Shown here: positions 1-64,000 of the stretch, piece by piece
Position numbering within the stretch: the first letter of the stretch is position 1
Layout: each line of letters opens with the position of its first letter
Assembly: GCA_964228455.1 (NCBI GenBank)
Contig: CAXQZM010000043.1
Location: 22,633-86,632 of the forward strand
Reading direction: 5' to 3'
From: Alphaproteobacteria bacterium
GTDB taxonomy: Bacteria; Pseudomonadota; Alphaproteobacteria; UBA7985
Length of the DNA stretch: 64,000 nucleotides
Position numbers and translations under genes: made by a program
The notes under the pieces: model-generated
The model's database searches: none
The model's input: the letters and a program-made list of their open reading frames with translations, nothing else
What the model was told of the DNA's origin: nothing

Positions 1-26
1 CTATAAATAACGTTGGGAGAAATTAA

Positions 27-650
27 GTGACTGGAAAACTCCAAACAGTATACAAAGCAAATAGCACTGAGGCACAAAAGCTTGCTTATGACGAATGGGC
101 AGGTGAGTACGAGCGAGACTTGCTTTCTCAGGGGTATACTTTGCCAAGCCAGTGTGCCACGCTTTTTGCCGCATTTGTTTCTGAGCGTAGAGGGCCTTTT
201 CTTGATGCGGGCTGTGGCACCGGAATGCAATTAGAGCCCCTCCATATGGCTGGATTTAGAGGGTTTACCGGCATTGACTTATCGATGGGCATGCTATCGA
301 TCGCTCGCCGCAAGGGAATGCACGATGAGCTTTTCCAGGCGACCATGGGAGAGAGACTGCCTTTTGAAGACAGTCAATTTAATGCAACGCTTACCTGTGG
401 AGCCATCACTCAGGGGCACGCACCGGCCAAGAGTTTTGATGAATTAATACGGGTTACTAAGTCTGGCGGTCTGATTGTTTTCACGCTGCGCTGCGACGAC
501 GGTATCAACCACTCGTATGCGGACCGCTTGAGTGAACTCCTACACGAAGGTTGCTGGAGAGTGATTTATGAATCGACTCCGAGGATAACCTTTCCGTTGG
601 GAGAAGAAACACATATTCAGCACAAGGGATGGGTATTTGAGGTCGTTTAG
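27..650 (+). CDS. class I SAM-dependent methyltransferase
   Basis: 207-aa ORF with GTG start. Glycine-rich SAM-binding motif I (LDAGCGTGMQ) followed by an acidic motif II (GIDLS), typical of Methyltransf_11/25-type enzymes. Confidence 0.7.
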   Translation: MTGKLQTVYKANSTEAQKLAYDEWAGEYERDLLSQGYTLPSQCATLFAAFVSERRGPFLDAGCGTGMQLEPLHMAGFRGFTGIDLSMGMLSIARRKGMHDELFQATMGERLPFEDSQFNATLTCGAITQGHAPAKSFDELIRVTKSGGLIVFTLRCDDGINHSYADRLSELLHEGCWRVIYESTPRITFPLGEETHIQHKGWVFEVV

Positions 651-825
651 GGACCATTTGTATTACTATTTCCAAAAATATCCATGGCTTTGCTGGACTC
701 GTTAAATCGGACGTGTAACAGGAACGGTTGCTCACGGTGGAGGAGAGATAGCTTAAGCTGCTACCCTGAGTTAATCTGATGTGAGGAAGTCTCACACCCT
801 TATTTTTAGAGGAGGTCTTTAGACC

Positions 826-1770
826 ATGAAAAAATTTGCATTTGCAGCGTCTACTCTGGCGCTTTCAACTGGCATCGCTGCCGCAGACGTAAACGTTGCT
901 TTCTTTCTTGAATGGGCAACTCCAAACCAGATCGCTAAAGTAGAAAAAGCTTATGATGATGCGATGGGTACAGATATTAACTGGACTAACTTCAACACTG
1001 GTGTTGGGATGTCTGAAGCCATGATTGCTGGCGAGATCGACATCTCTTATTCTCAAGGCTTAGCTCCCTTTGTAAGCGCGGTCGCTTCAGGTGCGCCATT
1101 AAAGATGGTTTCAATTGCTGTAGAATATCCACCTAACAAGTGCTTCGTAGCTGACTCTCTAGGGATCACAGCAGACAATGCCGCAGATCTAGAGGGCATG
1201 ACTGTAGCCGTTCCTTTGAACACTATGGCCGATTTTTCTTTCCGTAAGCAAATGACAGCACTTGGTGTAGACATTGATGAAATTAATGTTGTTGACCAAG
1301 ATCCTGCATCTGGTGCTGTTGCACTTGCCGAAGGAGCTGTTGCTATGGCTTGTATTTTCGGTGGTGCATCGTCTGCTAAAGCTGATGAAGTAGGAACAGC
1401 ACTAATGGACAATGCGGCACTAGCAGCTGCTGGCATCCAAGCGTTTGATGTTGTGTCTGTCACAGAATCTTTCGCTGCAGAAAACCCAGATCTAGTGCGT
1501 GAGTTCTTAGCTGTAACAGATGCAGCTAATGCTTCGTTTACAGGTTCAGATTCTCAAATGGCCATTATTGCGGCTGACGCCGGCATGGACGTGGAAACCA
1601 CAAAAGCTCAAATGTCGGAGTTCGTATTCCCTTCAACTGAGGCTCAGTTAACTAATTATTTCGGACCTGATGGAACAGCGGCAGCGGCAGCAGCATCTCT
1701 TGGGTTAGTATTCGGTGCAGACGATGCAGCACTGCTTGCATCAACTATCGACGGCTCTTTCTTAGAGTAG
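826..1770 (+). CDS. ABC transporter substrate-binding protein, taurine/sulfonate/nitrate (NitT/TauT) family, TauA-like
   Basis: N-terminal signal peptide (MKKFAFAASTLALSTGIAAA). Pattern of conserved blocks resembles E. coli TauA (recalled, not aligned). An RBS-like GGAGG sits upstream. Confidence 0.7.
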   Translation: MKKFAFAASTLALSTGIAAADVNVAFFLEWATPNQIAKVEKAYDDAMGTDINWTNFNTGVGMSEAMIAGEIDISYSQGLAPFVSAVASGAPLKMVSIAVEYPPNKCFVADSLGITADNAADLEGMTVAVPLNTMADFSFRKQMTALGVDIDEINVVDQDPASGAVALAEGAVAMACIFGGASSAKADEVGTALMDNAALAAAGIQAFDVVSVTESFAAENPDLVREFLAVTDAANASFTGSDSQMAIIAADAGMDVETTKAQMSEFVFPSTEAQLTNYFGPDGTAAAAAASLGLVFGADDAALLASTIDGSFLE

Positions 1771-1869
1771 ACTGATCACAAAATGGCTCTTTCGTGAGCA
1801 GTGAGGCAGGCTCTTCAGGGGGCCTGCCTTTTTTCTAATTGTTTTAACGTTTTTCGCTGGGTTCTGTTT

Positions 1870-2667
1870 ATGGCTGACTTGCTGGTCCAAGATCTCAATA
1901 TGACCTTCACCAATCCTCAGACGGGGGCAGCGGTCGAGGCCTTAAAGAACGTTAATTTTACCCTAAAAAAGGGTGAGTTACTCTCAGTTTTAGGCCCGTC
2001 TGGATGTGGGAAGACAACCTTACTCAATTTAATTGCTGGATTTATAAATCCAACAAGCGGCGGTTTAAGCCTGGGACAGTCATCCATAAAGGGGCCAGGT
2101 GTTGAGAGAGGGATGGTGTTCCAACAGGGAGCTTTATTCGAGTGGCTTTCTGTAGCGCGCAATGTGGATTTTGGTCTTAGGCAAAAGGGAATAAGCCCAG
2201 AGGAGTCCGAGTCCTTAGTTGAGAAATGGCTAGATATCGTTGGCCTTCAAGGGTTTGGGGATACGCCAACATATCAGCTTTCCGGTGGAATGCAGCAGCG
2301 CGTGGCATTGGCCCGCTGCTTGGTAAATGATCCGGACCTTATTTTGATGGATGAGCCTTTAGGCGCTCTGGATGCGCTAACTCGCGAAAAGATGCAGTCT
2401 CTAGTGCTTGAGCTGTGGAAAGAGACGGGTAAGACAATTATGATAATTACCCATTCGGTTGAAGAGGCCTTACTCTTGGGTGAGCGTTTATTTGTAATGG
2501 CTCCACGGCCCGGTCGTCTTCACAAGGAATATAATCTTCCGTTTGCTGAGATGGGACTGAAACAATCATTGCGCGAGGTAAAGCAAGACCCTCAATTCAA
2601 TGACGTTCGCGAGGAGATTCTTTCCATGATCTGGGATATGGAAGAAGAGATTATGGGGAAGGTTTAG
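1870..2667 (+). CDS. ABC transporter ATP-binding protein, NitT/TauT family (TauB-like)
   Basis: Walker A (GPSGCGKTT), ABC signature (LSGGMQQRVALARCL), Walker B (LILMDEP). Start moved from 1801 to the ATG at 1870 (MADLLVQDLNMTF), which is more typical for this family. Confidence 0.85.
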   Translation: MADLLVQDLNMTFTNPQTGAAVEALKNVNFTLKKGELLSVLGPSGCGKTTLLNLIAGFINPTSGGLSLGQSSIKGPGVERGMVFQQGALFEWLSVARNVDFGLRQKGISPEESESLVEKWLDIVGLQGFGDTPTYQLSGGMQQRVALARCLVNDPDLILMDEPLGALDALTREKMQSLVLELWKETGKTIMIITHSVEEALLLGERLFVMAPRPGRLHKEYNLPFAEMGLKQSLREVKQDPQFNDVREEILSMIWDMEEEIMGKV

Positions 2668-2671
2668 TTAA

Positions 2672-4813
2672 ATGACTCGCTCCAACCTGCTGTATGCGCT
2701 CTACGGCCTGCTCGTCGTCTGGGCTGCATATGTGCTCCTGCCACCGCTCCAGGGGCTAGTGTCATCAACATACGGAGGTCTGGCGACAAGCTTACATAGT
2801 TTGTACCGCGCGTACGCAGATGCCGTAGCACCACTTCTGACATGGACATCAATTAACCGAGGCGTCTTCGCGGCAGTTATAATTATCATTTTAGCCACCT
2901 TATTTGTTTGGTCTATAGTCATCGGCTTAAGGCAGTCAAAAATACGAGAAAAAGACGAAGTGTTTGGTGATCCTGAGCGCACACGAGGGGGCTGGTACTG
3001 GATGGTCTGTGGCCTCGCATCTTTGGCATTGGTTTGGTTCTATTTTTCTTGGGGAGCAGCTCGAGCGTTTTTTCCTAATGCGGCTAACGAAATATGCCAG
3101 GTTGCAACGCTTAATACGGCAATGCGTCCAATCGGCGGTGCGCTGCCACCGCGATATTTCCTAGGAACAGAGGTCATAAGGGCAACGCATAATGAGATTT
3201 CAGAAATTAAACTTCTAAGTACCCGAGTTGCCCTAACAGAAGCACAACGCGCCGAGATAGGAACGCTAACAAATGAGTTAGAGGCGCTGATGTCAGAGCT
3301 CTCTGATCCAGAGGCTCTGTCAGAAGAAGTTTCCGCTGAAATCATTGCTGTCTCAGAGGGGCTAGCCTCAGCAGCAAATGACCTTCGGTCAGGATTTCAC
3401 CCTAATATGGCTGATGAACAAACTCTCCTTCAAAATAGAGCGCAAGGAGCAGGGGGCATCGCGGACGAGGCAACTAAAGAAATACCATTTAGCCCTATCT
3501 CTTCCCGCGGAAGTTTATTTGTGGCGGTTGCAGGAGATGTTGAGCTGCTAACAAAGCAATTTCAGGGAATTAAAAACCTTACTGGCGATCGCAAGGTTAG
3601 GATTGATGCGCTTAAAGATGATATAAAAGCGTTGAAGGCTGAGTTCGCTGAAATCACGGACCAGGATAGCGCGAACCGCACTCGGATTATTCGTAAACTC
3701 GAAGGCAGGTCGAGAGCCATTGCTCGGGGAACTATTTTTCCTCCTCAAGCATTAGATCCGATAGAAGATTCCATGCTGTCTCTTGCTAGCGCCTCTAATG
3801 TGGCGCAGGGCGGTCTTTGGTTTGTGGATGCCATCATGCTACCCACAAGTACGATAGAGAGAACCGCTACCGTATGCACTGAGTTTGGTTCTGGCCGCTG
3901 GTTACCAAAGCCACTCGATGTAATCGCGCGCTTTGGAGAGATGGCAAATATTCATCTAAACTCTGACGCAACGGCAGTAAATGAAGATACCGGACAGCCA
4001 TTCCGGCCTGGAGGAATGAAGGGCGTAAGACTTCTGTGGGTGAAGTGGTTGCCTATATCAGATGTCGTGGCGCCCCTTATTCCCAATGGTTTGGTAGATT
4101 TGTTGCCTGGGGAGTATCCAACGCATCAAGAGGATGGAACTTTCAGGCATAATTTCAAATCCCGTGTTCTGGCGTTTACTCAAGGCGATGTGAATCTTGG
4201 ATATATACCAATGCTCGATGGCCACGTTTGGGATTCTTTATACCGTGTCATCGTCGCTATGGCGTTGGGAATAGGCATTGGCGTCCCCTTGGGGATTATG
4301 ATGGGCGCATCGAGATTTTTCAAATCATATTTTGATCCTCTTATAGAACTGTACCGACCGATCCCGCCACTAGCATGGGCACCATTGATTTTGACCGCTA
4401 TTGGTCTTGGCGATGCAGGCAAAATCACGCTTCTTTTCATGGTAGCGCTCGCCATCATGATTATTTCTGCGAGAACGGGCGCAATATCAACGCAGCTCTC
4501 CAAAATTAGGGCATCTCATTCGCTCGGCGCAAGCAATCGGCAAATTTTACGGCAAGTGATTCTGCCTAATGCTTTGCCAGAAATACTTACTGGTATTCGA
4601 ATTGCGATCGGTGTTTGTTGGGGAACTTTGGTTGCAGCGGAGCTATTAGCTGGAGAGACGGGAATAGGGTTTGTTGAAAATATTGCATCAAAGACCCAGG
4701 ATTATACAACAATCTGGGTAACCATATTAATTATGGGAATGCTTGGCTTTGCACTCGATCTTCTCATGCGCTGGGTTATTGCAAAGACAATACCTTGGAG
4801 AGGGAAGGGGTGA
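2672..4813 (+). CDS. ABC transporter permease, TauC-like, with a ~430-aa insertion in the first periplasmic loop
   Basis: The C-terminal ~225 aa matches my recollection of the TauC permease core, including IELYRPIPPLAWAPL, the EAA-like region SLGASNRQILRQVILPNALPEILTGIRIA and ELLAGETGIGF. The N-terminus carries a TM1-like segment. In between lie two extra hydrophobic helices and a ~380-aa hydrophilic domain with helical/coiled-coil-like stretches. The stop of the upstream ATPase is 4 nt before the ATG. Confidence 0.8.
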   Translation: MTRSNLLYALYGLLVVWAAYVLLPPLQGLVSSTYGGLATSLHSLYRAYADAVAPLLTWTSINRGVFAAVIIIILATLFVWSIVIGLRQSKIREKDEVFGDPERTRGGWYWMVCGLASLALVWFYFSWGAARAFFPNAANEICQVATLNTAMRPIGGALPPRYFLGTEVIRATHNEISEIKLLSTRVALTEAQRAEIGTLTNELEALMSELSDPEALSEEVSAEIIAVSEGLASAANDLRSGFHPNMADEQTLLQNRAQGAGGIADEATKEIPFSPISSRGSLFVAVAGDVELLTKQFQGIKNLTGDRKVRIDALKDDIKALKAEFAEITDQDSANRTRIIRKLEGRSRAIARGTIFPPQALDPIEDSMLSLASASNVAQGGLWFVDAIMLPTSTIERTATVCTEFGSGRWLPKPLDVIARFGEMANIHLNSDATAVNEDTGQPFRPGGMKGVRLLWVKWLPISDVVAPLIPNGLVDLLPGEYPTHQEDGTFRHNFKSRVLAFTQGDVNLGYIPMLDGHVWDSLYRVIVAMALGIGIGVPLGIMMGASRFFKSYFDPLIELYRPIPPLAWAPLILTAIGLGDAGKITLLFMVALAIMIISARTGAISTQLSKIRASHSLGASNRQILRQVILPNALPEILTGIRIAIGVCWGTLVAAELLAGETGIGFVENIASKTQDYTTIWVTILIMGMLGFALDLLMRWVIAKTIPWRGKG

Positions 4814-4823
4814 TCAGGCCATC

Positions 4824-5693
4824 CTAACCATTTATCAACGCAGAAATTAGCGCAACTTTAACGATATCATCTGTGGTCGCGCCTCTTGATAGATCCGCGA
4901 TTGGCTTTGCAAACCCGTGTAGCAAGGGTCCTATCGCCTGTGCTCCAGCGAGTTCTTGCATTAGCTTATAGCCGATATTGCCAGCATCAATATTTGGAAA
5001 AATTAAGGTATTTGGATTTGCTGCGTTTATGCCTTTGCGTACACCAATTTCAGGATTTAGTGCAGCGTCGCCTTGGACAGGGCCGACGGCCTGGATGCCC
5101 TTGTTTTTTAATTCGCTTGCCGCTGCTCGCACTTTGTCGACGCTAGCGCCTGAGCCGCTTGTGCCAGTGGAATAGGACAAAAAAGAGATTCGAGCATCAC
5201 CAAAAAGCAACTTCGCAGCCTTCGCTAAGTGATGGCCAATATGAACTAGTTGATCTTTGTTTGGATTAATATTTACTGCACAATCGCCAAAAAGCAGCTG
5301 CTTTCCGCTTGGAAAACTCATTAAAAACGAAGAACAAATCAGGGGTGCATCCGCCTCCAGACCTACAGCTCGAAGACCTGCTCTTAAGACAGTTGCCGTC
5401 TCGGTTGCGGCACCAGAAACAAGGAAGTCACCTTTGCCTAGGGTCAATAAAGCTGCAGCTCGATGGGTTGGATCCTGTAAAAAAAGGTCAATTTTGTCTT
5501 CTGATAGACCAGGTTTAACCCTCCTAAAAGGCTCCCTCATTTTCTCCTCAGGATCGCCTGGTTCAACAATTATACACCCTAGATTTGCCAGACGATTGGC
5601 AGCCTCAGCTACTCGACTATCGTGCATTTCTGGTATGATGATGCGAGGGCAGGTTTTCTGCACATGGGCTTGAGCTATGTTTATGAGGGTCAT
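4824..5693 (-). CDS. phosphate acetyl/butyryl-transferase (PTA_PTB family)
   Basis: 289 aa, short-form Pta/Ptb architecture. The glycine-rich C-terminal half is typical of phosphotransacylases. Confidence 0.65.
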   Translation of the reverse strand: MTLINIAQAHVQKTCPRIIIPEMHDSRVAEAANRLANLGCIIVEPGDPEEKMREPFRRVKPGLSEDKIDLFLQDPTHRAAALLTLGKGDFLVSGAATETATVLRAGLRAVGLEADAPLICSSFLMSFPSGKQLLFGDCAVNINPNKDQLVHIGHHLAKAAKLLFGDARISFLSYSTGTSGSGASVDKVRAAASELKNKGIQAVGPVQGDAALNPEIGVRKGINAANPNTLIFPNIDAGNIGYKLMQELAGAQAIGPLLHGFAKPIADLSRGATTDDIVKVALISALING

Positions 5694-5765
5694 GGGTTTA
5701 TCCTTAGCGCTAAGAGGCGTCGAATTTAAGACATAGTCTAGGAATGGCTATGCTAGACTTTATTT

Positions 5766-7244
5766 ATGTCAGGGTTAACCCAGTTTAAAATGCTCATCAA
5801 TGGAGCAGATGTAAATGCAAGTGATGGAGGCAAGCGCAAATCTATTGATCCTTCTACAGGCGAGCCTTGGGCTGAGTTTCCCGAGGCAACAAAAGAAGAT
5901 GTGGATTTAGCTGTAAGGGCTGCGCACTTAGCCCAAACGTCAGGGCCATGGTCCAAACTGACGCCAACGGAGCGAGGCCAAGCTTTATACCGTCTTGCCG
6001 ACGCCCTATCTGAAAACGCTGACAACATTGGGAGGCTTGAGACCCGAGATACGGGAAAGCTTCTGAAAGAGACTGTCTGGCAGGCAAAATATATTTCTGA
6101 CTATCTGAGGTATTTTGGAGGCGCTGCTGATAAGATATCTGGTGACACGCTACCAATCGATAAGCAGGACATGTTTGTCTATACCTCGAGGGAGCCCCTC
6201 GGTGTAATCGCTGCGGTGATCCCATGGAATTCACAACTATTTTTGTCAGCAACAAAGATAGGCCCTGCACTAGCAATGGGAAATACCCTGGTTTTAAAGG
6301 CTTCAGAGCATGCTCCTGCGCCATTGCTAGCATTTGCCAAGCTAGCCAAAAAGGCGGGAATCCCTGATGGTGTGATTAACGTAATCACTGGCGGTGGAGA
6401 GCCATGTGGAAGAGAGTTAACCAGTCATAATCTTGTTTCAAAAATAGCATTTACCGGCGGTGGCTCCGCTGCGAGGCACGTAGTCAGAAACTCAGCTGAA
6501 AATTTTGCGCAGGTATCTTTAGAGTTAGGAGGAAAGTCACCTTTTATTGTTTTTGATGATGCCAATATATCAAGCGCTACAAATGCTTGTGTGGCAGGGA
6601 TTTTTGGGGCGTCAGGTCAATCTTGTGTTGCTGGGTCTAGGCTGTTGGTTCAAGAAGACATCGCGGATCTTTTCGTAGAAAAGCTTTCCAGAATTGCTGA
6701 AAATATTCGTTTGGGGGATCCCGCAGACGGTAGTACGGAGATGGGTCCGTTGTGCACTATCGAACAGATTAAATTGATTGACGACCAGATCAACAAAGCG
6801 GTTTCTGATGGCGCAAAGGTAGTATGTGGGGGAGGCCGGACAGAGGGGAAGGGCCTGTTTTTTAAGCCAACAATCGTTGACTGTCCTGATTCTAAAATAA
6901 ATATTTTAGACACGGAGCTTTTTGGGCCAGTTTTGTCTGTTGTCCGATTTAAAACCGAGGCTGAAGCAATCATGCTGGCCAACGATACTAAATACGGACT
7001 AGCAGCTGGGGTTTTTACCAATAATCATAGCCGGGCGTTACGTATGTCAAAGAATTTACGAGCAGGCATTGTGTGGGTAAATACATATCGAGCAATTTCA
7101 CCGATTGCTGAATTTGGTGGTGAGCGCATGAGCGGTTATGGCCGTGAAGCAGGCTTTCAGGCCTTATATGACTATTCCCAGACCAAGTCAGTTTGGATGA
7201 ACCTATCGGATGAGCCCGTAGCCAATCCGTTTCGGCCGCGTTAG
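5766..7244 (+). CDS. NAD(P)-dependent aldehyde dehydrogenase
   Basis: ALDH glutamate box ELGGKSP, catalytic Cys context GQSCVAGSR, and the FTGGGSAARHV motif. Confidence 0.85.
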   Translation: MSGLTQFKMLINGADVNASDGGKRKSIDPSTGEPWAEFPEATKEDVDLAVRAAHLAQTSGPWSKLTPTERGQALYRLADALSENADNIGRLETRDTGKLLKETVWQAKYISDYLRYFGGAADKISGDTLPIDKQDMFVYTSREPLGVIAAVIPWNSQLFLSATKIGPALAMGNTLVLKASEHAPAPLLAFAKLAKKAGIPDGVINVITGGGEPCGRELTSHNLVSKIAFTGGGSAARHVVRNSAENFAQVSLELGGKSPFIVFDDANISSATNACVAGIFGASGQSCVAGSRLLVQEDIADLFVEKLSRIAENIRLGDPADGSTEMGPLCTIEQIKLIDDQINKAVSDGAKVVCGGGRTEGKGLFFKPTIVDCPDSKINILDTELFGPVLSVVRFKTEAEAIMLANDTKYGLAAGVFTNNHSRALRMSKNLRAGIVWVNTYRAISPIAEFGGERMSGYGREAGFQALYDYSQTKSVWMNLSDEPVANPFRPR

Positions 7245-7249
7245 AACAA

Positions 7250-8284
7250 ATGAGGTTTCAACTCGCGATAAATCTAGAAAGAACCTCGTCAAGCCAGGAC
7301 ATGTCAAAGGTCGCCTCTCATACGTTAGAGATGGTTCAAATGGCTGATCAGGCAGGGTTCGAAATAGTTTGGGCTGCAGAGCATCATGCTTTGGAGATGA
7401 CAATTGCTCCCAATCCGTTTCAATTGCTTACTTGGTGGTCTCAACACACAAGCCAAATAAGAATGGGCTGCGGCGTGGCAAATGCAGCTTATTGGCATCC
7501 AATCAATTTGGCGGGTGAGGCCGCAATGTGTGATTTAATATCTGGGGGCCGCCTGGAGCTAGGTCTAGGATCAGGAGCATATCAGCGCGAATTTGATCGC
7601 ATGCGACCGGGTGTTGATCAAAAAGACGGCTACAGATACCTCCAGGAAATGCTGCCTCTCATTCGAGAGCTTTGGAGTGGAGATGTGGCTCATAATGGAG
7701 AGTTTTGGCAATTTCCCAGTGCAACTTCAGTGCCCAAGCCCATCCAAAATGACGTTCCCATCTGGGTTGCTGCTCGCAGCCCAGTTACTTTTGATTATGC
7801 GGTTGAACAGGATGCCAACATTATGTCATGGCCGCTTACGCTCGGGTTTGAAGAGGCCGAAAAATATGCTTCACTTCGAAAGGAAGCAATCGAAAAATTA
7901 CCAGGCTCAACACCAAAGAAATTTGTGATGATGCGTCATACAGCAGTGTATGAATCGTCAGAGGATCGAAGAGCTTCTATGGCTGCGATTCGTCATAATT
8001 TAAGCCAGTTTGGAAACTTAATGACTAAGCGAGGAGAGGTTGAAAACGGGTTTCCTGAGCTTGTCCCATTCGACCAGATTGAGGGTAATGCGCGAGTGGA
8101 TTCAAGCATGCTAGAGAATAATCTTGTGTTTGGATCTGCAGAGCAAGTTACGGAAAAGCTTAAGGCATATCAGTCACTCGGGATCGACGGTTTTATTTAT
8201 TATTCTTCAATGGGGCTTGATCACACAGTACAAAAGCGCTCCCTAGAAACCTTTATTGAGAGAGTGATCCCTAACTTCAACTGA
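7250..8284 (+). CDS. LLM-class (luciferase-like) flavin-dependent oxidoreductase
   Basis: 344 aa with TIM-barrel LLM-family features. Sits 6 nt downstream of the ALDH gene, so probably co-transcribed. Confidence 0.7.
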   Translation: MRFQLAINLERTSSSQDMSKVASHTLEMVQMADQAGFEIVWAAEHHALEMTIAPNPFQLLTWWSQHTSQIRMGCGVANAAYWHPINLAGEAAMCDLISGGRLELGLGSGAYQREFDRMRPGVDQKDGYRYLQEMLPLIRELWSGDVAHNGEFWQFPSATSVPKPIQNDVPIWVAARSPVTFDYAVEQDANIMSWPLTLGFEEAEKYASLRKEAIEKLPGSTPKKFVMMRHTAVYESSEDRRASMAAIRHNLSQFGNLMTKRGEVENGFPELVPFDQIEGNARVDSSMLENNLVFGSAEQVTEKLKAYQSLGIDGFIYYSSMGLDHTVQKRSLETFIERVIPNFN

Positions 8285-8337
8285 ATTTCTGTTTTTGGCG
8301 ACAGGCAGATCTAAATCGAGAGTAGATAATCGAGCCA

Positions 8338-9069
8338 GTGTCTAATAAAGTAATACTAATCCATGGCCTTGGGCTCAGCACGTCAATGTGGGATGTTTTC
8401 GTCCCTGCTATTGAGAGTTGGGGTTTTGATGTTTTAACATACAACCTCCCCGGCCACGGAGGTGATGCGCCTGTAAAGCGATCACACGATTTACAGCTAT
8501 ATGTAGAGCAAGCCCTGGCTCAAATGGATAAAATTGGCTGGGACTGTGCGCATTTAGTTGGTTTTTCCCTAGGGGGCATGATAAACCGAAAATTGGCGTT
8601 GTTAGAGCCTCACCGAACCGCATCTTTGTCTATCTGGAATTCACCTCACGATCGCGGAGAGCACCAGCAGGCGGCAGTTGAGGACCGAGCAAGAAATTCT
8701 CGACAGTATGGCGTTGATTCAACTCTGGAGGCAGCCTTAGATAGGTGGCTTACGGCAGAAGCCACGGATGATCTGAGAAACCAGGTTCGGTCATGGCGTA
8801 GGAGCTGTGACCCAGGCTCATATGCAGAAGCTGCCTGGGTGCTAGCTAATGGCGTGCCAGAGTTGGTGAACGCAGAGCCAACAAAGCAGGTGCCAACGCA
8901 AGTTATTACATGTGAGAATGATGTTGGTTCAACGCCAGATATGGCCAGAAAAATAGCGATGGCGCTAAAAGCCGAAACGGTGGAGATTATCCCGGGATTA
9001 AAACATCTAGGTCTCCTTCAGCGTCCAGACCTCTTTTTGGATCCGCTTAAGAAATTTTTATCCTCTTAA
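8338..9069 (+). CDS. alpha/beta-fold hydrolase
   Basis: Nucleophile elbow GFSLGG and an HGLG oxyanion region near the N-terminus. Confidence 0.65.
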   Translation: MSNKVILIHGLGLSTSMWDVFVPAIESWGFDVLTYNLPGHGGDAPVKRSHDLQLYVEQALAQMDKIGWDCAHLVGFSLGGMINRKLALLEPHRTASLSIWNSPHDRGEHQQAAVEDRARNSRQYGVDSTLEAALDRWLTAEATDDLRNQVRSWRRSCDPGSYAEAAWVLANGVPELVNAEPTKQVPTQVITCENDVGSTPDMARKIAMALKAETVEIIPGLKHLGLLQRPDLFLDPLKKFLSS

Positions 9070-9766
9070 GTGTTAGGAAAAGACTAATCCCTGCAAAGTA
9101 TGAACTGCTGGCTATAAATACTATGAACCAGGGCTGAGCGGCGGAGCTATTATGTCCTTGGTGTAGGATCTGATAGCCTAATATTGCTGCTGATACTGTC
9201 CACAATGCAGAGTTTAGCCAATTCAGCCACTCATATCCACCTAACGGTGTTCTGAATGGGTGCACATAAGGGGTTGGAACGATGGTTAAGATTAAAAAAG
9301 CTCCAATTACAAACAATGATAGCCAAGCGGACAGCGACGACAGGACCACAAAAAAAACAACTACATTCCACAGAGCTGGAAAGCCTATAAAACTATTATC
9401 TTCCGCTTTCATGCCCACTTGAGCGAACGTAAAGCTACCAGCCAGCAACACCAGAGCTCCCGCTAAAGTTTGAAATCCGGCTGGTACAAGCGCCCAATGC
9501 CAAATCATCACGGCAGGAATCGTCACGTACGTGAAATAATCGATTACGAAGTCTAAAGCACCACCATCAACTCCAGGAGTGTAGATTTTTACTTTAGCAG
9601 CGCGTGCGAGGGTTCCGTCAATCCCATCAATAACAAGAGTGATTCCGAGGTATAGAAATGCTAGGCTTATGTTCTTATCAATTGTTGCGATTATAGATAA
9701 GAACCCGAAAACAAGCCCACTAGCAGTGAAGACGTGTACAAGAATAGCGAGGAAGCGTGCAGACAT
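9047..9766 (-). CDS. pcs: phosphatidylcholine synthase (CDP-alcohol phosphatidyltransferase family)
   Basis: CDP-alcohol phosphatidyltransferase motif DGIDGTLAR. Blocks resemble rhizobial Pcs (FTASG, DYFTYVTIPA, FIGFPALWNVVVF; recalled). Size of ~240 aa fits Pcs. Confidence 0.7.
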   Translation of the reverse strand: MSARFLAILVHVFTASGLVFGFLSIIATIDKNISLAFLYLGITLVIDGIDGTLARAAKVKIYTPGVDGGALDFVIDYFTYVTIPAVMIWHWALVPAGFQTLAGALVLLAGSFTFAQVGMKAEDNSFIGFPALWNVVVFFVVLSSLSAWLSLFVIGAFLILTIVPTPYVHPFRTPLGGYEWLNWLNSALWTVSAAILGYQILHQGHNSSAAQPWFIVFIASSSYFAGISLFLTLKRIKIS

Positions 9767-9835
9767 GTGTCTCTTGTAACGGCGAAGAAGACAAAATTCA
9801 CGGCCTATCTTTCAAGGGCTCGTGGCAAACACTAA

Positions 9836-10723
9836 GTGGCAGGAATGAGAATTGATGCACATCATCACCTTTGGGACCTAAAAGCCGTTTCTTATCCATG
9901 GCTGGAAGCCAAGGGCGTGTCCCGATTTTTTGGAAACCCGGCGTCTATTCAACGCAACTATATTTTGGATGAGTTTCGTCAGGATGCATCAACAGCAAAA
10001 GCACAGGGCTCTGTTCATATTCAAGTCGGAGCCGCTGATGGGCTTCAAGAGGCTTTGTGGGTTCAGAAAGTGGCAATGTCAAATTTGGACTGGCCGCTAA
10101 AGCAGGTTGTTTTTTGTGATCTCACCAGTAGCAATTTAAAGAACCAGTTAGACCAATTTCAAAGCCTTTCGTCGGTAGTGGGTGTCCGTCAAATAGTTGG
10201 TAGAGCTCCGGGGGAAGATACCGCGACGGGCACTCAAGGGTTATTGTCGGACCGGAGGTTCGTTGCAGGATTGCATGAAGTTGCAGCCCGTGGCCTCTCA
10301 TTCGATTTACAACTGATTCCAGAATTAATGGAAAAAGCGGGCTCTGTACTTAGAGAGGTTTCTGAGCTGAAAGTTGCCTTGTGTCATGCTGGTTCTCCAC
10401 ATGATCGAAGTCCGTCGGGGCTAAAGTTTTACGCCAAAGAACTAACCTCTTTGAGTATGAATCCGAACGTAGTCTGCAAGATCTCAGGTCTTGGAATGTT
10501 TGATCATGATTGGACAGCTAAAAGTGTGAAACCCTTTTTTACCGCATGTTTATCGCAGTTTGGTGCCGAAAGACTAATGTTCGGGTCTAATTTTCCAGTT
10601 GATTCTCTTAGCTCAACCTACCATCAGTTGGTTAGTAGGCATAGTGAGCTTATAGAGGAAATAAGCGCGTCGCAGCGGGATCAATTTTGGGGTGGCACGG
10701 CTGAGAGGTTTTATGGATTCTAG
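9836..10723 (+). CDS. amidohydrolase-2 family protein (metal-dependent TIM-barrel hydrolase)
   Basis: N-terminal MRIDAHHHLWDL motif typical of Amidohydro_2 (LigI/fuconolactonase-like). Confidence 0.7.
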   Translation: MAGMRIDAHHHLWDLKAVSYPWLEAKGVSRFFGNPASIQRNYILDEFRQDASTAKAQGSVHIQVGAADGLQEALWVQKVAMSNLDWPLKQVVFCDLTSSNLKNQLDQFQSLSSVVGVRQIVGRAPGEDTATGTQGLLSDRRFVAGLHEVAARGLSFDLQLIPELMEKAGSVLREVSELKVALCHAGSPHDRSPSGLKFYAKELTSLSMNPNVVCKISGLGMFDHDWTAKSVKPFFTACLSQFGAERLMFGSNFPVDSLSSTYHQLVSRHSELIEEISASQRDQFWGGTAERFYGF

Positions 10724-12830
10724 CGCTACTAATGATCAAGAATCTGAAAAAGGCTTTCTGTCAAAGAGTGAGCTGAGAGCTTTTAGTTGGCTATGGCGAC
10801 ATTATTTACGGCGATTCATGCCGGGCATAATTACTGTCTTCGCTCTTTTGGCTGCCCATGGGGCGGCGCTAGTTGCATTTTTAGGTTTGATAAATGGTAG
10901 TTTCAGCGAGCTATTTGATCCAAATAATGGAACGTTCCAGTTTGTTAAGCAAGCGCAAATCTCTCATGAGAAAGATCTATATCTAGATGCTGACCGAGAT
11001 GGCGTTTACGAGGGCGAACTGCAACTAATCGATCCCCTTGGAAAGGCCGACAAGTGGGTTCCGTTTCGTATCGATGTTAGTCTCGCAGGGTCGAGAGACG
11101 AGTCAATCCATAGCAGTGATGGCAGCACAGCACTAAGCAAGGCGGACATAGACATACTTACACAAGATGGTGAATTCAGTGTTGGATCGATAAGAGGCCT
11201 GGACTCTCTCTATTTCGAGTTTGAGCGAACCGGCGCTGGGCCTGTCCTTGTCAGGCTATTGCTCATATTGCTGGCGGCAACTTTTGTACGAGTATCCACA
11301 TCATATGTTTCGGGCCGCCTGGCTGCGCGGATCATGGCGCTAGCGTCTCTCAACATTAGAAAAGATTTGATAACGTCTATATTCTCCCTCGATTTATCTT
11401 ATTTCGATAGAGCTAAGTCTGGCGATATTGTTCAGGGGTTAAATGGTCTTGTGACAGGTGTTCAAACATTCTTTTCAACCGGGCTTTTAAACGCTGGAAA
11501 GTCAGCAATCAGTGTTATCGGGATACTGGGGTATTTGGCGTGGATTCACTTTGCTCTCTTCGTTGGCATCGTTGTTATAGTCCCATTGGCATATTACGGT
11601 ATTCGCGCAATCATGGCGCGCATGCGGATTTATGTGGATGATGGTTTATCGGCGAGCGCAAATTTTCTTACTACACTTGACAGCTCTGTCGCTGGCATTC
11701 GTACAATTAAACTTAGCGACCAGACCAGTGCTGTTAAGGACACGCTAGGCAATGAGGCCGCTGAGATGGCACGCATCGAAATTCGTTTGGCTCGTTACCA
11801 TACGCTGATAGCTCCCATGATTGACCTTTTAGCTGCGTTTGCAGTTATGGGCATTGTTGGCATAGGTGGGCTAGCGGTTCTCCAGGGATGGGGGGGCATA
11901 TCTGCAGGAGTTTTGGTTACGTTTGTTATTGGTTTGGCACTTGTCTTTAGCCCCGCAGGCCGCCTCTCGGGCTTTAACGCTATTTTGTCGATGATGCTGG
12001 TTTCACTAAAACGATTACACGGCATGGCCATGCTGAAACCCAGCATTGTAGACCCTGAAAATGCTGTCGATAATCTCTCTACGGGCGGAGATATAGTGCT
12101 TAGAAACGTAAGCTTTTCCTACAGCACAAACACTGACAACCCATTGTTTAACTCTTTAAACCTTACTTTTAAGGGTAAGAAGGTTTCAGCGATTGTAGGC
12201 CAAACAGGCTCTGGCAAGACAACAATATTATCACTGATAGCGAGGCTATATGAGCCAACCAAAGGCACTGTTTCTATAGGGGGTCAGGACATTTCAGCCG
12301 TGACTCTAAGCAAATTGAGGCAAAGCTTTTCTGTTGTTGCCCAGGACATTTTTCTATTTGATGATACAATCATTGAAAATATTCGATTTGTCCAACCGGA
12401 TGCAACGGAGTCGGAAGTGTTGCGGGCTGCCAGCAAGGCTCAACTAGATGAGCTTATTCTTGAAAAAGAAAACCAAACAGTAGGGCCCAGAGGGGCTCAG
12501 CTTTCTGGGGGGCAGCGCCAACGTATAGCTATTGCGCGAGCCTTCCTGCTAGATGCACCGATAGTGCTGCTTGACGAAGCTACTTCAGCCTTAGACCAGC
12601 ATACAGAAGAAAAAATAACCAGATCCCTGAAAGACCTATGTAAAGGAAAAACCACCATTATCATTGCGCACCGTTTGTCTACGATAACGCACGCAGATTG
12701 CATATATGTTTTGGAGAACGGAGAAGTCGCAGAGCAGGGCGAGCATGAACAGCTTTTAAGGGATGGTGGATTGTACGCTGCTTTGAATCGTTCTCAATCA
12801 GGATCTCGCAAGGTGAACCAAACCTCATGA
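10692..12830 (+). CDS. ABC transporter, fused permease/ATP-binding exporter (MsbA-like)
   Basis: Walker A GQTGSGKTT, signature LSGGQRQRIAIARA, Walker B VLLDEAT, six-TM domain. Start is either GTG at 10692 or ATG at 10713; both overlap the upstream amidohydrolase stop. A ~110-aa insertion lies after TM1 (first periplasmic loop). Confidence 0.8.
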   Translation: MARLRGFMDSSATNDQESEKGFLSKSELRAFSWLWRHYLRRFMPGIITVFALLAAHGAALVAFLGLINGSFSELFDPNNGTFQFVKQAQISHEKDLYLDADRDGVYEGELQLIDPLGKADKWVPFRIDVSLAGSRDESIHSSDGSTALSKADIDILTQDGEFSVGSIRGLDSLYFEFERTGAGPVLVRLLLILLAATFVRVSTSYVSGRLAARIMALASLNIRKDLITSIFSLDLSYFDRAKSGDIVQGLNGLVTGVQTFFSTGLLNAGKSAISVIGILGYLAWIHFALFVGIVVIVPLAYYGIRAIMARMRIYVDDGLSASANFLTTLDSSVAGIRTIKLSDQTSAVKDTLGNEAAEMARIEIRLARYHTLIAPMIDLLAAFAVMGIVGIGGLAVLQGWGGISAGVLVTFVIGLALVFSPAGRLSGFNAILSMMLVSLKRLHGMAMLKPSIVDPENAVDNLSTGGDIVLRNVSFSYSTNTDNPLFNSLNLTFKGKKVSAIVGQTGSGKTTILSLIARLYEPTKGTVSIGGQDISAVTLSKLRQSFSVVAQDIFLFDDTIIENIRFVQPDATESEVLRAASKAQLDELILEKENQTVGPRGAQLSGGQRQRIAIARAFLLDAPIVLLDEATSALDQHTEEKITRSLKDLCKGKTTIIIAHRLSTITHADCIYVLENGEVAEQGEHEQLLRDGGLYAALNRSQSGSRKVNQTS

Positions 12831-13348
12831 GCTCAGCTCTGTCAGTTCCAGTTTCCCTAATACCTATGCAAGCACAGGATAAACCTGATATCGAGCGATT
12901 GCTCTTTCAATCTTTTGGTCCACAGCGCCTGTCTTTGCCCTCTTATTCGCTAAGAAGCGGCTCTCCGATTGATAGGCTCTCTTGGGTTGCGCGATCTTCT
13001 CAAGGGCAAGTTCTCGGTTGTCTAAGATTTTGGTCAGTCAGGCTTGTCGATATCCCGATTAAGGCGGCTCTTCTTGGTCCGTTGGCAGTAAACCTTGCGT
13101 ACAGAGGTGCTGGCGTTGCTGGCTCGTTAGTTCGTTTTGGCTTAAACAGGGCTGCAGATCAGGGGTTTGAGCTTTGCTTCGTGGTTGGCGAACCAAGGTT
13201 TTATCGTCGATTTGGTTTTACGAACGCGGCATGGTCGGGCATCACTTGTTCAGCCCAGATTCCACGCCGAAGGCTAATGGTGCTGGAGCTTAAGCGCTCG
13301 GCGATAACCTCTGTCCCAAAAGGAGCTAAATTGGCCGCTGGCACTTGA
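12827..13348 (+). CDS. GNAT family N-acetyltransferase
   Basis: Acetyl-CoA binding motif A (RGAGVAGSLV). Start overlaps the exporter stop by 4 nt. Confidence 0.7.
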   Translation: MSSALSVPVSLIPMQAQDKPDIERLLFQSFGPQRLSLPSYSLRSGSPIDRLSWVARSSQGQVLGCLRFWSVRLVDIPIKAALLGPLAVNLAYRGAGVAGSLVRFGLNRAADQGFELCFVVGEPRFYRRFGFTNAAWSGITCSAQIPRRRLMVLELKRSAITSVPKGAKLAAGT

Positions 13349-13372
13349 GGCGCAAAATACTAATTCGTTATT

Positions 13373-13882
13373 ATGGTAAAGTCTGAAAAAGAAACACGCC
13401 GAGATCGCGCTTTTGTAAAGTCAGTGATTAACTGTGGCGATCTAGACATGCGCATTGCCGTTGATGGGACTTGGTTCCATCAGGGAACGCCAATTGGCAG
13501 AAAAGAACTAGTAAAGCTTTTTGCTTCTGTGCTCCATCGAGAGGACGACGGATCCTATTGGCTAGAAACCCCAGTCGAACGCGGGGAAATCACGGTCGAT
13601 GATGCTGCGTTCATTGCTTTTCGTACGGACCAAGTTGAAGATAACTGGCAATTTCGGACAAATATTGACGAAGTTATTTTATTAGGTCCTGACCACCCCC
13701 TTCGTGTTGAGGTTGATGAGAAAACCGGTGAGCCAAGACCATACATTTATGTGAAAAACGGGCTTGAGGCGAGGCTTAGCCGGAATGTCTATTATGAACT
13801 AGTACACGCGGCGGTTCAGCAAACAGATGGAAGATGGACAATTCGTAGTGGTGGGGTGGATTGGACTGTCGGATGGGCTTAA
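13373..13882 (+). CDS. DUF1285 domain protein
   Basis: Sequence and size match my recollection of the conserved alphaproteobacterial DUF1285 family. Sits in the recurrent DUF1285-Nudix-CCA gene order. Confidence 0.5.
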   Translation: MVKSEKETRRDRAFVKSVINCGDLDMRIAVDGTWFHQGTPIGRKELVKLFASVLHREDDGSYWLETPVERGEITVDDAAFIAFRTDQVEDNWQFRTNIDEVILLGPDHPLRVEVDEKTGEPRPYIYVKNGLEARLSRNVYYELVHAAVQQTDGRWTIRSGGVDWTVGWA

Positions 13883-14466
13883 GTCTGCGCGATATTTCGT
13901 CGAAGCTGCGTGAGCCTGACACCTTGATCACCGCGAAGGACGCAATACCTCCTAGAGGTTTCAGAGCGGCAGCTGTTATTATTCCCCTTGTGCAGCGCGA
14001 CGATAAAGTTAATGTTATCTTTAACAAGCGAGCAAAAAACTTACAGACCCACGCTGGCCAGGTAGGATTTCCTGGAGGTCGACGAGATCTGACTGATCCG
14101 AGTTTATGCTATACTGCAGAGCGAGAATTGCAGGAAGAGCTGGGCATAGATCCAAAAAGACATGATGTTCTTTGTCGTTTAGCACCAAGGTTGGTTGTGT
14201 CATATTACGAGGTGACCCCCTTTGTGAGCGTAATCGATTCAAGTGCTGAAATTTATCCAGATCCTGCTGAAGTTCAGTATGCTTTCGAAGTGCCGCTTGA
14301 TCACTTCATGATGTCAGGAACAGAAACCGCTACTGACAGAGAGATTTTTGGTAAGCGACGAATCTTTTATGCCTGGGAGTGGAAAGATGAGGTGGTTTGG
14401 GGGGCCACTGGTAGGTTTGTGGCTGATTTTATCAGGGCCCTTGGGGCTTCCCATGTCGAACCTTAG
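13861..14466 (+). CDS. Nudix hydrolase, CoA pyrophosphatase-like
   Basis: Nudix box GGRRDLTDPSLCYTAERELQEELGI. An upstream FPGG fits CoA-pyrophosphatase-type Nudix enzymes. Confidence 0.7.
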   Translation: MDCRMGLSLRDISSKLREPDTLITAKDAIPPRGFRAAAVIIPLVQRDDKVNVIFNKRAKNLQTHAGQVGFPGGRRDLTDPSLCYTAERELQEELGIDPKRHDVLCRLAPRLVVSYYEVTPFVSVIDSSAEIYPDPAEVQYAFEVPLDHFMMSGTETATDREIFGKRRIFYAWEWKDEVVWGATGRFVADFIRALGASHVEP

Positions 14467-15571
14467 AGACACACTTTTAACTAATCCCTTAGTCAGCGAT
14501 TTAGGATCTGTTATTGGCGCAGACAATTTTCGTTTGGTGGGTGGCTGTGTTCGTGATGCGCTGCTGGGTGAGCTTCCTCATGACCTTGATGCATGTACTT
14601 CTTTAGTCCCGAGCGAGATTCTTCGTAGGCTGTCAAAAACCCAAAAATTCGACGCGCACCCAACTGGTATTGAGCACGGAACAATTACCGCAGTCCATGC
14701 AAAGTCAAAGAAATCGATCGAAGTCACCACGTTGCGCAGAGACGTAGTTACGGATGGCCGGCATGCGAAGGTTGAGTTTGGCACCTCTTGGAGAGAGGAT
14801 GCCGCGAGAAGAGACTTCACTATCAATGCCTTGATGCTAGACTTGAAGGGGGGTGTTTATGATTTTTTTGATGGGGAAGAAGATTTAAGGGCAGGAAGGA
14901 TTAGGTTTATAGGAGAGCCTAACGCAAGACTATCTGAGGACTGGCTTCGTGCTTTAAGATATTTTAGATTTTGGGCGCGCTATGGAAAAGAGTATCCAAA
15001 TGAAGCCACTATCCAAGCACTAAGTAATGCAGCTCTTAATATTTCTAAGATCTCAGTTGAGCGCATTTGGGCAGAGCTCAAGGCGCTGGCAGGCACATCT
15101 CGATTCTGGGATGCGTTAAATCTTTTCGAAGAGCTGGGATTTTCCGATGCGCTGGGTTTAACACTAGCCTGGCCAATTAATCGCCCTAATCAGTCTGAGC
15201 TAAAACCATCGCAAGTTTGGGGTGCTTTGCTAGGAGGAGGGCCATCATTAAAGCGGCTGCGAGCGTCGCGTGTTGAGCAGGCAGCCGCAGCCAATATGCT
15301 CTTAGCATTAGATCAAAGAACCTGGTTTGCAAAACAGGCATTGTTCGGCCAAGACGCAGCGGCAGCAGCCCATATTTGGTCAGGAGGAGATGGTAATTTA
15401 CCTCTTATTCCAGCCTTTCCAGTTAAAGCAGAGGATTTATTTTCAATTGGACTGGTGCAAGGTCCCGAACTGGGAAAGATGCTTGCTGCACTCAAGAAAA
15501 GATGGATTGTATCGGAGGGTCAAGACAGCCGGGAAGACCTTCTAGAATGGTGTAAAACATCAATTATGTAA
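14453..15571 (+). CDS. cca: CCA tRNA nucleotidyltransferase (poly(A) polymerase head-domain family)
   Basis: GGCVRD...DLD head-domain motif. Start set to the ATG at 14453 (MSNLRDTLL), which overlaps the Nudix stop by 14 nt; the 14348 start would be an over-extension. Confidence 0.75.
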   Translation: MSNLRDTLLTNPLVSDLGSVIGADNFRLVGGCVRDALLGELPHDLDACTSLVPSEILRRLSKTQKFDAHPTGIEHGTITAVHAKSKKSIEVTTLRRDVVTDGRHAKVEFGTSWREDAARRDFTINALMLDLKGGVYDFFDGEEDLRAGRIRFIGEPNARLSEDWLRALRYFRFWARYGKEYPNEATIQALSNAALNISKISVERIWAELKALAGTSRFWDALNLFEELGFSDALGLTLAWPINRPNQSELKPSQVWGALLGGGPSLKRLRASRVEQAAAANMLLALDQRTWFAKQALFGQDAAAAAHIWSGGDGNLPLIPAFPVKAEDLFSIGLVQGPELGKMLAALKKRWIVSEGQDSREDLLEWCKTSIM

Positions 15572-16434
15572 AACACTAACCCCACCCAAATGGCGGCTAG
15601 CATAACCCCTCGTTTTAGATCTAGTGTTTCTTCAAGCGGGGGAAAAAGGGATAAAACCAAGAGCATAATTGGAACGATGAACTGGAGAAGCCCTATAGAA
15701 ATTAGAGGCATTCTTGCCGCGGCGGCATTGAACCAAACAAGGGGAAGCAAAGTCGTTAAACCAGATGCAATTAGGAGCGTGGCTTCTCGTCCTGTGCTGG
15801 CAATTAAGTATGGTGCCCCCAGCCATCCAAAAGTCCCAATAATACCGACGGCAAAGGGCAATATTAAGGTTGTTTCTAACGCCATACCCCTCTCCGCGGG
15901 GACCTTGTAAAGCTTACGGATGCCACTGTAGGCAGAAAAACTAATTGAAACAGCGAGGGCAATAAGGGGAAGCTGCCCAATTGAAACAGTATAAAACCCT
16001 ACGCCAATAGCGGCGAACATTAGAGCAAGAATTTGCAATTTCCGTGGGCGTTCTTTTAAGACCAAAATACCAAAAGCTGCGGTCATCAGTGGGGTCATGA
16101 AGTATCCAAGGGAGGCATCTAAAACCCTTCCGCTTTGAACAGCATAGATAAAAATCCCCCAATTCCCAGCAATAAGGACGCCTGTTAAAAACAGCACCCT
16201 TAACATCTTTGTTTCTTTAAATAGCTCTAGTGCTCCTGATATCTTTTCCCTTAAGCCTAACCAGATCCAAACAAAAATGCAGGACCAGGCGCTGCGATGT
16301 GCCATAATGGTAACGGCGTTAGCTTCTTCAAAAAATCCAAAATAGTAAGGCTGTACAACACCCCAAAAACCAAAAGCGGCGAGGGCAAATGTAACACCGC
16401 TGCGCATGTCTTTATCTGAATTTGAAGGTATCAT
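15520..16434 (-). CDS. rarD: EamA/RarD family transporter
   Basis: 10-TM DMT protein. Blocks recalled from E. coli RarD: GNWGIFIYAV, LDASLGYFMTPL, LLPLVWFNAAAARM. Confidence 0.75.
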   Translation of the reverse strand: MIPSNSDKDMRSGVTFALAAFGFWGVVQPYYFGFFEEANAVTIMAHRSAWSCIFVWIWLGLREKISGALELFKETKMLRVLFLTGVLIAGNWGIFIYAVQSGRVLDASLGYFMTPLMTAAFGILVLKERPRKLQILALMFAAIGVGFYTVSIGQLPLIALAVSISFSAYSGIRKLYKVPAERGMALETTLILPFAVGIIGTFGWLGAPYLIASTGREATLLIASGLTTLLPLVWFNAAAARMPLISIGLLQFIVPIMLLVLSLFPPLEETLDLKRGVMLAAIWVGLVFYIIDVLHHSRRSSRLS

Positions 16435-16488
16435 AGGCTGCCACTAGGCCTTAAATACGAGCCAGAAAAGCGGGTTTTTGGAGCTTAC

Positions 16489-17001
16489 ATGAAACTAGTC
16501 ATTGCCATTCTTGCCATTTTTGGGAGTTCATCATTAGCGAGTTCACAGGCGATGATACAGCTTGTTGAAGCGTTTGCGTTTGAAACAACTCCTGGCATGT
16601 CTAACGGAGCAGCATACATTACTATAAATAACACAGGTCAGGCTGAAGCCAAGCTTGTTGGGGTGAGTTCAGGGCTGGCGGAGCACACTCAGATTCATAC
16701 CCACGAGCAAGACGGTGATATAAAGCGAATGGTTGCCGTTGATCTGCCAGTATTCCTTAAGCCTGGAGAGCAGTTAGCGATGAGGCCTGGTGGAATTCAC
16801 ATAATGTTTTTAGGTATAAAAAGGCCTATGGAAGTTGGGGATCAGATAACCGTGGTCATTCAATTTGAGGGAAAAAACTTAGAAGTAGATGTTGATGTAT
16901 TTGGGCTGCAAATGTTTGAAATGTTGACTGGTCACTCGCCCCACAATCATAACGCTGACGAAGATCACTCTGATCATGAGGGGTCTCACCACAACCACTG
17001 A
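16489..17001 (+). CDS. PCu(A)C periplasmic copper chaperone (DUF461) with His-rich C-terminal tail
   Basis: Signal peptide; H/M copper-binding residues (HTQIH...M, GGIHIMF); C-terminal HSPHNHNADEDHSDHEGSHHNH tail. Confidence 0.7.
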   Translation: MKLVIAILAIFGSSSLASSQAMIQLVEAFAFETTPGMSNGAAYITINNTGQAEAKLVGVSSGLAEHTQIHTHEQDGDIKRMVAVDLPVFLKPGEQLAMRPGGIHIMFLGIKRPMEVGDQITVVIQFEGKNLEVDVDVFGLQMFEMLTGHSPHNHNADEDHSDHEGSHHNH

Positions 17002-17060
17002 TTTACTTACCTTCGAGATCTGCTTAAGCTGCCACAGACTAGATAGCTTGGGAGGGTATT

Positions 17061-18671
17061 GTGGCATTAACTGATAAATCTCGTTTGAGCCTTGGAACAA
17101 AAGTAGCATGGGGTTTTGCTGACGCCGGCGTTAATGTGTTTGTATATGTAAAGGCTGTCGTAATTTTAGCATTCATGACGCAGTACATGGGTGTGGGAGC
17201 TGGCCTGGCGGGCTTGGTCACAGGGCTGGTAGTGTTAACAGACATGATAACTGATCCGCTCGTGGGCGCATGGTCTGATCGACGGGCCAGCCGGTTTGGT
17301 CGAAGGCGACCGTTTATGGTTGTTGGAGCGGTTTTTATGTTCGCTTTCACCTATCTAATGTTCACAACGCCCGGACTTACGGGTGCGGCAGCAGCGTTAT
17401 GGGTCTTCATCTTTTATGCGCTTGCCTCAATTGGTTTCACAATGGTTGCTGTCCCTTACGGGGCTATGGCAACTGAAATGACTAGCGAGCCACAAGAACG
17501 AACTGTTATGATGGGATTTCGATTTGCATTTGCATCAGTGGGTCTTTTGCTGGCAGGTCTTTTGGCTACACCAGGAAATATCGCATCTGGCAGTGCGATT
17601 ACATGGATTATAATTGCCTTTCTAATGCTTTTCCCTGTTTTTGTTTGCGTAATTTTTACTAACCGTGCGCCAAGAATTTCTGAATCCAGCGCCTTGGGAA
17701 TTAAAGAACAGCTAGCCTTAGTCAGGGCGCACCCAAATTTTATCCGACATGTTATATCTTATGGAATAATGACAGTAGGAGTTGCCATCCTCTCTGGAGG
17801 AATACTGTTTATTACAACCGATGTAAGCATTCGGCAGGCTCAGAGTGGCGCCTATGATCACTACTTTGAAAACGAATTTGTATTTTCAGGCGATGTCGAG
17901 AGAGAGCGTCTTGGGCTTATTGAGCCAGAAAATGGATGGAAAGATAGGCGCGGTCAGAAAATAGGAGGCTCTCATGTTCAGCGTATTGACCCTACTGTTG
18001 CTGGTTGGTTTGATAATATCGATTTTCACGCGCTTCAAGTAAGTGACTATGGGCGCATTCAAGCCGACGCGGTTCAAGGGGTTCTTAATCGCGCTGTTCA
18101 GTCACGGGTGATTGGACCTGCAAGCGCTTTGGTTGGCCTAGCAGGCTTCTTTAGTGCTGTTTTTGCACTCTTCTTGGTAGGTTCAATTTTATCACAAATT
18201 TTCTGGGTTCCTTTGGCGCGACGTATTGGCAGAGGCCGGGCGCTCGTAGGAGCTTTGTCTGCTTATGGGTTGTTGGCATGTGCGTACTTAATTGTGCTTC
18301 GAGGAGGCGATCCGAGTTTCATAGTTTACGGTGCGTTTGTGCTTGGCATATGCAACGGCGCCTACCAAAACCTACCCTGGGCAATTTTGCCAACAATGAT
18401 TGATCAAGCCAATGCGCATGCAAAGGTTAACGTGGAAGGCATATTTAATGGATTTTGGCTTTCTGGCCAAAAAATAGCCAACTCAGCTGCTCCCATGCTT
18501 TTTGGGTGGCTGATAGCTTTATTTGGCTATGAAAAATCAACCGTAGGCTTAATGCCACAAAGTGAGCAGGCTTCGAGTGCACTAGAGATTTCAATGACCC
18601 TGTTACCTGGCCTTTTCTTTCTTCTGGCTATTCCTATGTTCTTAACTGTGAGGCGCGACTTGCGGAGCTGA
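17061..18671 (+). CDS. MFS transporter, GPH (MFS_2, MelB-like) family
   Basis: N-terminal GPH-type motif (DPLVGAWSDRRASRFGRRRPF). 12 predicted TM helices, with a ~100-aa hydrophilic insertion in the central loop. Confidence 0.65.
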   Translation: MALTDKSRLSLGTKVAWGFADAGVNVFVYVKAVVILAFMTQYMGVGAGLAGLVTGLVVLTDMITDPLVGAWSDRRASRFGRRRPFMVVGAVFMFAFTYLMFTTPGLTGAAAALWVFIFYALASIGFTMVAVPYGAMATEMTSEPQERTVMMGFRFAFASVGLLLAGLLATPGNIASGSAITWIIIAFLMLFPVFVCVIFTNRAPRISESSALGIKEQLALVRAHPNFIRHVISYGIMTVGVAILSGGILFITTDVSIRQAQSGAYDHYFENEFVFSGDVERERLGLIEPENGWKDRRGQKIGGSHVQRIDPTVAGWFDNIDFHALQVSDYGRIQADAVQGVLNRAVQSRVIGPASALVGLAGFFSAVFALFLVGSILSQIFWVPLARRIGRGRALVGALSAYGLLACAYLIVLRGGDPSFIVYGAFVLGICNGAYQNLPWAILPTMIDQANAHAKVNVEGIFNGFWLSGQKIANSAAPMLFGWLIALFGYEKSTVGLMPQSEQASSALEISMTLLPGLFFLLAIPMFLTVRRDLRS

Positions 18672-18783
18672 AAAGAATTGGCTTGGCATCTCCGTTGAGT
18701 TGGACTACTTGTGCGCCCAACGCAAAGATAAGACTAAAGAGGCGCAGTATGTTTCTGTGCCCAAAAGAGAGGTAGGGAGATAC

Positions 18784-19731
18784 ATGGATACCTTTTTTGG
18801 CATGCGGCTGTTTGCACAGACTGTGCAATCTGGCTCTTTTTCTGAAGCTGGTCGTACATTAGGAATGGCTCCAAGCTCTGTCTCGCGTCAAATTTCAATG
18901 CTTGAAGACCGCTTGGGGGTGCGTTTGCTCAATCGCTCAACTCGGCAGTTGCACCTGACAGAGGCTGGACAAATTTACTATGACAGGACGACAAACATCT
19001 TGCACGCTGTTGAAGATGCTAATCTCGCGGTAGCTGAGTTAGAATCGAAGCCACGCGGTCTGTTAAGGCTTAATATACCTGTCACGTTTGGTCGCCGGCA
19101 CATTATCCCAGCGCTTGCTGGCTTTATGGACCTGTATCCAGAGGTTGAAATGGATGTGACCATGACAGACGCTATGATCAACGTCATTGAAGATGGGGCG
19201 GATCTAGTTGTTCGGATTGGCGAGCTCAAAGACAGTTCATTAATAGCAAAGAAACTTGCTCCAAATAATCGGGTGGTATGCTGCTCCCCTGAATATTTAA
19301 AAAAGCATGGTGAGCCAAAGGAGCCTAAGGATCTTAAGGATCATCGTTGCCTGACCTATCGCCGCGCGGTTAACCCTGATATGTGGCACTTTGCGGACTC
19401 GTCAGGAAATGTGGAGCATGTAAAAATTAATGCCGCATTCCACGTTAATAACGGTGAGGCGTTGTTGCCGCTAGCCCGAGAAAGCCAGGGCCTCATTCTA
19501 CTCCCAACTTACGTTGTAGGAAATGATTTGCGCCGAGGTTCGTTGGTTCCAGTATTAGAAGATTATCAGGCGAGCCCAATAAGCATTGATACTGGGATTT
19601 ATGCACTTTATCCGTCAAACAGGCATATGTCGCCGAAGGTGCGAGCATTCGTGGATTATATCAAGAGTCACTTTGGAACGCCACCATACTGGGATAACCT
19701 GAGCCCCGCAGCGGAAATTCCGGAAGTTTAG
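18784..19731 (+). CDS. LysR family transcriptional regulator
   Basis: N-terminal HTH (FSEAGRTLGMAPSSVSRQISMLEDRLGVRLLNRSTR) and a C-terminal LysR substrate-binding domain. Start moved to the ATG at 18784. Confidence 0.8.
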   Translation: MDTFFGMRLFAQTVQSGSFSEAGRTLGMAPSSVSRQISMLEDRLGVRLLNRSTRQLHLTEAGQIYYDRTTNILHAVEDANLAVAELESKPRGLLRLNIPVTFGRRHIIPALAGFMDLYPEVEMDVTMTDAMINVIEDGADLVVRIGELKDSSLIAKKLAPNNRVVCCSPEYLKKHGEPKEPKDLKDHRCLTYRRAVNPDMWHFADSSGNVEHVKINAAFHVNNGEALLPLARESQGLILLPTYVVGNDLRRGSLVPVLEDYQASPISIDTGIYALYPSNRHMSPKVRAFVDYIKSHFGTPPYWDNLSPAAEIPEV

Positions 19732-20310
19732 GTGAAAAAAAAAGAAGGGCAGGCCTGGCAGCGAATGCTTTCAGGACGTCGCCTTAATCTACTAGACCCA
19801 AGTCCACTAGATATTGAGATTGATGATATTGCCCAGGGCCTATCTAAAGTGGCACGTTGGAATGGCCAAACCACTGGTGAGCATGCTTTTTCCGTAGCAC
19901 AACACTCATTACTTGTTCTTGCCCTTCTAGACTTTGAATCTGGGCCCTACCCTATTTCTATTCGTTTAGGCGCGCTGCTGCATGATGCCGCTGAATATGT
20001 AATTGGAGATCTAATTAGTCCATTTAAAAGAGCCATTAATCTTGAGTATAAAACATTTGAAAATGAGATTTTGGGCGCCATTCGACAGAGGTTTGGGCTG
20101 TCGGCAAGGATGTCTACACTGGAAGAGAGGGCAATAAAACGCGCAGACAGCCAGGCGGCGTATTTAGAAGCAACACAACTTGCCGGCTTCTCGAGCAATG
20201 AAGCCGGTCAGCTATTTGAAAAACCATCAGAGTTAAAAAACTTAACGCCAGTATCTGCCCCTCTGGCAAAGCTAGAGTTTCTAGAAACCTTCAGGAAGTT
20301 AGTAGAATAA
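19732..20310 (+). CDS. HD-domain phosphohydrolase (YfbR-like)
   Basis: H...HD...D arrangement (AQHSLLV; LLHDAAEYVIGDL). GTG start at 19732; alternative ATG at 19765. Confidence 0.55.
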   Translation: MKKKEGQAWQRMLSGRRLNLLDPSPLDIEIDDIAQGLSKVARWNGQTTGEHAFSVAQHSLLVLALLDFESGPYPISIRLGALLHDAAEYVIGDLISPFKRAINLEYKTFENEILGAIRQRFGLSARMSTLEERAIKRADSQAAYLEATQLAGFSSNEAGQLFEKPSELKNLTPVSAPLAKLEFLETFRKLVE

Positions 20311-20344
20311 GATAGCGTCTCCATTCAAATATTTCGGAGAGAAT

Positions 20345-20420
20345 TGGTGGAGCATAGCGGGATCGAACCGCTGACCTCTTCGCTGCCAGCGAAGCGCTCT
20401 CCCAGCTGAGCTAATGCCCC
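20345..20420 (-). tRNA. tRNA-Ala (anticodon GGC)
   Basis: 76-nt cloverleaf folded by hand: GGGGCAUUAGCUCAGCUGGGAGAGCGCUUCGCUGGCAGCGAAGAGGUCAGCGGUUCGAUCCCGCUAUGCUCCACCA. Acceptor stem has a G3:U70 pair (Ala identity), anticodon loop CUGGCAG, T-loop TTCGATC, encoded CCA. Confidence 0.85.
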
Positions 20421-20523
20421 CACCAGAACTCGAGCGCTTTAAAGTGAGTCTGTGGGTTAGATCAAGGATATTTGCTGAGGATCCTTAAACCTCTTCGTAA
20501 CCGTTTAACGAAGCCCACAAAAA

Positions 20524-20937
20524 CTAAGTGGCAAACACCTGCGTCATATCTTTAAAGGTCTTAAATTCCAGCGCGTTTCCACTAGGATCTGTTATGAAGA
20601 AGGTTCCTTGCTCCCCTGCTTCACCTTCAAATCTTAGATAAGGTTCGATAATGAAGTTGGCGTCGGCAGCTATTAGTTTATCAGCAACGGCCCTCCATTC
20701 GTCCCATCCCAATATAATGCCAAAGTGGCGAGTAGGGACTGTTTTGCCATCGACAGTATTGCCGCTTGCTAAACCTGTTTCTTCCGGTTTGACGTGAGCG
20801 CTTATTTGATGCCCATAAAAGTTTAAGTCGATCCATTTTTCGGCTTCTCTGCCCACATGGCAACCAAGAAGGTCAACATAGAATGTGCGCGTCTCTTCTA
20901 TATCATTAACAGCGAACGCGAGGTGAAAAGAGTACAT
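20524..20937 (-). CDS. VOC (glyoxalase/bleomycin-resistance/dioxygenase) family protein
   Basis: 137 aa with a single beta-alpha-beta-beta-beta module pair and a conserved His/Glu pattern (HLAFAV...E). Confidence 0.55.
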   Translation of the reverse strand: MYSFHLAFAVNDIEETRTFYVDLLGCHVGREAEKWIDLNFYGHQISAHVKPEETGLASGNTVDGKTVPTRHFGIILGWDEWRAVADKLIAADANFIIEPYLRFEGEAGEQGTFFITDPSGNALEFKTFKDMTQVFAT

Positions 20938-20940
20938 GGC

Positions 20941-22329
20941 TTATTCTGCCGTCGCTATGCGCAGGATATTGGTTGATCCAGCTGTGCCAAAAGGCATGCC
21001 AGCTGTTATTACTAAAGGTGTTCCAGTTTTGATCTTCATCTCTTTGGCTAAGCCAACCGCAGTATCTACCACGTCTTTCCATGCGGCCAATGCTGGCGCT
21101 TTTCGGCAGTCAAGGCCCCAAGCCAGCTGCATTTGGCGTAAGGTTTGCATGTTGTCTGCAGCGCAGACAACGGGCGTATTAGGCCTGGTTTGAGCAACGG
21201 CTAGTGCCGTAGACCCGCTCGTTGTGAAGCAAAAAATAACTGGAGCTTTTAACGAATTTGCAGCTTGAGCAGCTGAGTTTGCAATGGTTTCAGAAATACT
21301 TGCGTTTGCGCTGATGCTAGCAGGCCTACTTCTTTGCGTACTTTCAGATTGCTCAATTACAGAGGCCATAAGTTGAACAGCCTCTCGAGGATAAGCCCCT
21401 ACTGCGGTTTCAGCTGAGAGCATTAATGCGTCGGCGCCGTCTTTAACTGCGTTAGCAACATCGGATGCCTCAGCGCGTGTTGGTGCAGGGCTTAATACCA
21501 TTGATTCCAGCATTTGTGCAGAAATAACCACTGGCTTGCCAGCTTTACGAGAGTCTCTGACCAATCTTTTTTGCCATTCTGGGATTTCCTCAGGAGGCAA
21601 ATCATAGCCCAGGTCCCCTCGCGCAATTACCAAGCCATCTGACTGTGTTATAGCCTCTATAGATGACTCCAGTGCAGCTCGAGTTTCTATCCTTGCTAGC
21701 AGTTTCATGGGCCCTGCAAGGGAGCGGATCAGCGTCCATTTTTTTATGTCGTCAGGCCAAGAAACACTTAACCAATCAATCCCAGCTCCAAGCGACCAGT
21801 TTATTTGGCTTTTGTCCTGGTCACTCAAAGTTTTTTTCAGAGGAGCAATCTTTGGGAGCGAAATAATCTTATGGCTAGATAATTCTGAGCCTGCGACCAC
21901 CGTACAATTAATTGAAACAGGGCTTATCTTTGTCACTCGAAGCATCACTCGCCCATCATCAAGACGAAGGAGGTCGCCAATGCTTGAAGATGTAAATGCT
22001 GCGGGCACAGGAAGATGAACCCGGTTTTCATCTCCTGGTGTTTCATCTTGGTCTAAACGAAATGTCTGGCCAGCTTCAAGTTGGACAGATCCGTTTAAGA
22101 ATTCACCTATGCGAAAGCGCGTTCCTGAAATGTCAGCAATTAACGCGATCGGCTTTCCAATAGCCGCTTCGACCGCTCGAACGTTAGAAACTAGAGCTTT
22201 ATGGGACGAGGTATCGTCGTATGAAAGATTGATGCGAAATGCATTGGCCCCCTCTTTGACCAAATCAGAGATAGCCGACTGAGTGGCAGATTTAGGACCT
22301 AAGGTTGCAATAATTTTTGTCGCTCGCAT
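20941..22329 (-). CDS. pyk: pyruvate kinase
   Basis: N-terminal MRATKIIATLGP, then MLSAETAVGAYP and the barrel and C-terminal domains. Confidence 0.9.
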   Translation of the reverse strand: MRATKIIATLGPKSATQSAISDLVKEGANAFRINLSYDDTSSHKALVSNVRAVEAAIGKPIALIADISGTRFRIGEFLNGSVQLEAGQTFRLDQDETPGDENRVHLPVPAAFTSSSIGDLLRLDDGRVMLRVTKISPVSINCTVVAGSELSSHKIISLPKIAPLKKTLSDQDKSQINWSLGAGIDWLSVSWPDDIKKWTLIRSLAGPMKLLARIETRAALESSIEAITQSDGLVIARGDLGYDLPPEEIPEWQKRLVRDSRKAGKPVVISAQMLESMVLSPAPTRAEASDVANAVKDGADALMLSAETAVGAYPREAVQLMASVIEQSESTQRSRPASISANASISETIANSAAQAANSLKAPVIFCFTTSGSTALAVAQTRPNTPVVCAADNMQTLRQMQLAWGLDCRKAPALAAWKDVVDTAVGLAKEMKIKTGTPLVITAGMPFGTAGSTNILRIATAE

Positions 22330-22597
22330 GGCGTCCCTATAATTAGATGTTGCTTTGTCGCCTAGGTCTTTTCACAATTGAAAACGCAAAGGCTTTCTTC
22401 ATGATTGACGCATGATCACTGCTAGAGTTTTCTGCCGAAAACGAAACAGAAAAGATTTAAAGGAGAGTTAAGAAGCGCATCTGGGATTGGAATATAAGCT
22501 ACTCGGCCTTGTTTTAAGTAAATCTCTATGCGACCTAGATTAAGCAAGTAGATTAGAATTAAAGCACTTGCCCCACTTCTGACGTAAGAGATGATAA

Positions 22598-23269
22598 ATG
22601 TCATATGAAGCAATTCCACTGCCAAATAAGGTGCAGCTAGACCCTACCGAATCACTTTTCGCTTCCCGGCAGTTTCTGGACTTCATGAAACGACGTCACT
22701 CGGTCAGAGACTATTCAAAAAGACCCGTTTCTGAGGAGATTATCAAAAACGCAATCGCAACAGCAGGTCGAGCGCCTTCTGGAGCTAATCAGCAGCCTTG
22801 GCATTTTGCAGCGATAAAAGATCAGCATATGAAATCTGAAATAAGAGATGCTGCAGAGCAAGAGGAAGAGGCGTTTTATGCTGGTGGTGGCGGTGATGCA
22901 TGGATCAGAGCTCTGGAGCCGATTGGAACAGGAGTGAGCAAACCCCACCTAACAAATGCGCCTTGGTTGATTGTTGTATTCGCGCAGCGATATGGTTTTG
23001 ATCAACAAGGAAAGAAGTACAAGCACTATTACGTTTCGGAGAGCGTAGGAATTGCTACGGGAATGCTTGTTACGGCGCTGCATCACGCGGGACTAGTTTG
23101 CTTGACACACACGCCCAATCCAATGAAGTTTCTTAATCAGCTGTGCGAGCGTCCAATAAATGAAAAACCTTTGATGATTATACCAGTGGGATATCCGGCA
23201 CAGACAGCGACCATCCCGAAAGCGGCAAGTCTGAAAAAACCACTTAGTGATATCCTATCAATTTTCTAA
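22598..23269 (+). CDS. nitroreductase family protein
   Basis: RHSVRDY...QPWHF FMN-binding motif. Confidence 0.75.
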   Translation: MSYEAIPLPNKVQLDPTESLFASRQFLDFMKRRHSVRDYSKRPVSEEIIKNAIATAGRAPSGANQQPWHFAAIKDQHMKSEIRDAAEQEEEAFYAGGGGDAWIRALEPIGTGVSKPHLTNAPWLIVVFAQRYGFDQQGKKYKHYYVSESVGIATGMLVTALHHAGLVCLTHTPNPMKFLNQLCERPINEKPLMIIPVGYPAQTATIPKAASLKKPLSDILSIF

Positions 23270-23289
23270 ATAGGGTAGAGGCTGCTCAA

Positions 23290-24228
23290 ATGTCATTAGC
23301 AATAAGCCAGCACCGCCTGATTCGAGTACTAGCGTTTTCCACCGTAATGATAGCAATCGCGTATTTGATTAATAACTTTTTGATTTTTGGCTTCGGTTTC
23401 CCTGGCGTGTTTGAGGGAGGGAGGTTAGCGATCTTGACTTATGCCATTGGACTTGCGGTTGCGGTGGGCCTCACGCTAGGACGCCGCGCCAAAGACTCAC
23501 TGGAAGTTACATCTAGAGAGCTTACCCAGTGTAACCAGTTCATGATTCGAGGATGTTTTTGGGCAATACTTCTGGTTGGTATGGTGGACGCAGCAATCTC
23601 ATTTCTTTATGTAGAGGGATGGCTACCCCAAATTTTGGGAACTAACTTGGCTGACAAACTTGGGAGTCAAGATTTCAGGGGAGCATACCTCCACTTGCCT
23701 GTTTTAATTCTCGGCTTTTTGTTTGCCACCATAAGCCGAGGGCTTGGATTTATCTGGTTAGTGTTGCTTGTTTTTCTTGCAGAACTTCTGATCGTAATTG
23801 GGGGAACCGTGTATTCTTATGAGCAAACGTTTCTCTCTGACTTAGTGCGTCTTTGGTATGCGGCGTTATTTATTTTTGGAGCAGCTAACGCGCTAGTGAC
23901 TGAGGGCCATGTGCGCGTTGATGTCTTGTTCAGTAAGTTATCCCACGAGAAAAAATCGCTTGTTAATTTATGGGGCAGCATATTGTTAGGGATGCCATTT
24001 GCGTGGGCAATTCTTTTAGCCGGCACATGGACAAGGGGACGTGTGGTGAACGCTCCAATCCTGAATTTTGAGATTGGCCAGGAGGGAGGCAGCGGTCTTT
24101 ACATTAAATACTTGATGGCTGGTTTCTTACTGGTCTTGGCGTTGTCCCTGATTTTACAGTTTGGGGCCCTGATATTAAGTTCAGCTAATAGTCACTATCT
24201 TAGGGCGCGCGAGGAAATCGTAAAATGA
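23290..24228 (+). CDS. TRAP transporter small permease (DctQ-like) with N-terminal extension
   Basis: The C-terminal ~150 aa has the four-TM DctQ pattern with a conserved HVRVDVLFSKLS block. About 150 extra N-terminal residues add ~4 TM helices. ATGA overlap with the downstream DctM. Confidence 0.5.
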   Translation: MSLAISQHRLIRVLAFSTVMIAIAYLINNFLIFGFGFPGVFEGGRLAILTYAIGLAVAVGLTLGRRAKDSLEVTSRELTQCNQFMIRGCFWAILLVGMVDAAISFLYVEGWLPQILGTNLADKLGSQDFRGAYLHLPVLILGFLFATISRGLGFIWLVLLVFLAELLIVIGGTVYSYEQTFLSDLVRLWYAALFIFGAANALVTEGHVRVDVLFSKLSHEKKSLVNLWGSILLGMPFAWAILLAGTWTRGRVVNAPILNFEIGQEGGSGLYIKYLMAGFLLVLALSLILQFGALILSSANSHYLRAREEIVK

Positions 24229-26819
24229 TTGAACCTTCTTTTGCGTTTCTTGCAGTTCTCGTTCTGCTGATGACCGGCGCGCTTGTTTTGGGGTTTCCAG
24301 TAGCGTTCGCTCTGCCTGGCTCCGCTATTTTAACCATAAGCTTGGCTTCATTAGCTGGGCACCTGATCGTAGGGGACGCCTCCGCGTATTTTGCACTAAA
24401 AAGCGATAGTTTTTTGACAGTACTCTCAACAGGGGTTACAAATTTTCGAGCAGTTTACTGGGAGCCCGGCCGAGACACATTAATAGCAATACCATTGTTC
24501 ATATTTATGGGTATTTTGCTGCAGCGCTCTAAGGTTGCAGAAGACTTATTGGTTACTATGGCTCAGCTTTTCGGCCCAATTCCAGGAGGTCTGGGGATTT
24601 CTGTTGTACTAGTTGGCGGGCTCTTGGCTGCAACCACAGGAATTGTTGGTGCAACGGTAATTACAATGGGGTTGATTTCATTACCCATCATGATGAGGAG
24701 CAAATACAGCACTTCACTAGCTGCTGGTACAATCTGCGCATCTGGAACTCTTGGCCAAATCATTCCGCCTTCCATCGTACTAATTATTTTAGCAGATCAA
24801 CTCGCATCAGCGGCAGACGTTGCTCAGTCAATTCGGCAGATAAATTGGGCGTCTGCAAATGATTCCCTTGGCTTTAATATGCCATCACATCTTGGCGTGA
24901 AAACTGCAAGCGCGGGCGATATTTTTCTTGGTGCGTTAATTCCTGGCGCGCTGATTTTGGTGCCACTCTATATAGTCTATATTTTGTCGCTTGCTTTGCT
25001 AAGGCCAGGAATGGCGCCAGCAATTAAGTTTGAGGGACGCCGAAAAGAATTTTACCGTGAGGTTTTCCGCTCCTTAATTCCCCCAATTCTATTAATTGGT
25101 TTGGTTTTGGGGTCCATCATAGCGGGCTATGCAACAGTAAATCAGGCAGGGGCCATTGGGGCGTCAGGTGCAATTCTGATGGCAGGCTATCAACTGATGG
25201 GCGCTAATCGCCTTCAGCATTATGCGCCCGTTACTTTAGCAATCACAGCCCTGCTCAGTATAATGATCCTAAAATCCAGCTTTGATCTAAACATCCGTAA
25301 TCCAAATAAAACGACATCTGACGTCATGGCGCTGATCATGGCTACAGGGTTTGTCCTTTCCTTACTCTTAGCTTTGGGCTGGTCTCTTTATCGCATATAC
25401 ATGAAGGACAACATATTGCGCGAGGTGTTAACTGAGGCAGCAAAAACAACATCGATGGTGTTCATTATTTTGTTAGGTGCTGTAATGCTTACCGTGGCAT
25501 TTCGGGCGTTTGGGGGAGACGCTCTACTGAGGGAGGCTCTAAGCTCAATGCCTGGGGGCTTTTTGGCAAAGTTTCTAGTCGTTATGCTTGTCATGTTTGT
25601 CTTGGGTTTTTTCCTAGACTTCATAGAAATATCAGTTGTGGTGGTTCCGATTACTGCACCAATTCTATTGGCCGATCCCGCTGCCAATATTTCTGTGATT
25701 TGGCTTGGTGTCATGATTGCCATGAATATTCAAACGTCATTTCTCACCCCACCATTTGGATTTGCACTGTTTTATTTAAGGGGGGTCGCGCCAGTAAACG
25801 TTGGCACGCTTGAGATTTACCGTGGCGTAGCAATGTTTATAGTTTTGCAGTTAGCCGCGTTGACTATTGTTGGTGCCAATGAGCGGCTGGTCAATTTTAT
25901 TCCAGAATATGTGCGACTTATTCGCGATACGGCACCTCCGCCTTCACAGCCCGCAGTCCAGAGATGTCTAGAGCCCCTTATGTTCTCAGATGCATTAGAG
26001 CGCGAAGATCTAGCTCGAACTGCAGCGCTCACACTAGGCCAAATCAACTTTGCTGACACCCCGCCTCAGGCTAGAAATATAATTATGAGTTCGATCGAAA
26101 GTGTCAGTAGTTCATACGAACAAATACATTTAATTCAGAACGCTACAGCGGCAGCAAATAGGTTTGAGAGTCAAGAATGGCTTATCGATGGTAAAGAGTG
26201 GTCTTATTCTTCACTTCACAAGCACGTCAGGAAACTGGATGGTAAGGCTCAGGTTCATGGTCTGGATCCTCAACTGGCAAATAGATGGGAGAATATTATT
26301 TTTCAGGCTCAAGTTTTGCGAGCGGATGCAGAGCGAGAAAGGCAGGAATTTAGGGCTTCTGAGGCGGCATATTCTGACGTTACAGAATTATACTATGATT
26401 ATGGGCGTGTTGATGCCCTTTCAGCAGTTCAAAGAAATTTGTTAGATCTTGAGCGTCTTCTAACCTCTTCAAGTTCTGCCATTATTGGAGAACTCTCCTC
26501 TATAGAGAAAGACCTAAGGTCTATAGGCGGGGTGTCTAATGTAACGGTGCTCTTTTCCAGATTTTACGACTCTCTGGATCTTGGAATTGTAGATCACTCT
26601 TTGGTCTATGAGAGGTATCAGAGCATTGTGGAGGCGCTCTCAGCCGAAATAGAGTGGCGTCAGCTGGGCCAAATAGAAATTGTTCCTGCCCTAAAGAATT
26701 TTTTGGATGAAGTCCGGAAAGGTGTAGCTCTACGAACCCTGGATAACATTCCAGCTAGATATCGTGGTCGACTAGCTTGGTGCCTATCCAGCCATGAAGA
26801 TATTTCCCTTCGCTTCTAA
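24225..26819 (+). CDS. TRAP transporter large permease (DctM-like) fused to a ~320-aa C-terminal soluble domain
   Basis: N-terminal ~545 aa is a DctM-type polytopic permease. The C-terminal ~320 aa (from TAPPPSQPAVQ on) is hydrophilic, helix-rich and has no motif I recognise. Confidence 0.7.
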   Translation: MIEPSFAFLAVLVLLMTGALVLGFPVAFALPGSAILTISLASLAGHLIVGDASAYFALKSDSFLTVLSTGVTNFRAVYWEPGRDTLIAIPLFIFMGILLQRSKVAEDLLVTMAQLFGPIPGGLGISVVLVGGLLAATTGIVGATVITMGLISLPIMMRSKYSTSLAAGTICASGTLGQIIPPSIVLIILADQLASAADVAQSIRQINWASANDSLGFNMPSHLGVKTASAGDIFLGALIPGALILVPLYIVYILSLALLRPGMAPAIKFEGRRKEFYREVFRSLIPPILLIGLVLGSIIAGYATVNQAGAIGASGAILMAGYQLMGANRLQHYAPVTLAITALLSIMILKSSFDLNIRNPNKTTSDVMALIMATGFVLSLLLALGWSLYRIYMKDNILREVLTEAAKTTSMVFIILLGAVMLTVAFRAFGGDALLREALSSMPGGFLAKFLVVMLVMFVLGFFLDFIEISVVVVPITAPILLADPAANISVIWLGVMIAMNIQTSFLTPPFGFALFYLRGVAPVNVGTLEIYRGVAMFIVLQLAALTIVGANERLVNFIPEYVRLIRDTAPPPSQPAVQRCLEPLMFSDALEREDLARTAALTLGQINFADTPPQARNIIMSSIESVSSSYEQIHLIQNATAAANRFESQEWLIDGKEWSYSSLHKHVRKLDGKAQVHGLDPQLANRWENIIFQAQVLRADAERERQEFRASEAAYSDVTELYYDYGRVDALSAVQRNLLDLERLLTSSSSAIIGELSSIEKDLRSIGGVSNVTVLFSRFYDSLDLGIVDHSLVYERYQSIVEALSAEIEWRQLGQIEIVPALKNFLDEVRKGVALRTLDNIPARYRGRLAWCLSSHEDISLRF

Positions 26820-26843
26820 GTAGATGCCCCCTAAAGGGCGGTC

Positions 26844-28175
26844 ATGAACAAACTTTTTCTTGTGACCGAACCTGGTGGCATGCCCCCCGAGGTTGTCGCT
26901 CAGCTATCGGCAAATAGTTTTGATGGGCTGCAAGGCCAGACGCAGCGCCTAACCCAAACCGATGGGAGTACACATTTGTATGTTGGTATTGCGGGGGAAG
27001 ACTTTGATTTTTGGACTGGTGCAATCGCCTGCAAGGCAGCGCATGGATTAGATAATCTGGAGTTGCAGAATCCTCAAATTTTAACTGAGAGCCGGGCGCA
27101 GGATTTTGTTCTATCCTGGCTTCTTGAATCTTATCGTTTTGAAACATTTAAGCCTTCGAAGAAACCGGCTATTCTTCATGGACTTACCGCAAGCGAACGG
27201 ACAGCTGCATTGGTTGAGGGCATTTATTTAACGCGTTCGTTAATTAATACGCCCGCGAACTTCATGAATCCAAAAGCACTTCAAAATACAGTTGAAGAGC
27301 TCGGGTCTCAGTATGGTGCGGTAATTTCTGTAGTGGAGGGCGAGGAGCTCAAAAAGGGGTTTCCACTAATCGACTGTGTAGGTTCTGCAGCGGGTAGGTG
27401 CGAAATGGCTCCTCGTTTAATAGAAATGAGTTGGGGCAAATCAGGATTAGCGCTGACGATTGTAGGCAAGGGAATTACTTATGATACTGGTGGGCTTAAT
27501 CTTAAGCCCGGTAGCTCTATGCGACTTATGAAGAAGGATATGGGGGGGGCTGCACATGCTCTCGGTTTGGCAAAAGTAATTATGCAGTTAGATTTGCCGA
27601 TCAGGTTGAGAGTATTAATACCAGCGGCAGAGAATGCCATTGGACCAGGGGCTTTTCGTCCTGGGGATGTTGTGAGGTCAAGATCCGGAGTAACTGTTGA
27701 GATTGACAATACAGATGCAGAGGGTCGTTTAGTTCTTGCTGACGCTCTCACGTACGCATCAGAGGCGAGTCAATCTGCTGATCTAACTTTTACAATGGCG
27801 ACATTAACGGGTGCTGCAAGGGTGGCCGTAGGGCCAAGCATTGTGCCCTATCTGGCCAGTGATAGTGAACTCATGTGGTCATTGCATGAGTTAAGCAAGA
27901 AAAATACTGATCCTATTTGGCCATTGCCATTGTTTGAGCCTTATGAAGCATACTTAGATTCTGATGTGGCGGATTTAGTAAACTCAGGCGGTGGAGGTTT
28001 TGCAGGAGCAATCACCGCTGCGCTGTTTTTGAAGAGGTTCGTCGGTTCTAGCTCCTGGGCTCATTTTGACCTTTATGGCTGGAATCCAGTAGCAAAACCT
28101 GGCCGTCCCAAAGGTGCTGCTGCACAGGGTCTTCTGAGCTTGGTATCCTATCTGGAAAGTTGGTCCAATGTCTGA
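26844..28175 (+). CDS. leucyl aminopeptidase (M17 family)
   Basis: M17 signature NTDAEGRLVLADAL, the ITYDTGG block and a conserved Lys (MKKDMGGAA). Confidence 0.85.
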   Translation: MNKLFLVTEPGGMPPEVVAQLSANSFDGLQGQTQRLTQTDGSTHLYVGIAGEDFDFWTGAIACKAAHGLDNLELQNPQILTESRAQDFVLSWLLESYRFETFKPSKKPAILHGLTASERTAALVEGIYLTRSLINTPANFMNPKALQNTVEELGSQYGAVISVVEGEELKKGFPLIDCVGSAAGRCEMAPRLIEMSWGKSGLALTIVGKGITYDTGGLNLKPGSSMRLMKKDMGGAAHALGLAKVIMQLDLPIRLRVLIPAAENAIGPGAFRPGDVVRSRSGVTVEIDNTDAEGRLVLADALTYASEASQSADLTFTMATLTGAARVAVGPSIVPYLASDSELMWSLHELSKKNTDPIWPLPLFEPYEAYLDSDVADLVNSGGGGFAGAITAALFLKRFVGSSSWAHFDLYGWNPVAKPGRPKGAAAQGLLSLVSYLESWSNV

Positions 28176-29040
28176 CATTAAGCCTCAGCGACTTGCTAAA
28201 TGGATTGCTCAATCAGGACTCTGTTCTCGGCGCGTCGCCGAGGATTGGATACTTGGCGGTCGGGTTCATGTAGATGGCAAGCCAACATTAGAGCCAGCTC
28301 AAAACATTGATCACCCCAACCGCATTATGGTTGATGGAGCGCAGCTGCCGGATCCACAGGGTATTAAATTGTTTAGGCTTCATAAACCAAGAGGGCTTCT
28401 TGTTGCTGAGCGAGATCCAGAAGGTAGGCCAACAGTTTTTGATGCACTACCTAAATCCCTTCCTCGACTGCATGCTGTTGGACGGCTCGACTTAAATTCG
28501 GAAGGTTTACTGCTTCTAACTACAGATGGGGCGTTTAAGCGAAGACTTGAGCTACCAGAGACAGGCCTCCCGCGAACTTATCGTGTTAGAGCTTTTGGGC
28601 GAATCGGTCCGCGTGATATTGAAAAAATGGCGCACGGGATGGTTATTGATGGGATGGTCTATGAACCAATTCACGCGAAGGTAGAACCTCGTCCGGGGAA
28701 GGAAGATGTTCCGGCCTATGCTGCTGCCAATCATTGGCTTCGAATGACCTTGCACGAGGGAAAAAATCGTGAAATTAGAAAAGTTTTAGCGCATTTTGGT
28801 CTTCAGGTATCACGGCTGATTCGGACCTCATATGGCCCGATTTCCCTTGGGACTTTGAGACCTGCTGAGCTGAGGGAGGTGGGAAAAAAGGAGCTTTTCA
28901 ATGCTTTTGGTATTGGGCCTGAGCCTCAAAAGGGCTGGGCAAAGCCAAAGCTGCGGCAGGTTAAGCCAGGGCAAAATCGTCGATCTAGTGCAACTCACCG
29001 ATCGAAACCAAGTGTATCCAGGCGAACCCGTGGCAGGTAA
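28168..29040 (+). CDS. rluB: 23S rRNA pseudouridine synthase, RsuA/RluB family
   Basis: N-terminal S4 domain; catalytic Asp motif HAVGRLDLNSEGLLLLTTDG; basic Arg/Lys-rich C-terminal tail. Confidence 0.75.
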   Translation: MSDIKPQRLAKWIAQSGLCSRRVAEDWILGGRVHVDGKPTLEPAQNIDHPNRIMVDGAQLPDPQGIKLFRLHKPRGLLVAERDPEGRPTVFDALPKSLPRLHAVGRLDLNSEGLLLLTTDGAFKRRLELPETGLPRTYRVRAFGRIGPRDIEKMAHGMVIDGMVYEPIHAKVEPRPGKEDVPAYAAANHWLRMTLHEGKNREIRKVLAHFGLQVSRLIRTSYGPISLGTLRPAELREVGKKELFNAFGIGPEPQKGWAKPKLRQVKPGQNRRSSATHRSKPSVSRRTRGR

Positions 29041-29626
29041 AGCAGGGGTTCTTACGATCCGTGGCGGCAAGTTTCGTGGAAAAAAACTTAAGGTGCCACC
29101 AGGGAGCTCTGTTCGACCAACAACTGACCGCGCTCGTGAACGCGCTTTTCAGCTGATTGAACAGCGTTTTAGACATCCTGATGGAAGGGCAAGATGGGCC
29201 GGTGCGCGTGTCTTGGACGCTTTTGCAGGCACTGGCGCATTGGGCATAGAGGCGGCTAGTCGCGGAGCGAGGCACATCACATTTTGGGATATAAGCACTA
29301 AACAGGCAAAAGCACTCGAGGACTTAATTAGAACTATTGATGGTTTTGACTCAGTGGTTTCTTGCCAAAATGCTTTAGCGCCTCCTCCCGGGTTGCCAGC
29401 AGATCTGATCTTTCTGGATCCCCCCTACAACTTGGGGCTTTTGGATCGGGCCGTAAAAATCTTGGCTAAGTCCGGCTGGATTGGTCCAAGTACTTTAATT
29501 TATGGAGAAACAGAGGCTGGCTGCAATCGTCCTATGAGCTGCAGAGTTATAGTGCAAAAACCAGAAGCCAATTCCATTTTATGGTTGCTCAGATGGACTG
29601 GTGATATTGACCAAACGCGGCTTTAG
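29030..29626 (+). CDS. rsmD: 16S rRNA (guanine966-N2)-methyltransferase
   Basis: RsmD N-terminal motif (IRGGKFRGKKL), SAM motif LDAFAGTGALGIE, DPPY motif. The exact start is uncertain: GTG at 29030 or 29012, overlapping the rluB end. Confidence 0.7.
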   Translation: MAGKAGVLTIRGGKFRGKKLKVPPGSSVRPTTDRARERAFQLIEQRFRHPDGRARWAGARVLDAFAGTGALGIEAASRGARHITFWDISTKQAKALEDLIRTIDGFDSVVSCQNALAPPPGLPADLIFLDPPYNLGLLDRAVKILAKSGWIGPSTLIYGETEAGCNRPMSCRVIVQKPEANSILWLLRWTGDIDQTRL

Positions 29627-29647
29627 ACCCTTGCGGCATTCCGACGC

Positions 29648-30715
29648 TTGTGGCGGAAGCGCTCCATCCGTATGTCGCTCGAAATGATACGAACTGTGCC
29701 TAAATCTATGGCCTATTGGCTTTTGTTAATGTGTGTGTGGATTATTGGCACTGCTATAATTGGCGCAATAACGAGACTTACAGATTCTGGCCTTTCAATG
29801 ATGACATGGGACGCCGTCGAGCTTTGGTGGCCATCCAGTGAGAGAATAGATCAATACTTCAGCCTTTATCAGGAAACACCCGAGTCCAGCATTACGGCCT
29901 TCACGCGTGAAGAGTTTGTTCCCAGATTTTTCTGGGAATGGTTTCACAGAAATTGGGGCCGTTTTTTGGGGCTGCTTTCGATTGGAGGGCTCCTCTACTA
30001 CGGCTTTCGTCGTCGATTAACTCGAACCGTTGCCCCTGTAGTTGTTGCAGGTCCTTTTCTAATAGGCTTTCAGGGCTTTCTTGGTTGGTTTATGGTCTAT
30101 TCGGGGTTTGAGAATGATATGGGGGTAAGCCATTATCGTTTAGCGCTTCATTTAGGCGGAGCATTTTTAGCTTATGGTCTTTTTTATTGGACGGCTTTGC
30201 GGATTTTAGAACCTAATCCTGACTGGAAAATACCATTAAATCCATGGGTATGGGCATCAGGTTTTTTGGCGCTAACGCTTGTATATGGAGCTTTTACAGC
30301 TGGGCTTAATGCAGCCGATGCCTCAAGTTCGTGGCCAAATTTTCACGCCGATAGATTTTTTCCTCGAGCGCTTTGTGATGGAGAGTCTCCGTGGGCTTTG
30401 GGATGCTGGGTAAACAGTAAGTGGGGGGTCCACTTTGTTCATCGAACGGTAGCAATATTTGCAACAGGTTTTTTAGTTATTGCCGCGGTCCGTACATTGG
30501 CAAGGCAACCCAGTAAATTCGGGAAAATTGTTGCCTGGGGAGGGCTAGCGATCGTAACCACTCAGTTTATTATGGGGATATGGATCGTTACAATGCCAGG
30601 ATCCATAATGAATCCAGCTCCTGCTAAACTGGCCTTAGCAGTCTTTCATCAATTCGGTGGATTAACGCTGTTTACCATAGCTTTGACAGCCATATACGGC
30701 CGACCTAGGTGCTAA
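29648..30715 (+). CDS. ctaA: heme A synthase (COX15/CtaA)
   Basis: 8 TM helices with paired His in the helices (HYRLALH, HFVHRTVA). Size fits type-2 CtaA. Confidence 0.7.
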   Translation: MWRKRSIRMSLEMIRTVPKSMAYWLLLMCVWIIGTAIIGAITRLTDSGLSMMTWDAVELWWPSSERIDQYFSLYQETPESSITAFTREEFVPRFFWEWFHRNWGRFLGLLSIGGLLYYGFRRRLTRTVAPVVVAGPFLIGFQGFLGWFMVYSGFENDMGVSHYRLALHLGGAFLAYGLFYWTALRILEPNPDWKIPLNPWVWASGFLALTLVYGAFTAGLNAADASSSWPNFHADRFFPRALCDGESPWALGCWVNSKWGVHFVHRTVAIFATGFLVIAAVRTLARQPSKFGKIVAWGGLAIVTTQFIMGIWIVTMPGSIMNPAPAKLALAVFHQFGGLTLFTIALTAIYGRPRC

Positions 30716-30756
30716 GTCCTGTTTCGGCCGATGCAAAGCAAAAGCCAACAGGTGGA

Positions 30757-31980
30757 TTATGGCTGCTGAAGAACAAACCTGCTTGGATTTCTCCGCATAA
30801 AGCAAGTTGCGACGAAAGAGGCCGCCGCTAACATCGCACCGACCCAGAACACCAATGCAGGCCCTCCGAAAGACATCATCCCTAACCGCACACCTGCTAT
30901 ATGATCTGAAGAGACATATAGAAGACCTAGAGCAATGGGTAGAGTTACAGCTGCAATATGGTTAATTGAAAAGGATACGGCGGCAGAGCCAGCAAGATCT
31001 TGAGGCTCGGCAATTTTCTTAAAGTATGACTCCATGCCAACGGCAAATTGGAACAAAACATGGTCGATAATATAAAGGGCGATTACCAGTGGTAATGCCC
31101 ATTTCGTCCCGGAATTCGCTAAGGCCAGACCATATGCTAAAAATACCAAGAGAAGGCCTGCGTATTCTATCTGCAATATTAGCCTTTCTCCGAACCGGTT
31201 AATAGCTGGACCCAAAATTAAGCCAGTCCCCATGTTAATTACTGAATTAACCAATAGCAGAAGAAGCATTTGCTCAATTTTCAAATCGAAAATGTCTACT
31301 AAGATGAAGGTGGCAAAAACGATGAAAATCTGCCGTCTCGCTCCAGAGAGAAAGGTAAGAATATAATAAAGAACATAGCGCCAACGAATAATGAACTCGT
31401 TTTTTTGGGTGGAGTTTGTTTGGAAAACCGGAAAGGCCGCCCACGCATAAAGCACACAAGCAACGGGTATGATGCCAGCTAGAAGGTAGCCCAGGGTATA
31501 TGATATTTCTAATTGCCAAAATAGTAACATGAAAATGGAGAGGGCTAGAACAGTCGCGCCATTGCTCACGCTCATCACCCTTCCTAGAACAATTGGAGTT
31601 GTTCTATCGTCAAACCACTGCAGCGAAAGCGACTTGTAAACAGTATAAAAGAAATGAAACCCAAGAGAATTGAGGAATGTTGTAAGAAGCAAGAGAGACA
31701 GGCTAGAAAAAAAACCAGTTATTCCAATACCAACTCCTAGAACTGTCACCGCGACAAGGGCCAAGCGTTGTTCCTTGATATAGGCCAATAAGAAGACCGT
31801 AGTGAATGCCAAGAACCCAGGAATTTCTCTAACGGTTTCAACGAGGGCGTTTTGTAAACCATCAACGCCTACAACCTCTACTGAAAAATTTTTGAGCATG
31901 GCGGCCCAGGCCGCAAAAGCAAAAGCCTGAGCTCCAGATAAAACATAAAGAAAGGCCTGCTTTCTTTGTATGTCAGTCAA
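30757..31980 (-). CDS. MFS transporter
   Basis: 12 predicted TM helices; TTG start whose codon overlaps the pheS stop. Confidence 0.55.
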   Translation of the reverse strand: MTDIQRKQAFLYVLSGAQAFAFAAWAAMLKNFSVEVVGVDGLQNALVETVREIPGFLAFTTVFLLAYIKEQRLALVAVTVLGVGIGITGFFSSLSLLLLTTFLNSLGFHFFYTVYKSLSLQWFDDRTTPIVLGRVMSVSNGATVLALSIFMLLFWQLEISYTLGYLLAGIIPVACVLYAWAAFPVFQTNSTQKNEFIIRWRYVLYYILTFLSGARRQIFIVFATFILVDIFDLKIEQMLLLLLVNSVINMGTGLILGPAINRFGERLILQIEYAGLLLVFLAYGLALANSGTKWALPLVIALYIIDHVLFQFAVGMESYFKKIAEPQDLAGSAAVSFSINHIAAVTLPIALGLLYVSSDHIAGVRLGMMSFGGPALVFWVGAMLAAASFVATCFMRRNPSRFVLQQP

Positions 31981-31981
31981 A

Positions 31982-33055
31982 CTAGAGTCCAGTCACTACA
32001 TTTGGACGATCAAGTGGATCGAAACCGTAGTGCTGTATCCAATTTTGATCTCCGTCAAAGAAGGTTCTGAGGTCGGGAATCCCGTATTTGAGCATTGCTA
32101 GCCGCTCAATCCCCATGCCGAACGCAAAACCCTGGTATTTATTTGAATCTATGTTGCAGTTTTCCAGAACCTTTGGATGCACCATTCCTGATCCAAGAAT
32201 CTCTAACCAATCGCTTCCTTCGCCTAGTTTCAATTGACCTCCAGAGCGATCGCACTGAATATCAACTTCTGCAGAGGGTTCTGTGAAAGGGAAGTATGAA
32301 GGCCTCAGTCGAAGTTTTACCTCATCAAGCCCAAAAAAGGCTTTCAAAAAGTCTTCTAGCACTCCTTTTAAATGAGCCATTGTGCTGATTTCGTCGATTA
32401 CCAAGCCTTCAACTTGATGAAACATGGGAGTATGCGTGGCGTCATAGTCCGAGCGAAAAGTTCGACCTGGAGCAATAACTCTGATGGGGGGTTCCTGGGT
32501 TAACATAGTTCTGGCTTGAACGGGGCTAGTGTGGGTGCGCAGGACTAATGATCCCTCATCACCAGAATGACCTGCCATATAAAAAGTATCTTGCATTTGC
32601 CTCGCGGCATGGTCTGCTGGCATATTCATCGCCGTGAAATTATACCAGTCTGTTTCTATTTCTGGCCCGTCCGCCCAATTGAAGCCCATTTCACCAAAAA
32701 TGGCGACGATCTCGTCAATCGTTTGCGTTATGGGATGTATTTTCCCAGTTAATCGTGGACGCGCGGGTTGAGACACATCAACCCGTTCTTCTGACAACCG
32801 GACTTCAAGCTCTGCCCGTTTTAAAATAGCACCTTGGCTGTCGAGCGCTTCTTGCAAAAGCGCCTTCAGTTTGTTTACACCTTGGCCATATTCTCGGCGT
32901 TTGTCAGGATCCATCGTGCCAAGTTTTTTTAGTTCGCCAGTAAGCTTACCCTTTTTGCCCAAGATAGATACACGTGCTTCTTCTATCTCAGCTAGAGAGC
33001 TAGCGCTTCTAACTTGGGCTAGCAGAGTTTTTTCAAGGACTTGAAGTTCAGACAC
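31982..33055 (-). CDS. pheS: phenylalanine--tRNA ligase alpha subunit
   Basis: N-terminal coiled-coil, then the class II core (motif 2 FRSDYDATHTPMFHQVEG, motif 3 GFAFGMGIERLAML). Confidence 0.9.
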   Translation of the reverse strand: MSELQVLEKTLLAQVRSASSLAEIEEARVSILGKKGKLTGELKKLGTMDPDKRREYGQGVNKLKALLQEALDSQGAILKRAELEVRLSEERVDVSQPARPRLTGKIHPITQTIDEIVAIFGEMGFNWADGPEIETDWYNFTAMNMPADHAARQMQDTFYMAGHSGDEGSLVLRTHTSPVQARTMLTQEPPIRVIAPGRTFRSDYDATHTPMFHQVEGLVIDEISTMAHLKGVLEDFLKAFFGLDEVKLRLRPSYFPFTEPSAEVDIQCDRSGGQLKLGEGSDWLEILGSGMVHPKVLENCNIDSNKYQGFAFGMGIERLAMLKYGIPDLRTFFDGDQNWIQHYGFDPLDRPNVVTGL

Positions 33056-33063
33056 AACGATTC

Positions 33064-34083
33064 CTATGCACTAGGGTCAACAATTTTCCGACCAGTTACA
33101 GCGCCTTTCAAGACCTGTTTTGCTAGATCAGGGATGGCATCAAGACCAACAACTTCGGTAATAGAGTCCCAATGGTTCTGGGGCATATCAGTTGCTAAGC
33201 GATCCCAAACTCGCTTTCGCAAACTTATGGGCGCCATGACAGAATCGATACCCAAGATATTGACTCCCCGCAGGAGGAAAGGAACCACGGTAGTATTGAG
33301 CTTATTACCGGCAGCCAGCCCGATTGATGCAACAGACCCGCCATATGCTATTTTTGGCAAAGCGCAAGCAAGTGAATGACCACCGGCAGCATCGATAACT
33401 CCCGCATAAGTCTCTCGATCTAGTGCTCTAGGTTTTTCTACTTCGTGCTCATCTCTTGCAATGATATCACGCACACCAAGCGACCGAAGGTAGTCAATCT
33501 GATCTGGCTTGCCTGTGACCGCCGTCACTTCATGTCCTAAATTTGCTAAGATCGCACACGCCACAGATCCTACTCCTCCCGTAGCACCCAGAACAAGTAC
33601 TGGCTTACCACCAGTTTTTAGGCCATGATCTTCAAGAGCAATAATTCCTTGCATAGCAGTAAAGCCAGCAGTTCCTGCTGCCATGGCGTTTAACAGTGAC
33701 AATCCATTAGGTTTTTTCACCAGCCAGTCACTCTTAACGCGTGCTTTTTCCGCATAGCCGCCCCAGTGAATTTCTCCACAACGCCAACCTGTCAGGATAA
33801 CTTCGTCACCGACTACAAAGTTTGAAGATTCTGATGCAGAAACTTTACCGGCTAGGTCGATCCCCGGCACATGTGGAAACTCTTTTGTGAGCCCGCCAAG
33901 GCCAAGAGTCACTAAGCCGTCTTTGTAATTAAATGAGGAGTATGAGACGTCTATTGTCACGTCCCCATCGGGGAGCTGGTTTTCGTCCATATTTTGCACT
34001 GATGCAGTGAATTTTGGCTTTTCGCCCTCTCCCTGCTCATGCTTTTCAATTACCAGTCCTTTAAACACTTGGCATCTCCTCAA
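33064..34083 (-). CDS. MDR-family NADPH-dependent oxidoreductase, YhdH/AcuI (acrylyl-CoA reductase) subgroup
   Basis: GDVTIDVSYSSFNYKDGL...PGIDLAG pattern recalled from YhdH, and the GATGGVG Rossmann motif. Confidence 0.7.
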   Translation of the reverse strand: MRRCQVFKGLVIEKHEQGEGEKPKFTASVQNMDENQLPDGDVTIDVSYSSFNYKDGLVTLGLGGLTKEFPHVPGIDLAGKVSASESSNFVVGDEVILTGWRCGEIHWGGYAEKARVKSDWLVKKPNGLSLLNAMAAGTAGFTAMQGIIALEDHGLKTGGKPVLVLGATGGVGSVACAILANLGHEVTAVTGKPDQIDYLRSLGVRDIIARDEHEVEKPRALDRETYAGVIDAAGGHSLACALPKIAYGGSVASIGLAAGNKLNTTVVPFLLRGVNILGIDSVMAPISLRKRVWDRLATDMPQNHWDSITEVVGLDAIPDLAKQVLKGAVTGRKIVDPSA

Positions 34084-34147
34084 ATTAATGTGACGTCCTT
34101 TAGACCCATGGGTGGCTTTATTGAACCCCTTTGCTTAAGGGAGCGCC

Positions 34148-34900
34148 ATGAATCTTATTCCCCAGTGGTCAAAGAAAGACATAATGTTGCTTAGCGGCCA
34201 AGAACACTTAAAATCAGTAACAAATTTGGCCCGAAATGGCCAACATGTTATGATTGCTCCCTCGCATGTAAAGCTAGTTGACAATAATGTTGCTACTGCG
34301 GTGCCATGGAAGAATGATTGGTCATCTTTAAATCGATTATTAACCGACCATGGTATAAAATTTAGGACAGTGTTGCGATTTGATGCCGATGGAGGTGGAG
34401 AAACGGAAGGACAGCTTAGAACCTATCGACGAAACAGCGTGATGATGCGCTGGATCCTAAAGCGGTACATCAAAGATCCAGTTGGTTTGTATTTGAACCA
34501 TTTCTGTGACCCAGTTCAGGTTAAAGCCTCTATAAAAAGATTGTACGGGGCGACCCGAGATACTTTGCCTAACCAGTCCCTGTTAATTTACCCATTTGGG
34601 AATTGGTTTCTTCCAGGCGCTGAGTCATTTGATAAGACGCTTGTAATGGCTGACGGTGGAAATGCTTTTGAGTCTGACAAGGATCGGCTAAAATATGATG
34701 CGGGCGTGAAGCGCGGGATGGCCCAGCTGTCAATTCGATTTAAAGTGCCTGTTTTGCCAATCTATGGAACTTACAAAAACAAGGCTTGGCAATTTATTGT
34801 CGATAAACCAATCGCTGTTGACGCAACTAACAATTCTTTAGAGTTAACCCATATATGGCTTGACCGCTTAGGGAAAATGAAAGCTCGTATTTGGGGGTAA
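34148..34900 (+). CDS. hypothetical protein (possible degenerate LPLAT/LpxL-like acyltransferase)
   Basis: Only weak cues: an H-x4-D (HVKLVD) and an FGNW block reminiscent of the lipid A acyltransferase HFGNWE motif. Not a confident identification. Confidence 0.3.
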   Translation: MNLIPQWSKKDIMLLSGQEHLKSVTNLARNGQHVMIAPSHVKLVDNNVATAVPWKNDWSSLNRLLTDHGIKFRTVLRFDADGGGETEGQLRTYRRNSVMMRWILKRYIKDPVGLYLNHFCDPVQVKASIKRLYGATRDTLPNQSLLIYPFGNWFLPGAESFDKTLVMADGGNAFESDKDRLKYDAGVKRGMAQLSIRFKVPVLPIYGTYKNKAWQFIVDKPIAVDATNNSLELTHIWLDRLGKMKARIWG

Positions 34901-34923
34901 ATTCGGAGTTAAAATTCTAAACA

Positions 34924-35964
34924 TCAAGTCAAAAGTTCGGTGATGTGCCCCATTTTTCGCCCGACTTTTGGTGTCTGTTTTCCATAGTCGTGCCAGTAAC
35001 ATTTGTTACGAGTTTCAGGAGTTAAAATATCTTCTCCTAAGACATTAGTCATAATCGCGTTAGCCAACTGAACGGGCTCCCGAAGGGGCTCGGAAAGAAG
35101 AGCGCTGATGGCTAAGTCAAATTGGCTTTGGTCGCACGCCTCAATAGTCCAATGGCCTGAATTGTGGGGTCTTGGTGCCATTTCATTAAATACCAGTTCG
35201 CCGTTTCCTAGTACAAAAAACTCAATTGCCAAAAGCCCTTCTAGCTTCAAGCTATTTGCTAAGTCTGTGCCGCACCTTTGCGCCCTTTCTTGTATTTCTT
35301 TGGTGACTTTACCGGGTACGACCGATTGATGAAGGATTCCTTCACGATGAATATTTTCCCCACAAGGGAATGTAATTACATCCCCGGCACTATTGCGCGC
35401 TACAAGGACACTGGTCTCAAACTTGAAACTTATCAGTCCTTCTAAAATTAGCTCCGCTTTTGGCGTCTTTTTCCAAAGTTCCGCCAGATCGGTCGCTGAT
35501 GATATTCGCCATTGCCCCTTGCCATCATATCCTAAGCGACGCGTCTTAAGGATGCCTTCACCATTTGTTTTACAGAGTGCTGACTTCAAGTCTTCAAAGC
35601 AATCTATAGAATAATAGGGCGCGGGATTAAGACCAGCCTTCATAGCGGATTCTTTTTCTTTCAGACGATCCTGCGCTATAGAAAAAATATGAGCAGAAGG
35701 CTTGCAGCCTGCAGTCTGTAAAGCAACTAGTGAAACATTCTCGAACTCTGAAGTGACTACGTCACAAGTGCCAGCGAATTCTGACAAGGCGGACACGTCC
35801 TCAAAACTTGCCTCCGTGAAACAGTTAGTTACCTGCGCTAACGGGGAATTCGTATTTTGGCCAAAACCATGCACTACGAAGCCACGCCTCTGCGCGGCTT
35901 GGGCCAACATTCTACCAAGTTGACCATCGCCTAATATACCTATGGTCGCTCGGCGAGCGATCAT
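34924..35964 (-). CDS. purK: N5-carboxyaminoimidazole ribonucleotide synthase
   Basis: ATP-grasp N-terminus [11 protein letters not shown]; overlaps purE by 4 nt. Confidence 0.85.
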
Positions 35965-36458
35965 AGGGCGGGCCGCATCTCAACAGAGGCTGACTGCTCA
36001 GCCCTATAATTGTTTAAACGGATTGCTAGATCATTATCGTTAAGGGACAAAATTGAGGCGGCCAACAATGCAGCGTTTTTCGCTCCAGCAGTGCCGATTG
36101 CCAAAGTGCCCACAGGTATCCCGCCCGGCATCTGTACAATCGAAAGCAGGGAGTCCATTCCATCAAGGGCCTTAGACTGAACTGGCACACCTAGGACAGG
36201 AAGGTCCGAGCTTGCTGCCACCATTCCGGGTAAATGAGCGGCGCCGCCAGCGCCTGCAATTATGACCTTTGCCCCCTTTGATCGGGCTGTTCTTGCAATA
36301 TCATTCATGCGATCTGGAGTGCGATGAGCTGATGCTATAAAAGATTCGTTGCTGATTCCGAGCAAGTCGCACGTTTCACCTGCTACTTTTAAAGTAGGCC
36401 AGTCAGACTGACTGCCCATCAGTATCAAAACTTTTGCGAAATTTTCAGGCAGACTCAT
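35961..36458 (-). CDS. purE: N5-carboxyaminoimidazole ribonucleotide mutase
   Basis: MGSQSDW and [10 protein letters not shown] motifs. Confidence 0.9.
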
Positions 36459-36469
36459 GACGAATAGCT

Positions 36470-37174
36470 CTAGTTATCGCTGCCGTCGCGGTTTGTTTGA
36501 GCCAGCTTAAACAGTGCTTCTGGTATGGCATAAGGAGCTGAATCGTCAGGTTTACTTTTGTTCGCAAAAGCTAGAGCGTCAGCAGCAAGAGAATCGGCAC
36601 TTTGAGCCACTTGATTGGCCGCCTCTGCTTCAGCTTTTAACTCTGTGGCGGTTTTACCATCAGACACCTTAGCAACTTCTCGATCTAAATCCTGTTGCTT
36701 GCATAGACCCAGGAGGACAGGGTCGCGAGGTGTAATGTTTGCCATATTCCAATGGTTTCGATTTCGGATAGTACCAATCGTGTTTTTTGTTGTACCAATC
36801 AGCTTAATAATTTGCGAATCTTTTAGGTCTGGGAAGGTTTTTACAAGGAACGCAATAGCGTCAGGCTTTTCCTGCCGTCGGGCGATAGGGGTATACCGCG
36901 GGCCTTTGGAGCGTTTAGCTGGGAGAGGGACCGTTGAAGCTTTTAGCTGTAAACGCGCCTCTGCATCTTTTTCGCAACGCTCAATCTCATTTCTGTCTAG
37001 CTGATTATTCTGCAGAGGACTTAGGCCGACTATACCTGAGGCTACGTCTCCATCTGCTATGCCCTTGACTTCTAGAACATGAAGGTCGCAAAATTCTGCT
37101 ATCTGCTCGAAGCTTAGTGCTGTGTTGTCAACTAGCCATACCGCCGTGGCTTTCGGCATTAGGGGCGTATTCAT
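36470..37174 (-). CDS. conserved protein with an internal tandem duplication (DUF1013-like)
   Basis: Two ~55-aa repeats, residues ~20-75 and ~105-160 (LSFEQIAEF...GLSP versus LKDSQIIKL...NITP). Recalled resemblance to DUF1013; uncertain. Confidence 0.35.
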
Positions 37175-37336
37175 GCCTATACTCTCAATTCAATTTTCAT
37201 GGGATTTAGCGGTCTATAGGCTTAAGAAGTCGCGCCTGCAAGAGGCCCGCTTTGTCCTATTTTCTTTAAGAACATTTTGAAGCTTTGGCTAAGAGCGTAC
37301 GTTCCAATAATGCGAGAATTCGTGTAATGACTTCTT

Positions 37337-37954
37337 ATGAGCGCTCGCGCATTAATATTTAGCCTATTTTTCCTACTCGTAGCAGTTGGAACTTTCATTT
37401 ACTTTGTCGCATTCCCACCTCGTGGGTCTCAGAAAGGAATCGACCTGCGCGCCCAGCTCCATACTGGTGAGATCAAGCGACTGTCAGAACTTCCGGGCGA
37501 TCTGCGTTTGATCTACTTTGGCTACATGAACTGTCCAGATGTTTGCTTGGATGCAGCACTATCGATTGGCTCTGCGCTCAAGAATTTGAATTCAGACAGT
37601 TCAGTGGAAAGTGACCGCGTCACCAATGTTTTCATTACGCTTGATCCGGAAGATGATGTGATTGACGGAGCTTACAATGAGCTCCAGGGCTATCTTGAGA
37701 GTCGATACTCAGGTGCTGGGTTTGCTATGCGCCCCAAGGATAGAAAACACGCGAAAAAAATGGCGGGCGCATTTGGCGTTAGTTTTGAATATGTGGCTGA
37801 TGAATTTTTTCCATTGGGCTACCGGGTAGACCATGCAAGCCTGATTTTTTTAACTGACAAGCAGGGCCAAATACTGACATATTATGCCGATCGAACACCA
37901 GGGCGTGTGATTGCAGCCGACGCTAAAATCTATTTAGGCCAGCTTGATCTTTAA
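37337..37954 (+). CDS. SCO1/SenC family copper chaperone
   Basis: N-terminal TM anchor, CPDVC metal-binding motif (YFGYMNCPDVC), and a downstream conserved His. Confidence 0.75.
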   Translation: MSARALIFSLFFLLVAVGTFIYFVAFPPRGSQKGIDLRAQLHTGEIKRLSELPGDLRLIYFGYMNCPDVCLDAALSIGSALKNLNSDSSVESDRVTNVFITLDPEDDVIDGAYNELQGYLESRYSGAGFAMRPKDRKHAKKMAGAFGVSFEYVADEFFPLGYRVDHASLIFLTDKQGQILTYYADRTPGRVIAADAKIYLGQLDL

Positions 37955-38802
37955 GGGGCTAGTTTGTCCGCTGCGTATGTCGGCCAGGCTTGATGAATCA
38001 GAGCCATCTCATTGAATTTTTTTTGATCCATAGGTTGTGAAATTTCGTTTCTATGTATTCCGGAGTTAACATACAGGACGTCGATGCCGTGAGCTATCGC
38101 ACCTCTAACGTCCGTTTTAAAAGAATCGCCAATCGCTAAAAGGCGATTGGCGGGAATTTGCGAGCTTCTAAAGATTTCGTCATAGACTGCCTTATAAGGC
38201 TTTCCAAACCAAGATACTTTGCCGCCAATTTCGACGTAAGCTTGGGCTATAGATCCCGCGCAAATCTCCACGGATTTGCCTCTTTGCACGATCAAATCTG
38301 GATTTGCGCAGATCATTGGTAGTTGAAGCGCCAGAGCTTTCTTTAGCCAATATTCAAAAGGCAAAGTGCTATTGTAACCTTGATCTGGTCCAACATTTAA
38401 AATCCACTCTGCCCGCTCGAGTGTATCAACGAATTCCACGTTTGATAACCCAGCCTTCATGTCCTGATCTTTCGGTGCTCCAAAGAAAAAAGCTCTTGTA
38501 CCAAGAGAGTGCAGCTCGCCTTTTTTGATTGCCTGCCAAGCGATCTCACCCGATGTTACTAAGTTGTCCAAGAGAGAAGGCTCGAGGCCTAACCGGCCAA
38601 TAAGGTTTGTTAGGGCCGCATCTCTTCTCCTGGGAGCGTTGGAAAGAAAGGTTATTGACTTGTCGAGAGATTTTGCATGTTTGAGTGCCGCTATTGCTTC
38701 AGGGAATAGAGACTCTCCATTATGCATGACCCCCCATAGGTCTACAATGAGACCATCGTATCCATCAATTACTTGATTCAAGCCTTCGACAAACTGGGTC
38801 AT
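37951..38802 (-). CDS. HAD-superfamily class IIA hydrolase (TIGR01459-like)
   Basis: DLWGV motif I, SNAP motif II, GDS...D motif IV. Confidence 0.65.
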   Translation of the reverse strand: MTQFVEGLNQVIDGYDGLIVDLWGVMHNGESLFPEAIAALKHAKSLDKSITFLSNAPRRRDAALTNLIGRLGLEPSLLDNLVTSGEIAWQAIKKGELHSLGTRAFFFGAPKDQDMKAGLSNVEFVDTLERAEWILNVGPDQGYNSTLPFEYWLKKALALQLPMICANPDLIVQRGKSVEICAGSIAQAYVEIGGKVSWFGKPYKAVYDEIFRSSQIPANRLLAIGDSFKTDVRGAIAHGIDVLYVNSGIHRNEISQPMDQKKFNEMALIHQAWPTYAADKLAP

Positions 38803-39827
38803 GCCATACCACGAAGCTTTGCGACTTCTGTGACTCCAGCTTGTTGCATTGCTTTTAATATAGCAACGTTAACCTCTTGAATCAGATCTGGCCCCTGGAA
38901 GGCGATTCCAGTGTAAGACTGAATTAGTGTGGCACCTGCCTTAATCCGTTCTACAGCGTCAAGGCCCGACATGATTCCACCTACGCCTACTAAAGGTATT
39001 TGCTCTGAAATTTCTGAGTAAAACCTTTTAAGAGTCAATAGCGCTTTGTTTTTCAGGGGAGCGCCAGATAATCCGCCACGCTGGGCGCTGAACTTTTTAG
39101 GCAAATTCTCAGGCCGGTCCAGTGTAGTGTTGGATATGATTAAACCATCTACTTCTTCTTCAACTGCCACCTGAGAGATGAACTTGATTTGGTCCTCATC
39201 AAGATCTGGTGCGACCTTAGCAAGTAAGGGTGTGCCTTGAGTCTGTGCATCTTTTATGCCCCGTATCAAATCGCGGAGGCCCTCCGTTTGTTGATCTCGC
39301 AAGCCTTTAGTGTTGGGACTTGAAAGGTTTATCACCAAATATGAAGCCAGTCCTTCAAATAACTTTATACCTGATATGTATGCATGAAGTGGATTTTTCT
39401 CTGTTTTATTCATTCCGAGATTAACTCCCAAGGCAGCTTCAGGGTTCTTTGTGCGCCATGCCGCGAGACGCGCATAAACAACATCATGGCCGGAGGAGTT
39501 AAATCCGTAACGATTAATTACTGCTTGTTGTTTGGGTGCTCTAAATACGCGAGGTCTAGGATTACCTGATTGAGGATTAGGAGTAATTGTGCCAACCTCC
39601 ACAAAGCCCAAGCCTAGATTGAGTAGTGGGCTCATTACCTGCCCCTGTTTGTCAAAGCCTGCGGCCATTCCAAAAGGGCTCGGGAAAGTTTGCCCCCATA
39701 TTTTTATGCTAATACGAGGATCGGGGGCGGCCGCATGGCCACCAAGCCCGTACTTTAGTGCCCAAATACTAGCCTGGTGAGCTGGCTCTGGGTTTAGCAG
39801 GGAAAGAAGCGCGCCACTAAGGTTCAT
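38799..39827 (-). CDS. pyrD: dihydroorotate dehydrogenase (quinone), class 2
   Basis: N-terminal membrane-association segment; FMN/orotate-binding blocks (GFVEVGTITP, NLSSPNT, IGVGGI). Confidence 0.85.
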   Translation of the reverse strand: MNLSGALLSLLNPEPAHQASIWALKYGLGGHAAAPDPRISIKIWGQTFPSPFGMAAGFDKQGQVMSPLLNLGLGFVEVGTITPNPQSGNPRPRVFRAPKQQAVINRYGFNSSGHDVVYARLAAWRTKNPEAALGVNLGMNKTEKNPLHAYISGIKLFEGLASYLVINLSSPNTKGLRDQQTEGLRDLIRGIKDAQTQGTPLLAKVAPDLDEDQIKFISQVAVEEEVDGLIISNTTLDRPENLPKKFSAQRGGLSGAPLKNKALLTLKRFYSEISEQIPLVGVGGIMSGLDAVERIKAGATLIQSYTGIAFQGPDLIQEVNVAILKAMQQAGVTEVAKLRGMA

Positions 39828-40501
39828 AGTTTGGTGACTTCAATATACATAGACGGCCTACCTTCGCGTAAAGATTTTGCCTCGTATCGTGTTTGGGGCC
39901 AATCTTCTTTCCGGGTAGTCCAATCACTGGATTTAGTCGCTGTCCACTCAAATGCTGGATGGCTTAGCAACAATCGCATTATCCAGGGTTGATAATCGGC
40001 ATGATCACTCGCAACTCTTAAGATACCCCCGGGAGTTATTAGCTGCGCTAAGCGATCCAAGGTCTCATTATTAACAATCCGCCGCCGCCACTGTCTCTTT
40101 TTAGGCCAAGGGTCAGGATGAAGTATAAAAACACGGCTCAAAGAGCTGGCTGCTAAACTATCCATAACTGATCTAGCATCTCCATGATGCAATCGAACAT
40201 TGTTTAGCCTTTCGTCTTCTACGTATTTGCAAGCTCGTGCAAATCCATTTAGATAGTATTCTGCCCCTATAATTAGGGCTGAGGGATTATGTTGCGCTTG
40301 CCACGCTAGATGTTCACCTGCGCCAAACCCAATTTCAAGCCAAGTTTGTTCATAACGCTTGGAAAGACTAGTTATTTTGTTTGTTGAGAAACTATGAGTT
40401 TTTTCTATTCGCTTTAGGGCCTCATATTGCTTTGAGCGAAGTGGCCGGCCAGAATGACGGCCATATAGGTTTCTTTTATTTTCGTTACTTGTTTTCGACA
40501 T
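39824..40501 (-). CDS. trmB: tRNA (guanine46-N7)-methyltransferase
   Basis: EIGFGAGEHL SAM motif and the TrmB-specific FPDPWPKKRQ block. Confidence 0.85.
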   Translation of the reverse strand: MSKTSNENKRNLYGRHSGRPLRSKQYEALKRIEKTHSFSTNKITSLSKRYEQTWLEIGFGAGEHLAWQAQHNPSALIIGAEYYLNGFARACKYVEDERLNNVRLHHGDARSVMDSLAASSLSRVFILHPDPWPKKRQWRRRIVNNETLDRLAQLITPGGILRVASDHADYQPWIMRLLLSHPAFEWTATKSSDWTTRKEDWPQTRYEAKSLREGRPSMYIEVTKL

Positions 40502-40556
40502 AAAAAAGGAGGGTCTACAGTGCAGCCCTCCTCCTAATCTAAAAAGATCGCAGCGA

Positions 40557-40829
40557 TTAGTTCACAGCTTCCTTAAGTGCTTTTGCAGCTTTGAAGGATA
40601 CAGACTTAGAGGCTGGGATCTGAAGAGTTTCACCTGTGCGTGGGTTCCGGCCTGTGCGAGCTTTTCTAGAGGAGATTGAGAAGCTGCCAAAGCCCTTCAC
40701 AACCATGCCATCGCCAGATGATAAAGCACCCCGGAGCGCGTCAAAAACGGCTGCTGTCGCTTTTTTAGAGTCTGCCACCGTGTGGCCTGTCGCTGCAGCT
40801 ACTTTGGCTGCCAATTCTTCCATATTCAT
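40557..40829 (-). CDS. hup: HU family DNA-binding protein
   Basis: 90 aa with the HU/IHF signature GFGSF...R-x-G-RNPRTGE. Confidence 0.85.
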   Translation of the reverse strand: MNMEELAAKVAAATGHTVADSKKATAAVFDALRGALSSGDGMVVKGFGSFSISSRKARTGRNPRTGETLQIPASKSVSFKAAKALKEAVN

Positions 40830-40984
40830 GTTTCTGTTCTCCCATAAAGGTCAAGTGATTGCATATGAACGTGAATCACAGGTGAGACTCCCCGTCAATG
40901 ACTGTCTGTGGGAAAATGCACTAAAAACGCTAAAAAACGTATAAAATCAGGGATTTAGATGGCTCTGAAGCCTAAATTTTGTGG

Positions 40985-42154
40985 TTAAAGAGACTTTATG
41001 GCCCCTTCAAGCTTGGTTAATCCGTCTTTAATTTCACTTTCAGAAATATTCAGCGGGGGAAGCAAACGGACAGTTTGGTTTCCTGCGGGGACCGTTAGCA
41101 ACCCTTGTTGGCGGGCTGCTTCCACCACATCGGAAACTGCTATGTCACTTTGCACCTGAACACTTTGCATTAGCCCTTTTCCCCTGTGGCCAGAGAGAAT
41201 TCGGTTGTCCCCTCGAATGAGTGATTCCAAGCCTTTTGTTAGTATCTCACTCTTTGTTTGAACTGATTGCAAAAAATTAGGCTGATCGATTATTTCAATG
41301 ACGGCTAAAGCTGCTGAAACTGCAAGGGGGTTTCCTCCATAGGTGGTACCATGCGTGCCAGGCGCTAAGGCATCTGCCACTGAGGCGGTCATCAAAGTTG
41401 CCCCAATTGGCACACCACCGCCAAGTCCTTTGGCGCTTCCCAAGAGGTCTGGAGAAATTCCATAATCTTCATGTGCCCAGAAAGTACCCGTGCGACCAAC
41501 CCCAGTCTGAACTTCATCAACAATTAGTAAGAGGCCATAAGAGTCTGCCAGCTCGCGTGCCTCTCTGATAAAGGCGGCATCGTGGGGCCGAATACCGCTC
41601 TCACCCTGTATAGGCTCAAAGACTAGGGCGGCTGTTTTTGGACCGATTAAGGCTTCTGCGGCCGCTAAATCACCAAATTCTACTTGGAGAAAGCCGTTAG
41701 CCTTTGGTCCGAAGCCTTCCAAGTACTTAGCGCTCCCACCTGCAGCTATCGTTGCAATAGTCCGGCCATGGAAAGCGCCAGAAAAGCTTATGATTTCAGT
41801 TCGCTCGGGTTGGTTATTATGCCAGAAAAAGCGCCGCGCAAACTTGAAGCACGCTTCCATTGCTTCTGCGCCAGAGTTACAGAAAAAAACAGCATCAGCA
41901 AACGAGTTTTCAGTTAAACGGGTTGCTAGTTTCTCCTGCACTGGGATACCATAAAGGTTAGACACATGAAGGAGAGTATCTGCCTGTGACAGTAGTGCTT
42001 TAGTAAGCGCTGGGTGATTATGGCCCAGGCTGGTAACTGCGATACCACTAGAAAAATCCAGGTAAGCCTGGCCCTGATCGTCATAGACCCAGGCACCTTG
42101 CCCCTTGACGAGGTTCATTTTTCTAGGGCCATATGTTGGCGCGATTGATGACAT
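40985..42154 (-). CDS. argD: class III aminotransferase, acetylornithine aminotransferase-like
   Basis: PLP-Lys region and the aminotransferase class III fold; N-terminal pattern is typical ArgD. Confidence 0.7.
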   Translation of the reverse strand: MSSIAPTYGPRKMNLVKGQGAWVYDDQGQAYLDFSSGIAVTSLGHNHPALTKALLSQADTLLHVSNLYGIPVQEKLATRLTENSFADAVFFCNSGAEAMEACFKFARRFFWHNNQPERTEIISFSGAFHGRTIATIAAGGSAKYLEGFGPKANGFLQVEFGDLAAAEALIGPKTAALVFEPIQGESGIRPHDAAFIREARELADSYGLLLIVDEVQTGVGRTGTFWAHEDYGISPDLLGSAKGLGGGVPIGATLMTASVADALAPGTHGTTYGGNPLAVSAALAVIEIIDQPNFLQSVQTKSEILTKGLESLIRGDNRILSGHRGKGLMQSVQVQSDIAVSDVVEAARQQGLLTVPAGNQTVRLLPPLNISESEIKDGLTKLEGAIKSL

Positions 42155-42163
42155 GAGGACCCC

Positions 42164-42733
42164 GTGAAGACAAAAGATTCAAAAGTCAAAAAAATCAGTC
42201 AAACCAGGCTAAGGAATGTGGCGCTGTGGTACCTTGACCGCTTTGGCGGCACCCGCGCAAGGGTGCGTCAAGCTTTAAAGCGACGAATTCGTCAAGCAGA
42301 GGAAGTTCATGGACCGTCACCTGAGGCTAAGTCCTGGATGGATTCCATTACAGACGAGCTTGAACGCCTTGGTCTAATTAACGATGCCGAGTTTGCCGCG
42401 TCCCGGGTGCAAAGAGGATTACGGATGCATAAATCGAGGCGTGCAATAGCGCATGATCTGAAGCAAGCGGGTGTCGAAAAGCATGTCGCTGATTCGGCTA
42501 TTAGGGAGGTATTTACTAACGATTCTGAGTTAGATTTGCGCTCGGCTGCTGCATATGTTGAGCGCAAGCGAATAGGACACTTGAGGGAAAATCCTTCACA
42601 GTATTATGATAAAGACTTAGCTCGCATGGCCCGGAGGGGCTTTAGTTACGATATTTCTCGCCGCGCTCTTGTTGGAGATCTAAAAATCGAGAGGGCAAAA
42701 ACCCCTAGGGGCAGTATGCATAAACTCACATAA
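42164..42733 (+). CDS. recX: RecX-like regulatory protein
   Basis: Repeated three-helix modules; N-terminal ALWYLDRFGGTRARVRQALKRR resembles the RecX consensus. Confidence 0.5.
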   Translation: MKTKDSKVKKISQTRLRNVALWYLDRFGGTRARVRQALKRRIRQAEEVHGPSPEAKSWMDSITDELERLGLINDAEFAASRVQRGLRMHKSRRAIAHDLKQAGVEKHVADSAIREVFTNDSELDLRSAAAYVERKRIGHLRENPSQYYDKDLARMARRGFSYDISRRALVGDLKIERAKTPRGSMHKLT

Positions 42734-44241
42734 ACTAAATTAGGCCCAAAGGACGAGTATAGGGTGGGCTTTAGGGCTTTAGGGATAGATTTATCCAAGA
42801 ATCCCTGATCATTCAGCTTTAGGGTTGGAGATGCTATTCGACCTAAAGGATCAATTACTCCCGTAACGCCCGGGTTCGAAGATCTCGCGATAGATAGCCC
42901 CTCTTCAACCGCTCGAATTCTGGCTTCGGATAGGTGCTGATATGGCCCAGGTGTGCGCGCCAGAAGTTTTGATCTTGAGTCAATAAACCAAGCATCCTCA
43001 GTGATAGCCACAAGAAAGTCTGGACGGTTTCCTTGATTAACTATTCGTCCAGAGTTGAGAGAATCATAGCAGATCATGACGCCAATCTTAGGCCCTGAGC
43101 TCAAAGACAAGGTTTCAGGTCCTTCACCCGGCAACCTATTGATAAACTGGCTGGTCAATGAGTAAAAACCAAGCCAAGAAAAAAAAGACTCATATGGAAT
43201 ATATTCGCCAAACGGCACCAGCTTTACTTTGTCATAAGTGTCAAAGGCAGAGTTAGAATTATCAATTAAGTATGCAGATAGATGTGCGTTTTTGCGTGTT
43301 AGGTTGGGAACGTTATGGTCAGCCATTCGTCTGCCGAAAATTAAACTAAAAGGCACAGGGCTGAGCTCTGCAGAAATGTAATCCCTCAAGTTTGAGTTAG
43401 TGTCTAAAAAGTCTCGGGTTGACCCCTCGGGCCAAATAACGTGCGAGATGCCCTCTGTTGGACTTTTTAAACTAAGCTCCAAGTGCTGCTCTAATATCAA
43501 TGCGCCGCTTAGGGTGTTTTTCGGAATATTAGCTTGGACTAGCCGAACCCTTACATCCTCAATGAACGCTTGAGCATCTAGTGGGTTCTGCCAAAGCCGA
43601 ATGGCGCCAAAAAGGTGAAGGGGCACCAGTATGGCTGCGAGCACCCATCCGCCCAGGCGTGCGTGCTTTGAAAGCATCAGAAATAATGCACAAGTTACTA
43701 CAATAGTTATAAATGATAGCAGAGGGATTCCTCCTAGACTCGCAATTTGGAGAGTGGTTGGGTCTTCTGCCCAAATCATACCAGCTCGATTCCAACTGAA
43801 CCCGGTTAAATCGATACTTCGTCGCCATTCGAAAAACATCCAGGTGCTCGCTGTTAGTGCGGCGAATGCTATTGGAGTATGGCGAAAGAAACCCGCTATG
43901 AATAAGGCGGCTGTGCCAAATGTTGCAGCAAAGGCTGGAAGCAGAAATAAGGCAAAAGGGATCAAGAAGTAGAAGGCAGGATCAACGGTTGGCGCAATTG
44001 AAATCCAATACAGACTCGATAGCATTGAGCCATAGTTAAAGAGAAAGCTTACTGCTAACCGGCCGCGCCAGGTGGTTGAATTAAAAATATAGTAGAGTGT
44101 TAAAGCGCCCGCTAACGGCCAGAAGAAAACTACAGATAGTGGTGCAAACGAAAGTCCCGAAAATAGTCCAGCAACAAACACCAAAAAGGCACGAGAGCCT
44201 GTGCCTCTGCTATCTAGCAGTGCCTTAAAATTTTGTATCAA
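42646..44241 (-). CDS. lnt: apolipoprotein N-acyltransferase
   Basis: N-terminal multi-TM domain plus a C-terminal CN-hydrolase domain (catalytic E...K...C with VMICYDS). Confidence 0.85.
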   Translation of the reverse strand: MIQNFKALLDSRGTGSRAFLVFVAGLFSGLSFAPLSVVFFWPLAGALTLYYIFNSTTWRGRLAVSFLFNYGSMLSSLYWISIAPTVDPAFYFLIPFALFLLPAFAATFGTAALFIAGFFRHTPIAFAALTASTWMFFEWRRSIDLTGFSWNRAGMIWAEDPTTLQIASLGGIPLLSFITIVVTCALFLMLSKHARLGGWVLAAILVPLHLFGAIRLWQNPLDAQAFIEDVRVRLVQANIPKNTLSGALILEQHLELSLKSPTEGISHVIWPEGSTRDFLDTNSNLRDYISAELSPVPFSLIFGRRMADHNVPNLTRKNAHLSAYLIDNSNSAFDTYDKVKLVPFGEYIPYESFFSWLGFYSLTSQFINRLPGEGPETLSLSSGPKIGVMICYDSLNSGRIVNQGNRPDFLVAITEDAWFIDSRSKLLARTPGPYQHLSEARIRAVEEGLSIARSSNPGVTGVIDPLGRIASPTLKLNDQGFLDKSIPKALKPTLYSSFGPNLVYVSLCILPLGVFALSIFRSPTRARREIS

Positions 44242-45146
44242 GAAGCGTTGTCCGGCTTTTTCACTGGAATGATAATTAGGCGACGAATGCGGCGAGCGTC
44301 TGCTTGCGTTACTCTGAAAGAGAGACCACTGTCGTGACCAATGACCTCTCCCCTAGCAGGGACTCGACCAGCAATGTGAAAGATGAGGCCGCCGATGGTA
44401 TCGAAATCTTCCTCTCTATCGTCCTCAGTTAGAAAGTTGCCCAGATGTTCGGATTCCAGGGCATCAAGCGGATATCTTGCATCCACCATCCACGTGCCAT
44501 CATCGCGTTGACGGATGTCTGGTTTATCGGATTGATCGTGTTCATCCTCAATTTCTCCCACGATTTGCTCCAACGCATCTTCAATTGTGATCAATCCATC
44601 AACGCCACCAAACTCATCAACCATCAGAGCCATATGCATTCTGGCAGTTTGCATCTGAAACAGAAGGTCTAAAACTGGTTTGCCTGGCGAGACATACAAT
44701 GGAGACCGCATGATTTTTTTGAGTGCGAACGTGCGCTTGGTGCCCTTGAATGGAATTAAGTCCCTAACATGAACCAACCCAACTACCTTGTCTAAGCTGC
44801 CATCATAGACAGGGAGGCGCGAGTGTCCCTTTTCAAGAGCTAGATCAAAAATTTGAGATGCTGTTGCATCTAGTGGCACAGCGACGATATCTGCTCTTGG
44901 AATTGCTATATCTTCTGCCAATCGCTCTCTTAGTCTAAGAATGTTACCAATTAGGAGTCGTTGTTGGTTATCTAAGCCCTGACTTTCGTTGATATCTTCA
45001 TCACTTGCAGATGCCTCAATTAGATCTTCCAGGGATCCGCGTAAGTCATTGTTTTCATCGCGCTGAAAAACCTGGCGGCGCAGTCGCGCCAACCAGCTGA
45101 TTCTAGGTGAGGGGTCCTCTGCAGATTGTGCAATCGTCTCGTTCAT
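44238..45146 (-). CDS. corC: CBS-pair plus CorC_HlyC domain protein (CorC/YbeX family)
   Basis: Two CBS domains followed by the transporter-associated domain; 4-nt overlap with lnt. Confidence 0.8.
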   Translation of the reverse strand: MNETIAQSAEDPSPRISWLARLRRQVFQRDENNDLRGSLEDLIEASASDEDINESQGLDNQQRLLIGNILRLRERLAEDIAIPRADIVAVPLDATASQIFDLALEKGHSRLPVYDGSLDKVVGLVHVRDLIPFKGTKRTFALKKIMRSPLYVSPGKPVLDLLFQMQTARMHMALMVDEFGGVDGLITIEDALEQIVGEIEDEHDQSDKPDIRQRDDGTWMVDARYPLDALESEHLGNFLTEDDREEDFDTIGGLIFHIAGRVPARGEVIGHDSGLSFRVTQADARRIRRLIIIPVKKPDNAS

Positions 45147-45197
45147 TTATTCTTGCTAGCAGCCTGGGTGCGTGGCGCAAGGGCCATTTTGTGACAT

Positions 45198-45650
45198 TTA
45201 TAGGGCTGGTTCATAAGGATTAGGTACTCCAAATTCGTCTAGAACTTTGATTTCCAGCGCTTCCATTATTGCCGCTTCGCCCTCACTTTCATGATCGTAA
45301 CCAAGCAGGTGTAAGCTGCCATGAACAATAAGGTGCATCATATGCTGCTTAATGCTCGTATTTTGTTTCGCGCATTCGGCGCAGATGGTTTCAAAGCCAA
45401 AAATCAGATCTCCTAGCTCTTCATTTAAATCGGATGCGTACGAGAGAACATTTGTAGGGGCGTCTTTCCCCCTGTGCGTGCGGTTAAGGGTTTGCATATA
45501 ACTATCGTCTGCCAAGACAATTGTTACTAAATCGCTCGATGTTAGTCCTAGTCGGCTAGTAAGAAATTTAAAGAAATTATCTAACTCAAGCGGCTCCCAT
45601 TTTCCCGCATGGAGGTAGATTTGATACATTGAATTTTCAGAGGTGGTCAT
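45198..45650 (-). CDS. ybeY: rRNA maturation endoribonuclease YbeY
   Basis: Zinc-binding H-x3-H-x5-H motif (HLIVHGSLHLLGYDH). Confidence 0.9.
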   Translation of the reverse strand: MTTSENSMYQIYLHAGKWEPLELDNFFKFLTSRLGLTSSDLVTIVLADDSYMQTLNRTHRGKDAPTNVLSYASDLNEELGDLIFGFETICAECAKQNTSIKQHMMHLIVHGSLHLLGYDHESEGEAAIMEALEIKVLDEFGVPNPYEPAL

Positions 45651-45739
45651 ATGGACAGAAAGCGTTCATCTCAGTAATCAATGATATCGCCAAAGTTAAA
45701 CTCAGTCTATAATTTTAGAAAAACACTTGGGGGTAGCCG

Positions 45740-46699
45740 CTAGACCTTGTCGTATGCGGCAACGATACGGCCAACGAGAGCGTGACGCACCACGTCTTCT
45801 GCCTTTAGGCGAACAGTTGAAATCCCCTTCACCTCAGATAAAACTTGGACAGCTTGAACAAGTCCGGAGGTCTCGTTTTTTGGCAAATCAACCTGGGTTG
45901 GGTCGCCTGTAACAGCCATTTTTGATCCTTCGCCAAGCCGGGTCAAAAACATTTTCATTTGAGCTGGCGTAGCATTCTGTCCCTCATCCAAGATAACGTA
46001 AGCAGATTTCAGTGTTCGGCCGCGCATAAATGCCAATGGTGCAATCTCAATGCTGCCATCTTCCATGGCTTTAGCCAGCTTCTTTCCACCGAGAAGTTCG
46101 CCAAGAGCATCGTAGAGGGGCCGCATGTACGGATCTAGCTTTTCAGTCATATCGCCAGGAAGAAATCCAATTCGTTCTCCCGCTTCGACGGCTGGTCGAC
46201 ACAATATCAGACGTTTTACTTTACCCGCTTGCCAAGCAGCAACGGCAGCAGCAACGGCTAAATACGTTTTCCCTGTTCCTGCAGGGCCTATTGCAAACGT
46301 CAAATCATGTGAATCTAGGGCCTTGGTAAGTGCTACTTGACCTGGCGAGCGAGGTTTAACAGCTCCAATGCGTGCAGCGTTCGCCTGACCAAGAGGTGTG
46401 TCTGCCAATCGAATTTGTGCCTCAACCTCAGCTATTGATATTTCATCTCCCTGGGCTGCATCTCGATACAGCGCTTTTAATGCCTTCTTTGCTCGTGCAA
46501 CACCGGGCTTTGCTCCGCGAAGAGTAAGATGTGTGCCACGAACAGAGATGAAAATCTCTAGATCTTCTTCGAGGCGTGTCAGATGAGAATCATGAGGGCC
46601 GCAAACAGTCTGTAGCTGCGCAGTTTGGTCAAATGTTATGACTTCCTCTACTGATCCATTGCTCGCGCTAAGGGGGTCAAAGGCACTTTTTAGTGTCAT
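45740..46699 (-). CDS. ybeZ: PhoH-like ATPase
   Basis: Walker [10 protein letters not shown] and PhoH C-terminal blocks; 4-nt overlap with miaB. Confidence 0.85.
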
Positions 46700-48048
46700 C
46701 GTTCCTCTTCTATGACAACGTTGCCTTTAAGGGAATTGGGACCTGCCTCATTAATGTGGACACTTGCAATTTCCCCAATCAGTCTTTTTGGAGCCTCTAC
46801 AACAACAGACTGAAGATACGGCGACTTGCCAATTAATTGACCGGGTTTGCGACCTGGCTTGTCAAATAGCACACTCATGGTTTTGCCCACTGAACCCTGG
46901 TTAAATGCGAGCGATTGCTCACTCAACAGCTGCTGTAAAGATTGTAGACGCGCATCCATAACTTCAGGGGGCACTGGTGTCCCTTTTTCTGCAGCTGGCG
47001 TTCCAGGGCGCGGTGAGTATTTGAATGAGTAAGCGGAGGCATAACCAACTTTGGTAACTAGTGCGAGAGTTTGTGCAAAATCTTCATCAGTTTCACCGGG
47101 AAACCCAACAATAAAATCACCCGATACCGCTAGGCCAGGACGCGCCCTTTTAAGGCGATCTATTGTGGCCAAGTATGATTCTGCTGTGTGATGCCGGTTC
47201 ATTGCTTTCAAGATTTTGTCAGAGCCAGCCTGCACAGGTAGGTGTAGGTATGGCATCACTTCTGGAACACTGGAAATAGCTTCAATTAGTTCGTCGTCCA
47301 TGTCTCTTGGATGAGATGTCGTGAACCGAAGCCGTTCAATCCCTGGAATAAGAGACAATTCGCTCAAAATTCGGCCAAGACCCCACTCAACATCATTTGG
47401 CCCCAAGCCGTGATACGCATTCACGTTCTGCCCTAGCAGTGTGATTTCACGAACACCCTGAGCAGCGAGCGATTTGCATTCATCCAATATTGAAGCAACT
47501 GGTCGGGACATCTCTGCGCCGCGCGTATACGGCACTACGCAAAACGTGCAGAACTTGTCACACCCTTCTTGAATTGTTACGAACGCGGCAGTTCCATTGG
47601 TTTGAGCCGACACAGGCAGGTCATCGAATTTTGACTCACTAGGGTAGTCAATATCAATTGCGCGTTTGGCACCGTCATCTAATTCCTCCAACAAACGAGG
47701 GAGGCGATGGTAGGTTTGAGGTCCAACAACAAGCTCTACGTGGGGAGCTCTTCGCATGATCTCCTTTCCCTCAGCTTGAGCAACACAGCCTGCAACACCC
47801 ACGACCATCCGCTCGCCTTTTTTGGCCTTTGCGGCTTGCATTCGCTTAATGAGCCCAAGCTCTGAGTATACCTTTTCCGCAGCTTTCTCTCGAATATGGC
47901 AAGTGTTTAAAAGAACTAAGTCGGCATCGTTCGGGGTGTCGACCAGCCCATATCCGAGGGGAGCCAGTGCATCGACCATACGCTCACTGTCGTAGACATT
48001 CATTTGACAGCCGTATGTTTTTATGTGGAGTTTTTTCTGCAAGGCCAT
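46696..48048 (-). CDS. miaB: tRNA-2-methylthio-N6-dimethylallyladenosine synthase
   Basis: UPF0004 N-terminal YGCQMN, radical [15 protein letters not shown] domain. Start trimmed to the ATG at 48048 ([17 protein letters not shown]); the longer ORF would overlap the upstream gene by 48 nt. Confidence 0.9.
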
Positions 48049-48056
48049 GATTTTAG

Positions 48057-48929
48057 TTACGCGATTCTTGCGCGCGCCATACCCCTCTTCACTGCCTTTT
48101 CGCAATAGGCAGTTAGCGCTTTGCGGTTTCCATCAAAATCGCTCAATGTTTTTGGCTCATGCCATTCAATTTGAATGGATAATTTGCCTAACCCCGCAGC
48201 TGAAAACATATGAGAAAAAAGATTGGCATCACCATACCATCCATAAAATGCTCGAAGATTGCGGTGAATTGGCAGTCCATCAAGCTTGGCAAAGGTGACG
48301 GATGCAGGCTGGACTAAAAGAGGCTCGCCGTTAATTTTGTGCTTAGCAACCGCAAGAAGCGAAGAGCGAAACGGGAGGGTGTGGGTTGTAGAATAAGATG
48401 ACCCCTCTGGAAACATTATCAAATTGTGTCCTTGATCAAAACGCTCTGTGAATTGGCGCTGTTGGCCCGAAATCGACTTCACTTGTCGATCTATATATAA
48501 AGTGTCCTGCAGTTTGGAAAGGAGGCCAAAAACTGGCCATACCTTCACTTGGTCCATCGCGACAAAACTTGCCTCTAAACATGCACCCAAGGCAGCAATA
48601 TCAAGATAAGAATTGTGATTGGTGACGAAGAGTGTTGGGCTTTTGCTGGAGGGTCTACCAACTTCTATCAAATTTACATCGAAGCACCAAAGTGTGCGTT
48701 TGTGATACCAACGGCAAAATTTTAGCCATCGGTTGCGAGCAGTAAGTTGTCGCAGCAAAACATGAATCGGCAAACAGACTAAAGTTAGAATTACGAAACA
48801 GGTAATGCGTCGCAAAGCCGTAGTTCTGGATACCAGGGATTGCCCTCTCCCGTCCTCGAAAGCTGGAGGCTTCCGCTCTGCACCTGGGTCGCTCAGGTTT
48901 TCGAATTGGTTAATTTGCCCGTCGGTCAT
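48057..48929 (-). CDS. lysophospholipid acyltransferase (PlsC-like) family protein
   Basis: H-x4-D acyltransferase motif ([10 protein letters not shown]) and an N-terminal TM anchor. Confidence 0.7.
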
Positions 48930-49033
48930 TACTGTCCAATTTAAGCTGGCTCAAATAATAGGTCTAGGGGGCGGGTGTGCAAAAAGATTAGCATTAATTG
49001 ACAAGTAGATGCTTTTTTTGCAGCGTTTTAGTG

Positions 49034-49927
49034 ATGAGATATCTACTTCCTTTTGAGTATTTCCGGGCAGTGGCGCGAGCAGGTTCAGTGCGGGGAGCTG
49101 CTGAGAGCTTGGCGTTGACACCATCTGCTTTAAACCGCCGCATACAAGATTTTGAGGCGGAGCTTGGCATTAAGCTTTTTGACCGAAGTCATGAGGGCAT
49201 GACCTTAAATGCCGCGGGGGAGCTGGTCATGGACTATGTGCATACGCAAAAGTTCGAAACGACCAAGCTTAGAGCTCAAATTAGTGACTTAAAAGGTTTA
49301 AAGAAAGGAAGTATTTCTATTGCTTGTACCCAAGCTCTTACAACCTCAGCGTTACCAACGATTTTGAGTGGTTTCAGGGTGAATCATCCATTTGTAACTT
49401 TTGACATTCGAGCGCTGCGAGGACGCCAAGAAGAAACGTTGCTGGATGCCAAAGAAATAGAATTTGCTGTATGTTTGGGGCGTCAGAGGGAGTTCCATTA
49501 CGAGTCCGTTTTTTCTGCGCCCGCTAGTATAGGAGTTGTTGTAACTGAGAGACACCGCTTATATGACCAGAAGCGTATCAAGGCAGCAGATTTAGAAGGC
49601 GAAGACCTGAGTCTGCCGCATCCAGACTTCAGGATGTATGAGGTTTTGAAAAGGTGCTTTGATGCCCGACTTTTAACAATCACCCCTGCCGTGCAAACAG
49701 ATGACTTCGGGCTCAGTCAATCGCTATCTACCCTGGATAATACCTTGTCTTTCCGCCTTATTCACCCCCTTTCAAAGGCGGGTGATCGCTCGAACTATCG
49801 ATTAATTCCTATGGATGAGAGAGACTTGCCTCCCGTCGAAATTCAAATCCTAAAGTTAAGATCAGTCCGTTTGACACCGCTCGCTGACCGTTTTCTACAA
49901 GAAATTATTAGTCATTTTAGTTTATGA
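49034..49927 (+). CDS. LysR family transcriptional regulator
   Basis: HTH region (VRGAAESLALTPSALNRRIQDFEAELGIKLFDRS). Start moved to the ATG at 49034. Confidence 0.75.
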   Translation: MRYLLPFEYFRAVARAGSVRGAAESLALTPSALNRRIQDFEAELGIKLFDRSHEGMTLNAAGELVMDYVHTQKFETTKLRAQISDLKGLKKGSISIACTQALTTSALPTILSGFRVNHPFVTFDIRALRGRQEETLLDAKEIEFAVCLGRQREFHYESVFSAPASIGVVVTERHRLYDQKRIKAADLEGEDLSLPHPDFRMYEVLKRCFDARLLTITPAVQTDDFGLSQSLSTLDNTLSFRLIHPLSKAGDRSNYRLIPMDERDLPPVEIQILKLRSVRLTPLADRFLQEIISHFSL

Positions 49928-50059
49928 TGAAGCAAGTTGATAGGTATGTTTCGGCACAACAAAAAATATTAGTGCAAGATAGGTTGCCAATTAAAGAATC
50001 TAAGTTAAGCCTGCCCCATCACTTCCTAATGAAGTGACTGAAATAGAGAGGGAGATCTT

Positions 50060-51604
50060 ATGATTAAACAGATCCTTATGGCTGCCACTGCTGCAGCGAT
50101 TTTCACCAGCGCGGCTTCGGCAGAAACTGTGCGTTGGGCAAGAGCAGGCGACTCGCTCACGATGGACCCACACGCACAAAATGAAGGTCCGACGCATGCG
50201 CTAGCGCACCAAATTTATGACGGGCTTCTTCAGCGAGATATGTCGGGTGCGATTATCCCATCCTTGGCTACAGATTGGGCGGCATTAGCGGACAACCCTA
50301 ATGTTTGGCGTTTCAATTTGCGCCAGGGCGTAACTTTCCATGATGGAGCCGCATTTGATTCGGAGGATGTTGTTTTCTCAATTAACAGAGCAATGGCTGA
50401 CGGGTCTGACATGAAGGAGCTATTAAGTTCAGTGAAGGATGTTCGCGCAGTTGATGCCCATACGGTTGATATTGAGACACATGGAGCCAACCCGCTTTTG
50501 ATAAATAACCTGACCAACATGTTTATGATGGATAAGGGATGGGCGATGGCTAACGATGTTGAAACACCTCATAACTTCCAAGCCGGTGAAACTAACTACG
50601 CCACAATGAACACTAACGGAACTGGCGCATTTATGATGCAAAGCCGTGCTGTTGATGAGCGCACAGTATTGGTTGCTAACCCAGACTATTGGGGTGCGGA
50701 CTTGTATCCTAATGAAGTGACAGAAATCATCTACACACCAATCCAGTCAGCAGCGACAAGAATTGCTGCTTTGCTATCTGGCGAAGTTGATATCATTCAA
50801 GATGTTCCGCCTCAAGATTTAGATCGTGTTGCTAATACATCTGGTTTAAAGCTTGCTACAGCAGCTCAAAACCGGGTGATTTTCTTCGGTCTTAATCATG
50901 CTGACGGACCAACAAGCGACCTTCGTGTTCGTCAAGCCATGAACATGGCGATTAATCGTGATGCGATCAAACAAGTTGTTATGCGTGGCCAGTCCGATCC
51001 AACCGGCGTAATCATGCCTCCATTCGTTAATGGTTGGACTGAAGCGTTGAATACGGTTCCGGCAAATGACTTGGACGCTGCGAAAGCGCTAATGGCTGAT
51101 GCTGGATATGGCAACGGTTTTGCCACTACACTGAATTGCCCTAATGATCGCTACATTAATGATGAAGCTATCTGTCAGGCTGTTGTAGGAATGATGGCCC
51201 AAATTGGTATTGATGTGACGCTAGACGCTAAGCCAAAAGCGCAGCACTTTCCTTACATTCAATCCGGCGATTCTGACTTCTGGATGCTAGGTTGGGGCGT
51301 GCCAACATTTGACTCACATTATATCTTTAATTTCTTGATTCACAGTCAAACGGATGATCGCGGATCATGGAACCCGACTGGGTATTCTAACGCAGATGTT
51401 GATGCCATGATTGTGAGCTTGGAGTCAGAGACAGATCTAGCTGTCCGTGATGCAACTATCGCCAAAATTTGGGCGGCAGTTCAAGAAGCGCAGATCCATT
51501 TGCCTGTTCACAACCAAGTGTTGAACTGGGGCATGAAGGACAACATCGTATTTGATGTGCAGCCTGAAGATCAGCCTCACTTCCAATTCCTAAGCTTCCA
51601 ATAA
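50060..51604 (+). CDS. ABC transporter substrate-binding protein, family 5 (DppA/OppA-like)
   Basis: Signal peptide, ~510 aa, SBP_bac_5 architecture. GGAG RBS-like sequence upstream. Confidence 0.8.
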   Translation: MIKQILMAATAAAIFTSAASAETVRWARAGDSLTMDPHAQNEGPTHALAHQIYDGLLQRDMSGAIIPSLATDWAALADNPNVWRFNLRQGVTFHDGAAFDSEDVVFSINRAMADGSDMKELLSSVKDVRAVDAHTVDIETHGANPLLINNLTNMFMMDKGWAMANDVETPHNFQAGETNYATMNTNGTGAFMMQSRAVDERTVLVANPDYWGADLYPNEVTEIIYTPIQSAATRIAALLSGEVDIIQDVPPQDLDRVANTSGLKLATAAQNRVIFFGLNHADGPTSDLRVRQAMNMAINRDAIKQVVMRGQSDPTGVIMPPFVNGWTEALNTVPANDLDAAKALMADAGYGNGFATTLNCPNDRYINDEAICQAVVGMMAQIGIDVTLDAKPKAQHFPYIQSGDSDFWMLGWGVPTFDSHYIFNFLIHSQTDDRGSWNPTGYSNADVDAMIVSLESETDLAVRDATIAKIWAAVQEAQIHLPVHNQVLNWGMKDNIVFDVQPEDQPHFQFLSFQ

Positions 51605-51616
51605 GCTTTAACTGTG

Positions 51617-51648
51617 AGCTGGCCTTTTATTAGGCCAGCTTTTTTTTC
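51617..51648 (+). terminator. rho-independent terminator/attenuator after the SBP gene
   Basis: Stem AGCTGGCC / GGCCAGCT (8 bp) with loop TTTTATTA, followed by a T7 run. Lies in the 55-nt gap between the SBP and the first permease gene. Confidence 0.5.
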
Positions 51649-51659
51649 GAGAAAACTTT

Positions 51660-52643
51660 GTGGCTCTGATAATTCTTCGGCGTGTTGGGCAGGCAATTTT
51701 GGTTTTGCTGCTAGTTGCGTTGATTTCTTTTCTTATTTTTAGGTTTGTAGGTGACCCAGTAAACAGTCTTTTAGGGCAAGAGGCTACGGTTGCACAAAGA
51801 GCAGAGTTGCAGGAGCTTTTGGGCCTAAATGACCCAATTTATAAACAATATTTCGATTTCGTTTGGCGCGCGCTAAAGTTTGATTTCGGAACGTCATACC
51901 GGGGCGCGCAGCCGGTCGCGGATTTAATTGCGTCCCGCCTTCCCGCTACGCTCGAATTGGCGCTAGTCTCCGCAATTTTTGCCATGGTTTTTGGTGTAAT
52001 AACTGGGATCTACACAGCAATTAGGCGAGGCGGTTGGTTTGCCAATATTATTTTATCTGGGTCTTTAATTGGTGTGTCACTGCCAACGTTTTTAATTGGC
52101 GTGTTGCTGATTTGGGTGTTTGCAGTCGAGTTGTCTTGGCTGCCATCTTTTGGCAGAGGAGAAGTGGTTGATTTGGGATGGTGGAGCACAGGCTTTTTGA
52201 CAGTTTCGGGACTTAAGTCTCTCGTCTTGCCAGCGATTACCTTAGGGCTCTATCAATTGACTCTTATAATGCGGCTTACGCGATCCGAAATGCTTGAAGT
52301 TATGCGCCAGGACTACATTCGGTTTGCTCGAGCGCGCGGCTTGAGCCAGCGGCAAGTTCATTTCAGGCATGCAATGCCGAATACTCTAGTGCCAGTGGTG
52401 ACAATTGCTGGGCTCCAAATTGGTTCCATTGTAGCTTTTGCAATCATAACCGAGACTGTATTTCAATGGCCCGGTGTTGGCTTGCTTTTCATAAATTCAG
52501 TTAACTTTGTCGATATTCCTGTAATGAGCGCATACTTGTTGCTTGTAGGAACACTTTTTGTATTCATAAATCTTATCGTCGATTTGTTGTATCTAGCTAT
52601 TGATCCTAGATTGCGTGATGCCGGAAATGGAGAAAACCAGTAA
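51660..52643 (+). CDS. ABC transporter permease (DppB/OppB-like)
   Basis: BPD_transp_1 permease with an EAA-like loop; GTG start. Confidence 0.8.
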   Translation: MALIILRRVGQAILVLLLVALISFLIFRFVGDPVNSLLGQEATVAQRAELQELLGLNDPIYKQYFDFVWRALKFDFGTSYRGAQPVADLIASRLPATLELALVSAIFAMVFGVITGIYTAIRRGGWFANIILSGSLIGVSLPTFLIGVLLIWVFAVELSWLPSFGRGEVVDLGWWSTGFLTVSGLKSLVLPAITLGLYQLTLIMRLTRSEMLEVMRQDYIRFARARGLSQRQVHFRHAMPNTLVPVVTIAGLQIGSIVAFAIITETVFQWPGVGLLFINSVNFVDIPVMSAYLLLVGTLFVFINLIVDLLYLAIDPRLRDAGNGENQ

Positions 52644-53548
52644 TGCGTAGGTTTCTTGATTCTGATTTCATGTATGCTTTTCGAAGGTCGCCAGTGGCTA
52701 TCGTTTCCTTCGTATTAGTAATGGTTCTGATATTATCTGCCATCTTTGCACCTTGGATTGCGCCAACCAACCCCTTTGATGCAGGAAGCCTAAACTTAAT
52801 GAATGGTTTTACCGCGCCACTGACACCCAATATGTTCACTGGCGAGAGCTTTTTCCTCGGAACAGATGATCAGGGCCGGGACCTTTTTTCTGCTATTCTA
52901 TACGGTCTTCGCATATCGTTGTTCGTTGGAGCGATGGCTGTCTTGTTTGCAATGACTTTAGGGGTCATCTTGGGGCTGATCGCGGGATATGGCGGCGGAT
53001 GGCTTGATAATTTTATTATGCGCTTGGCGGATATTCAAATGACATTCCCATCCATCCTTATTGCAATGTTAATTTTTGGCGTGGCTAGAGGAATTTTGCC
53101 GCCAGAATTGAGAGATGAGATGGCAATTACGGTCCTGATTCTCTCTATAGGGCTCTCTGAATGGGTGCCGTTTGCTCGAACTGTTCGTGGCTCAACTCTG
53201 GTTGAGAAAGAAAAAGAATATGTTGCCGCCGCTCGCTTGATTGGCCTCAGCCGTTGGCAAATTATGCTGCGGCATATTTTACCCAACGTGCTGAGCCCGG
53301 TTCTTGTTATTGCAACAATTACACTCGCCTTGGCAATAATTGCAGAAGCGACCTTGTCTTTTTTAGGAGTTGGCGCTCCCCGCACGGAGCCAAGTTTAGG
53401 GACGTTGATAAGAGTGGGCCAGGACTTTTTATTTTCTGGGGAGTGGTGGATATTATTGTTTCCAGCTCTGACTCTATTAGCACTAGCGCTATCTGTGAAT
53501 TTGCTAGGTGACTGGCTGCGCGATACTTTAAATCCGCGGCTGAAGTAG
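52643..53548 (+). CDS. ABC transporter permease (DppC/OppC-like)
   Basis: N-terminal OppC_N-like segment plus the permease core; start overlaps the upstream stop. Confidence 0.8.
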   Translation: MRRFLDSDFMYAFRRSPVAIVSFVLVMVLILSAIFAPWIAPTNPFDAGSLNLMNGFTAPLTPNMFTGESFFLGTDDQGRDLFSAILYGLRISLFVGAMAVLFAMTLGVILGLIAGYGGGWLDNFIMRLADIQMTFPSILIAMLIFGVARGILPPELRDEMAITVLILSIGLSEWVPFARTVRGSTLVEKEKEYVAAARLIGLSRWQIMLRHILPNVLSPVLVIATITLALAIIAEATLSFLGVGAPRTEPSLGTLIRVGQDFLFSGEWWILLFPALTLLALALSVNLLGDWLRDTLNPRLK

Positions 53549-53561
53549 AGAGTGAATAGTT

Positions 53562-54518
53562 ATGAGTGCACCTCTTCTCTCAATTAAAGATTTAAGTGTC
53601 ACCTTCGAGTCTCGGTACGGAGTTTTGCGCGCAGTTGATAGGCTATCCTTGACAATGAAGCCTGGTGAAATTCTTGGTTTAGTTGGCGAGTCCGGGGCAG
53701 GAAAGTCTATGACAGGCTCCGCAATTATGGGTTTGATTGATCCACCAGGCCAGATATCAGGAGGTGAGATTTGGCTTGAGGGCGAAAGAGTTGATACTCA
53801 GCCAGAAATTTTTCGTGGGCCAAAGATTTCTATGATCTTCCAAGACCCGCTGACCAGTCTTAATCCGCTGAGAACGATAGGCGACCAGATTATTGAGACA
53901 ATTCGCCGTCATGCTAAGGTTACTAATGGTCAGGCGACGGACCGTGCTAAGCAGGTTTTGACAGATGTTGGAATTGATCCAGCTCGGTTGAATGACTACC
54001 CTCACGTATTCTCAGGAGGAATGCGCCAGCGCGTAGTAATAGCACTGGCCTTGGTTACAGAGCCCCGTCTAATAATTGCTGATGAGCCAACTACTGCTTT
54101 AGACGTATCAGTACAGGCACAAATTCTAGACTTATTGCAGGCATTGTGCCGAGATCGTGGAGCATCGGTCCTACTTATCACACATGACATGGGTGTAATT
54201 GCAGAGACAACTGACAGGGTTGCGGTTCTTTATGCTGGAAGACTCATTGAGGTTGGAGATACTCGGGCAGTGCTTACAGATCCGCAACATCCATACACAC
54301 GTGGGCTCGTAGCATCAACTCCGAGTGTTGATCCGAGCTTGAACGACGAACAGCTTTATCAAATTCCTGGTGCAATGCCTAAGCTTGACGCGTTGCCATC
54401 AGGTTGTGCCTTTCATCCACGCTGTGATTCGGCAACCTCTCAATGTGCTATGGAGCAACCACAATTTTTTGGCGAACGAGCAGCTTGCTGGTTGTTAGAT
54501 AAGAAGGAGCAATCATGA
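53562..54518 (+). CDS. ABC transporter ATP-binding protein (DppD/OppD-like)
   Basis: Walker A GESGAGKS, signature FSGGMRQRV, C-terminal oligopeptide-type extension containing cysteines. Confidence 0.85.
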   Translation: MSAPLLSIKDLSVTFESRYGVLRAVDRLSLTMKPGEILGLVGESGAGKSMTGSAIMGLIDPPGQISGGEIWLEGERVDTQPEIFRGPKISMIFQDPLTSLNPLRTIGDQIIETIRRHAKVTNGQATDRAKQVLTDVGIDPARLNDYPHVFSGGMRQRVVIALALVTEPRLIIADEPTTALDVSVQAQILDLLQALCRDRGASVLLITHDMGVIAETTDRVAVLYAGRLIEVGDTRAVLTDPQHPYTRGLVASTPSVDPSLNDEQLYQIPGAMPKLDALPSGCAFHPRCDSATSQCAMEQPQFFGERAACWLLDKKEQS

Positions 54519-55330
54519 GCTTCGTTCGGGTAGAGAGCGTTAGCCGGGAGTTTAGTCTCTCGCCAACCTGGCTAAGTCGAGTATTGCCATTTGTGGAGAG
54601 TAAAACTCTTACCGCGGTTGATCAGGTAAGTTTTGAAATTGAAAAAGGTACGACTTACGCGCTGGTGGGAGAGAGTGGTTCAGGTAAATCCACGCTCGCG
54701 AATATGGTAGTTGGCCTCCTAAGGCCCAGTACTGGAAACATTTACCTGGATGGGCAAGATCTGACAGACCCCGCTTTATCGCTCTCCGAGAAACGCGCGC
54801 TTCGCAGGCGAATTCAAATGGTGTTTCAGTCTCCTTACGCAAGCCTAAATCCTCGTTGGCGTGTGGGGGCTATTCTAGCAGAGCCCTTGCACGCGTTTAG
54901 TCTATGTCCTGGCCGCGCGGCTAAAGAATCCCGCGTGGCGGAGCTCTTGGAGCAGGTTGGCATGGCAGCAAGTGACGCTCGAAAATATCCGCATGAGTTC
55001 TCAGGGGGGCAGCGACAGCGTATCTCAATTGCTCGAGCGTTGGCCTCGGAGCCAGAAATAATTATCTGTGATGAGCCTACTTCTGCTCTTGATGTATCAG
55101 TGCAGGCTCAGGTGCTTAATTTGCTGAAGCAGCTGCAACGTGATCAAGGTTTAACATACCTATTTATTTCGCATGACTTGGCCGTGGTCTCTACCATTTC
55201 AAATCGGATTGGTGTTCTTAAGCACGGTCAGCTTGTAGAACAGCAGGCAGCTGCAGACTTGTTTAGTTCACCGAAGACGGATTATGCAAAGATGCTATTA
55301 AAAGCCGCGCCCAAAGTCAGTTTTAGTTAA
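54515..55330 (+). CDS. ABC transporter ATP-binding protein (DppF/OppF-like)
   Basis: Walker A GESGSGKST, signature FSGGQRQRISIARAL; 4-nt overlap with the upstream gene. Confidence 0.85.
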   Translation: MSFVRVESVSREFSLSPTWLSRVLPFVESKTLTAVDQVSFEIEKGTTYALVGESGSGKSTLANMVVGLLRPSTGNIYLDGQDLTDPALSLSEKRALRRRIQMVFQSPYASLNPRWRVGAILAEPLHAFSLCPGRAAKESRVAELLEQVGMAASDARKYPHEFSGGQRQRISIARALASEPEIIICDEPTSALDVSVQAQVLNLLKQLQRDQGLTYLFISHDLAVVSTISNRIGVLKHGQLVEQQAAADLFSSPKTDYAKMLLKAAPKVSFS

Positions 55331-55451
55331 ATCATATTTCTCACTGCGTAGGTAATAAGAATGTTAGTGACCAAGTGAGCAATTTTGAGGCGGATAAATT
55401 CATTAATCCGTATTAGTTTGTGTGAGGCTCAAGCCTCGGTATGGGGTCAAT

Positions 55452-57131
55452 ATGGGTAAGGCGAAAAAAAATATTCTTTTCATCATGTATGATCAGCTGA
55501 GATGGGACTACCTTAGCTGTGCTGGCCACCCTCATCTAGATACACCAAATTTTGATTGGCTTGCCAGCCAAGGTGTTCGCTTTAATCAAGCTTTCGCTCA
55601 ATCTGCTGTTTGCGGTGCATCTAGGATGTCTACGTATACGGGTCGCTATGTATCTAGTCATGGCGCAGCATGGAATGGTTTTCCGCTTAAAGTTGGAGAG
55701 CTTACCATTGGCGACCACCTCCGTAAGCTAGGCATGGATGCAGTATTGTTGGGGAAAACGCATATGCGAGCGGATGTAGAGGGAATGGAGCGGCTAGGTG
55801 TGGATCCAGATTCGGTAATTGGTGTTCGCGTCGCTGAATGTGGTTTTGATCCATATATTAGAGACGAAGGAATGGAGGTTGTTGGCCCCGATGGCCGGTA
55901 TTCTGATATCAGGTCTCCTTACAACGACTATTTATGGTCGATCGGCTATGAAAGTCTAAATCCTTGGCACGATCATGCGAACTCCGCAGTCGATGATAGT
56001 TTAAATGTTATGTCGGGCTTTGCGATGAAAAATTCGGCTTTGCCAGCAAACATAATTGAAAAAGATAGCGAGACGCCCTGGCTGACTTCAGAGATGATAA
56101 ATTGGCTGGAGAAAAGGAAGCCTGATGATCCGCCATGGTGTGTTCATCTATCGTTCATAAAGCCACACTGGCCGTATATAGCTCCCAAGCCATATAACAG
56201 CATGTACAATGGCCAGGACATTATTCCCCCCGTTGCAACAGAGGAAGAGCGCCGAAATAGTCATCCTGTATATCGTCAGTACCAGGACGGTGTGATAGCC
56301 GAAGGTTGGTCAAAAGAGGAGGTTCGCGAGCGTGCTATCCCAGCGTACATGGGCCTTATCAAGCAATGTGATGATCAGCTGGGTCGGCTTCTTGATTATT
56401 TACGCAAGAGCGACCGTCTTCAGAACACCATGATCATTTTGACCTCTGATCATGGAGACAATCTTGGTGACCACCATCTAGGGGAGAAAGACATGATGCA
56501 CGATAGCAGCATCCGTGTTCCACTAATAGTTTATGACCCTTCTCCCGATGCTGACAAGACTAGGGGCCTGGTATGTGATGCGCTCGTTGAGGGGATTGAT
56601 TTAGCTGCGACTTTTGTGGAATTTCATGGCGGCGAAATTGCCCTTAAAAATCTTGATCATATTTTAGAGGGGCGGTCTCTAATGCCCTGGCTAAAGGGGC
56701 AAAAGCCAAGTTGGAGAGAGTTCGCTGTTAGTGAATATGATTATTCAATGACCCCGTATCGAGCGCAGCTTGGGGTGTCGGTTAAGGATGCCCGTTGGAC
56801 CGTTCTCGTAGACCATCGCTGGAAGTTTACTCATTTTGAGGGTGGGTTTAGGCCAATGCTTTTTGATAGGATAAATGACCCTGAGGAGACGATCGATCTG
56901 GCTGAGGGTTCAACACCAGAGATTATTGACGCGCTGGAACTTATGTATCGTCGCCTGGCTTCCTTTCGTGCTCGTGTATGTCAGCGGACCACGCTGAGTA
57001 GCGATGAAATTATTTCTAAAACTGGAGCTTCACGCCGTCGCGGGGTAGTGTTGGGGATGTACGATGAAGGTGAGGCGCCAGAGCTTCTCGATGCGTATGG
57101 TAAAGCTGTTAAGAAGAACTACACACAGTGA
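55452..57131 (+). CDS. sulfatase-like hydrolase/transferase (alkaline-phosphatase superfamily)
   Basis: N-terminal NILFIMYDQLRWD block typical of sulfatases. The active-site region reads VCGASRMS (C-x-A-x-R, not the canonical C/S-x-P-x-R). Start set to the ATG at 55452. Confidence 0.65.
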   Translation: MGKAKKNILFIMYDQLRWDYLSCAGHPHLDTPNFDWLASQGVRFNQAFAQSAVCGASRMSTYTGRYVSSHGAAWNGFPLKVGELTIGDHLRKLGMDAVLLGKTHMRADVEGMERLGVDPDSVIGVRVAECGFDPYIRDEGMEVVGPDGRYSDIRSPYNDYLWSIGYESLNPWHDHANSAVDDSLNVMSGFAMKNSALPANIIEKDSETPWLTSEMINWLEKRKPDDPPWCVHLSFIKPHWPYIAPKPYNSMYNGQDIIPPVATEEERRNSHPVYRQYQDGVIAEGWSKEEVRERAIPAYMGLIKQCDDQLGRLLDYLRKSDRLQNTMIILTSDHGDNLGDHHLGEKDMMHDSSIRVPLIVYDPSPDADKTRGLVCDALVEGIDLAATFVEFHGGEIALKNLDHILEGRSLMPWLKGQKPSWREFAVSEYDYSMTPYRAQLGVSVKDARWTVLVDHRWKFTHFEGGFRPMLFDRINDPEETIDLAEGSTPEIIDALELMYRRLASFRARVCQRTTLSSDEIISKTGASRRRGVVLGMYDEGEAPELLDAYGKAVKKNYTQ

Positions 57132-57181
57132 CTAAATTTTAATTGCCCTCTGTTTAAACTCGAAAGTTTTGTAGATTATTA

Positions 57182-57225
57182 GTTGACATGTCATGCAATC
57201 TTTGAAAATATCGTGACATGTCAAC
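57182..57225. promoter_or_regulatory. putative MarR operator: perfect 12-bp inverted repeat with 20-bp spacer, overlapping the marR start codon
   Basis: GTTGACATGTCA (57182-57193), 20-bp spacer, TGACATGTCAAC (57214-57225). Each arm contains the 10-bp palindrome TGACATGTCA. The second arm covers the ATG at 57218. Confidence 0.5.
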
Positions 57226-57772
57226 TAATCTTAACAACTCTGACTTTGATTTAGCTACATTAAAGGGTTCGGTAATTCAGCAACGTGCATGGCTTCGAGC
57301 TAACCTAGTTAACCGGCTGTTTCGATTAGGAAATGCTCTGCAAAATCAAACACAGGCGTTATTAGCTGTGGAATCTGCTGATTTAAGTGTTGTTCAGTTT
57401 CGCATTATGCTGCGGCTATCGCAAGCGGGCTCACAAAATGTTCAAGGTATTGCTGATCTTTTAGGTACAGACCGTTCAAATGTTTCCCGCGCATTGCCTA
57501 GCCTGCTTGAAAAGGGCTGGATTGATCAGCAGCCAAGTGCAGAAGATCGTCGTCAGTCAATTATAACGCTGACACAGGCTGGTGAGAGAAAAGTGACACA
57601 GTCACGAAACGGTACAGATGCAAGATTAAGAGCGCTCAGAGCTGCCTTTAATAATGACGAATTCGAGCAGCTTTTGGCTTATCTAGACCGTCTCGATGAG
57701 GTGCTGGCAATGTCTAGTGACAGCTTTTCTCTCAGTCCAGGTTCGGTGTTAGAATTGCGAAAGTCAGCATGA
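57218..57772 (+). CDS. MarR family transcriptional regulator
   Basis: Winged-HTH region (VQGIADLLGTDRSNVSRALPSLLEKGWIDQQPSAEDRRQSIITLTQAG). ATGA overlap with the downstream ligI. Confidence 0.8.
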   Translation: MSTNLNNSDFDLATLKGSVIQQRAWLRANLVNRLFRLGNALQNQTQALLAVESADLSVVQFRIMLRLSQAGSQNVQGIADLLGTDRSNVSRALPSLLEKGWIDQQPSAEDRRQSIITLTQAGERKVTQSRNGTDARLRALRAAFNNDEFEQLLAYLDRLDEVLAMSSDSFSLSPGSVLELRKSA

Positions 57773-58650
57773 CAAGATTTGTAATGGATGCGGATTATCT
57801 TCCCTTTCACCCCCATCCAGCTAAGCCTATATTTGTTGCCCCACCGGGCGCTGTTGATGCCCACTGCCACGTGTTCGGACCAGGTGACAAATTTCCCTAT
57901 CATGAGGATAGAAAATATACACCATGCGACGCTGGGAAGGAAAAGCTCTTTGAGCTTCGCGAGCACTTAGGCCTATCTAGAAACGTAATTGTGCAGGCTT
58001 CGTGCCATGGCCCCGATAACCGCGCTCTAATTGACGCGCTGAACTCTGCTGGCGACCTTGCTCGCGGTGTGGCCTTTGTTACTCCAGATGTATCTGAAGC
58101 TGACTTGTTAATAATGCATGAAGCTGGGGTTCGCGGCGTACGATTTAATTTTCTGAAGCGATTAGTCGATAACAAGCCCCGCTCTGATTATTGGCAGATT
58201 ATTGAGAAAATAAAACCTTTTGGCTGGCATGTGGTTGTCTACTTTGAGGCGAACGAATTATTTGAAATTGAGGACCTTCTTAATGACATTCCAATGAAGG
58301 TAGTCATCGATCACATGGGTCGTCCTGATGTAAAATCGCCTCTCGATCACCCTGACTATCTTCGCATTAAGTCTTTAATGGACAATGAAAAGTTTTGGAT
58401 AAAGGTCTCTTGCCCGGAGCGGCTCACAAGAATGGGCCCTCCCTATGATGACGTTGTTCCATTTGCTAAAGATTTGGTTGCCAGTTTTTCTGATCGTGTG
58501 CTCTGGGGCACTGACTGGCCTCATCCAAATATGAAATCTCACCAACCAGATGAGGGCATGCTCCTCGATTTGATACCAACAATTGCGCCTACTGAAGATC
58601 TTCAGCGCAAGTTATTAGTTGATAACCCTATGAAACTATACTGGAGCTAA
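57769..58650 (+). CDS. ligI: 2-pyrone-4,6-dicarboxylate hydrolase (amidohydrolase-2)
   Basis: Close block-by-block agreement with my recollection of Sphingobium LigI: PPGAVDAHCHVFGP, NVIVQASCHG, GVRGVRFNFLKRLVD, VIDHMGRPD, WGTDWPHPNM. 293 aa. Confidence 0.8.
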   Translation: MTRFVMDADYLPFHPHPAKPIFVAPPGAVDAHCHVFGPGDKFPYHEDRKYTPCDAGKEKLFELREHLGLSRNVIVQASCHGPDNRALIDALNSAGDLARGVAFVTPDVSEADLLIMHEAGVRGVRFNFLKRLVDNKPRSDYWQIIEKIKPFGWHVVVYFEANELFEIEDLLNDIPMKVVIDHMGRPDVKSPLDHPDYLRIKSLMDNEKFWIKVSCPERLTRMGPPYDDVVPFAKDLVASFSDRVLWGTDWPHPNMKSHQPDEGMLLDLIPTIAPTEDLQRKLLVDNPMKLYWS

Positions 58651-58652
58651 AT

Positions 58653-59051
58653 ATGGCCACCGACCCTGCCTTAGACGATATTCCTGGGACTTATGTTTTT
58701 ACTACTCAGGCATGCCGACAAGGCTACCGCCTAAATAAGTTTTGCAAGTCATTAGATGTTGAATCTAATCGAGAATCTTTTCGCTCTGACCCTGATGCGT
58801 ATTTAGACCAATTTAAACTCTCAGACGAGCAAAGGCGCGTGATTGAGGAGCGCGATTGGCTTGGGATGCTAAAAATTGGTGGTAATATATATTATACTTT
58901 CAAGCTGTGCATTTTTGATGGTTTGTCGATGCAGCATGTTGGGGGTTTGATGTCAGATATGACTGTCGAAGACTTCCGGCAAATGATGATGGATGGCGGA
59001 AGGCCAGTTGCGGGAAATACATCTAAAAAGGAAAATAATAGAAATGGCTAA
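58653..59051 (+). CDS. ligA: protocatechuate 4,5-dioxygenase alpha subunit
   Basis: DDIPGT-VFT-Q--R-GY-LN-F and GGN-Y...KL blocks as in LigA; 132 aa. Confidence 0.8.
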   Translation: MATDPALDDIPGTYVFTTQACRQGYRLNKFCKSLDVESNRESFRSDPDAYLDQFKLSDEQRRVIEERDWLGMLKIGGNIYYTFKLCIFDGLSMQHVGGLMSDMTVEDFRQMMMDGGRPVAGNTSKKENNRNG

Positions 59052-59886
59052 GCTAATTTCAGGGGCAGCTATGTCCCATATACCGCCCATTGGTGCTGCA
59101 TCAGACAATGGGAAAACGCAAGACCCCTATTACAAGCCACTATTTGATGGGTTTGAGCCAGCTCGAAAGTGGATGCGTGATACGAAGCCTGATACAGTGA
59201 TTATAATCTACAACGATCATGCGAGTGCGTTCTCTGTAGATCTAATAAATACGTTTGTATTGGGCGTTGGAGAAGAGTTTGAACCTCACGATGAAGGCTA
59301 TGGTCCCCGGAAGGTTCCAACCGGTATTGGAAATCCTGAGTTAGCAGAGCACATGCTCGAACATCTAATCATGAACGATTTTGATTTGGCTCTCGCAAAT
59401 GAAATGACCGTAGACCACGGCTTTACTGTGCCCCTTACTACGATGTGTGGTGCGCCTGACGAGTGGCCTTGCAAGGTCATTCCGCTTTGTGTCAACGTGA
59501 TAAAGTACCCGCAGCCTAAAGGCTCTAGATGCTTTGCGCTTGGAAAGGAAATTCGTCGAGCTATCGATAGCTATGATAGTGATGAGACTGTTGCGATATG
59601 GGGAACAGGCGGCATGAGCCATCAGCTCCAAGGGGAGCGCGCCGGTTTTATCAACGAAGAGTTTGATACAATGTTTCTGGATAAGCTTGGACCAGATCCA
59701 GAAAGTTTAGCTCGTATCCCTCATATAGATTATCTGCGTGACGCAGGCTCAGAGGGTATTGAGCTTATCATGTGGCTTATAATGAGAGGTGCAATGAAGA
59801 GTCCTAAAGAAGTCTACAGAAATTATCACGTGCCCATGTCTAACACAGCCGCAGGCCTGATTTGTTACGATGAGCAGCAACAATGA
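59044..59886 (+). CDS. ligB: protocatechuate 4,5-dioxygenase beta subunit (class III extradiol dioxygenase)
   Basis: Strong recalled similarity to LigB: SHIPP-GAA, VIIIYNDHASAF, DHGFTVPL, WPCKVIPL-VNV, GTGGMSHQLQG, GSEG-EL-MWLIMRGA. Start ATG 59044 overlaps the ligA end by 8 nt. Confidence 0.9.
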   Translation: MAKLISGAAMSHIPPIGAASDNGKTQDPYYKPLFDGFEPARKWMRDTKPDTVIIIYNDHASAFSVDLINTFVLGVGEEFEPHDEGYGPRKVPTGIGNPELAEHMLEHLIMNDFDLALANEMTVDHGFTVPLTTMCGAPDEWPCKVIPLCVNVIKYPQPKGSRCFALGKEIRRAIDSYDSDETVAIWGTGGMSHQLQGERAGFINEEFDTMFLDKLGPDPESLARIPHIDYLRDAGSEGIELIMWLIMRGAMKSPKEVYRNYHVPMSNTAAGLICYDEQQQ

Positions 59887-60836
59887 TTAGAGTTGCGTTG
59901 GCAGGGGCTGCAGGGGCTTTTGGTCAAAAGCACTTAGGAGCTATTTTGAATATTTCAGATGCTGAGCTTATTTGTCTAATTGGTAGCCCTGGTGATGGAG
60001 TGGAAGAGCTAGCGAACCAAAAAGGCATTAAAAGTTCTGAGGAAAGTCTTTCATTGGCTTTGGCCCGTGACGATATCGATGCCGTTATTCTTGCAACGCC
60101 AACACCCTTGCACGCTCAGCAAACTATAGCCTGTTTAGAGGCAGGAAAACATGTTTTATGTGAAATTCCAATGGCTGAAAGCCTAGCGGACTCAAAAAAA
60201 GTTGCGGCTGTTCACCAACAGTCTGGACTAGTTGGAATGTGCGGGCACATCAGAAGGTTTAATCCATCTCACCAATACATGTATCAGAAAATAAAAGCCG
60301 GTGAGCTGTGTATCCAGCAAATGGATGTGCAAACTTACTTTTTCCGGAGAGAGAACATTAACGCACTTGGTAAGCCAAGAACCTGGACTGACCATCTTCT
60401 CTGGCATCATGCAGCTCATACTATTGATCTCTTCATGTATCAGACTGGCGAGCAGGTATCGGAGGTTTTTGGTTTCCAGGGACCCAAGCATCCTGAGTTA
60501 GGCATCTCTATGGATATGACTATTGGTATGAAAACTCCCACGGGAAAGCTTTGCACATTGTCTTTAAGTTTCAACAATGACGGACCTTTAGGGACCTACT
60601 TTCGGTACATCTGTGATAATGGCACCTACATAGCCCGATATGATGAGTTGGTTAATGGCAGAGAAGAGGCCATTGACCTAACGGAAGTAGCCGTTTCGCT
60701 GAATGGCGTTGAACTGATTGATCGCGAGTTTATTTCTGCGATTAAAGAGGGTCGAAGGCCAAATGGTTCATTCGAACAGATCATCCCAACAATGGAAGTA
60801 ATGCACCGAATCGAACAACAAATGGGGGGCGAGTAA
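59883..60836 (+). CDS. ligC: 4-carboxy-2-hydroxymuconate-6-semialdehyde dehydrogenase (Gfo/Idh/MocA family)
   Basis: Near-colinear recalled match to LigC: VGMCGHIRRFNPSHQYMYQKIKAGEL-IQQMDVQTYFFRR, SWTDHLLWHHAAHT-DLF, LSLSFNNDGPLGT-FRYICDNGT-IARYD. Confidence 0.9.
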   Translation: MIRVALAGAAGAFGQKHLGAILNISDAELICLIGSPGDGVEELANQKGIKSSEESLSLALARDDIDAVILATPTPLHAQQTIACLEAGKHVLCEIPMAESLADSKKVAAVHQQSGLVGMCGHIRRFNPSHQYMYQKIKAGELCIQQMDVQTYFFRRENINALGKPRTWTDHLLWHHAAHTIDLFMYQTGEQVSEVFGFQGPKHPELGISMDMTIGMKTPTGKLCTLSLSFNNDGPLGTYFRYICDNGTYIARYDELVNGREEAIDLTEVAVSLNGVELIDREFISAIKEGRRPNGSFEQIIPTMEVMHRIEQQMGGE

Positions 60837-61570
60837 TGTCCGATAAAAAAACTGCCTTAGTTATTTCTGCTCACGCTGCTGATTTTGTCTGGCGCGCTGG
60901 TGGAGCGATCGCAAAACATGCAGCTCAGGGCTATGATGTCACAGTTGTTTGCCTTTCTTTTGGAGAGCGGGGGGAGAGCGCAAAACTCTGGAAGAAAGAT
61001 GGCATGACACTTGACCGAGTTAAGGCTGCCCGAGCGAATGAGGCTGAAAAAGCTGCCCATGCGCTAGGCGTACACGACCTACAATTTTTTGACTTGGGCG
61101 ATTATCCCTTAACTTTAAGTAAAGACGATAAGTACAAACTGGTTGATGTTATAAGGAAAGTGCAGCCAAAATTCATGATGAGTCACAGTGCTTATGATCC
61201 ATACAACACTGATCATATGTACACTACTTCCATCGCATTGGAAACGCGAATGATTGCTCAAGCTTGGGGCCACAACCCTGGCGAAAAGGTTTTAGGCGCG
61301 CCTCAGCTATACTTATTTGAGCCTCATCAAACAGAGCAAATGGGCTGGAAACCAAACGTGTTTTTGGACATTTCAGATGTATGGGACAAAAAACGTGCAG
61401 CCATTGAGTGTATGGAGGGCCAGGAGCACCTTTGGGACTTCTACACTAATGTTGCAGAGAATAGAGGCAATCATTTCCGCCGAAATTCTGGAGGACAGTC
61501 AGGAGGCCGAAAAGCTACCCATGCTGAAGGTTTTCAGGCTGTTTTCCCAAGCACTGTGGATGAGCTCTGA
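60836..61570 (+). CDS. PIG-L/LmbE-family protein, putative 4-oxalomesaconate hydratase of the GalB type
   Basis: LmbE-like N-terminus ([41 protein letters not shown]) with an HxxD metal-site pattern. Sits where the hydratase (LigJ) would be in a lig operon. Function inferred from GalB of the Pseudomonas putida gallate pathway, which belongs to this family. Confidence 0.55.
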
Positions 61571-62244
61571 TGGCTGGGATTGTTGTTCAAGATATTGAGC
61601 GGACATCACTAGAATTAGTCGATGGCCTAGCCAAGTTGGGTGTAGCAACGGTGCACGAGGCAGCCGGGAGGGTTGGATGTCTAGCTAGTTACATGAAACC
61701 CCGGTTAAAAGGAGCTCGTGTTGCTGGGAATGCCGTGACAGTGTCTATCCCACCATGCGATAATTGGATGATCCATGTAGCAGTTGAGCAGTGCCAAGCG
61801 GGAGACGTTCTTGTTGTTGCTCCAACATCCCCATCAGATGCAGGATATTTTGGTGATTTGTTAGCTACCTCACTTATGTCGCGTGGCGTGCGTGGTTTAA
61901 TCATTGAAGCGGGTGTTCGCGATACAGCAGAGCTGGAGGAGATGGGTTTTCCAGTGTGGTCGAAAACCGTATCAGCGCAAGGCACAGTTAAGGAAACTCT
62001 GGGAGACGTTAACGTATCCATTGTCTGTGGGGGGCAACGCATCAACCCAGGAGATGTGGTGGTAGCTGATGATGATGGAGTTTGTGTAATAAGCCAGCAA
62101 TCGGCCGCAGTTACTTTAGAGAAAGCTAAATCACGTGAAGAGAATGAAGCTGGGAAGAGGGTTCGTTTCGAGTCCGGAGAATTGGGTCTGGATATTTATG
62201 GTATGCGCCAGCGGTTAGCTGAGAAGGGACTTAAGTACATTTAA
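61570..62244 (+). CDS. ligK: 4-carboxy-4-hydroxy-2-oxoadipate aldolase / oxaloacetate decarboxylase (RraA-like)
   Basis: RraA/MenG-like fold; size and position match LigK/GalC. Confidence 0.75.
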
Positions 62245-62248
62245 GCTT

Positions 62249-63289
62249 ATGGTTTCTATTCCCGCCACCTGGATGAGAGGAGGGACATCAAAGGGTTTAT
62301 ACTTCCTTTTAGATGACTTGCCTACAGATCCCTCAGAGAGAGATGCCCTCCTATTGCGGTTAATGGGGTCTCCAGACAATGAGCAAATTGACGGGATTGG
62401 TGGGGGGCAGCCTGTGACTTCAAAAGTTGCTGTCGTATCTTTATCCAACCGGGTCGATGCAGATTTAGATTATCTTTTTTTGCAGGTTTTTGTTGATCAG
62501 TCTCTAGTTTCGTCAAAACAAAACTGTGGGAATATTTTAGCGGGCGTAGCACCATTTGCTATTGAGAAAGGGCTCGTTTCTGGGGAGGGGCCAATTCGGA
62601 TCCACCAGGTTAATTCTGGCCAAATTGCTCAAACAATCATCAAAATGAAGAATGGCCAGGTAGTTTATGATGGAGGTGCTGCAATTGACGGCGTGCCTGG
62701 AACTGCAGCACCAGTTCCATTAGCCTTTGAAGGAACGGCTGGGTCAACCTGCGGTGCCCTGCTACCTACGGGTAATCCGGTAGATGAAATAAATGGCATC
62801 TCCGTAACTATGATAGATCAAGGAATGCCTTGTGTCCTTTTGCGTGCTGCAGACCTGGATATTACAGGGAAAGAGTCTCCTGATGAGTTGGAACAAAATC
62901 AGGACTTAAGAAAAAAACTTGAGGAGGTTCGACTGAAAGCTGGAACCATGATGAACCTCGGCGACGTGTCTGAGGCATCGGTTCCAAAGATGATGCTGAT
63001 ATCAAAGCCATTGAATGGGGGTCTTGTCCAGACACGCACTTTCATTCCATTTCGGTGCCATCCAACGATTGGACTATTCCAAGCAGGAACAGCAGCCACT
63101 GCATGCTTTGTGCCGGGGTCCATTGCCGAGGGGTTGGCTGCTAAAGAAAGCCTTCACGATGGGACCGTTTTGATTGAACATCCAGCAGGCGCTTTGCCTA
63201 TCGGGCTTACGTTTAAGGATGGTAAAGTAGATAGAATTGCTAGTATCAGAACAGCGCGCAAATTAATGGATGGATTAGTATATTCTTGA
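62249..63289 (+). CDS. ligU: 4-oxalomesaconate tautomerase (PrpF family)
   Basis: PrpF-family N-terminus IPATWMRGGTSKG; 346 aa; last gene of the operon. Confidence 0.75.
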   Translation: MVSIPATWMRGGTSKGLYFLLDDLPTDPSERDALLLRLMGSPDNEQIDGIGGGQPVTSKVAVVSLSNRVDADLDYLFLQVFVDQSLVSSKQNCGNILAGVAPFAIEKGLVSGEGPIRIHQVNSGQIAQTIIKMKNGQVVYDGGAAIDGVPGTAAPVPLAFEGTAGSTCGALLPTGNPVDEINGISVTMIDQGMPCVLLRAADLDITGKESPDELEQNQDLRKKLEEVRLKAGTMMNLGDVSEASVPKMMLISKPLNGGLVQTRTFIPFRCHPTIGLFQAGTAATACFVPGSIAEGLAAKESLHDGTVLIEHPAGALPIGLTFKDGKVDRIASIRTARKLMDGLVYS

Positions 63290-63299
63290 AATTGAGTCG

Positions 63300-64000
63300 T
63301 TATGGCAGCGTTAAGAGCAAAATGGCTGTTAGCGAAAAGGCGCCAAAAACGAGTGTAAGGGTTGACGACTTAGACGCAAATTTCTCTTCACCGAACGTGG
63401 CAGCAACAGCGGGGTAAACTGATACCATCGGAATGGCTGCGAGCGCAACACAGGCCCGCGCCGTTTCCCAGTCAAACCCAGGCCCGGAGATCACATATAC
63501 TGAATACATGGCAATAAGCATGAGCAAAGGATGGCCAATTAGTTTTAAAAACATAGTGTATATAACTTGACGATCTGCAGACCAGATATTTGCACCAAAC
63601 AAGGTACTGCCGATGAAGAAGAGAGCCAGCCCTGCAGCGGATCTAGAGATGAAGTTCGCAGCTGTTGCAACACCATCTGTCAATGGTAGCAGCCATGGTT
63701 GGCTCATGTGGTTGGATATTGAAAGTGTTATGGGGTCAGGAATTGCGAGCCTTAACAAAGCAACGGCCATCCCCCCAAGAATACTGGCAATTATTGGGTT
63801 TTTAACTGACTGAACGAGCAAGCCAGCCACTTGGCCCAAATTAATGCTGCTACCATTCTTTAATCCTCGCCAAAGCGCCAACTTCACAGGGACCATCACA
63901 CATGATTGAACCAGAAACAAAATCGTTAAGGCCTTTGGCCCTGCGGCTCCAAACGCAGGGGAAGCTATCATCAGTGCAAAGCCAATCATGACGGCATTGG
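63300..64000 (-). CDS. AEC (auxin efflux carrier/malate permease-like) family transporter, 5'-truncated by the window end
   Basis: C-terminal ~230 aa of a polytopic membrane protein with an AEC-like hydrophobic pattern. The ORF runs to the window edge, so the N-terminus is missing. Confidence 0.5.
   Translation of the reverse strand, partial: NAVMIGFALMIASPAFGAAGPKALTILFLVQSCVMVPVKLALWRGLKNGSSINLGQVAGLLVQSVKNPIIASILGGMAVALLRLAIPDPITLSISNHMSQPWLLPLTDGVATAANFISRSAAGLALFFIGSTLFGANIWSADRQVIYTMFLKLIGHPLLMLIAMYSVYVISGPGFDWETARACVALAAIPMVSVYPAVAATFGEEKFASKSSTLTLVFGAFSLTAILLLTLP

Follow-up and report, generated by a model that had tools for sequence, protein, structure and literature searches.

The stretch of DNA analysed here, 64,000 nucleotides in length and referred to as the window, carries a TauC-type permease gene of unusual size, and this raises the questions whether that size is genuine, on which side of the membrane the additional sequence lies, and what it might contribute to transport. 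Canonical TauC, SsuC, NrtB and CmpB permeases count ~250-280 aa, join TM1 to TM2 by a short loop and lack additional helices, unlike the long form encoded in the window (Table 1), which does have in common with them the TM2-TM6 core with its EAA loop, the NMT1-type substrate-binding protein (SBP) and the TauB-like ATPase. In the ocean, taurine serves as a major currency of carbon, nitrogen and sulfur, of which SAR11 takes up a large share (PMC11485210, PMC6647121), and whereas the SBPs of these bacteria have been characterised, the membrane part of the importer has so far been treated as an ordinary 'TauC'.

The family membership of the permease could be established from its C-terminal part. 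Pfam model BPD_transp_1 (PF00528) matched aa 537-705 only (91.8 bits; cutoff 26.4), which marks the protein as a type I ABC importer permease, and the EAA coupling loop was located around aa 606-640. The best NCBIfam models were TauC, SaoP, ntrB and SsuC; the TauC model (NF007545) aligned aa 516-712 to profile positions 77-273 of 275 and scored 167.5 bits against a cutoff of 342, so that the protein is not an E. coli-type TauC equivalog. As both models align to the C-terminal core only, the ~515 N-terminal residues are extra, and searches of the whole protein against Pfam and NCBIfam connected these residues to no family. The core matched the PDB sequences of CmpB (9u9z) and NrtB (8w9m) at 1e-20 to 1e-21, with 26-29% identity over ~190 aligned columns and a Foldseek TM-score of 0.56-0.59 on the target; its fold matched CmpB, NrtB and MetI, and OpuA was a weak match. 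The solved NitT/TauT comparators are NrtBCD (8w9m/8wm7/8wm8) and CmpBCD (9u9z). With TauC, NrtB, CmpB and SsuC as nearest relatives and with an NMT1-type SBP and a TauB-type ATPase as partners, the protein belongs to the NitT/TauT family and, judged by its sequence, represents a diverged subfamily with a different N-terminal half.

Table 1. Features of the long permease and of its neighbours, with positions in the window and residues of the permease
Feature	Residues (aa)	Position	Strand	Basis or remark
Periplasmic SBP, TauA-like, NMT1 fold		826..1770	+	Pfam NMT1/NMT1_2; Sec signal peptide, no lipobox
ABC ATPase, TauB-like		1870..2667	+	Pfam ABC_tran; best NCBIfam model TauB
Long TauC-type permease gene	713 aa	2672..4813	+	ATG start; predicted 8 TM, N-in and C-in
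TM0	5-26	2684..2749	+	Absent from 638-647-aa and SAR11 641-aa forms, conserved in own clade
Short periplasmic segment	27-62		+	Directly after TM0
TM-A, out-to-in	63-85	2858..2926	+	Hydropathy maximum 2.94; all clades
Cytoplasmic loop, invariant VFG[D/N]PER..GG	86-107	2927..2992	+	Alignment including SAR11; K+R count
TM-B, in-to-out	108-127	2993..3052	+	Hydropathy, clade alignment, K+R count
First periplasmic helix, invariant P..ANE.CQ motif including C142	128-163	3053..3160	+	Clade alignment
Helical bundle, about 7-8 helices of ~20 residues	164-380	3161..3811	+	AlphaFold2
Membrane-proximal subdomain, conserved	381-516	3812..4219	+	Clade alignment, AlphaFold2
NitT/TauT-type core, TM2-TM6	517-713	4220..4810	+	Pfam, NCBIfam, PDB sequence matches, Foldseek
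Pta-like phosphotransacylase, convergent neighbour		4824..5693	-	Pfam PTA_PTB

The possibility that the long gene stems from a frameshift, an assembly chimera or a wrong fusion of two genes had been raised in the preliminary description and is raised again by the databases, where some members of the family are listed in split or truncated form (e.g. 332-aa 'Pelagibacter' calls) and where three related loci (L084, L086 and L087) do contain frame breaks. Against this, the gene in the window is one ORF without interruption or frameshift, with its ATG located 4 nt past the stop codon of the ATPase gene; the identical 713-aa protein is an independent NCBI entry on a 98.6-kb contig; a cluster member was found on 12 contigs; and the protein is collinear over its full length with orthologues at 60-98% identity. 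Moreover, the breaks in the split entries differ in position from contig to contig, and an unbiased sample of ~55 SAR11-type metagenome loci, restricted to those with complete upstream sequence, contained nothing but intact ORFs of 640-642 aa. An artefact is thereby ruled out for practical purposes, with a probability that we consider negligible, and the very large extra region attached to a TauC-type core, as described earlier, is real. A length of exactly 332 aa recurs in hundreds of database entries and prompted the reading that the gene is naturally split in SAR11 into an N-terminal module and a 332-aa permease; the variable break positions and the intact SAR11-type loci rule this out as well. 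Many ~330-aa Pelagibacter 'TauC' entries are truncated calls of the long gene.

The architecture is no rarity and turned out to be the standard form in hundreds of marine proteobacterial species. At least 318 homologues of the N-terminal 517 aa were found, and nearly all complete homologues listed were either 638-647 or 708-721 aa long and contained BPD_transp_1. A collection with one genome per species yielded 193 matches, corresponding to at most 193 species (where seen, these were all metagenome-assembled genomes), and the same architecture recurred in more than 570 SAR11-type metagenome stretches; more than 700 operons are available, and plasmid-borne copies were not found. The long form is thus the standard in the abundant ocean bacteria SAR11, SAR116 and the roseobacters and is, within the literature searched, previously undescribed. 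That the additional ~1.2 kb of coding DNA is retained even in the highly streamlined genomes of SAR11 (1.2-1.4 Mb; PMC11485210) speaks for an important function.

Hydropathy analysis of the 713-aa protein placed three hydrophobic helices in its N-terminal part, at about aa 5-26, 63-85 and 108-127, after which the next one begins only at aa 519. The first of these, TM0, had been regarded as the TM1-like helix of the permease, followed by two added ones. This assignment has to be revised: TM0 is specific to the clade of 708-721 aa and is lacking in the 638-647-aa majority, TM-A is an extra helix common to the whole family, and TM-B occupies the position of canonical TM1, of which it is the topological equivalent. 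The extra helices are therefore the two N-terminal ones, and the family-wide order is a TM-A/TM-B hairpin with a K/R-rich VFGDPER loop, the large domain and then the core. The loop residues F98, G99, P101, E102, R103 and G107 are invariant, SAR11 included. For the 713-aa form this predicts eight TM helices with the big domain in the loop from core TM1 to core TM2.

The periplasmic location that had been proposed for the domain on topological grounds is supported by the distribution of charges, with 5.5 K+R per 22 residues in the TM-A/TM-B loop vs about 1.3 in the 15-residue stretch that follows TM-B, and by an invariant Cys pair (see below); the K+R counts of the core loops agree with an N-in, C-in topology. 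The segment preceding core TM2 is periplasmic in the solved structures of NrtB and CmpB, which places the domain on the same side. A cytoplasmic domain, with aa 452-475 (LLWVKWLPISDVV...) as a degenerate TM1, was considered and rejected; that segment contains K and D residues and stays below the hydropathy threshold, and the positive-inside counts and the Cys pair favour the periplasm instead.

The periplasmic domain comprises ~390 residues (aa 128-516) out of the ~515 that precede the core, and its parts differ in conservation, which peaks beside the membrane and is lowest in the distal bundle when clades are compared. Within the first periplasmic helix, P135, A138, N139, E140, C142 and Q143 are invariant. 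The bundle that follows was modelled by AlphaFold2 with pLDDT above 90 and evolves fast (21-28% identity between clades), with conserved loop motifs SDP (211-213) and QP.WG....EIP.LP..RG (258-280); an internal duplication within the bundle was not detected (hhalign probability 3.5%). The membrane-proximal subdomain shows 40-58% identity between clades and many invariant residues, with the motifs C402-.E.G.GRWLPKP.D, LLW.KW, PD...D.LPG.Y and QGD..LG.IP, and was modelled with moderate confidence (pLDDT 46-87) as mixed alpha/beta. The earlier term 'helical domain' hence holds for aa 164-380 but not for aa 381-516. The domain contains exactly two cysteines, C142 and C402, both invariant across all clades.

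Searches for relatives of the domain gave a uniform outcome. Pfam, at E <= 1 and with 16 domain sequences as queries, returned coiled-coil noise only; a sequence-profile search of the PDB returned nothing significant, and a fold search of the PDB found no relative and no likeness to an SBP. Other architectures containing the domain were sought by a profile search of 1.84 billion representatives, which recovered this family and apparent fragments only. The literature search found neither a long TauC nor a structure of a TauBC complex. The preliminary description had stated that no homologue with such a domain was known, and within the literature searched this agrees with the lack of a family model, a solved structure or a paper. 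A dedicated family model for the domain is warranted.

The gene context connects the permease to a taurine-type importer. Both partner genes are intact, as had been noted. The SBP scored 87 bits with the NCBIfam TauA model (cutoff 304) and was below the cutoff of the SsuA model as well; among solved structures, E. coli TauA (6ssy, E 7e-13) comes closest to it. Its sequence identity amounts to 67% with the SBP of the 642-aa clade and to 41% with that of SAR11. The ATPase also remained below the cutoff of its NCBIfam TauB model (277 bits; cutoff 357), and its identity across clades is 76-84%. The order SBP-ATPase-permease was found in 62-63 of 79 related loci, with one permease gene per operon. 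Genes near these 79 loci encoded: an aminotransferase (21 loci), a MocR-type regulator (14), a Pta-type protein (13), a SoeA-like molybdoenzyme (12) and Xsc (7), and the assignments of Xsc (919 bits; cutoff 676) and ω-aminotransferase (588 bits; cutoff 500) were above the cutoffs. The recurrence of Xsc, Pta-like, ω-aminotransferase, MocR-type and SoeA-like neighbours points to taurine or sulfoacetaldehyde catabolism. Within the 64-kb window xsc, tauR and soeA are absent and the Pta-like gene is the sole neighbour of a taurine-pathway type, a possible link to sulfoacetaldehyde catabolism. Since these three genes are absent and the SBP scores far below the TauA cutoff, the substrate of the 713-aa clade is assigned from orthology alone, with taurine as the putative substrate. 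Experimental taurine binding has been reported for the SAR11 SBP SAR11_0807 (PMC11485210), a putative counterpart of the SBPs in the SAR11 loci analysed here.

What the domain does is best approached through the maltose importer. The P2 domain of MalF lies between MalF TM3 and TM4, which correspond to core TM1 and TM2 and follow two extra N-terminal helices; P2 is bound to MalE at all stages of transport and sends signals to MalK (PMC6906923). Like MalF, the long TauC has eight TM helices in total, begins with extra N-terminal helices and carries its large periplasmic domain in the loop that joins core TM1 to core TM2, and its operon resembles the MalFGK2-MalE system in having a separate soluble SBP. 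More than half of the long TauC is an uncharacterised periplasmic domain at the site of MalF's SBP-binding P2. The differences are also clear: P2 counts ~185 aa and is Ig-like (beta), whereas the domain here counts ~390 aa and consists of a helical bundle and a small alpha/beta subdomain, without detectable similarity to P2 in either fold (Ig-like) or sequence; the transporter family and the substrate of MalF differ from those of a taurine-type importer; and binding of the SBP has been demonstrated for P2, with Kd values of 7-22 µM for MalE, whereas for the domain here we infer it. The heterodimer MalFG contains only one P2, but in the long TauC family the single permease gene per operon leads us to expect a homodimer with two domains (at 43 kDa each, two such domains per dimer might obstruct rather than aid SBP docking).

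The reading that we favour, with a probability of about 0.4, is that the long TauC is a marine taurine-type importer permease in which the ~390-aa domain would capture or dock TauA in a manner analogous to MalF P2. The transporter is a type I ABC importer that most likely consists of a long TauC homodimer, a pair of TauB-like ATPases and a TauA-like SBP that is free in the periplasm, and in which a family-specific module precedes TM2-TM6 and supplies one extra helix (two in the 713-aa clade), the helix at the TM1 position and the 390-residue domain. A C142-C402 disulfide would probably staple the membrane-proximal subdomain, which together with the bundle above it could form a docking and capture platform that holds TauA at the translocation gate. 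A loaded SBP held at the gate would allow efficient delivery at the taurine concentrations of seawater (nanomolar or lower), and the ATPase may receive information on docking through the TM-A/TM-B hairpin with its invariant loop in the cytoplasm. That conservation of the domain is highest beside the membrane, where an SBP would dock, supports docking. Among the functional ideas of the preliminary description, which included a tethered accessory or receptor domain and a gating module, we thus prefer the receptor-like one in the form of SBP docking.

Two other roles for the domain have to be weighed against docking of TauA. The bundle might be a periplasmic sensor or gating module that responds to the state of the envelope or binds a small molecule such as taurine, a different sulfonate or an ion, and that regulates transport in trans from the periplasm through the TM-A/TM-B hairpin and a VFGDPER loop contacting TauB, which we consider unlikely. 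The periplasmic four-helix-bundle sensor families (4HB_MCP, TarH, HBM and TorS-type) gave no family-model match and no specific fold match. The periplasmic sensor domain of TorS does bind an SBP-like protein, TorT, but TorS is a histidine kinase and not a transporter, and membership of a TorS-type family is not supported, as the match was no better than that of dozens of unrelated helical bundles and sequence similarity was lacking. Alternatively, the domain could serve structure or assembly only, by dimerising above the membrane and so stabilising the TauC homodimer or by anchoring or positioning the transporter in the envelope, without specific contact to the SBP. The two domain copies expected per dimer, the frequent role of helical bundles in oligomerisation and the fast evolution of the distal part are in line with this, but canonical TauC, NrtB and CmpB dimerise without such a domain, the strongly conserved loop motifs GSGRWLPKP and QP.WG..EIP.LP suggest a specific interaction surface, and the upkeep of the extra sequence by streamlined SAR11 speaks for more, so that a purely structural role seems quite improbable.

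Docking of TauA can be carried further, to a form that is tentative and that we regard as possible but rather doubtful. The domain may be an unrecognised fold and family confined to marine taurine-type importers, which keeps TauA bound to the gate or reports its loading to TauB via the TM hairpin and the VFGDPER loop, and which would then be a second, independently evolved solution to the task of MalF P2, aiding SAR11, SAR116 and roseobacters in scavenging taurine at very low ambient concentrations. The domain offers a testable handle on how oligotrophs couple SBPs of very high affinity to their translocators. Importers of the OpuA (OpuABC 7ahc) and GlnPQ type likewise have a large extracytoplasmic domain covalently joined to a type I importer permease; there, the fused domain itself adopts a class-II SBP fold and takes the place of a free SBP, whereas the domain of the long TauC is not SBP-like and is accompanied by a separate SBP gene.

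The long TauC-type permease is encoded by a single ORF that starts 4 nt past the stop codon of the ATPase gene, and an identical protein is present in NCBI from an alphaproteobacterial MAG; an artefactual origin of the long form is considered extremely improbable. Within the protein, Pfam recovered only BPD_transp_1 (aa 537-705), and the NCBIfam TauC model aligned aa 516-712 to profile positions 77-273 of 275 (167 bits versus a cutoff of 342). Because BPD_transp_1 was found there and the TauC profile aligned only from position 77, the C-terminal 197 residues are a NitT/TauT-type permease core that lacks the first helix; the ~515 residues N-terminal to it received no family assignment from Pfam or NCBIfam. 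The preliminary description, which reported a TauC-type permease with a large extra N-terminal region and separate upstream genes for the SBP and the ATPase, was confirmed on these points.

Features of the permease (aa numbering of the 713-aa protein), of its surroundings in the window and of related loci (L numbers)
Feature	Location	Strand	Remarks
Class-I SAM methyltransferase	27-650	+	directly upstream of SBP
Same, orthologous locus (73-79% identical)	L001:7356-7979	+	
Methyltransferase flanking one SAR11 locus	L084:7067-7708	-	
SBP, NMT1-type	826-1770	+	Pfam/NCBIfam
ABC ATPase, TauB-like	1870-2667	+	Pfam/NCBIfam
Long TauC-type permease	2672-4813	+	713 aa
Element 1, TM-A	aa 63-85		start of family-wide unit
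Element 2, 22-residue loop	between TM-A and TM-B		invariant VFG[D/N]PER..GG; F98, G99, P101, E102, R103, G107
Loop motif VFG[D/N]PER..GG..W	2960-3001 (aa 97-110)		K/R-rich
Element 3, TM-B	aa 108-127		
Element 4, helix	after TM-B		invariant P..ANE.CQ, including C142
Element 5, helical bundle	aa 164-380		
Element 6, membrane-proximal subdomain	aa 381-516		invariant C402-.E.G.GRWLPKP.D; also LLW.KW, PD...D.LPG.Y, QGD..LG.IP
Element 7, core	after aa 516		end of family-wide unit
Pta-like phosphotransacylase	4824-5693	-	matches only profile positions 91-319
Aldehyde dehydrogenase	5766-7244	+	
Luciferase-like monooxygenase	7250-8284	+	
Alpha/beta hydrolase	8338-9069	+	
ORF, 239 aa	9047-9766	-	overlaps end of hydrolase gene
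Amidohydrolase_2	9836-10723	+	
ABC exporter-type protein, 712 aa	10692-12830	+	ABC_membrane from aa 186, ABC_tran 487-632
SoeABC-like set	L002:1-3715; L014:11478-14336	-	and 10 further loci
332-aa class, examples	L084:5072-6999; L086:3073-4999; L087:3093-4999; L088:14-1848		proteins P0364, P0371, P0378, P0397

Hydropathy placed helices at ~aa 5-26 (TM0), 63-85 and 108-127, and the next hydrophobic stretch only at aa 519. Alignments to NrtB and CmpB show that the first helix of the core corresponds to TM2 in the six-helix NitT/TauT fold, so the segment ahead of it must be periplasmic. The TM-A/TM-B loop contains 5.5 K+R per 22 residues versus ~1.3 in the 15 residues that follow TM-B, and the core loops show the expected inside/outside alternation. 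The predicted topology of the window protein is: N-in, TM0, TM-A, TM-B, periplasmic domain, TM2-TM6, C-in (8 helices). The extra helices and the domain described earlier thus exist, but their order was given as TM1 followed by two inserted helices and the domain, whereas alignments, hydropathy and charge counts point to two extra N-terminal helices, then a helix in the TM1 position, with the domain in the TM1-TM2 loop. Two cysteines, and no others, occur in the domain; they are invariant throughout the clades, SAR11 included, which would fit one structural periplasmic disulfide.

TM0 and aa 27-62 were found only in the 708-721-aa clade, to which the window protein belongs; in the 642-aa group and in SAR11 (641 aa) the protein begins shortly ahead of the second helix. 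Identity of the window protein to the 642-aa clade and to SAR11, respectively, was: 72% and 37% (TM-A/TM-B hairpin), 28% and 21% (bundle), 58% and 40% (proximal subdomain), and 78% and 68% (core). The loop motif is conserved like the transporter core in all clades, SAR11 included.

The domain had no family match in Pfam or NCBIfam (Pfam at E ≤ 1 across 16 members gave coiled-coil noise only), and a PDB sequence-profile search with it returned nothing significant. Among 1.84 billion cluster representatives, a profile search recovered 161 proteins, none with another architecture: two were full-length 642-aa permeases and the others, all ≤371 aa and collinear, appear to be partial members of this family. 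AlphaFold2 modelled the full-length protein only moderately well (pLDDT 69.6) and the domain by itself well (pLDDT 80.7, pTM 0.71; bundle helices >90, proximal subdomain 46-87); Foldseek with the domain gave no match at E ≤ 1e-3 (TM-scores ≤0.2), and no internal duplication was detected. The domain is unmentioned in the literature searched. What is new is an undescribed, family-specific periplasmic domain of 390 residues that lacks relatives in sequence or solved structure; nothing is unusual about the core, the operon or the likely substrate.

The long permease, presented earlier as a rarity, turned out to be a widespread, overlooked feature. The N-terminal 517 aa as query matched at least 318 proteins; those listed, bar a few fragments, measured 638-647 aa (~40% identity) or 708-721 aa (60-98%), and all full-length ones contained BPD_transp_1. 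A domain-only alignment gave at least 193 matches in a one-genome-per-species collection, an undercount because the SAR11 version escapes its search patterns. The 80 of these that were listed are all MAGs, from SAR116/Puniceispirillales, Paracoccaceae/Rhodobacteraceae, Hyphomicrobiales and Poriferihabitaceae, and from the gammaproteobacterial Granulosicoccaceae, Arenicellales and Acidiferrobacterales. Among the matches listed for the core-only query (aa 517-713) there was no 642- or 713-aa protein, not even the 98%-identical P0001, so that lengths in this list are no evidence of short forms; abundant in it were 332-aa entries assigned to 'Candidatus Pelagibacter', with starts within the domain. 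A natural gene split in SAR11 was rejected: the frame breaks lie at four different positions in four contigs. SAR11-type metagenome contigs were also scanned without bias (>574 stretches, 80 fetched), and each locus that extends far enough upstream (~55) contained one intact ORF of 640-642 aa. The 332-aa class arises from errors of gene calling or assembly, and the long form is present in SAR11 as well. Abundant database clusters of 332-aa proteins under the name 'Candidatus Pelagibacter ABC transporter permease / taurine transport system permease' contain shortened versions of the 641-aa gene product, called from an internal Met that follows a frame break or a contig end. The most abundant marine heterotrophs have the domain in their taurine-type importers, and the streamlined genomes of SAR11 have kept it.

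The closest functional analogue would be the P2 loop of MalF, a large periplasmic domain between TM3 and TM4 (core TM1 and TM2) that follows two extra N-terminal helices, stays bound to MalE during the whole cycle and signals to MalK; P2 has been called unique to the maltose transporter, most type I transporters having no large P2 loop (PMC6906923). The insertion site and, in the clade of the window protein, the 8-helix topology are the same, whereas the fold is unrelated and the domain twice larger. From this combination we tentatively propose, with a probability of about 0.4, an independently evolved module for SBP capture and docking. The SBP would be contacted by the conserved membrane-proximal subdomain together with the conserved loops of the bundle, and the invariant cytoplasmic VFG[D/N]PER loop of the hairpin is a candidate contact with TauB, possibly the second one between permease and ATPase. 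A sensor or gating module, to which a generic fold resemblance and a receptor-like layout point and nothing else, seems unlikely, and a purely structural or dimerisation role somewhat more so; other functions take the remaining probability. The experimental path for this widespread feature is clear.

The order SBP-ATPase-long permease was conserved wherever the contig permits (62-63 of 79 related loci), with a single permease gene per operon, and the permease is therefore expected to be a homodimer. The recurrent neighbours included: ω-aminotransferase (21/79; AptA model, 588 bits, cutoff 500), SDR (17/79), DAO-type FAD oxidoreductase (15/79), MocR-type regulator (14/79), Pta-type enzyme (13/79), a SoeA-like molybdoenzyme with Fe-S and NrfD-type partners (12/79) and sulfoacetaldehyde acetyltransferase Xsc (7/79; 919 bits, cutoff 676), which is the gene set for conversion of taurine via sulfoacetaldehyde to acetyl-phosphate and sulfite. 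The SoeABC-like set that repeatedly adjoins the operon (~900-950-aa molybdopterin subunit, Fe-S subunit, NrfD/DmsC-type membrane subunit) fits cytoplasmic sulfite oxidation after desulfonation. E. coli TauA is the nearest solved relative of the SBP, and the SAR11 SBP SAR11_0807 binds taurine experimentally (PMC11485210). For the window transporter the putative taurine assignment rests on orthology (SBP 67% and ATPase 84% identical to the 642-aa clade).

We know of no link between the methyltransferase upstream of the SBP and taurine transport. Further downstream, the N-terminal ~185 aa of the ABC exporter-type protein had no Pfam match, and the 239-aa ORF, which Pfam left unmatched at E ≤ 1e-5, is possibly not a genuine gene. 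The short Pta-like gene is the sole local pathway hint; xsc, tauR and soeA were not found within the 64-kb window. The genes downstream of the permease, from Pta-like phosphotransacylase to amidohydrolase_2, may form a catabolic cluster for another sulfonate or amine than that of the classic Xsc loci.

Follow-up and report, generated by a model that had tools for sequence, protein, structure and literature searches.

An orphaned TRAP QM pair from an uncharacterised marine subfamily with enlarged Q and M subunits and a predicted periplasmic tail

Introduction

TRAP transporters are textbook secondary transporters that depend strictly on a soluble binding protein (SBP; the P subunit, DctP), and the TRAP structures solved so far are, to our knowledge, all of compact sialic-acid or isethionate transporters. 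Here we analyse a 64-kb stretch of alphaproteobacterial DNA (the window), in which a DctQ-like and a DctM gene stand next to each other without a linked P gene. Both proteins belong to a TRAP subfamily that we name 'long-QM' in this analysis.

As a structural reference we used SiaPQM from P. profundum (7QHA) and H. influenzae (7QE5/8THI). Solved SiaM is N-out/C-out, its two Na+ sites are formed by twin-proline motifs where TM5 and TM11 are broken, and QM was strictly SBP-dependent in the one system tested in proteoliposomes (PMC9971032). The window pair shares with SiaPQM the M elevator fold with its twin-proline Na+ sites, the four-helix Q scaffold, the separate Q and M genes seen in PpSiaQM and, by inference, the N-out/C-out topology of SiaM. 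It differs in the four added Q helices, the two-helix M insertion and the ~300-aa tail of long-QM, in its low sequence identity (phmmer E 5e-16) and in having no linked P.

The P subunits of the relatives of the window pair fall into the same SBP subgroup as those of TakPQM from Rhodobacter sphaeroides and related alpha-keto-acid TRAP transporters (TakP 2HZK/2HZL; 7UG8), and both share the same 'mannitol/chloroaromatic' COG naming. The closest tail-less systems, such as the one on the Ruegeria TM1040 megaplasmid, differ from long-QM in a P that is only ~40% identical and in shorter membrane subunits, the closest tail-less relative having a Q of 165 aa and an M of 516 aa; the window differs further in having no P at all. 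The sole TRAP SBP of the SAR11 strain HTCC1062 binds isethionate and DHPS (PMC11485210, PMC13335735). SAR11 offers a further close comparison. Pelagibacter loci (L026-L036, L060) carry a P, a long Q and a tailed M, the single TRAP SBP of HTCC1062 is followed by a 'mannitol/chloroaromatic compound transport' gene, and P from the sister clade of the window lineage is 64-69% identical to SAR11 P. Gene order and annotation names suggest that SAR11_0864 is the P of the SAR11 long-QM loci; Clifton et al. 2024, who described SAR11_0864, dealt with the SBP only and left the enlarged membrane subunits unmentioned. Unlike SAR11, the window lineage has no SBP gene beside its pair.

Two further groups invite comparison. 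TAXI-TRAP and fused-QM systems (TIGR02123) likewise have a membrane part that departs from canonical Q plus M, through an extra helix and fusion. However, theirs is a Q fused to M that works with TAXI SBPs, whereas the window encodes Q and M separately, with a predicted periplasmic domain, not a fusion helix, accounting for the extra mass; the TIGR02123 score is 33.6 bits, below the cut-off of 320.65. ABC importers of the OpuA and GlnPQ type, whose translocator bears a covalently attached periplasmic or extracytoplasmic domain, provide an analogy for a tethered periplasmic module. Their fused domains, however, are recognisable SBP folds that replace the soluble SBP, whereas the tail described here is all-helical, has no SBP similarity and is accompanied by a soluble SBP in nearly all genomes.

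The locus and the missing DctP gene

The locus comprises the following genes.

20941..22329, minus strand: pyruvate kinase, conserved upstream flank (Pfam PK/PK_C in the matching genes of L004 and L007-L012)
22598..23269, plus strand: nitroreductase-family gene in the slot of the sister-clade DctP (Pfam Nitroreductase, E 1.2e-20)
23290-24228, plus strand: DctQ-like gene, 312 aa (ORF confirmed)
24225-26819, plus strand: DctM gene, 864 aa, core plus a tail of ~308 aa (ORF confirmed)
26844..28175, plus strand: M17 leucyl aminopeptidase, conserved downstream flank (Pfam Peptidase_M17, E 7e-94)

Q and M are encoded by two distinct ORFs that share the four bases ATGA. Their sizes of 312 and 864 aa, as well as the nitroreductase and M17 peptidase at their flanks (both supported by Pfam), are those given by an earlier sequence-only reading of this DNA. 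The pyruvate kinase is 70% identical to its ortholog in L004, and the M17 gene, which begins 24 bp past M, is syntenic in L004, L005 and L006. The nitroreductase gene, for which no NCBIfam model reached its cut-off, stops 20 bp ahead of Q and is probably co-transcribed with it.

The 64-kb window has no DctP or TAXI gene. Searches with tblastn, phmmer and an HMM of the family revealed no DctP, and a Pfam search of 20 SBP-sized ORFs returned only two SBPs, both of ABC systems. In addition, the accession of this metagenome-assembled genome is absent from the ten closest NCBI-sourced DctP clusters, which is a weak negative. The syntenic sister clade (L004, L005, L006) has a DctP of 364-366 aa between the upstream genes and Q, that is, in the position that a nitroreductase occupies in seven independent assemblies (the window and L007-L012). 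In this lineage a nitroreductase gene has taken the place of the P gene, with Q and M left intact, and the earlier observation that no SBP gene lies nearby holds in all seven assemblies. A second long-QM locus without P is found in Roseibium aggregatum (L066), where the linker and the C-terminal motif of M, both described below, are degenerate; long-QM pairs without DctP have arisen at least twice.

The membrane subunits retain a complete transporter core

The M core and its landmarks are as follows.

24225..25892, plus strand: DctM core, residues 1-556, Na+-coupled elevator permease (Pfam DctM, E 2e-53)
24753..24776, plus strand: GQIIPPSI (177-184), TM5 twin-proline motif, Na1 site region (aligned to SiaM 'lvppsi')
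25158..25364, plus strand: M insertion, residues 312-380, two hydrophobic segments absent from solved SiaM (alignment gap, hydropathy)
25740..25763, plus strand: FLTPPFGF (506-513), TM11 twin-proline motif, Na2 site region (aligned to SiaM 'ltppmgmal')

M matches Pfam DctM (PF06808) with 182.1 bits (cut-off 23.8) in three stretches over residues 15 to ~560. Against NCBIfam TIGR00786 it scores 225.8 bits, under the curated cut-off of 268.45, and the match is interrupted by insertions, which argues that M represents a divergent subfamily. The alignment runs to the end of solved SiaM, query residue 562 corresponding to residue 421 of 427 in 7qha_B. The DctM-like permease recognised in the sequence-only reading stands, with its length corrected from ~545 to ~556-562 aa. 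The core is enlarged by an N-terminal addition of ~34 aa and by the two-helix insertion, which appears as a gap between the blocks 225-311 and 381-562 of the query (160-241 and 246-421 of the SiaM chain), has hydropathy peaks at 333-355 and 363-389 and is common to the tail-less relatives. Among 120 homologs, 313 of its 556 positions are at least 90% conserved. Both twin-proline motifs are invariant across the long-QM family, and T508 aligns with T369 of SiaM.

Q is divided into two parts.

23290..23739, plus strand: Q N-terminal extension, residues 1-150, four extra TM helices (AlphaFold2)
23740..24228, plus strand: DctQ core, residues 151-312, four TM helices, scaffold subunit (Pfam, Foldseek)

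Q is modelled by AlphaFold2 as eight long helices (pLDDT 87.7), of which the C-terminal four superpose on SiaQ (7qha_A; Foldseek probability 0.94, TM 0.56, 153 columns), while Pfam DctQ (PF04290) gives a weak match confined to residues 174-274, which at 23.1 bits (E 7e-5) lies under the gathering score of 28.3. The first four helices (2-35, 45-63, 71-108 and 127-148) bear out the N-terminal extension of four TM helices proposed earlier; this extension is predicted to start on the cytoplasmic side (N-in) and to expose a conserved loop joining helices 3 and 4 to the periplasm, and it has no fold match in the PDB by Foldseek. A duplication of the Q core as its source was considered, and none was detectable (HHalign probability 2%). 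Full-length homologs of Q measure 310-360 aa. Taken together, M holds a complete Na+-coupled elevator core and Q a normal four-helix scaffold.

The C-terminal tail of M is a conserved and probably periplasmic domain

Beyond the core, M carries the following features.

25893..26816, plus strand: tail domain, residues 557-864, all-helical, predicted periplasmic (AlphaFold2, Foldseek, tail profile)
25893..25964, plus strand: TM12 exit and conserved proline-rich linker NFIPEYVRLIRDTAPPPSQPAVQR (conservation)
25965..25967, plus strand: Cys581, first half of a putative disulfide (two-Cys count)
26781..26783, plus strand: Cys853, second half of the putative disulfide (two-Cys count, C-terminal alignment)
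26793..26816, plus strand: C-terminal motif HEDISLRF (family consensus H-[RK]-D-[IVL]-S-L-x-F-COOH)

The tail represents a genuine, conserved domain and not chance sequence, as it is modelled confidently by AlphaFold2 (pLDDT 93.8, pTM 0.88) and its profile matches DctM C-termini only, every inspected one of the 723 clusters found (at 50% identity) being a long DctM or a fragment. The sequence-only reading had seen a helical tail without a recognisable motif, and this impression was accurate. The tail has no sequence match in Pfam, NCBIfam or the PDB, and Foldseek assigns the confident helical model to no known fold (best PDB hit E 0.07, TM at most 0.27). That reading would also have been refuted by a tail that is a known domain common in annotated DctM proteins; half of this applies, since the tail is common in DctM proteins without corresponding to any domain known or named so far. 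Twenty-four tail positions are invariant among divergent homologs. In the TM12 exit and linker, N557, P560, P571-573 and P576 are invariant. Exactly two cysteines, one at each end, occur in 228 of 229 unique tails, the remaining one having neither, and a cysteine stands at position -12 in 310 of 311 unique C-termini. In the same set of 311, the motif is kept at the final F (309), L(-3) (305), S(-4) (299), D(-6) (301) and H(-8) (300). The window M carries all of these subfamily features, with a TAPPPSQP linker that fits the subfamily pattern TAPPPxxP, C581, C853 and HEDISLRF.

Given that solved SiaM is C-out, that no hydrophobic segment follows TM12 (residue 556) and that the cysteine pair co-varies, we infer that the tail lies in the periplasm; the co-variation of the pair across tails further points to a periplasmic disulfide between Cys581 and Cys853. 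The sequence-only reading had instead proposed a cytoplasmic appended domain for regulation or coupling, in a transceptor-like arrangement. A hydrophilic, helical and net acidic tail (33 K+R versus 44 D+E) would suit that location, and cytoplasmic accessory proteins of TRAP systems do exist, as with TeaD, a USP protein that accompanies TeaABC. However, the query aligns to the last SiaM helix, which ends on the periplasmic side, M has no further TM segment, a strictly co-varying cysteine pair would be unlikely in the reducing cytoplasm, and Pfam and NCBIfam reveal no regulatory domain in the tail, be it of the USP, the CBS or another type. We thus find a cytoplasmic tail hardly credible.

Long-QM is widespread and normally paired with a binding protein

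Long-QM is a large, uncharacterised TRAP subfamily in marine Alpha- and Gammaproteobacteria, SAR11 included. Its M homologs of ~885 aa number in the thousands in these groups (among them SAR11 and SAR116), which rules out an architecture unique to the window. The best 120 of at least 8000 M matches are all 864-912 aa long with 97-100% coverage, and the SAR11 M clusters hold 684-1861 members. The M tail and the four-helix Q extension always occur together, the extension being present in all 56 tailed loci with a scored Q and in none of 20 tail-less loci, as judged by a Qn HMM that has the window Q among its seed sequences. Neither Pfam nor NCBIfam covers the Q and M additions, and the searchable literature yielded no reference to them.

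The family is normally organised as a P-Q-M operon with a TakP-like binding protein, the gene order DctP, long Q, tailed M being found in 56 of 57 assessable tailed loci. We define the partner P of long-QM as a member of the TakP-like subgroup with at least 57% identity within the family; the window contains no gene of this kind. The P subunits of the relatives belong to the TakP/keto-acid SBP group (E ~1e-69 to 1e-71 to 2hzk and 7ug8), with full-length alignments that include the C-terminal region. P is the most highly conserved component (57-92% identity), and no other part is as poorly conserved as the tail (24-40%).

These observations bear on the suggestion that the pair is an SBP-independent variant, in which the tail and the added Q helices would serve as an integral receptor or gate, the elevator could cycle in the absence of a soluble SBP, and the P gene could thus be dispensed with at no loss of function. 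The predicted periplasmic tail contains invariant residues (R669, W811, R837, Y661, H665, H857) of the Arg, Trp, Tyr and His kind that binds organic anions, it is joined to the transport domain, which is the mobile part of M, and the repeated origin of pairs without P would fit such a reading; ABC importers with membrane-fused receptor domains, as cited in PMC1839085, are a precedent. However, SBP independence is not a property of the architecture, and the pair does not always lack an adjacent SBP, as DctP lies directly upstream in those 56 tailed loci, the syntenic sister clade among them, and is very highly conserved there. Nor does the window tail have features that would distinguish it from its P-containing sisters, since its missing hairpin is common to P0002 and its HED variant occurs in P-containing loci such as L055, and by Foldseek the tail fold resembles no SBP or sensor domain. 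We therefore consider an SBP-independent cycle very unlikely.

Constraint on the orphaned pair

The 3.5 kb of QM coding sequence contain no stop or frameshift in the seven assemblies, and the window M and Q keep all family-invariant positions, the Na+-site motifs, the cysteine pair and the C-terminal F. M has accumulated changes at a higher rate than its sister-clade counterparts (Tajima relative-rate ratio 1.6-2.2, p 0.0003-0.03), with a ratio of 2.1-4.8 at sites that are at least 90% conserved, whereas Q shows no acceleration and branch ratios stay at 1.0-1.2 for M17, RluB and RsmD, which served as controls. The extra M substitutions are mostly conservative (M/L, V/I, A/G, E/D). Within populations, pN/pS is 0.49 for QM versus 0.10 for 18 flanking genes (Fisher p 0.03), a value that, with only 10 SNPs in QM, is indistinguishable from neutral (binomial p 0.28); it is elevated in other nearby membrane proteins, too. 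Loss of the linked P might thus have somewhat relaxed or shifted the constraint on M.

Read differently, the pair could be a decaying remnant that became useless with the loss of DctP, transports nothing and drifts towards pseudogenes. The strict SBP dependence seen in proteoliposomes, the lineage-specific changes in M (about two- to fivefold those of the sisters at conserved sites), the neutral-like pN/pS and the degenerate linker and C-terminal motif of the other P-less locus (L066) are compatible with decay. Against it stand the open reading frames, the full set of kept residues, the unaccelerated Q, the conservative nature of the M changes and the position of the pair in a tight, apparently co-transcribed cluster of what seems to be a compact marine genome. 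Because the ORFs are intact, the invariant positions are kept and Q is not accelerated, we favour a QM that still functions and regard decay as unlikely.

Discussion

The most likely reading is that the QM pair was orphaned recently and is still SBP-dependent. As a whole, we propose an orphaned yet functional SBP-dependent long-QM importer with a periplasmic accessory tail, served by a P subunit encoded elsewhere in the genome, and assign this model a probability of roughly 0.65. In this model, a Cys581-Cys853 disulfide would staple the tail and return the conserved C-terminal peptide next to the linker, where the mobile transport domain ends on the periplasmic side. The tail and the extra Q helices would then jointly form an accessory platform beside the SBP docking bowl, which would help to dock, retain or gate the binding protein without replacing it. 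The substrate may be a small organic anion, for example a C2/C3 sulfonate or an alpha-keto acid, by analogy with the TakP-like P subunits of the relatives and with the isethionate and DHPS bound by the SBP of HTCC1062.

The role of the tail in SBP docking is the more tentative part of this model. A large interface between P and the tail would lead one to expect the opposite of the conservation seen, in which the tail varies most and P least. Separately, the P of tail-less relatives, ~40% identical, works beside no tail whatsoever, an observation that speaks against a docking role.

A bolder version would make the tail and the Q helices a membrane-anchored periplasmic co-receptor that holds the docked SBP, or gates the elevator through the C-terminal peptide, which we think distinctly unlikely. 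The gating peptide would in that case be the disulfide-pinned, invariant ...H-R-D-I-S-L-x-F-COOH. If true, SBP and secondary transporter would be coupled in a new way, on which SAR11 would rely in its only TRAP system, and lineages without P (this one and L066) could use a foreign SBP or none.

Our accessory-tail model concerns a marine subfamily of very high abundance, to which the sole TRAP transporter of SAR11 probably belongs. The membrane part of this subfamily has gained ~450 extra residues in the form of four Q helices, two M helices and a tail domain with a putative disulfide. As the tail would ride on the moving transport domain, beside the place where the SBP docks, it may bear on how docking is coupled to the elevator, and the large extramembrane mass would make long-QM proteins good targets for cryo-EM. 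In addition, the window lineage, in which P was swapped cleanly while Q and M persist without a linked partner, represents a natural experiment that could be used to ask what the membrane part of a TRAP transporter does without its linked P.

Results

Two overlapping genes of the window (joined by ATGA) encode the TRAP subunits Q (DctQ-like) and M (DctM-like), and coordinates and Pfam matches agree with the sequence-only reading, whose description of both ORFs and their flanks was accurate:

826-1770, NMT1-like solute-binding protein (SBP) of an ABC system
1801-2667, ABC ATPase
2672-4813, plus strand, 713-aa ABC-transporter permease, in an operon with the preceding two genes
22598-23269, nitroreductase-family gene, 223 aa, upstream flank of Q
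23290-24228, Q ORF, 312 aa
24225-26819, M ORF, 864 aa
26844-28175, M17 aminopeptidase gene, downstream flank of M
57769-63289, plus strand, cluster resembling a protocatechuate 4,5-cleavage pathway (Amidohydro_2, LigB extradiol dioxygenase, GFO_IDH_MocA/OxRdtase_C dehydrogenase, PrpF)

M matches the Pfam DctM model (E 2e-53) from residue 15 to about 560 and aligns with SiaM of the solved sialic-acid transporter of Photobacterium profundum through its chain end (query 562 at residue 421 of 427, 7qha_B). The proposed division into a DctM core and a distinct tail was thus correct, with a core of about 556-562 aa instead of the 545 aa first estimated. The roughly 300 residues after the core had no sequence match in Pfam, NCBIfam or PDB, and Q showed a weak Pfam DctQ match in its second half only (residues 174-274; 23.1 bits versus a cut-off of 28.3). 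The spacings from nitroreductase through Q and M to M17 (20 bp, -4 bp and 24 bp) suggest co-transcription of the four genes; scans of the locus for consensus promoters and terminators gave the same counts as shuffled sequence. In the M-M17 spacer, the dinucleotide CG at 26839-26840, which may fall inside the M17 ribosome-binding region, reads TC in each of the lineage's six other assemblies. Residue 323 of M (25191-25193) is Gln in this strain and Arg in five of these six as well as in the family consensus (at least 90%), a strain-specific change at a conserved position. The ABC permease matches BPD_transp_1 at residues 537-705 only, leaving about 530 N-terminal residues unmatched.

A protein search with the whole of M returned at least 8000 matches, the best 120 of which were all 864-912 aa long at 97-100% query coverage. 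The tailed architecture characterises a family and is not peculiar to the window. We refer to this TRAP subfamily as long-QM. In the core, 313 of 556 positions are at least 90% conserved, and tail identity is much lower (24-40%), with N557, P560, a TAPPPxxP linker, C581, R669, W811, R837, C853 and the C-terminal F864 fixed in the family. A profile of the tail (residues 557-864) matched 723 clusters (50% identity) in a set of 1.84 billion representatives; all of the matches inspected were complete, truncated or frameshifted long DctMs, which confines the domain to DctM C-termini. Shorter matches in the representative library, considered as tails within other architectures, were N-terminally truncated or frameshifted long DctMs. 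Annotated plasmid homologues of the tail were not found, and full-length queries against plasmids recovered only tail-less relatives. AlphaFold2 modelled the tail as a bundle of long helices (pLDDT 93.8, pTM 0.88). Tail length ranges from 308 to 357 aa, and most members carry a charged coiled-coil hairpin insert of about 44 residues (alignment columns ~119-162; main-clade tails and the homologue P0005) that is missing from the window tail and from the homologue P0002.

The model of Q has eight long helices (pLDDT 87.7, pTM 0.85). Helices 5-8 align structurally with solved SiaQ (probability 0.94), whereas helices 1-4, the Q extension, had no structural match. A duplication of the DctQ core as its origin was rejected (HHalign probability 2%). 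When 80 loci, one genome per species, were scored with local HMMs, the Q extension was present in 56/56 tailed loci with a scored Q and in 0/20 tail-less loci, so that tail and Q extension are passed on together as a single module. Among tail-less loci, the nearest relatives (L013 and L073-L093), for example on the Ruegeria sp. TM1040 megaplasmid (Q 165 aa, M 516 aa), pair a normal short Q with an M of 458-609 aa (as stop-to-stop ORFs) that has the enlarged core of tailed M, its two-helix insertion included, which makes the core enlargement older than the module.

The binding protein, P (DctP-like), is a regular part of this family. Upstream sequence sufficed for judgement in 57 of 60 tailed loci, and 56 of these 57 have the order DctP, long Q, tailed M, which does not support SBP independence, one of the options suggested earlier, as a trait of the architecture. 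In the sole exception, Roseibium aggregatum PHM038 (L066), Q is preceded by an MFS transporter gene, and M has a degenerate linker and C-terminal motif. This second, independent long-QM pair without DctP (3856-7613 of the locus) lies downstream of a YbfB-type MFS gene, its linker reading NAPPTSTP and its C-terminal motif SPRHIFLYF. P is also the most conserved family component (73-92% identity among the top 120 matches; at least 57% across clades, SAR11 included) and belongs to the TakP/alpha-keto-acid group of solved SBP structures (E ~1e-70 to 2hzk, 7ug8 and 4pet). True SBP independence conferred by the tail, for which the two loci without a linked DctP might speak, is improbable given the 56 tailed loci that have one. 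The family occurs in Pelagibacteraceae, Puniceispirillum, Loktanella, Roseibium, Hoeflea, Thalassobaculum, various Rhodospirillales and gammaproteobacterial MAGs. At one family locus (L001), genes for a CesT-type chaperone and then an ADP-ribosyltransferase toxin (ART/ADPrib_exo_Tox), in this order at 2505-3853, lie a few kb upstream of the TRAP operon.

In the window lineage the linked P gene has been replaced. Three loci of a syntenic sister clade (L004-L006), with M 59-61% identical to that of the window, have the same downstream order of M17 peptidase, pseudouridine synthase, RsmD-like methylase and CtaA, and one of the three, L004, also has the upstream glyoxalase and pyruvate kinase genes in common with it. 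All three encode a DctP of 364-366 aa directly before Q, a slot occupied in the window and the six further assemblies by the gene for the 223-aa nitroreductase. Among the six are the NCBI MAG GCA_049605915.1 ('Alphaproteobacteria bacterium') and an ENA contig of 603 kb. By tblastn, phmmer and HMM searches, neither a DctP remnant in the nitroreductase slot nor a DctP anywhere in the 64 kb was found, bearing out the earlier observation that none lies near QM; the only two SBPs of the window belong to ABC systems. A search for an unlinked DctP in the lineage MAG, by accession tracing alone through the NCBI accession series, matched 0/10 candidate clusters. Glu in place of Arg or Lys in the C-terminal HEDISLRF was dismissed as a mark of P loss, as it occurs in 12/311 C-termini, P-containing loci included.

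The orphaned pair is nevertheless intact in seven of seven assemblies, and in the window no family-invariant residue of M or Q is lost, the two twin-proline Na+-site motifs, the Cys pair and the terminal Phe included; both observations speak for a pair that still functions. Across four syntenic genomes, unrooted branch ratios (window branch over mean sister branch) were 1.0-1.2 for the equidistant control genes M17, RluB and RsmD, 1.8 for Q and 2.7 for M. A rooted Tajima relative-rate test with the main clade as outgroup removed the acceleration of Q (ratio ~1.0) and reduced that of M to 1.6-2.2x (p 0.0003-0.03), or 2.1-4.8x at positions at least 90% conserved in the family, with mostly conservative extra changes. 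Population pN/pS was 0.49 for QM versus 0.10 for 18 flanking genes (Fisher p 0.03), a comparison resting on 10 SNPs only, and is also high in other membrane proteins near QM. In our reading, M shows modestly relaxed or shifted constraint rather than decay. That the pair is a remnant heading for loss would suit the faster evolution of M and the raised pN/pS; set against the intact ORFs and motifs, we regard it as unlikely, if less so than SBP independence.

The tail had been described as a cytoplasmic appended domain, and the following evidence makes this placement very unlikely. SiaM has 12 TM segments, N-out/C-out, with TM10-12 in the mobile transport domain (PMC9971032), and M aligns through TM12; the one large core insertion (residues 312-380) carries two hydrophobic segments and so leaves the orientation of the following part unchanged. 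Hydropathy revealed no further hydrophobic segment beyond residue 556. As independent support, exactly two Cys residues, about 25 residues into the tail and 12 residues from its end, occur in 228 of 229 unique complete tails, and no tail has a single Cys. The remaining tail, the representative-library fragment P0259, lacks the pair altogether, with Ser in place of one Cys and Asp in place of the other, as expected if the two residues work as a unit. This co-variation is the pattern of a structural disulfide and would imply an oxidising compartment. The C-terminal consensus is C-x-[SA]-x-H-[RK]-D-[IVL]-S-L-x-F-COOH, with the terminal F in 309/311, and the predicted disulfide would pin this conserved peptide to the domain start, beside the proline-rich linker leaving TM12. 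The tail is thus most probably periplasmic, and a role as cytoplasmic regulator is the least credible of the alternatives considered.

Discussion

Sequence and models show a complete Na+-coupled elevator core and Q scaffold, the tail following directly on TM12, which belongs to the mobile domain. We infer that the tail, on or beside the enlarged Q scaffold, might form a periplasmic platform next to the bowl in which P docks in SiaQM (PMC9971032), and that this platform might help P docking, retention or gating. Conservation, highest in P and lowest in the tail, argues against a large P-tail interface. With a probability of roughly 65%, we consider that the window QM still works as an SBP-dependent importer whose P is encoded elsewhere.

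Metagenomes contain SAR11 versions in extremely large numbers: clusters at 90% identity comprise 684 to 1861 members. Ca. P. ubique HTCC1062 has one TRAP SBP only, SAR11_0864, whose ligands are isethionate and R/S-DHPS (PMC11485210, PMC13335735), and the following gene is annotated with the COG name of the long-QM family (PMC5069961); from this uniqueness and the neighbour's annotation name, we think that SAR11_0864 is the P of the long-QM subfamily. The 202-bp spacer between SAR11_0864 and the transporter gene SAR11_0865 (HTCC1062 834435-834636) was on a list of candidate regions for structured RNA published in 2009 (PMC2704228), and it could determine how strongly P is expressed relative to QM in the family.

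Database entries give long-QM proteins generic names ('TRAP transporter large permease subunit'), models of the tail or Q extension are absent from Pfam (2025 copy) and NCBIfam (2026), and full-text literature searches, which took in papers on TRAP structures and the one on the SAR11 SBP, found no description of an enlarged or extended DctM or DctQ. Taken together, long-QM remains an ordinary TRAP elevator in its core and adds to it a periplasmic/membrane module not described before. The window shows it in a rare state, with the linked binding-protein gene replaced.
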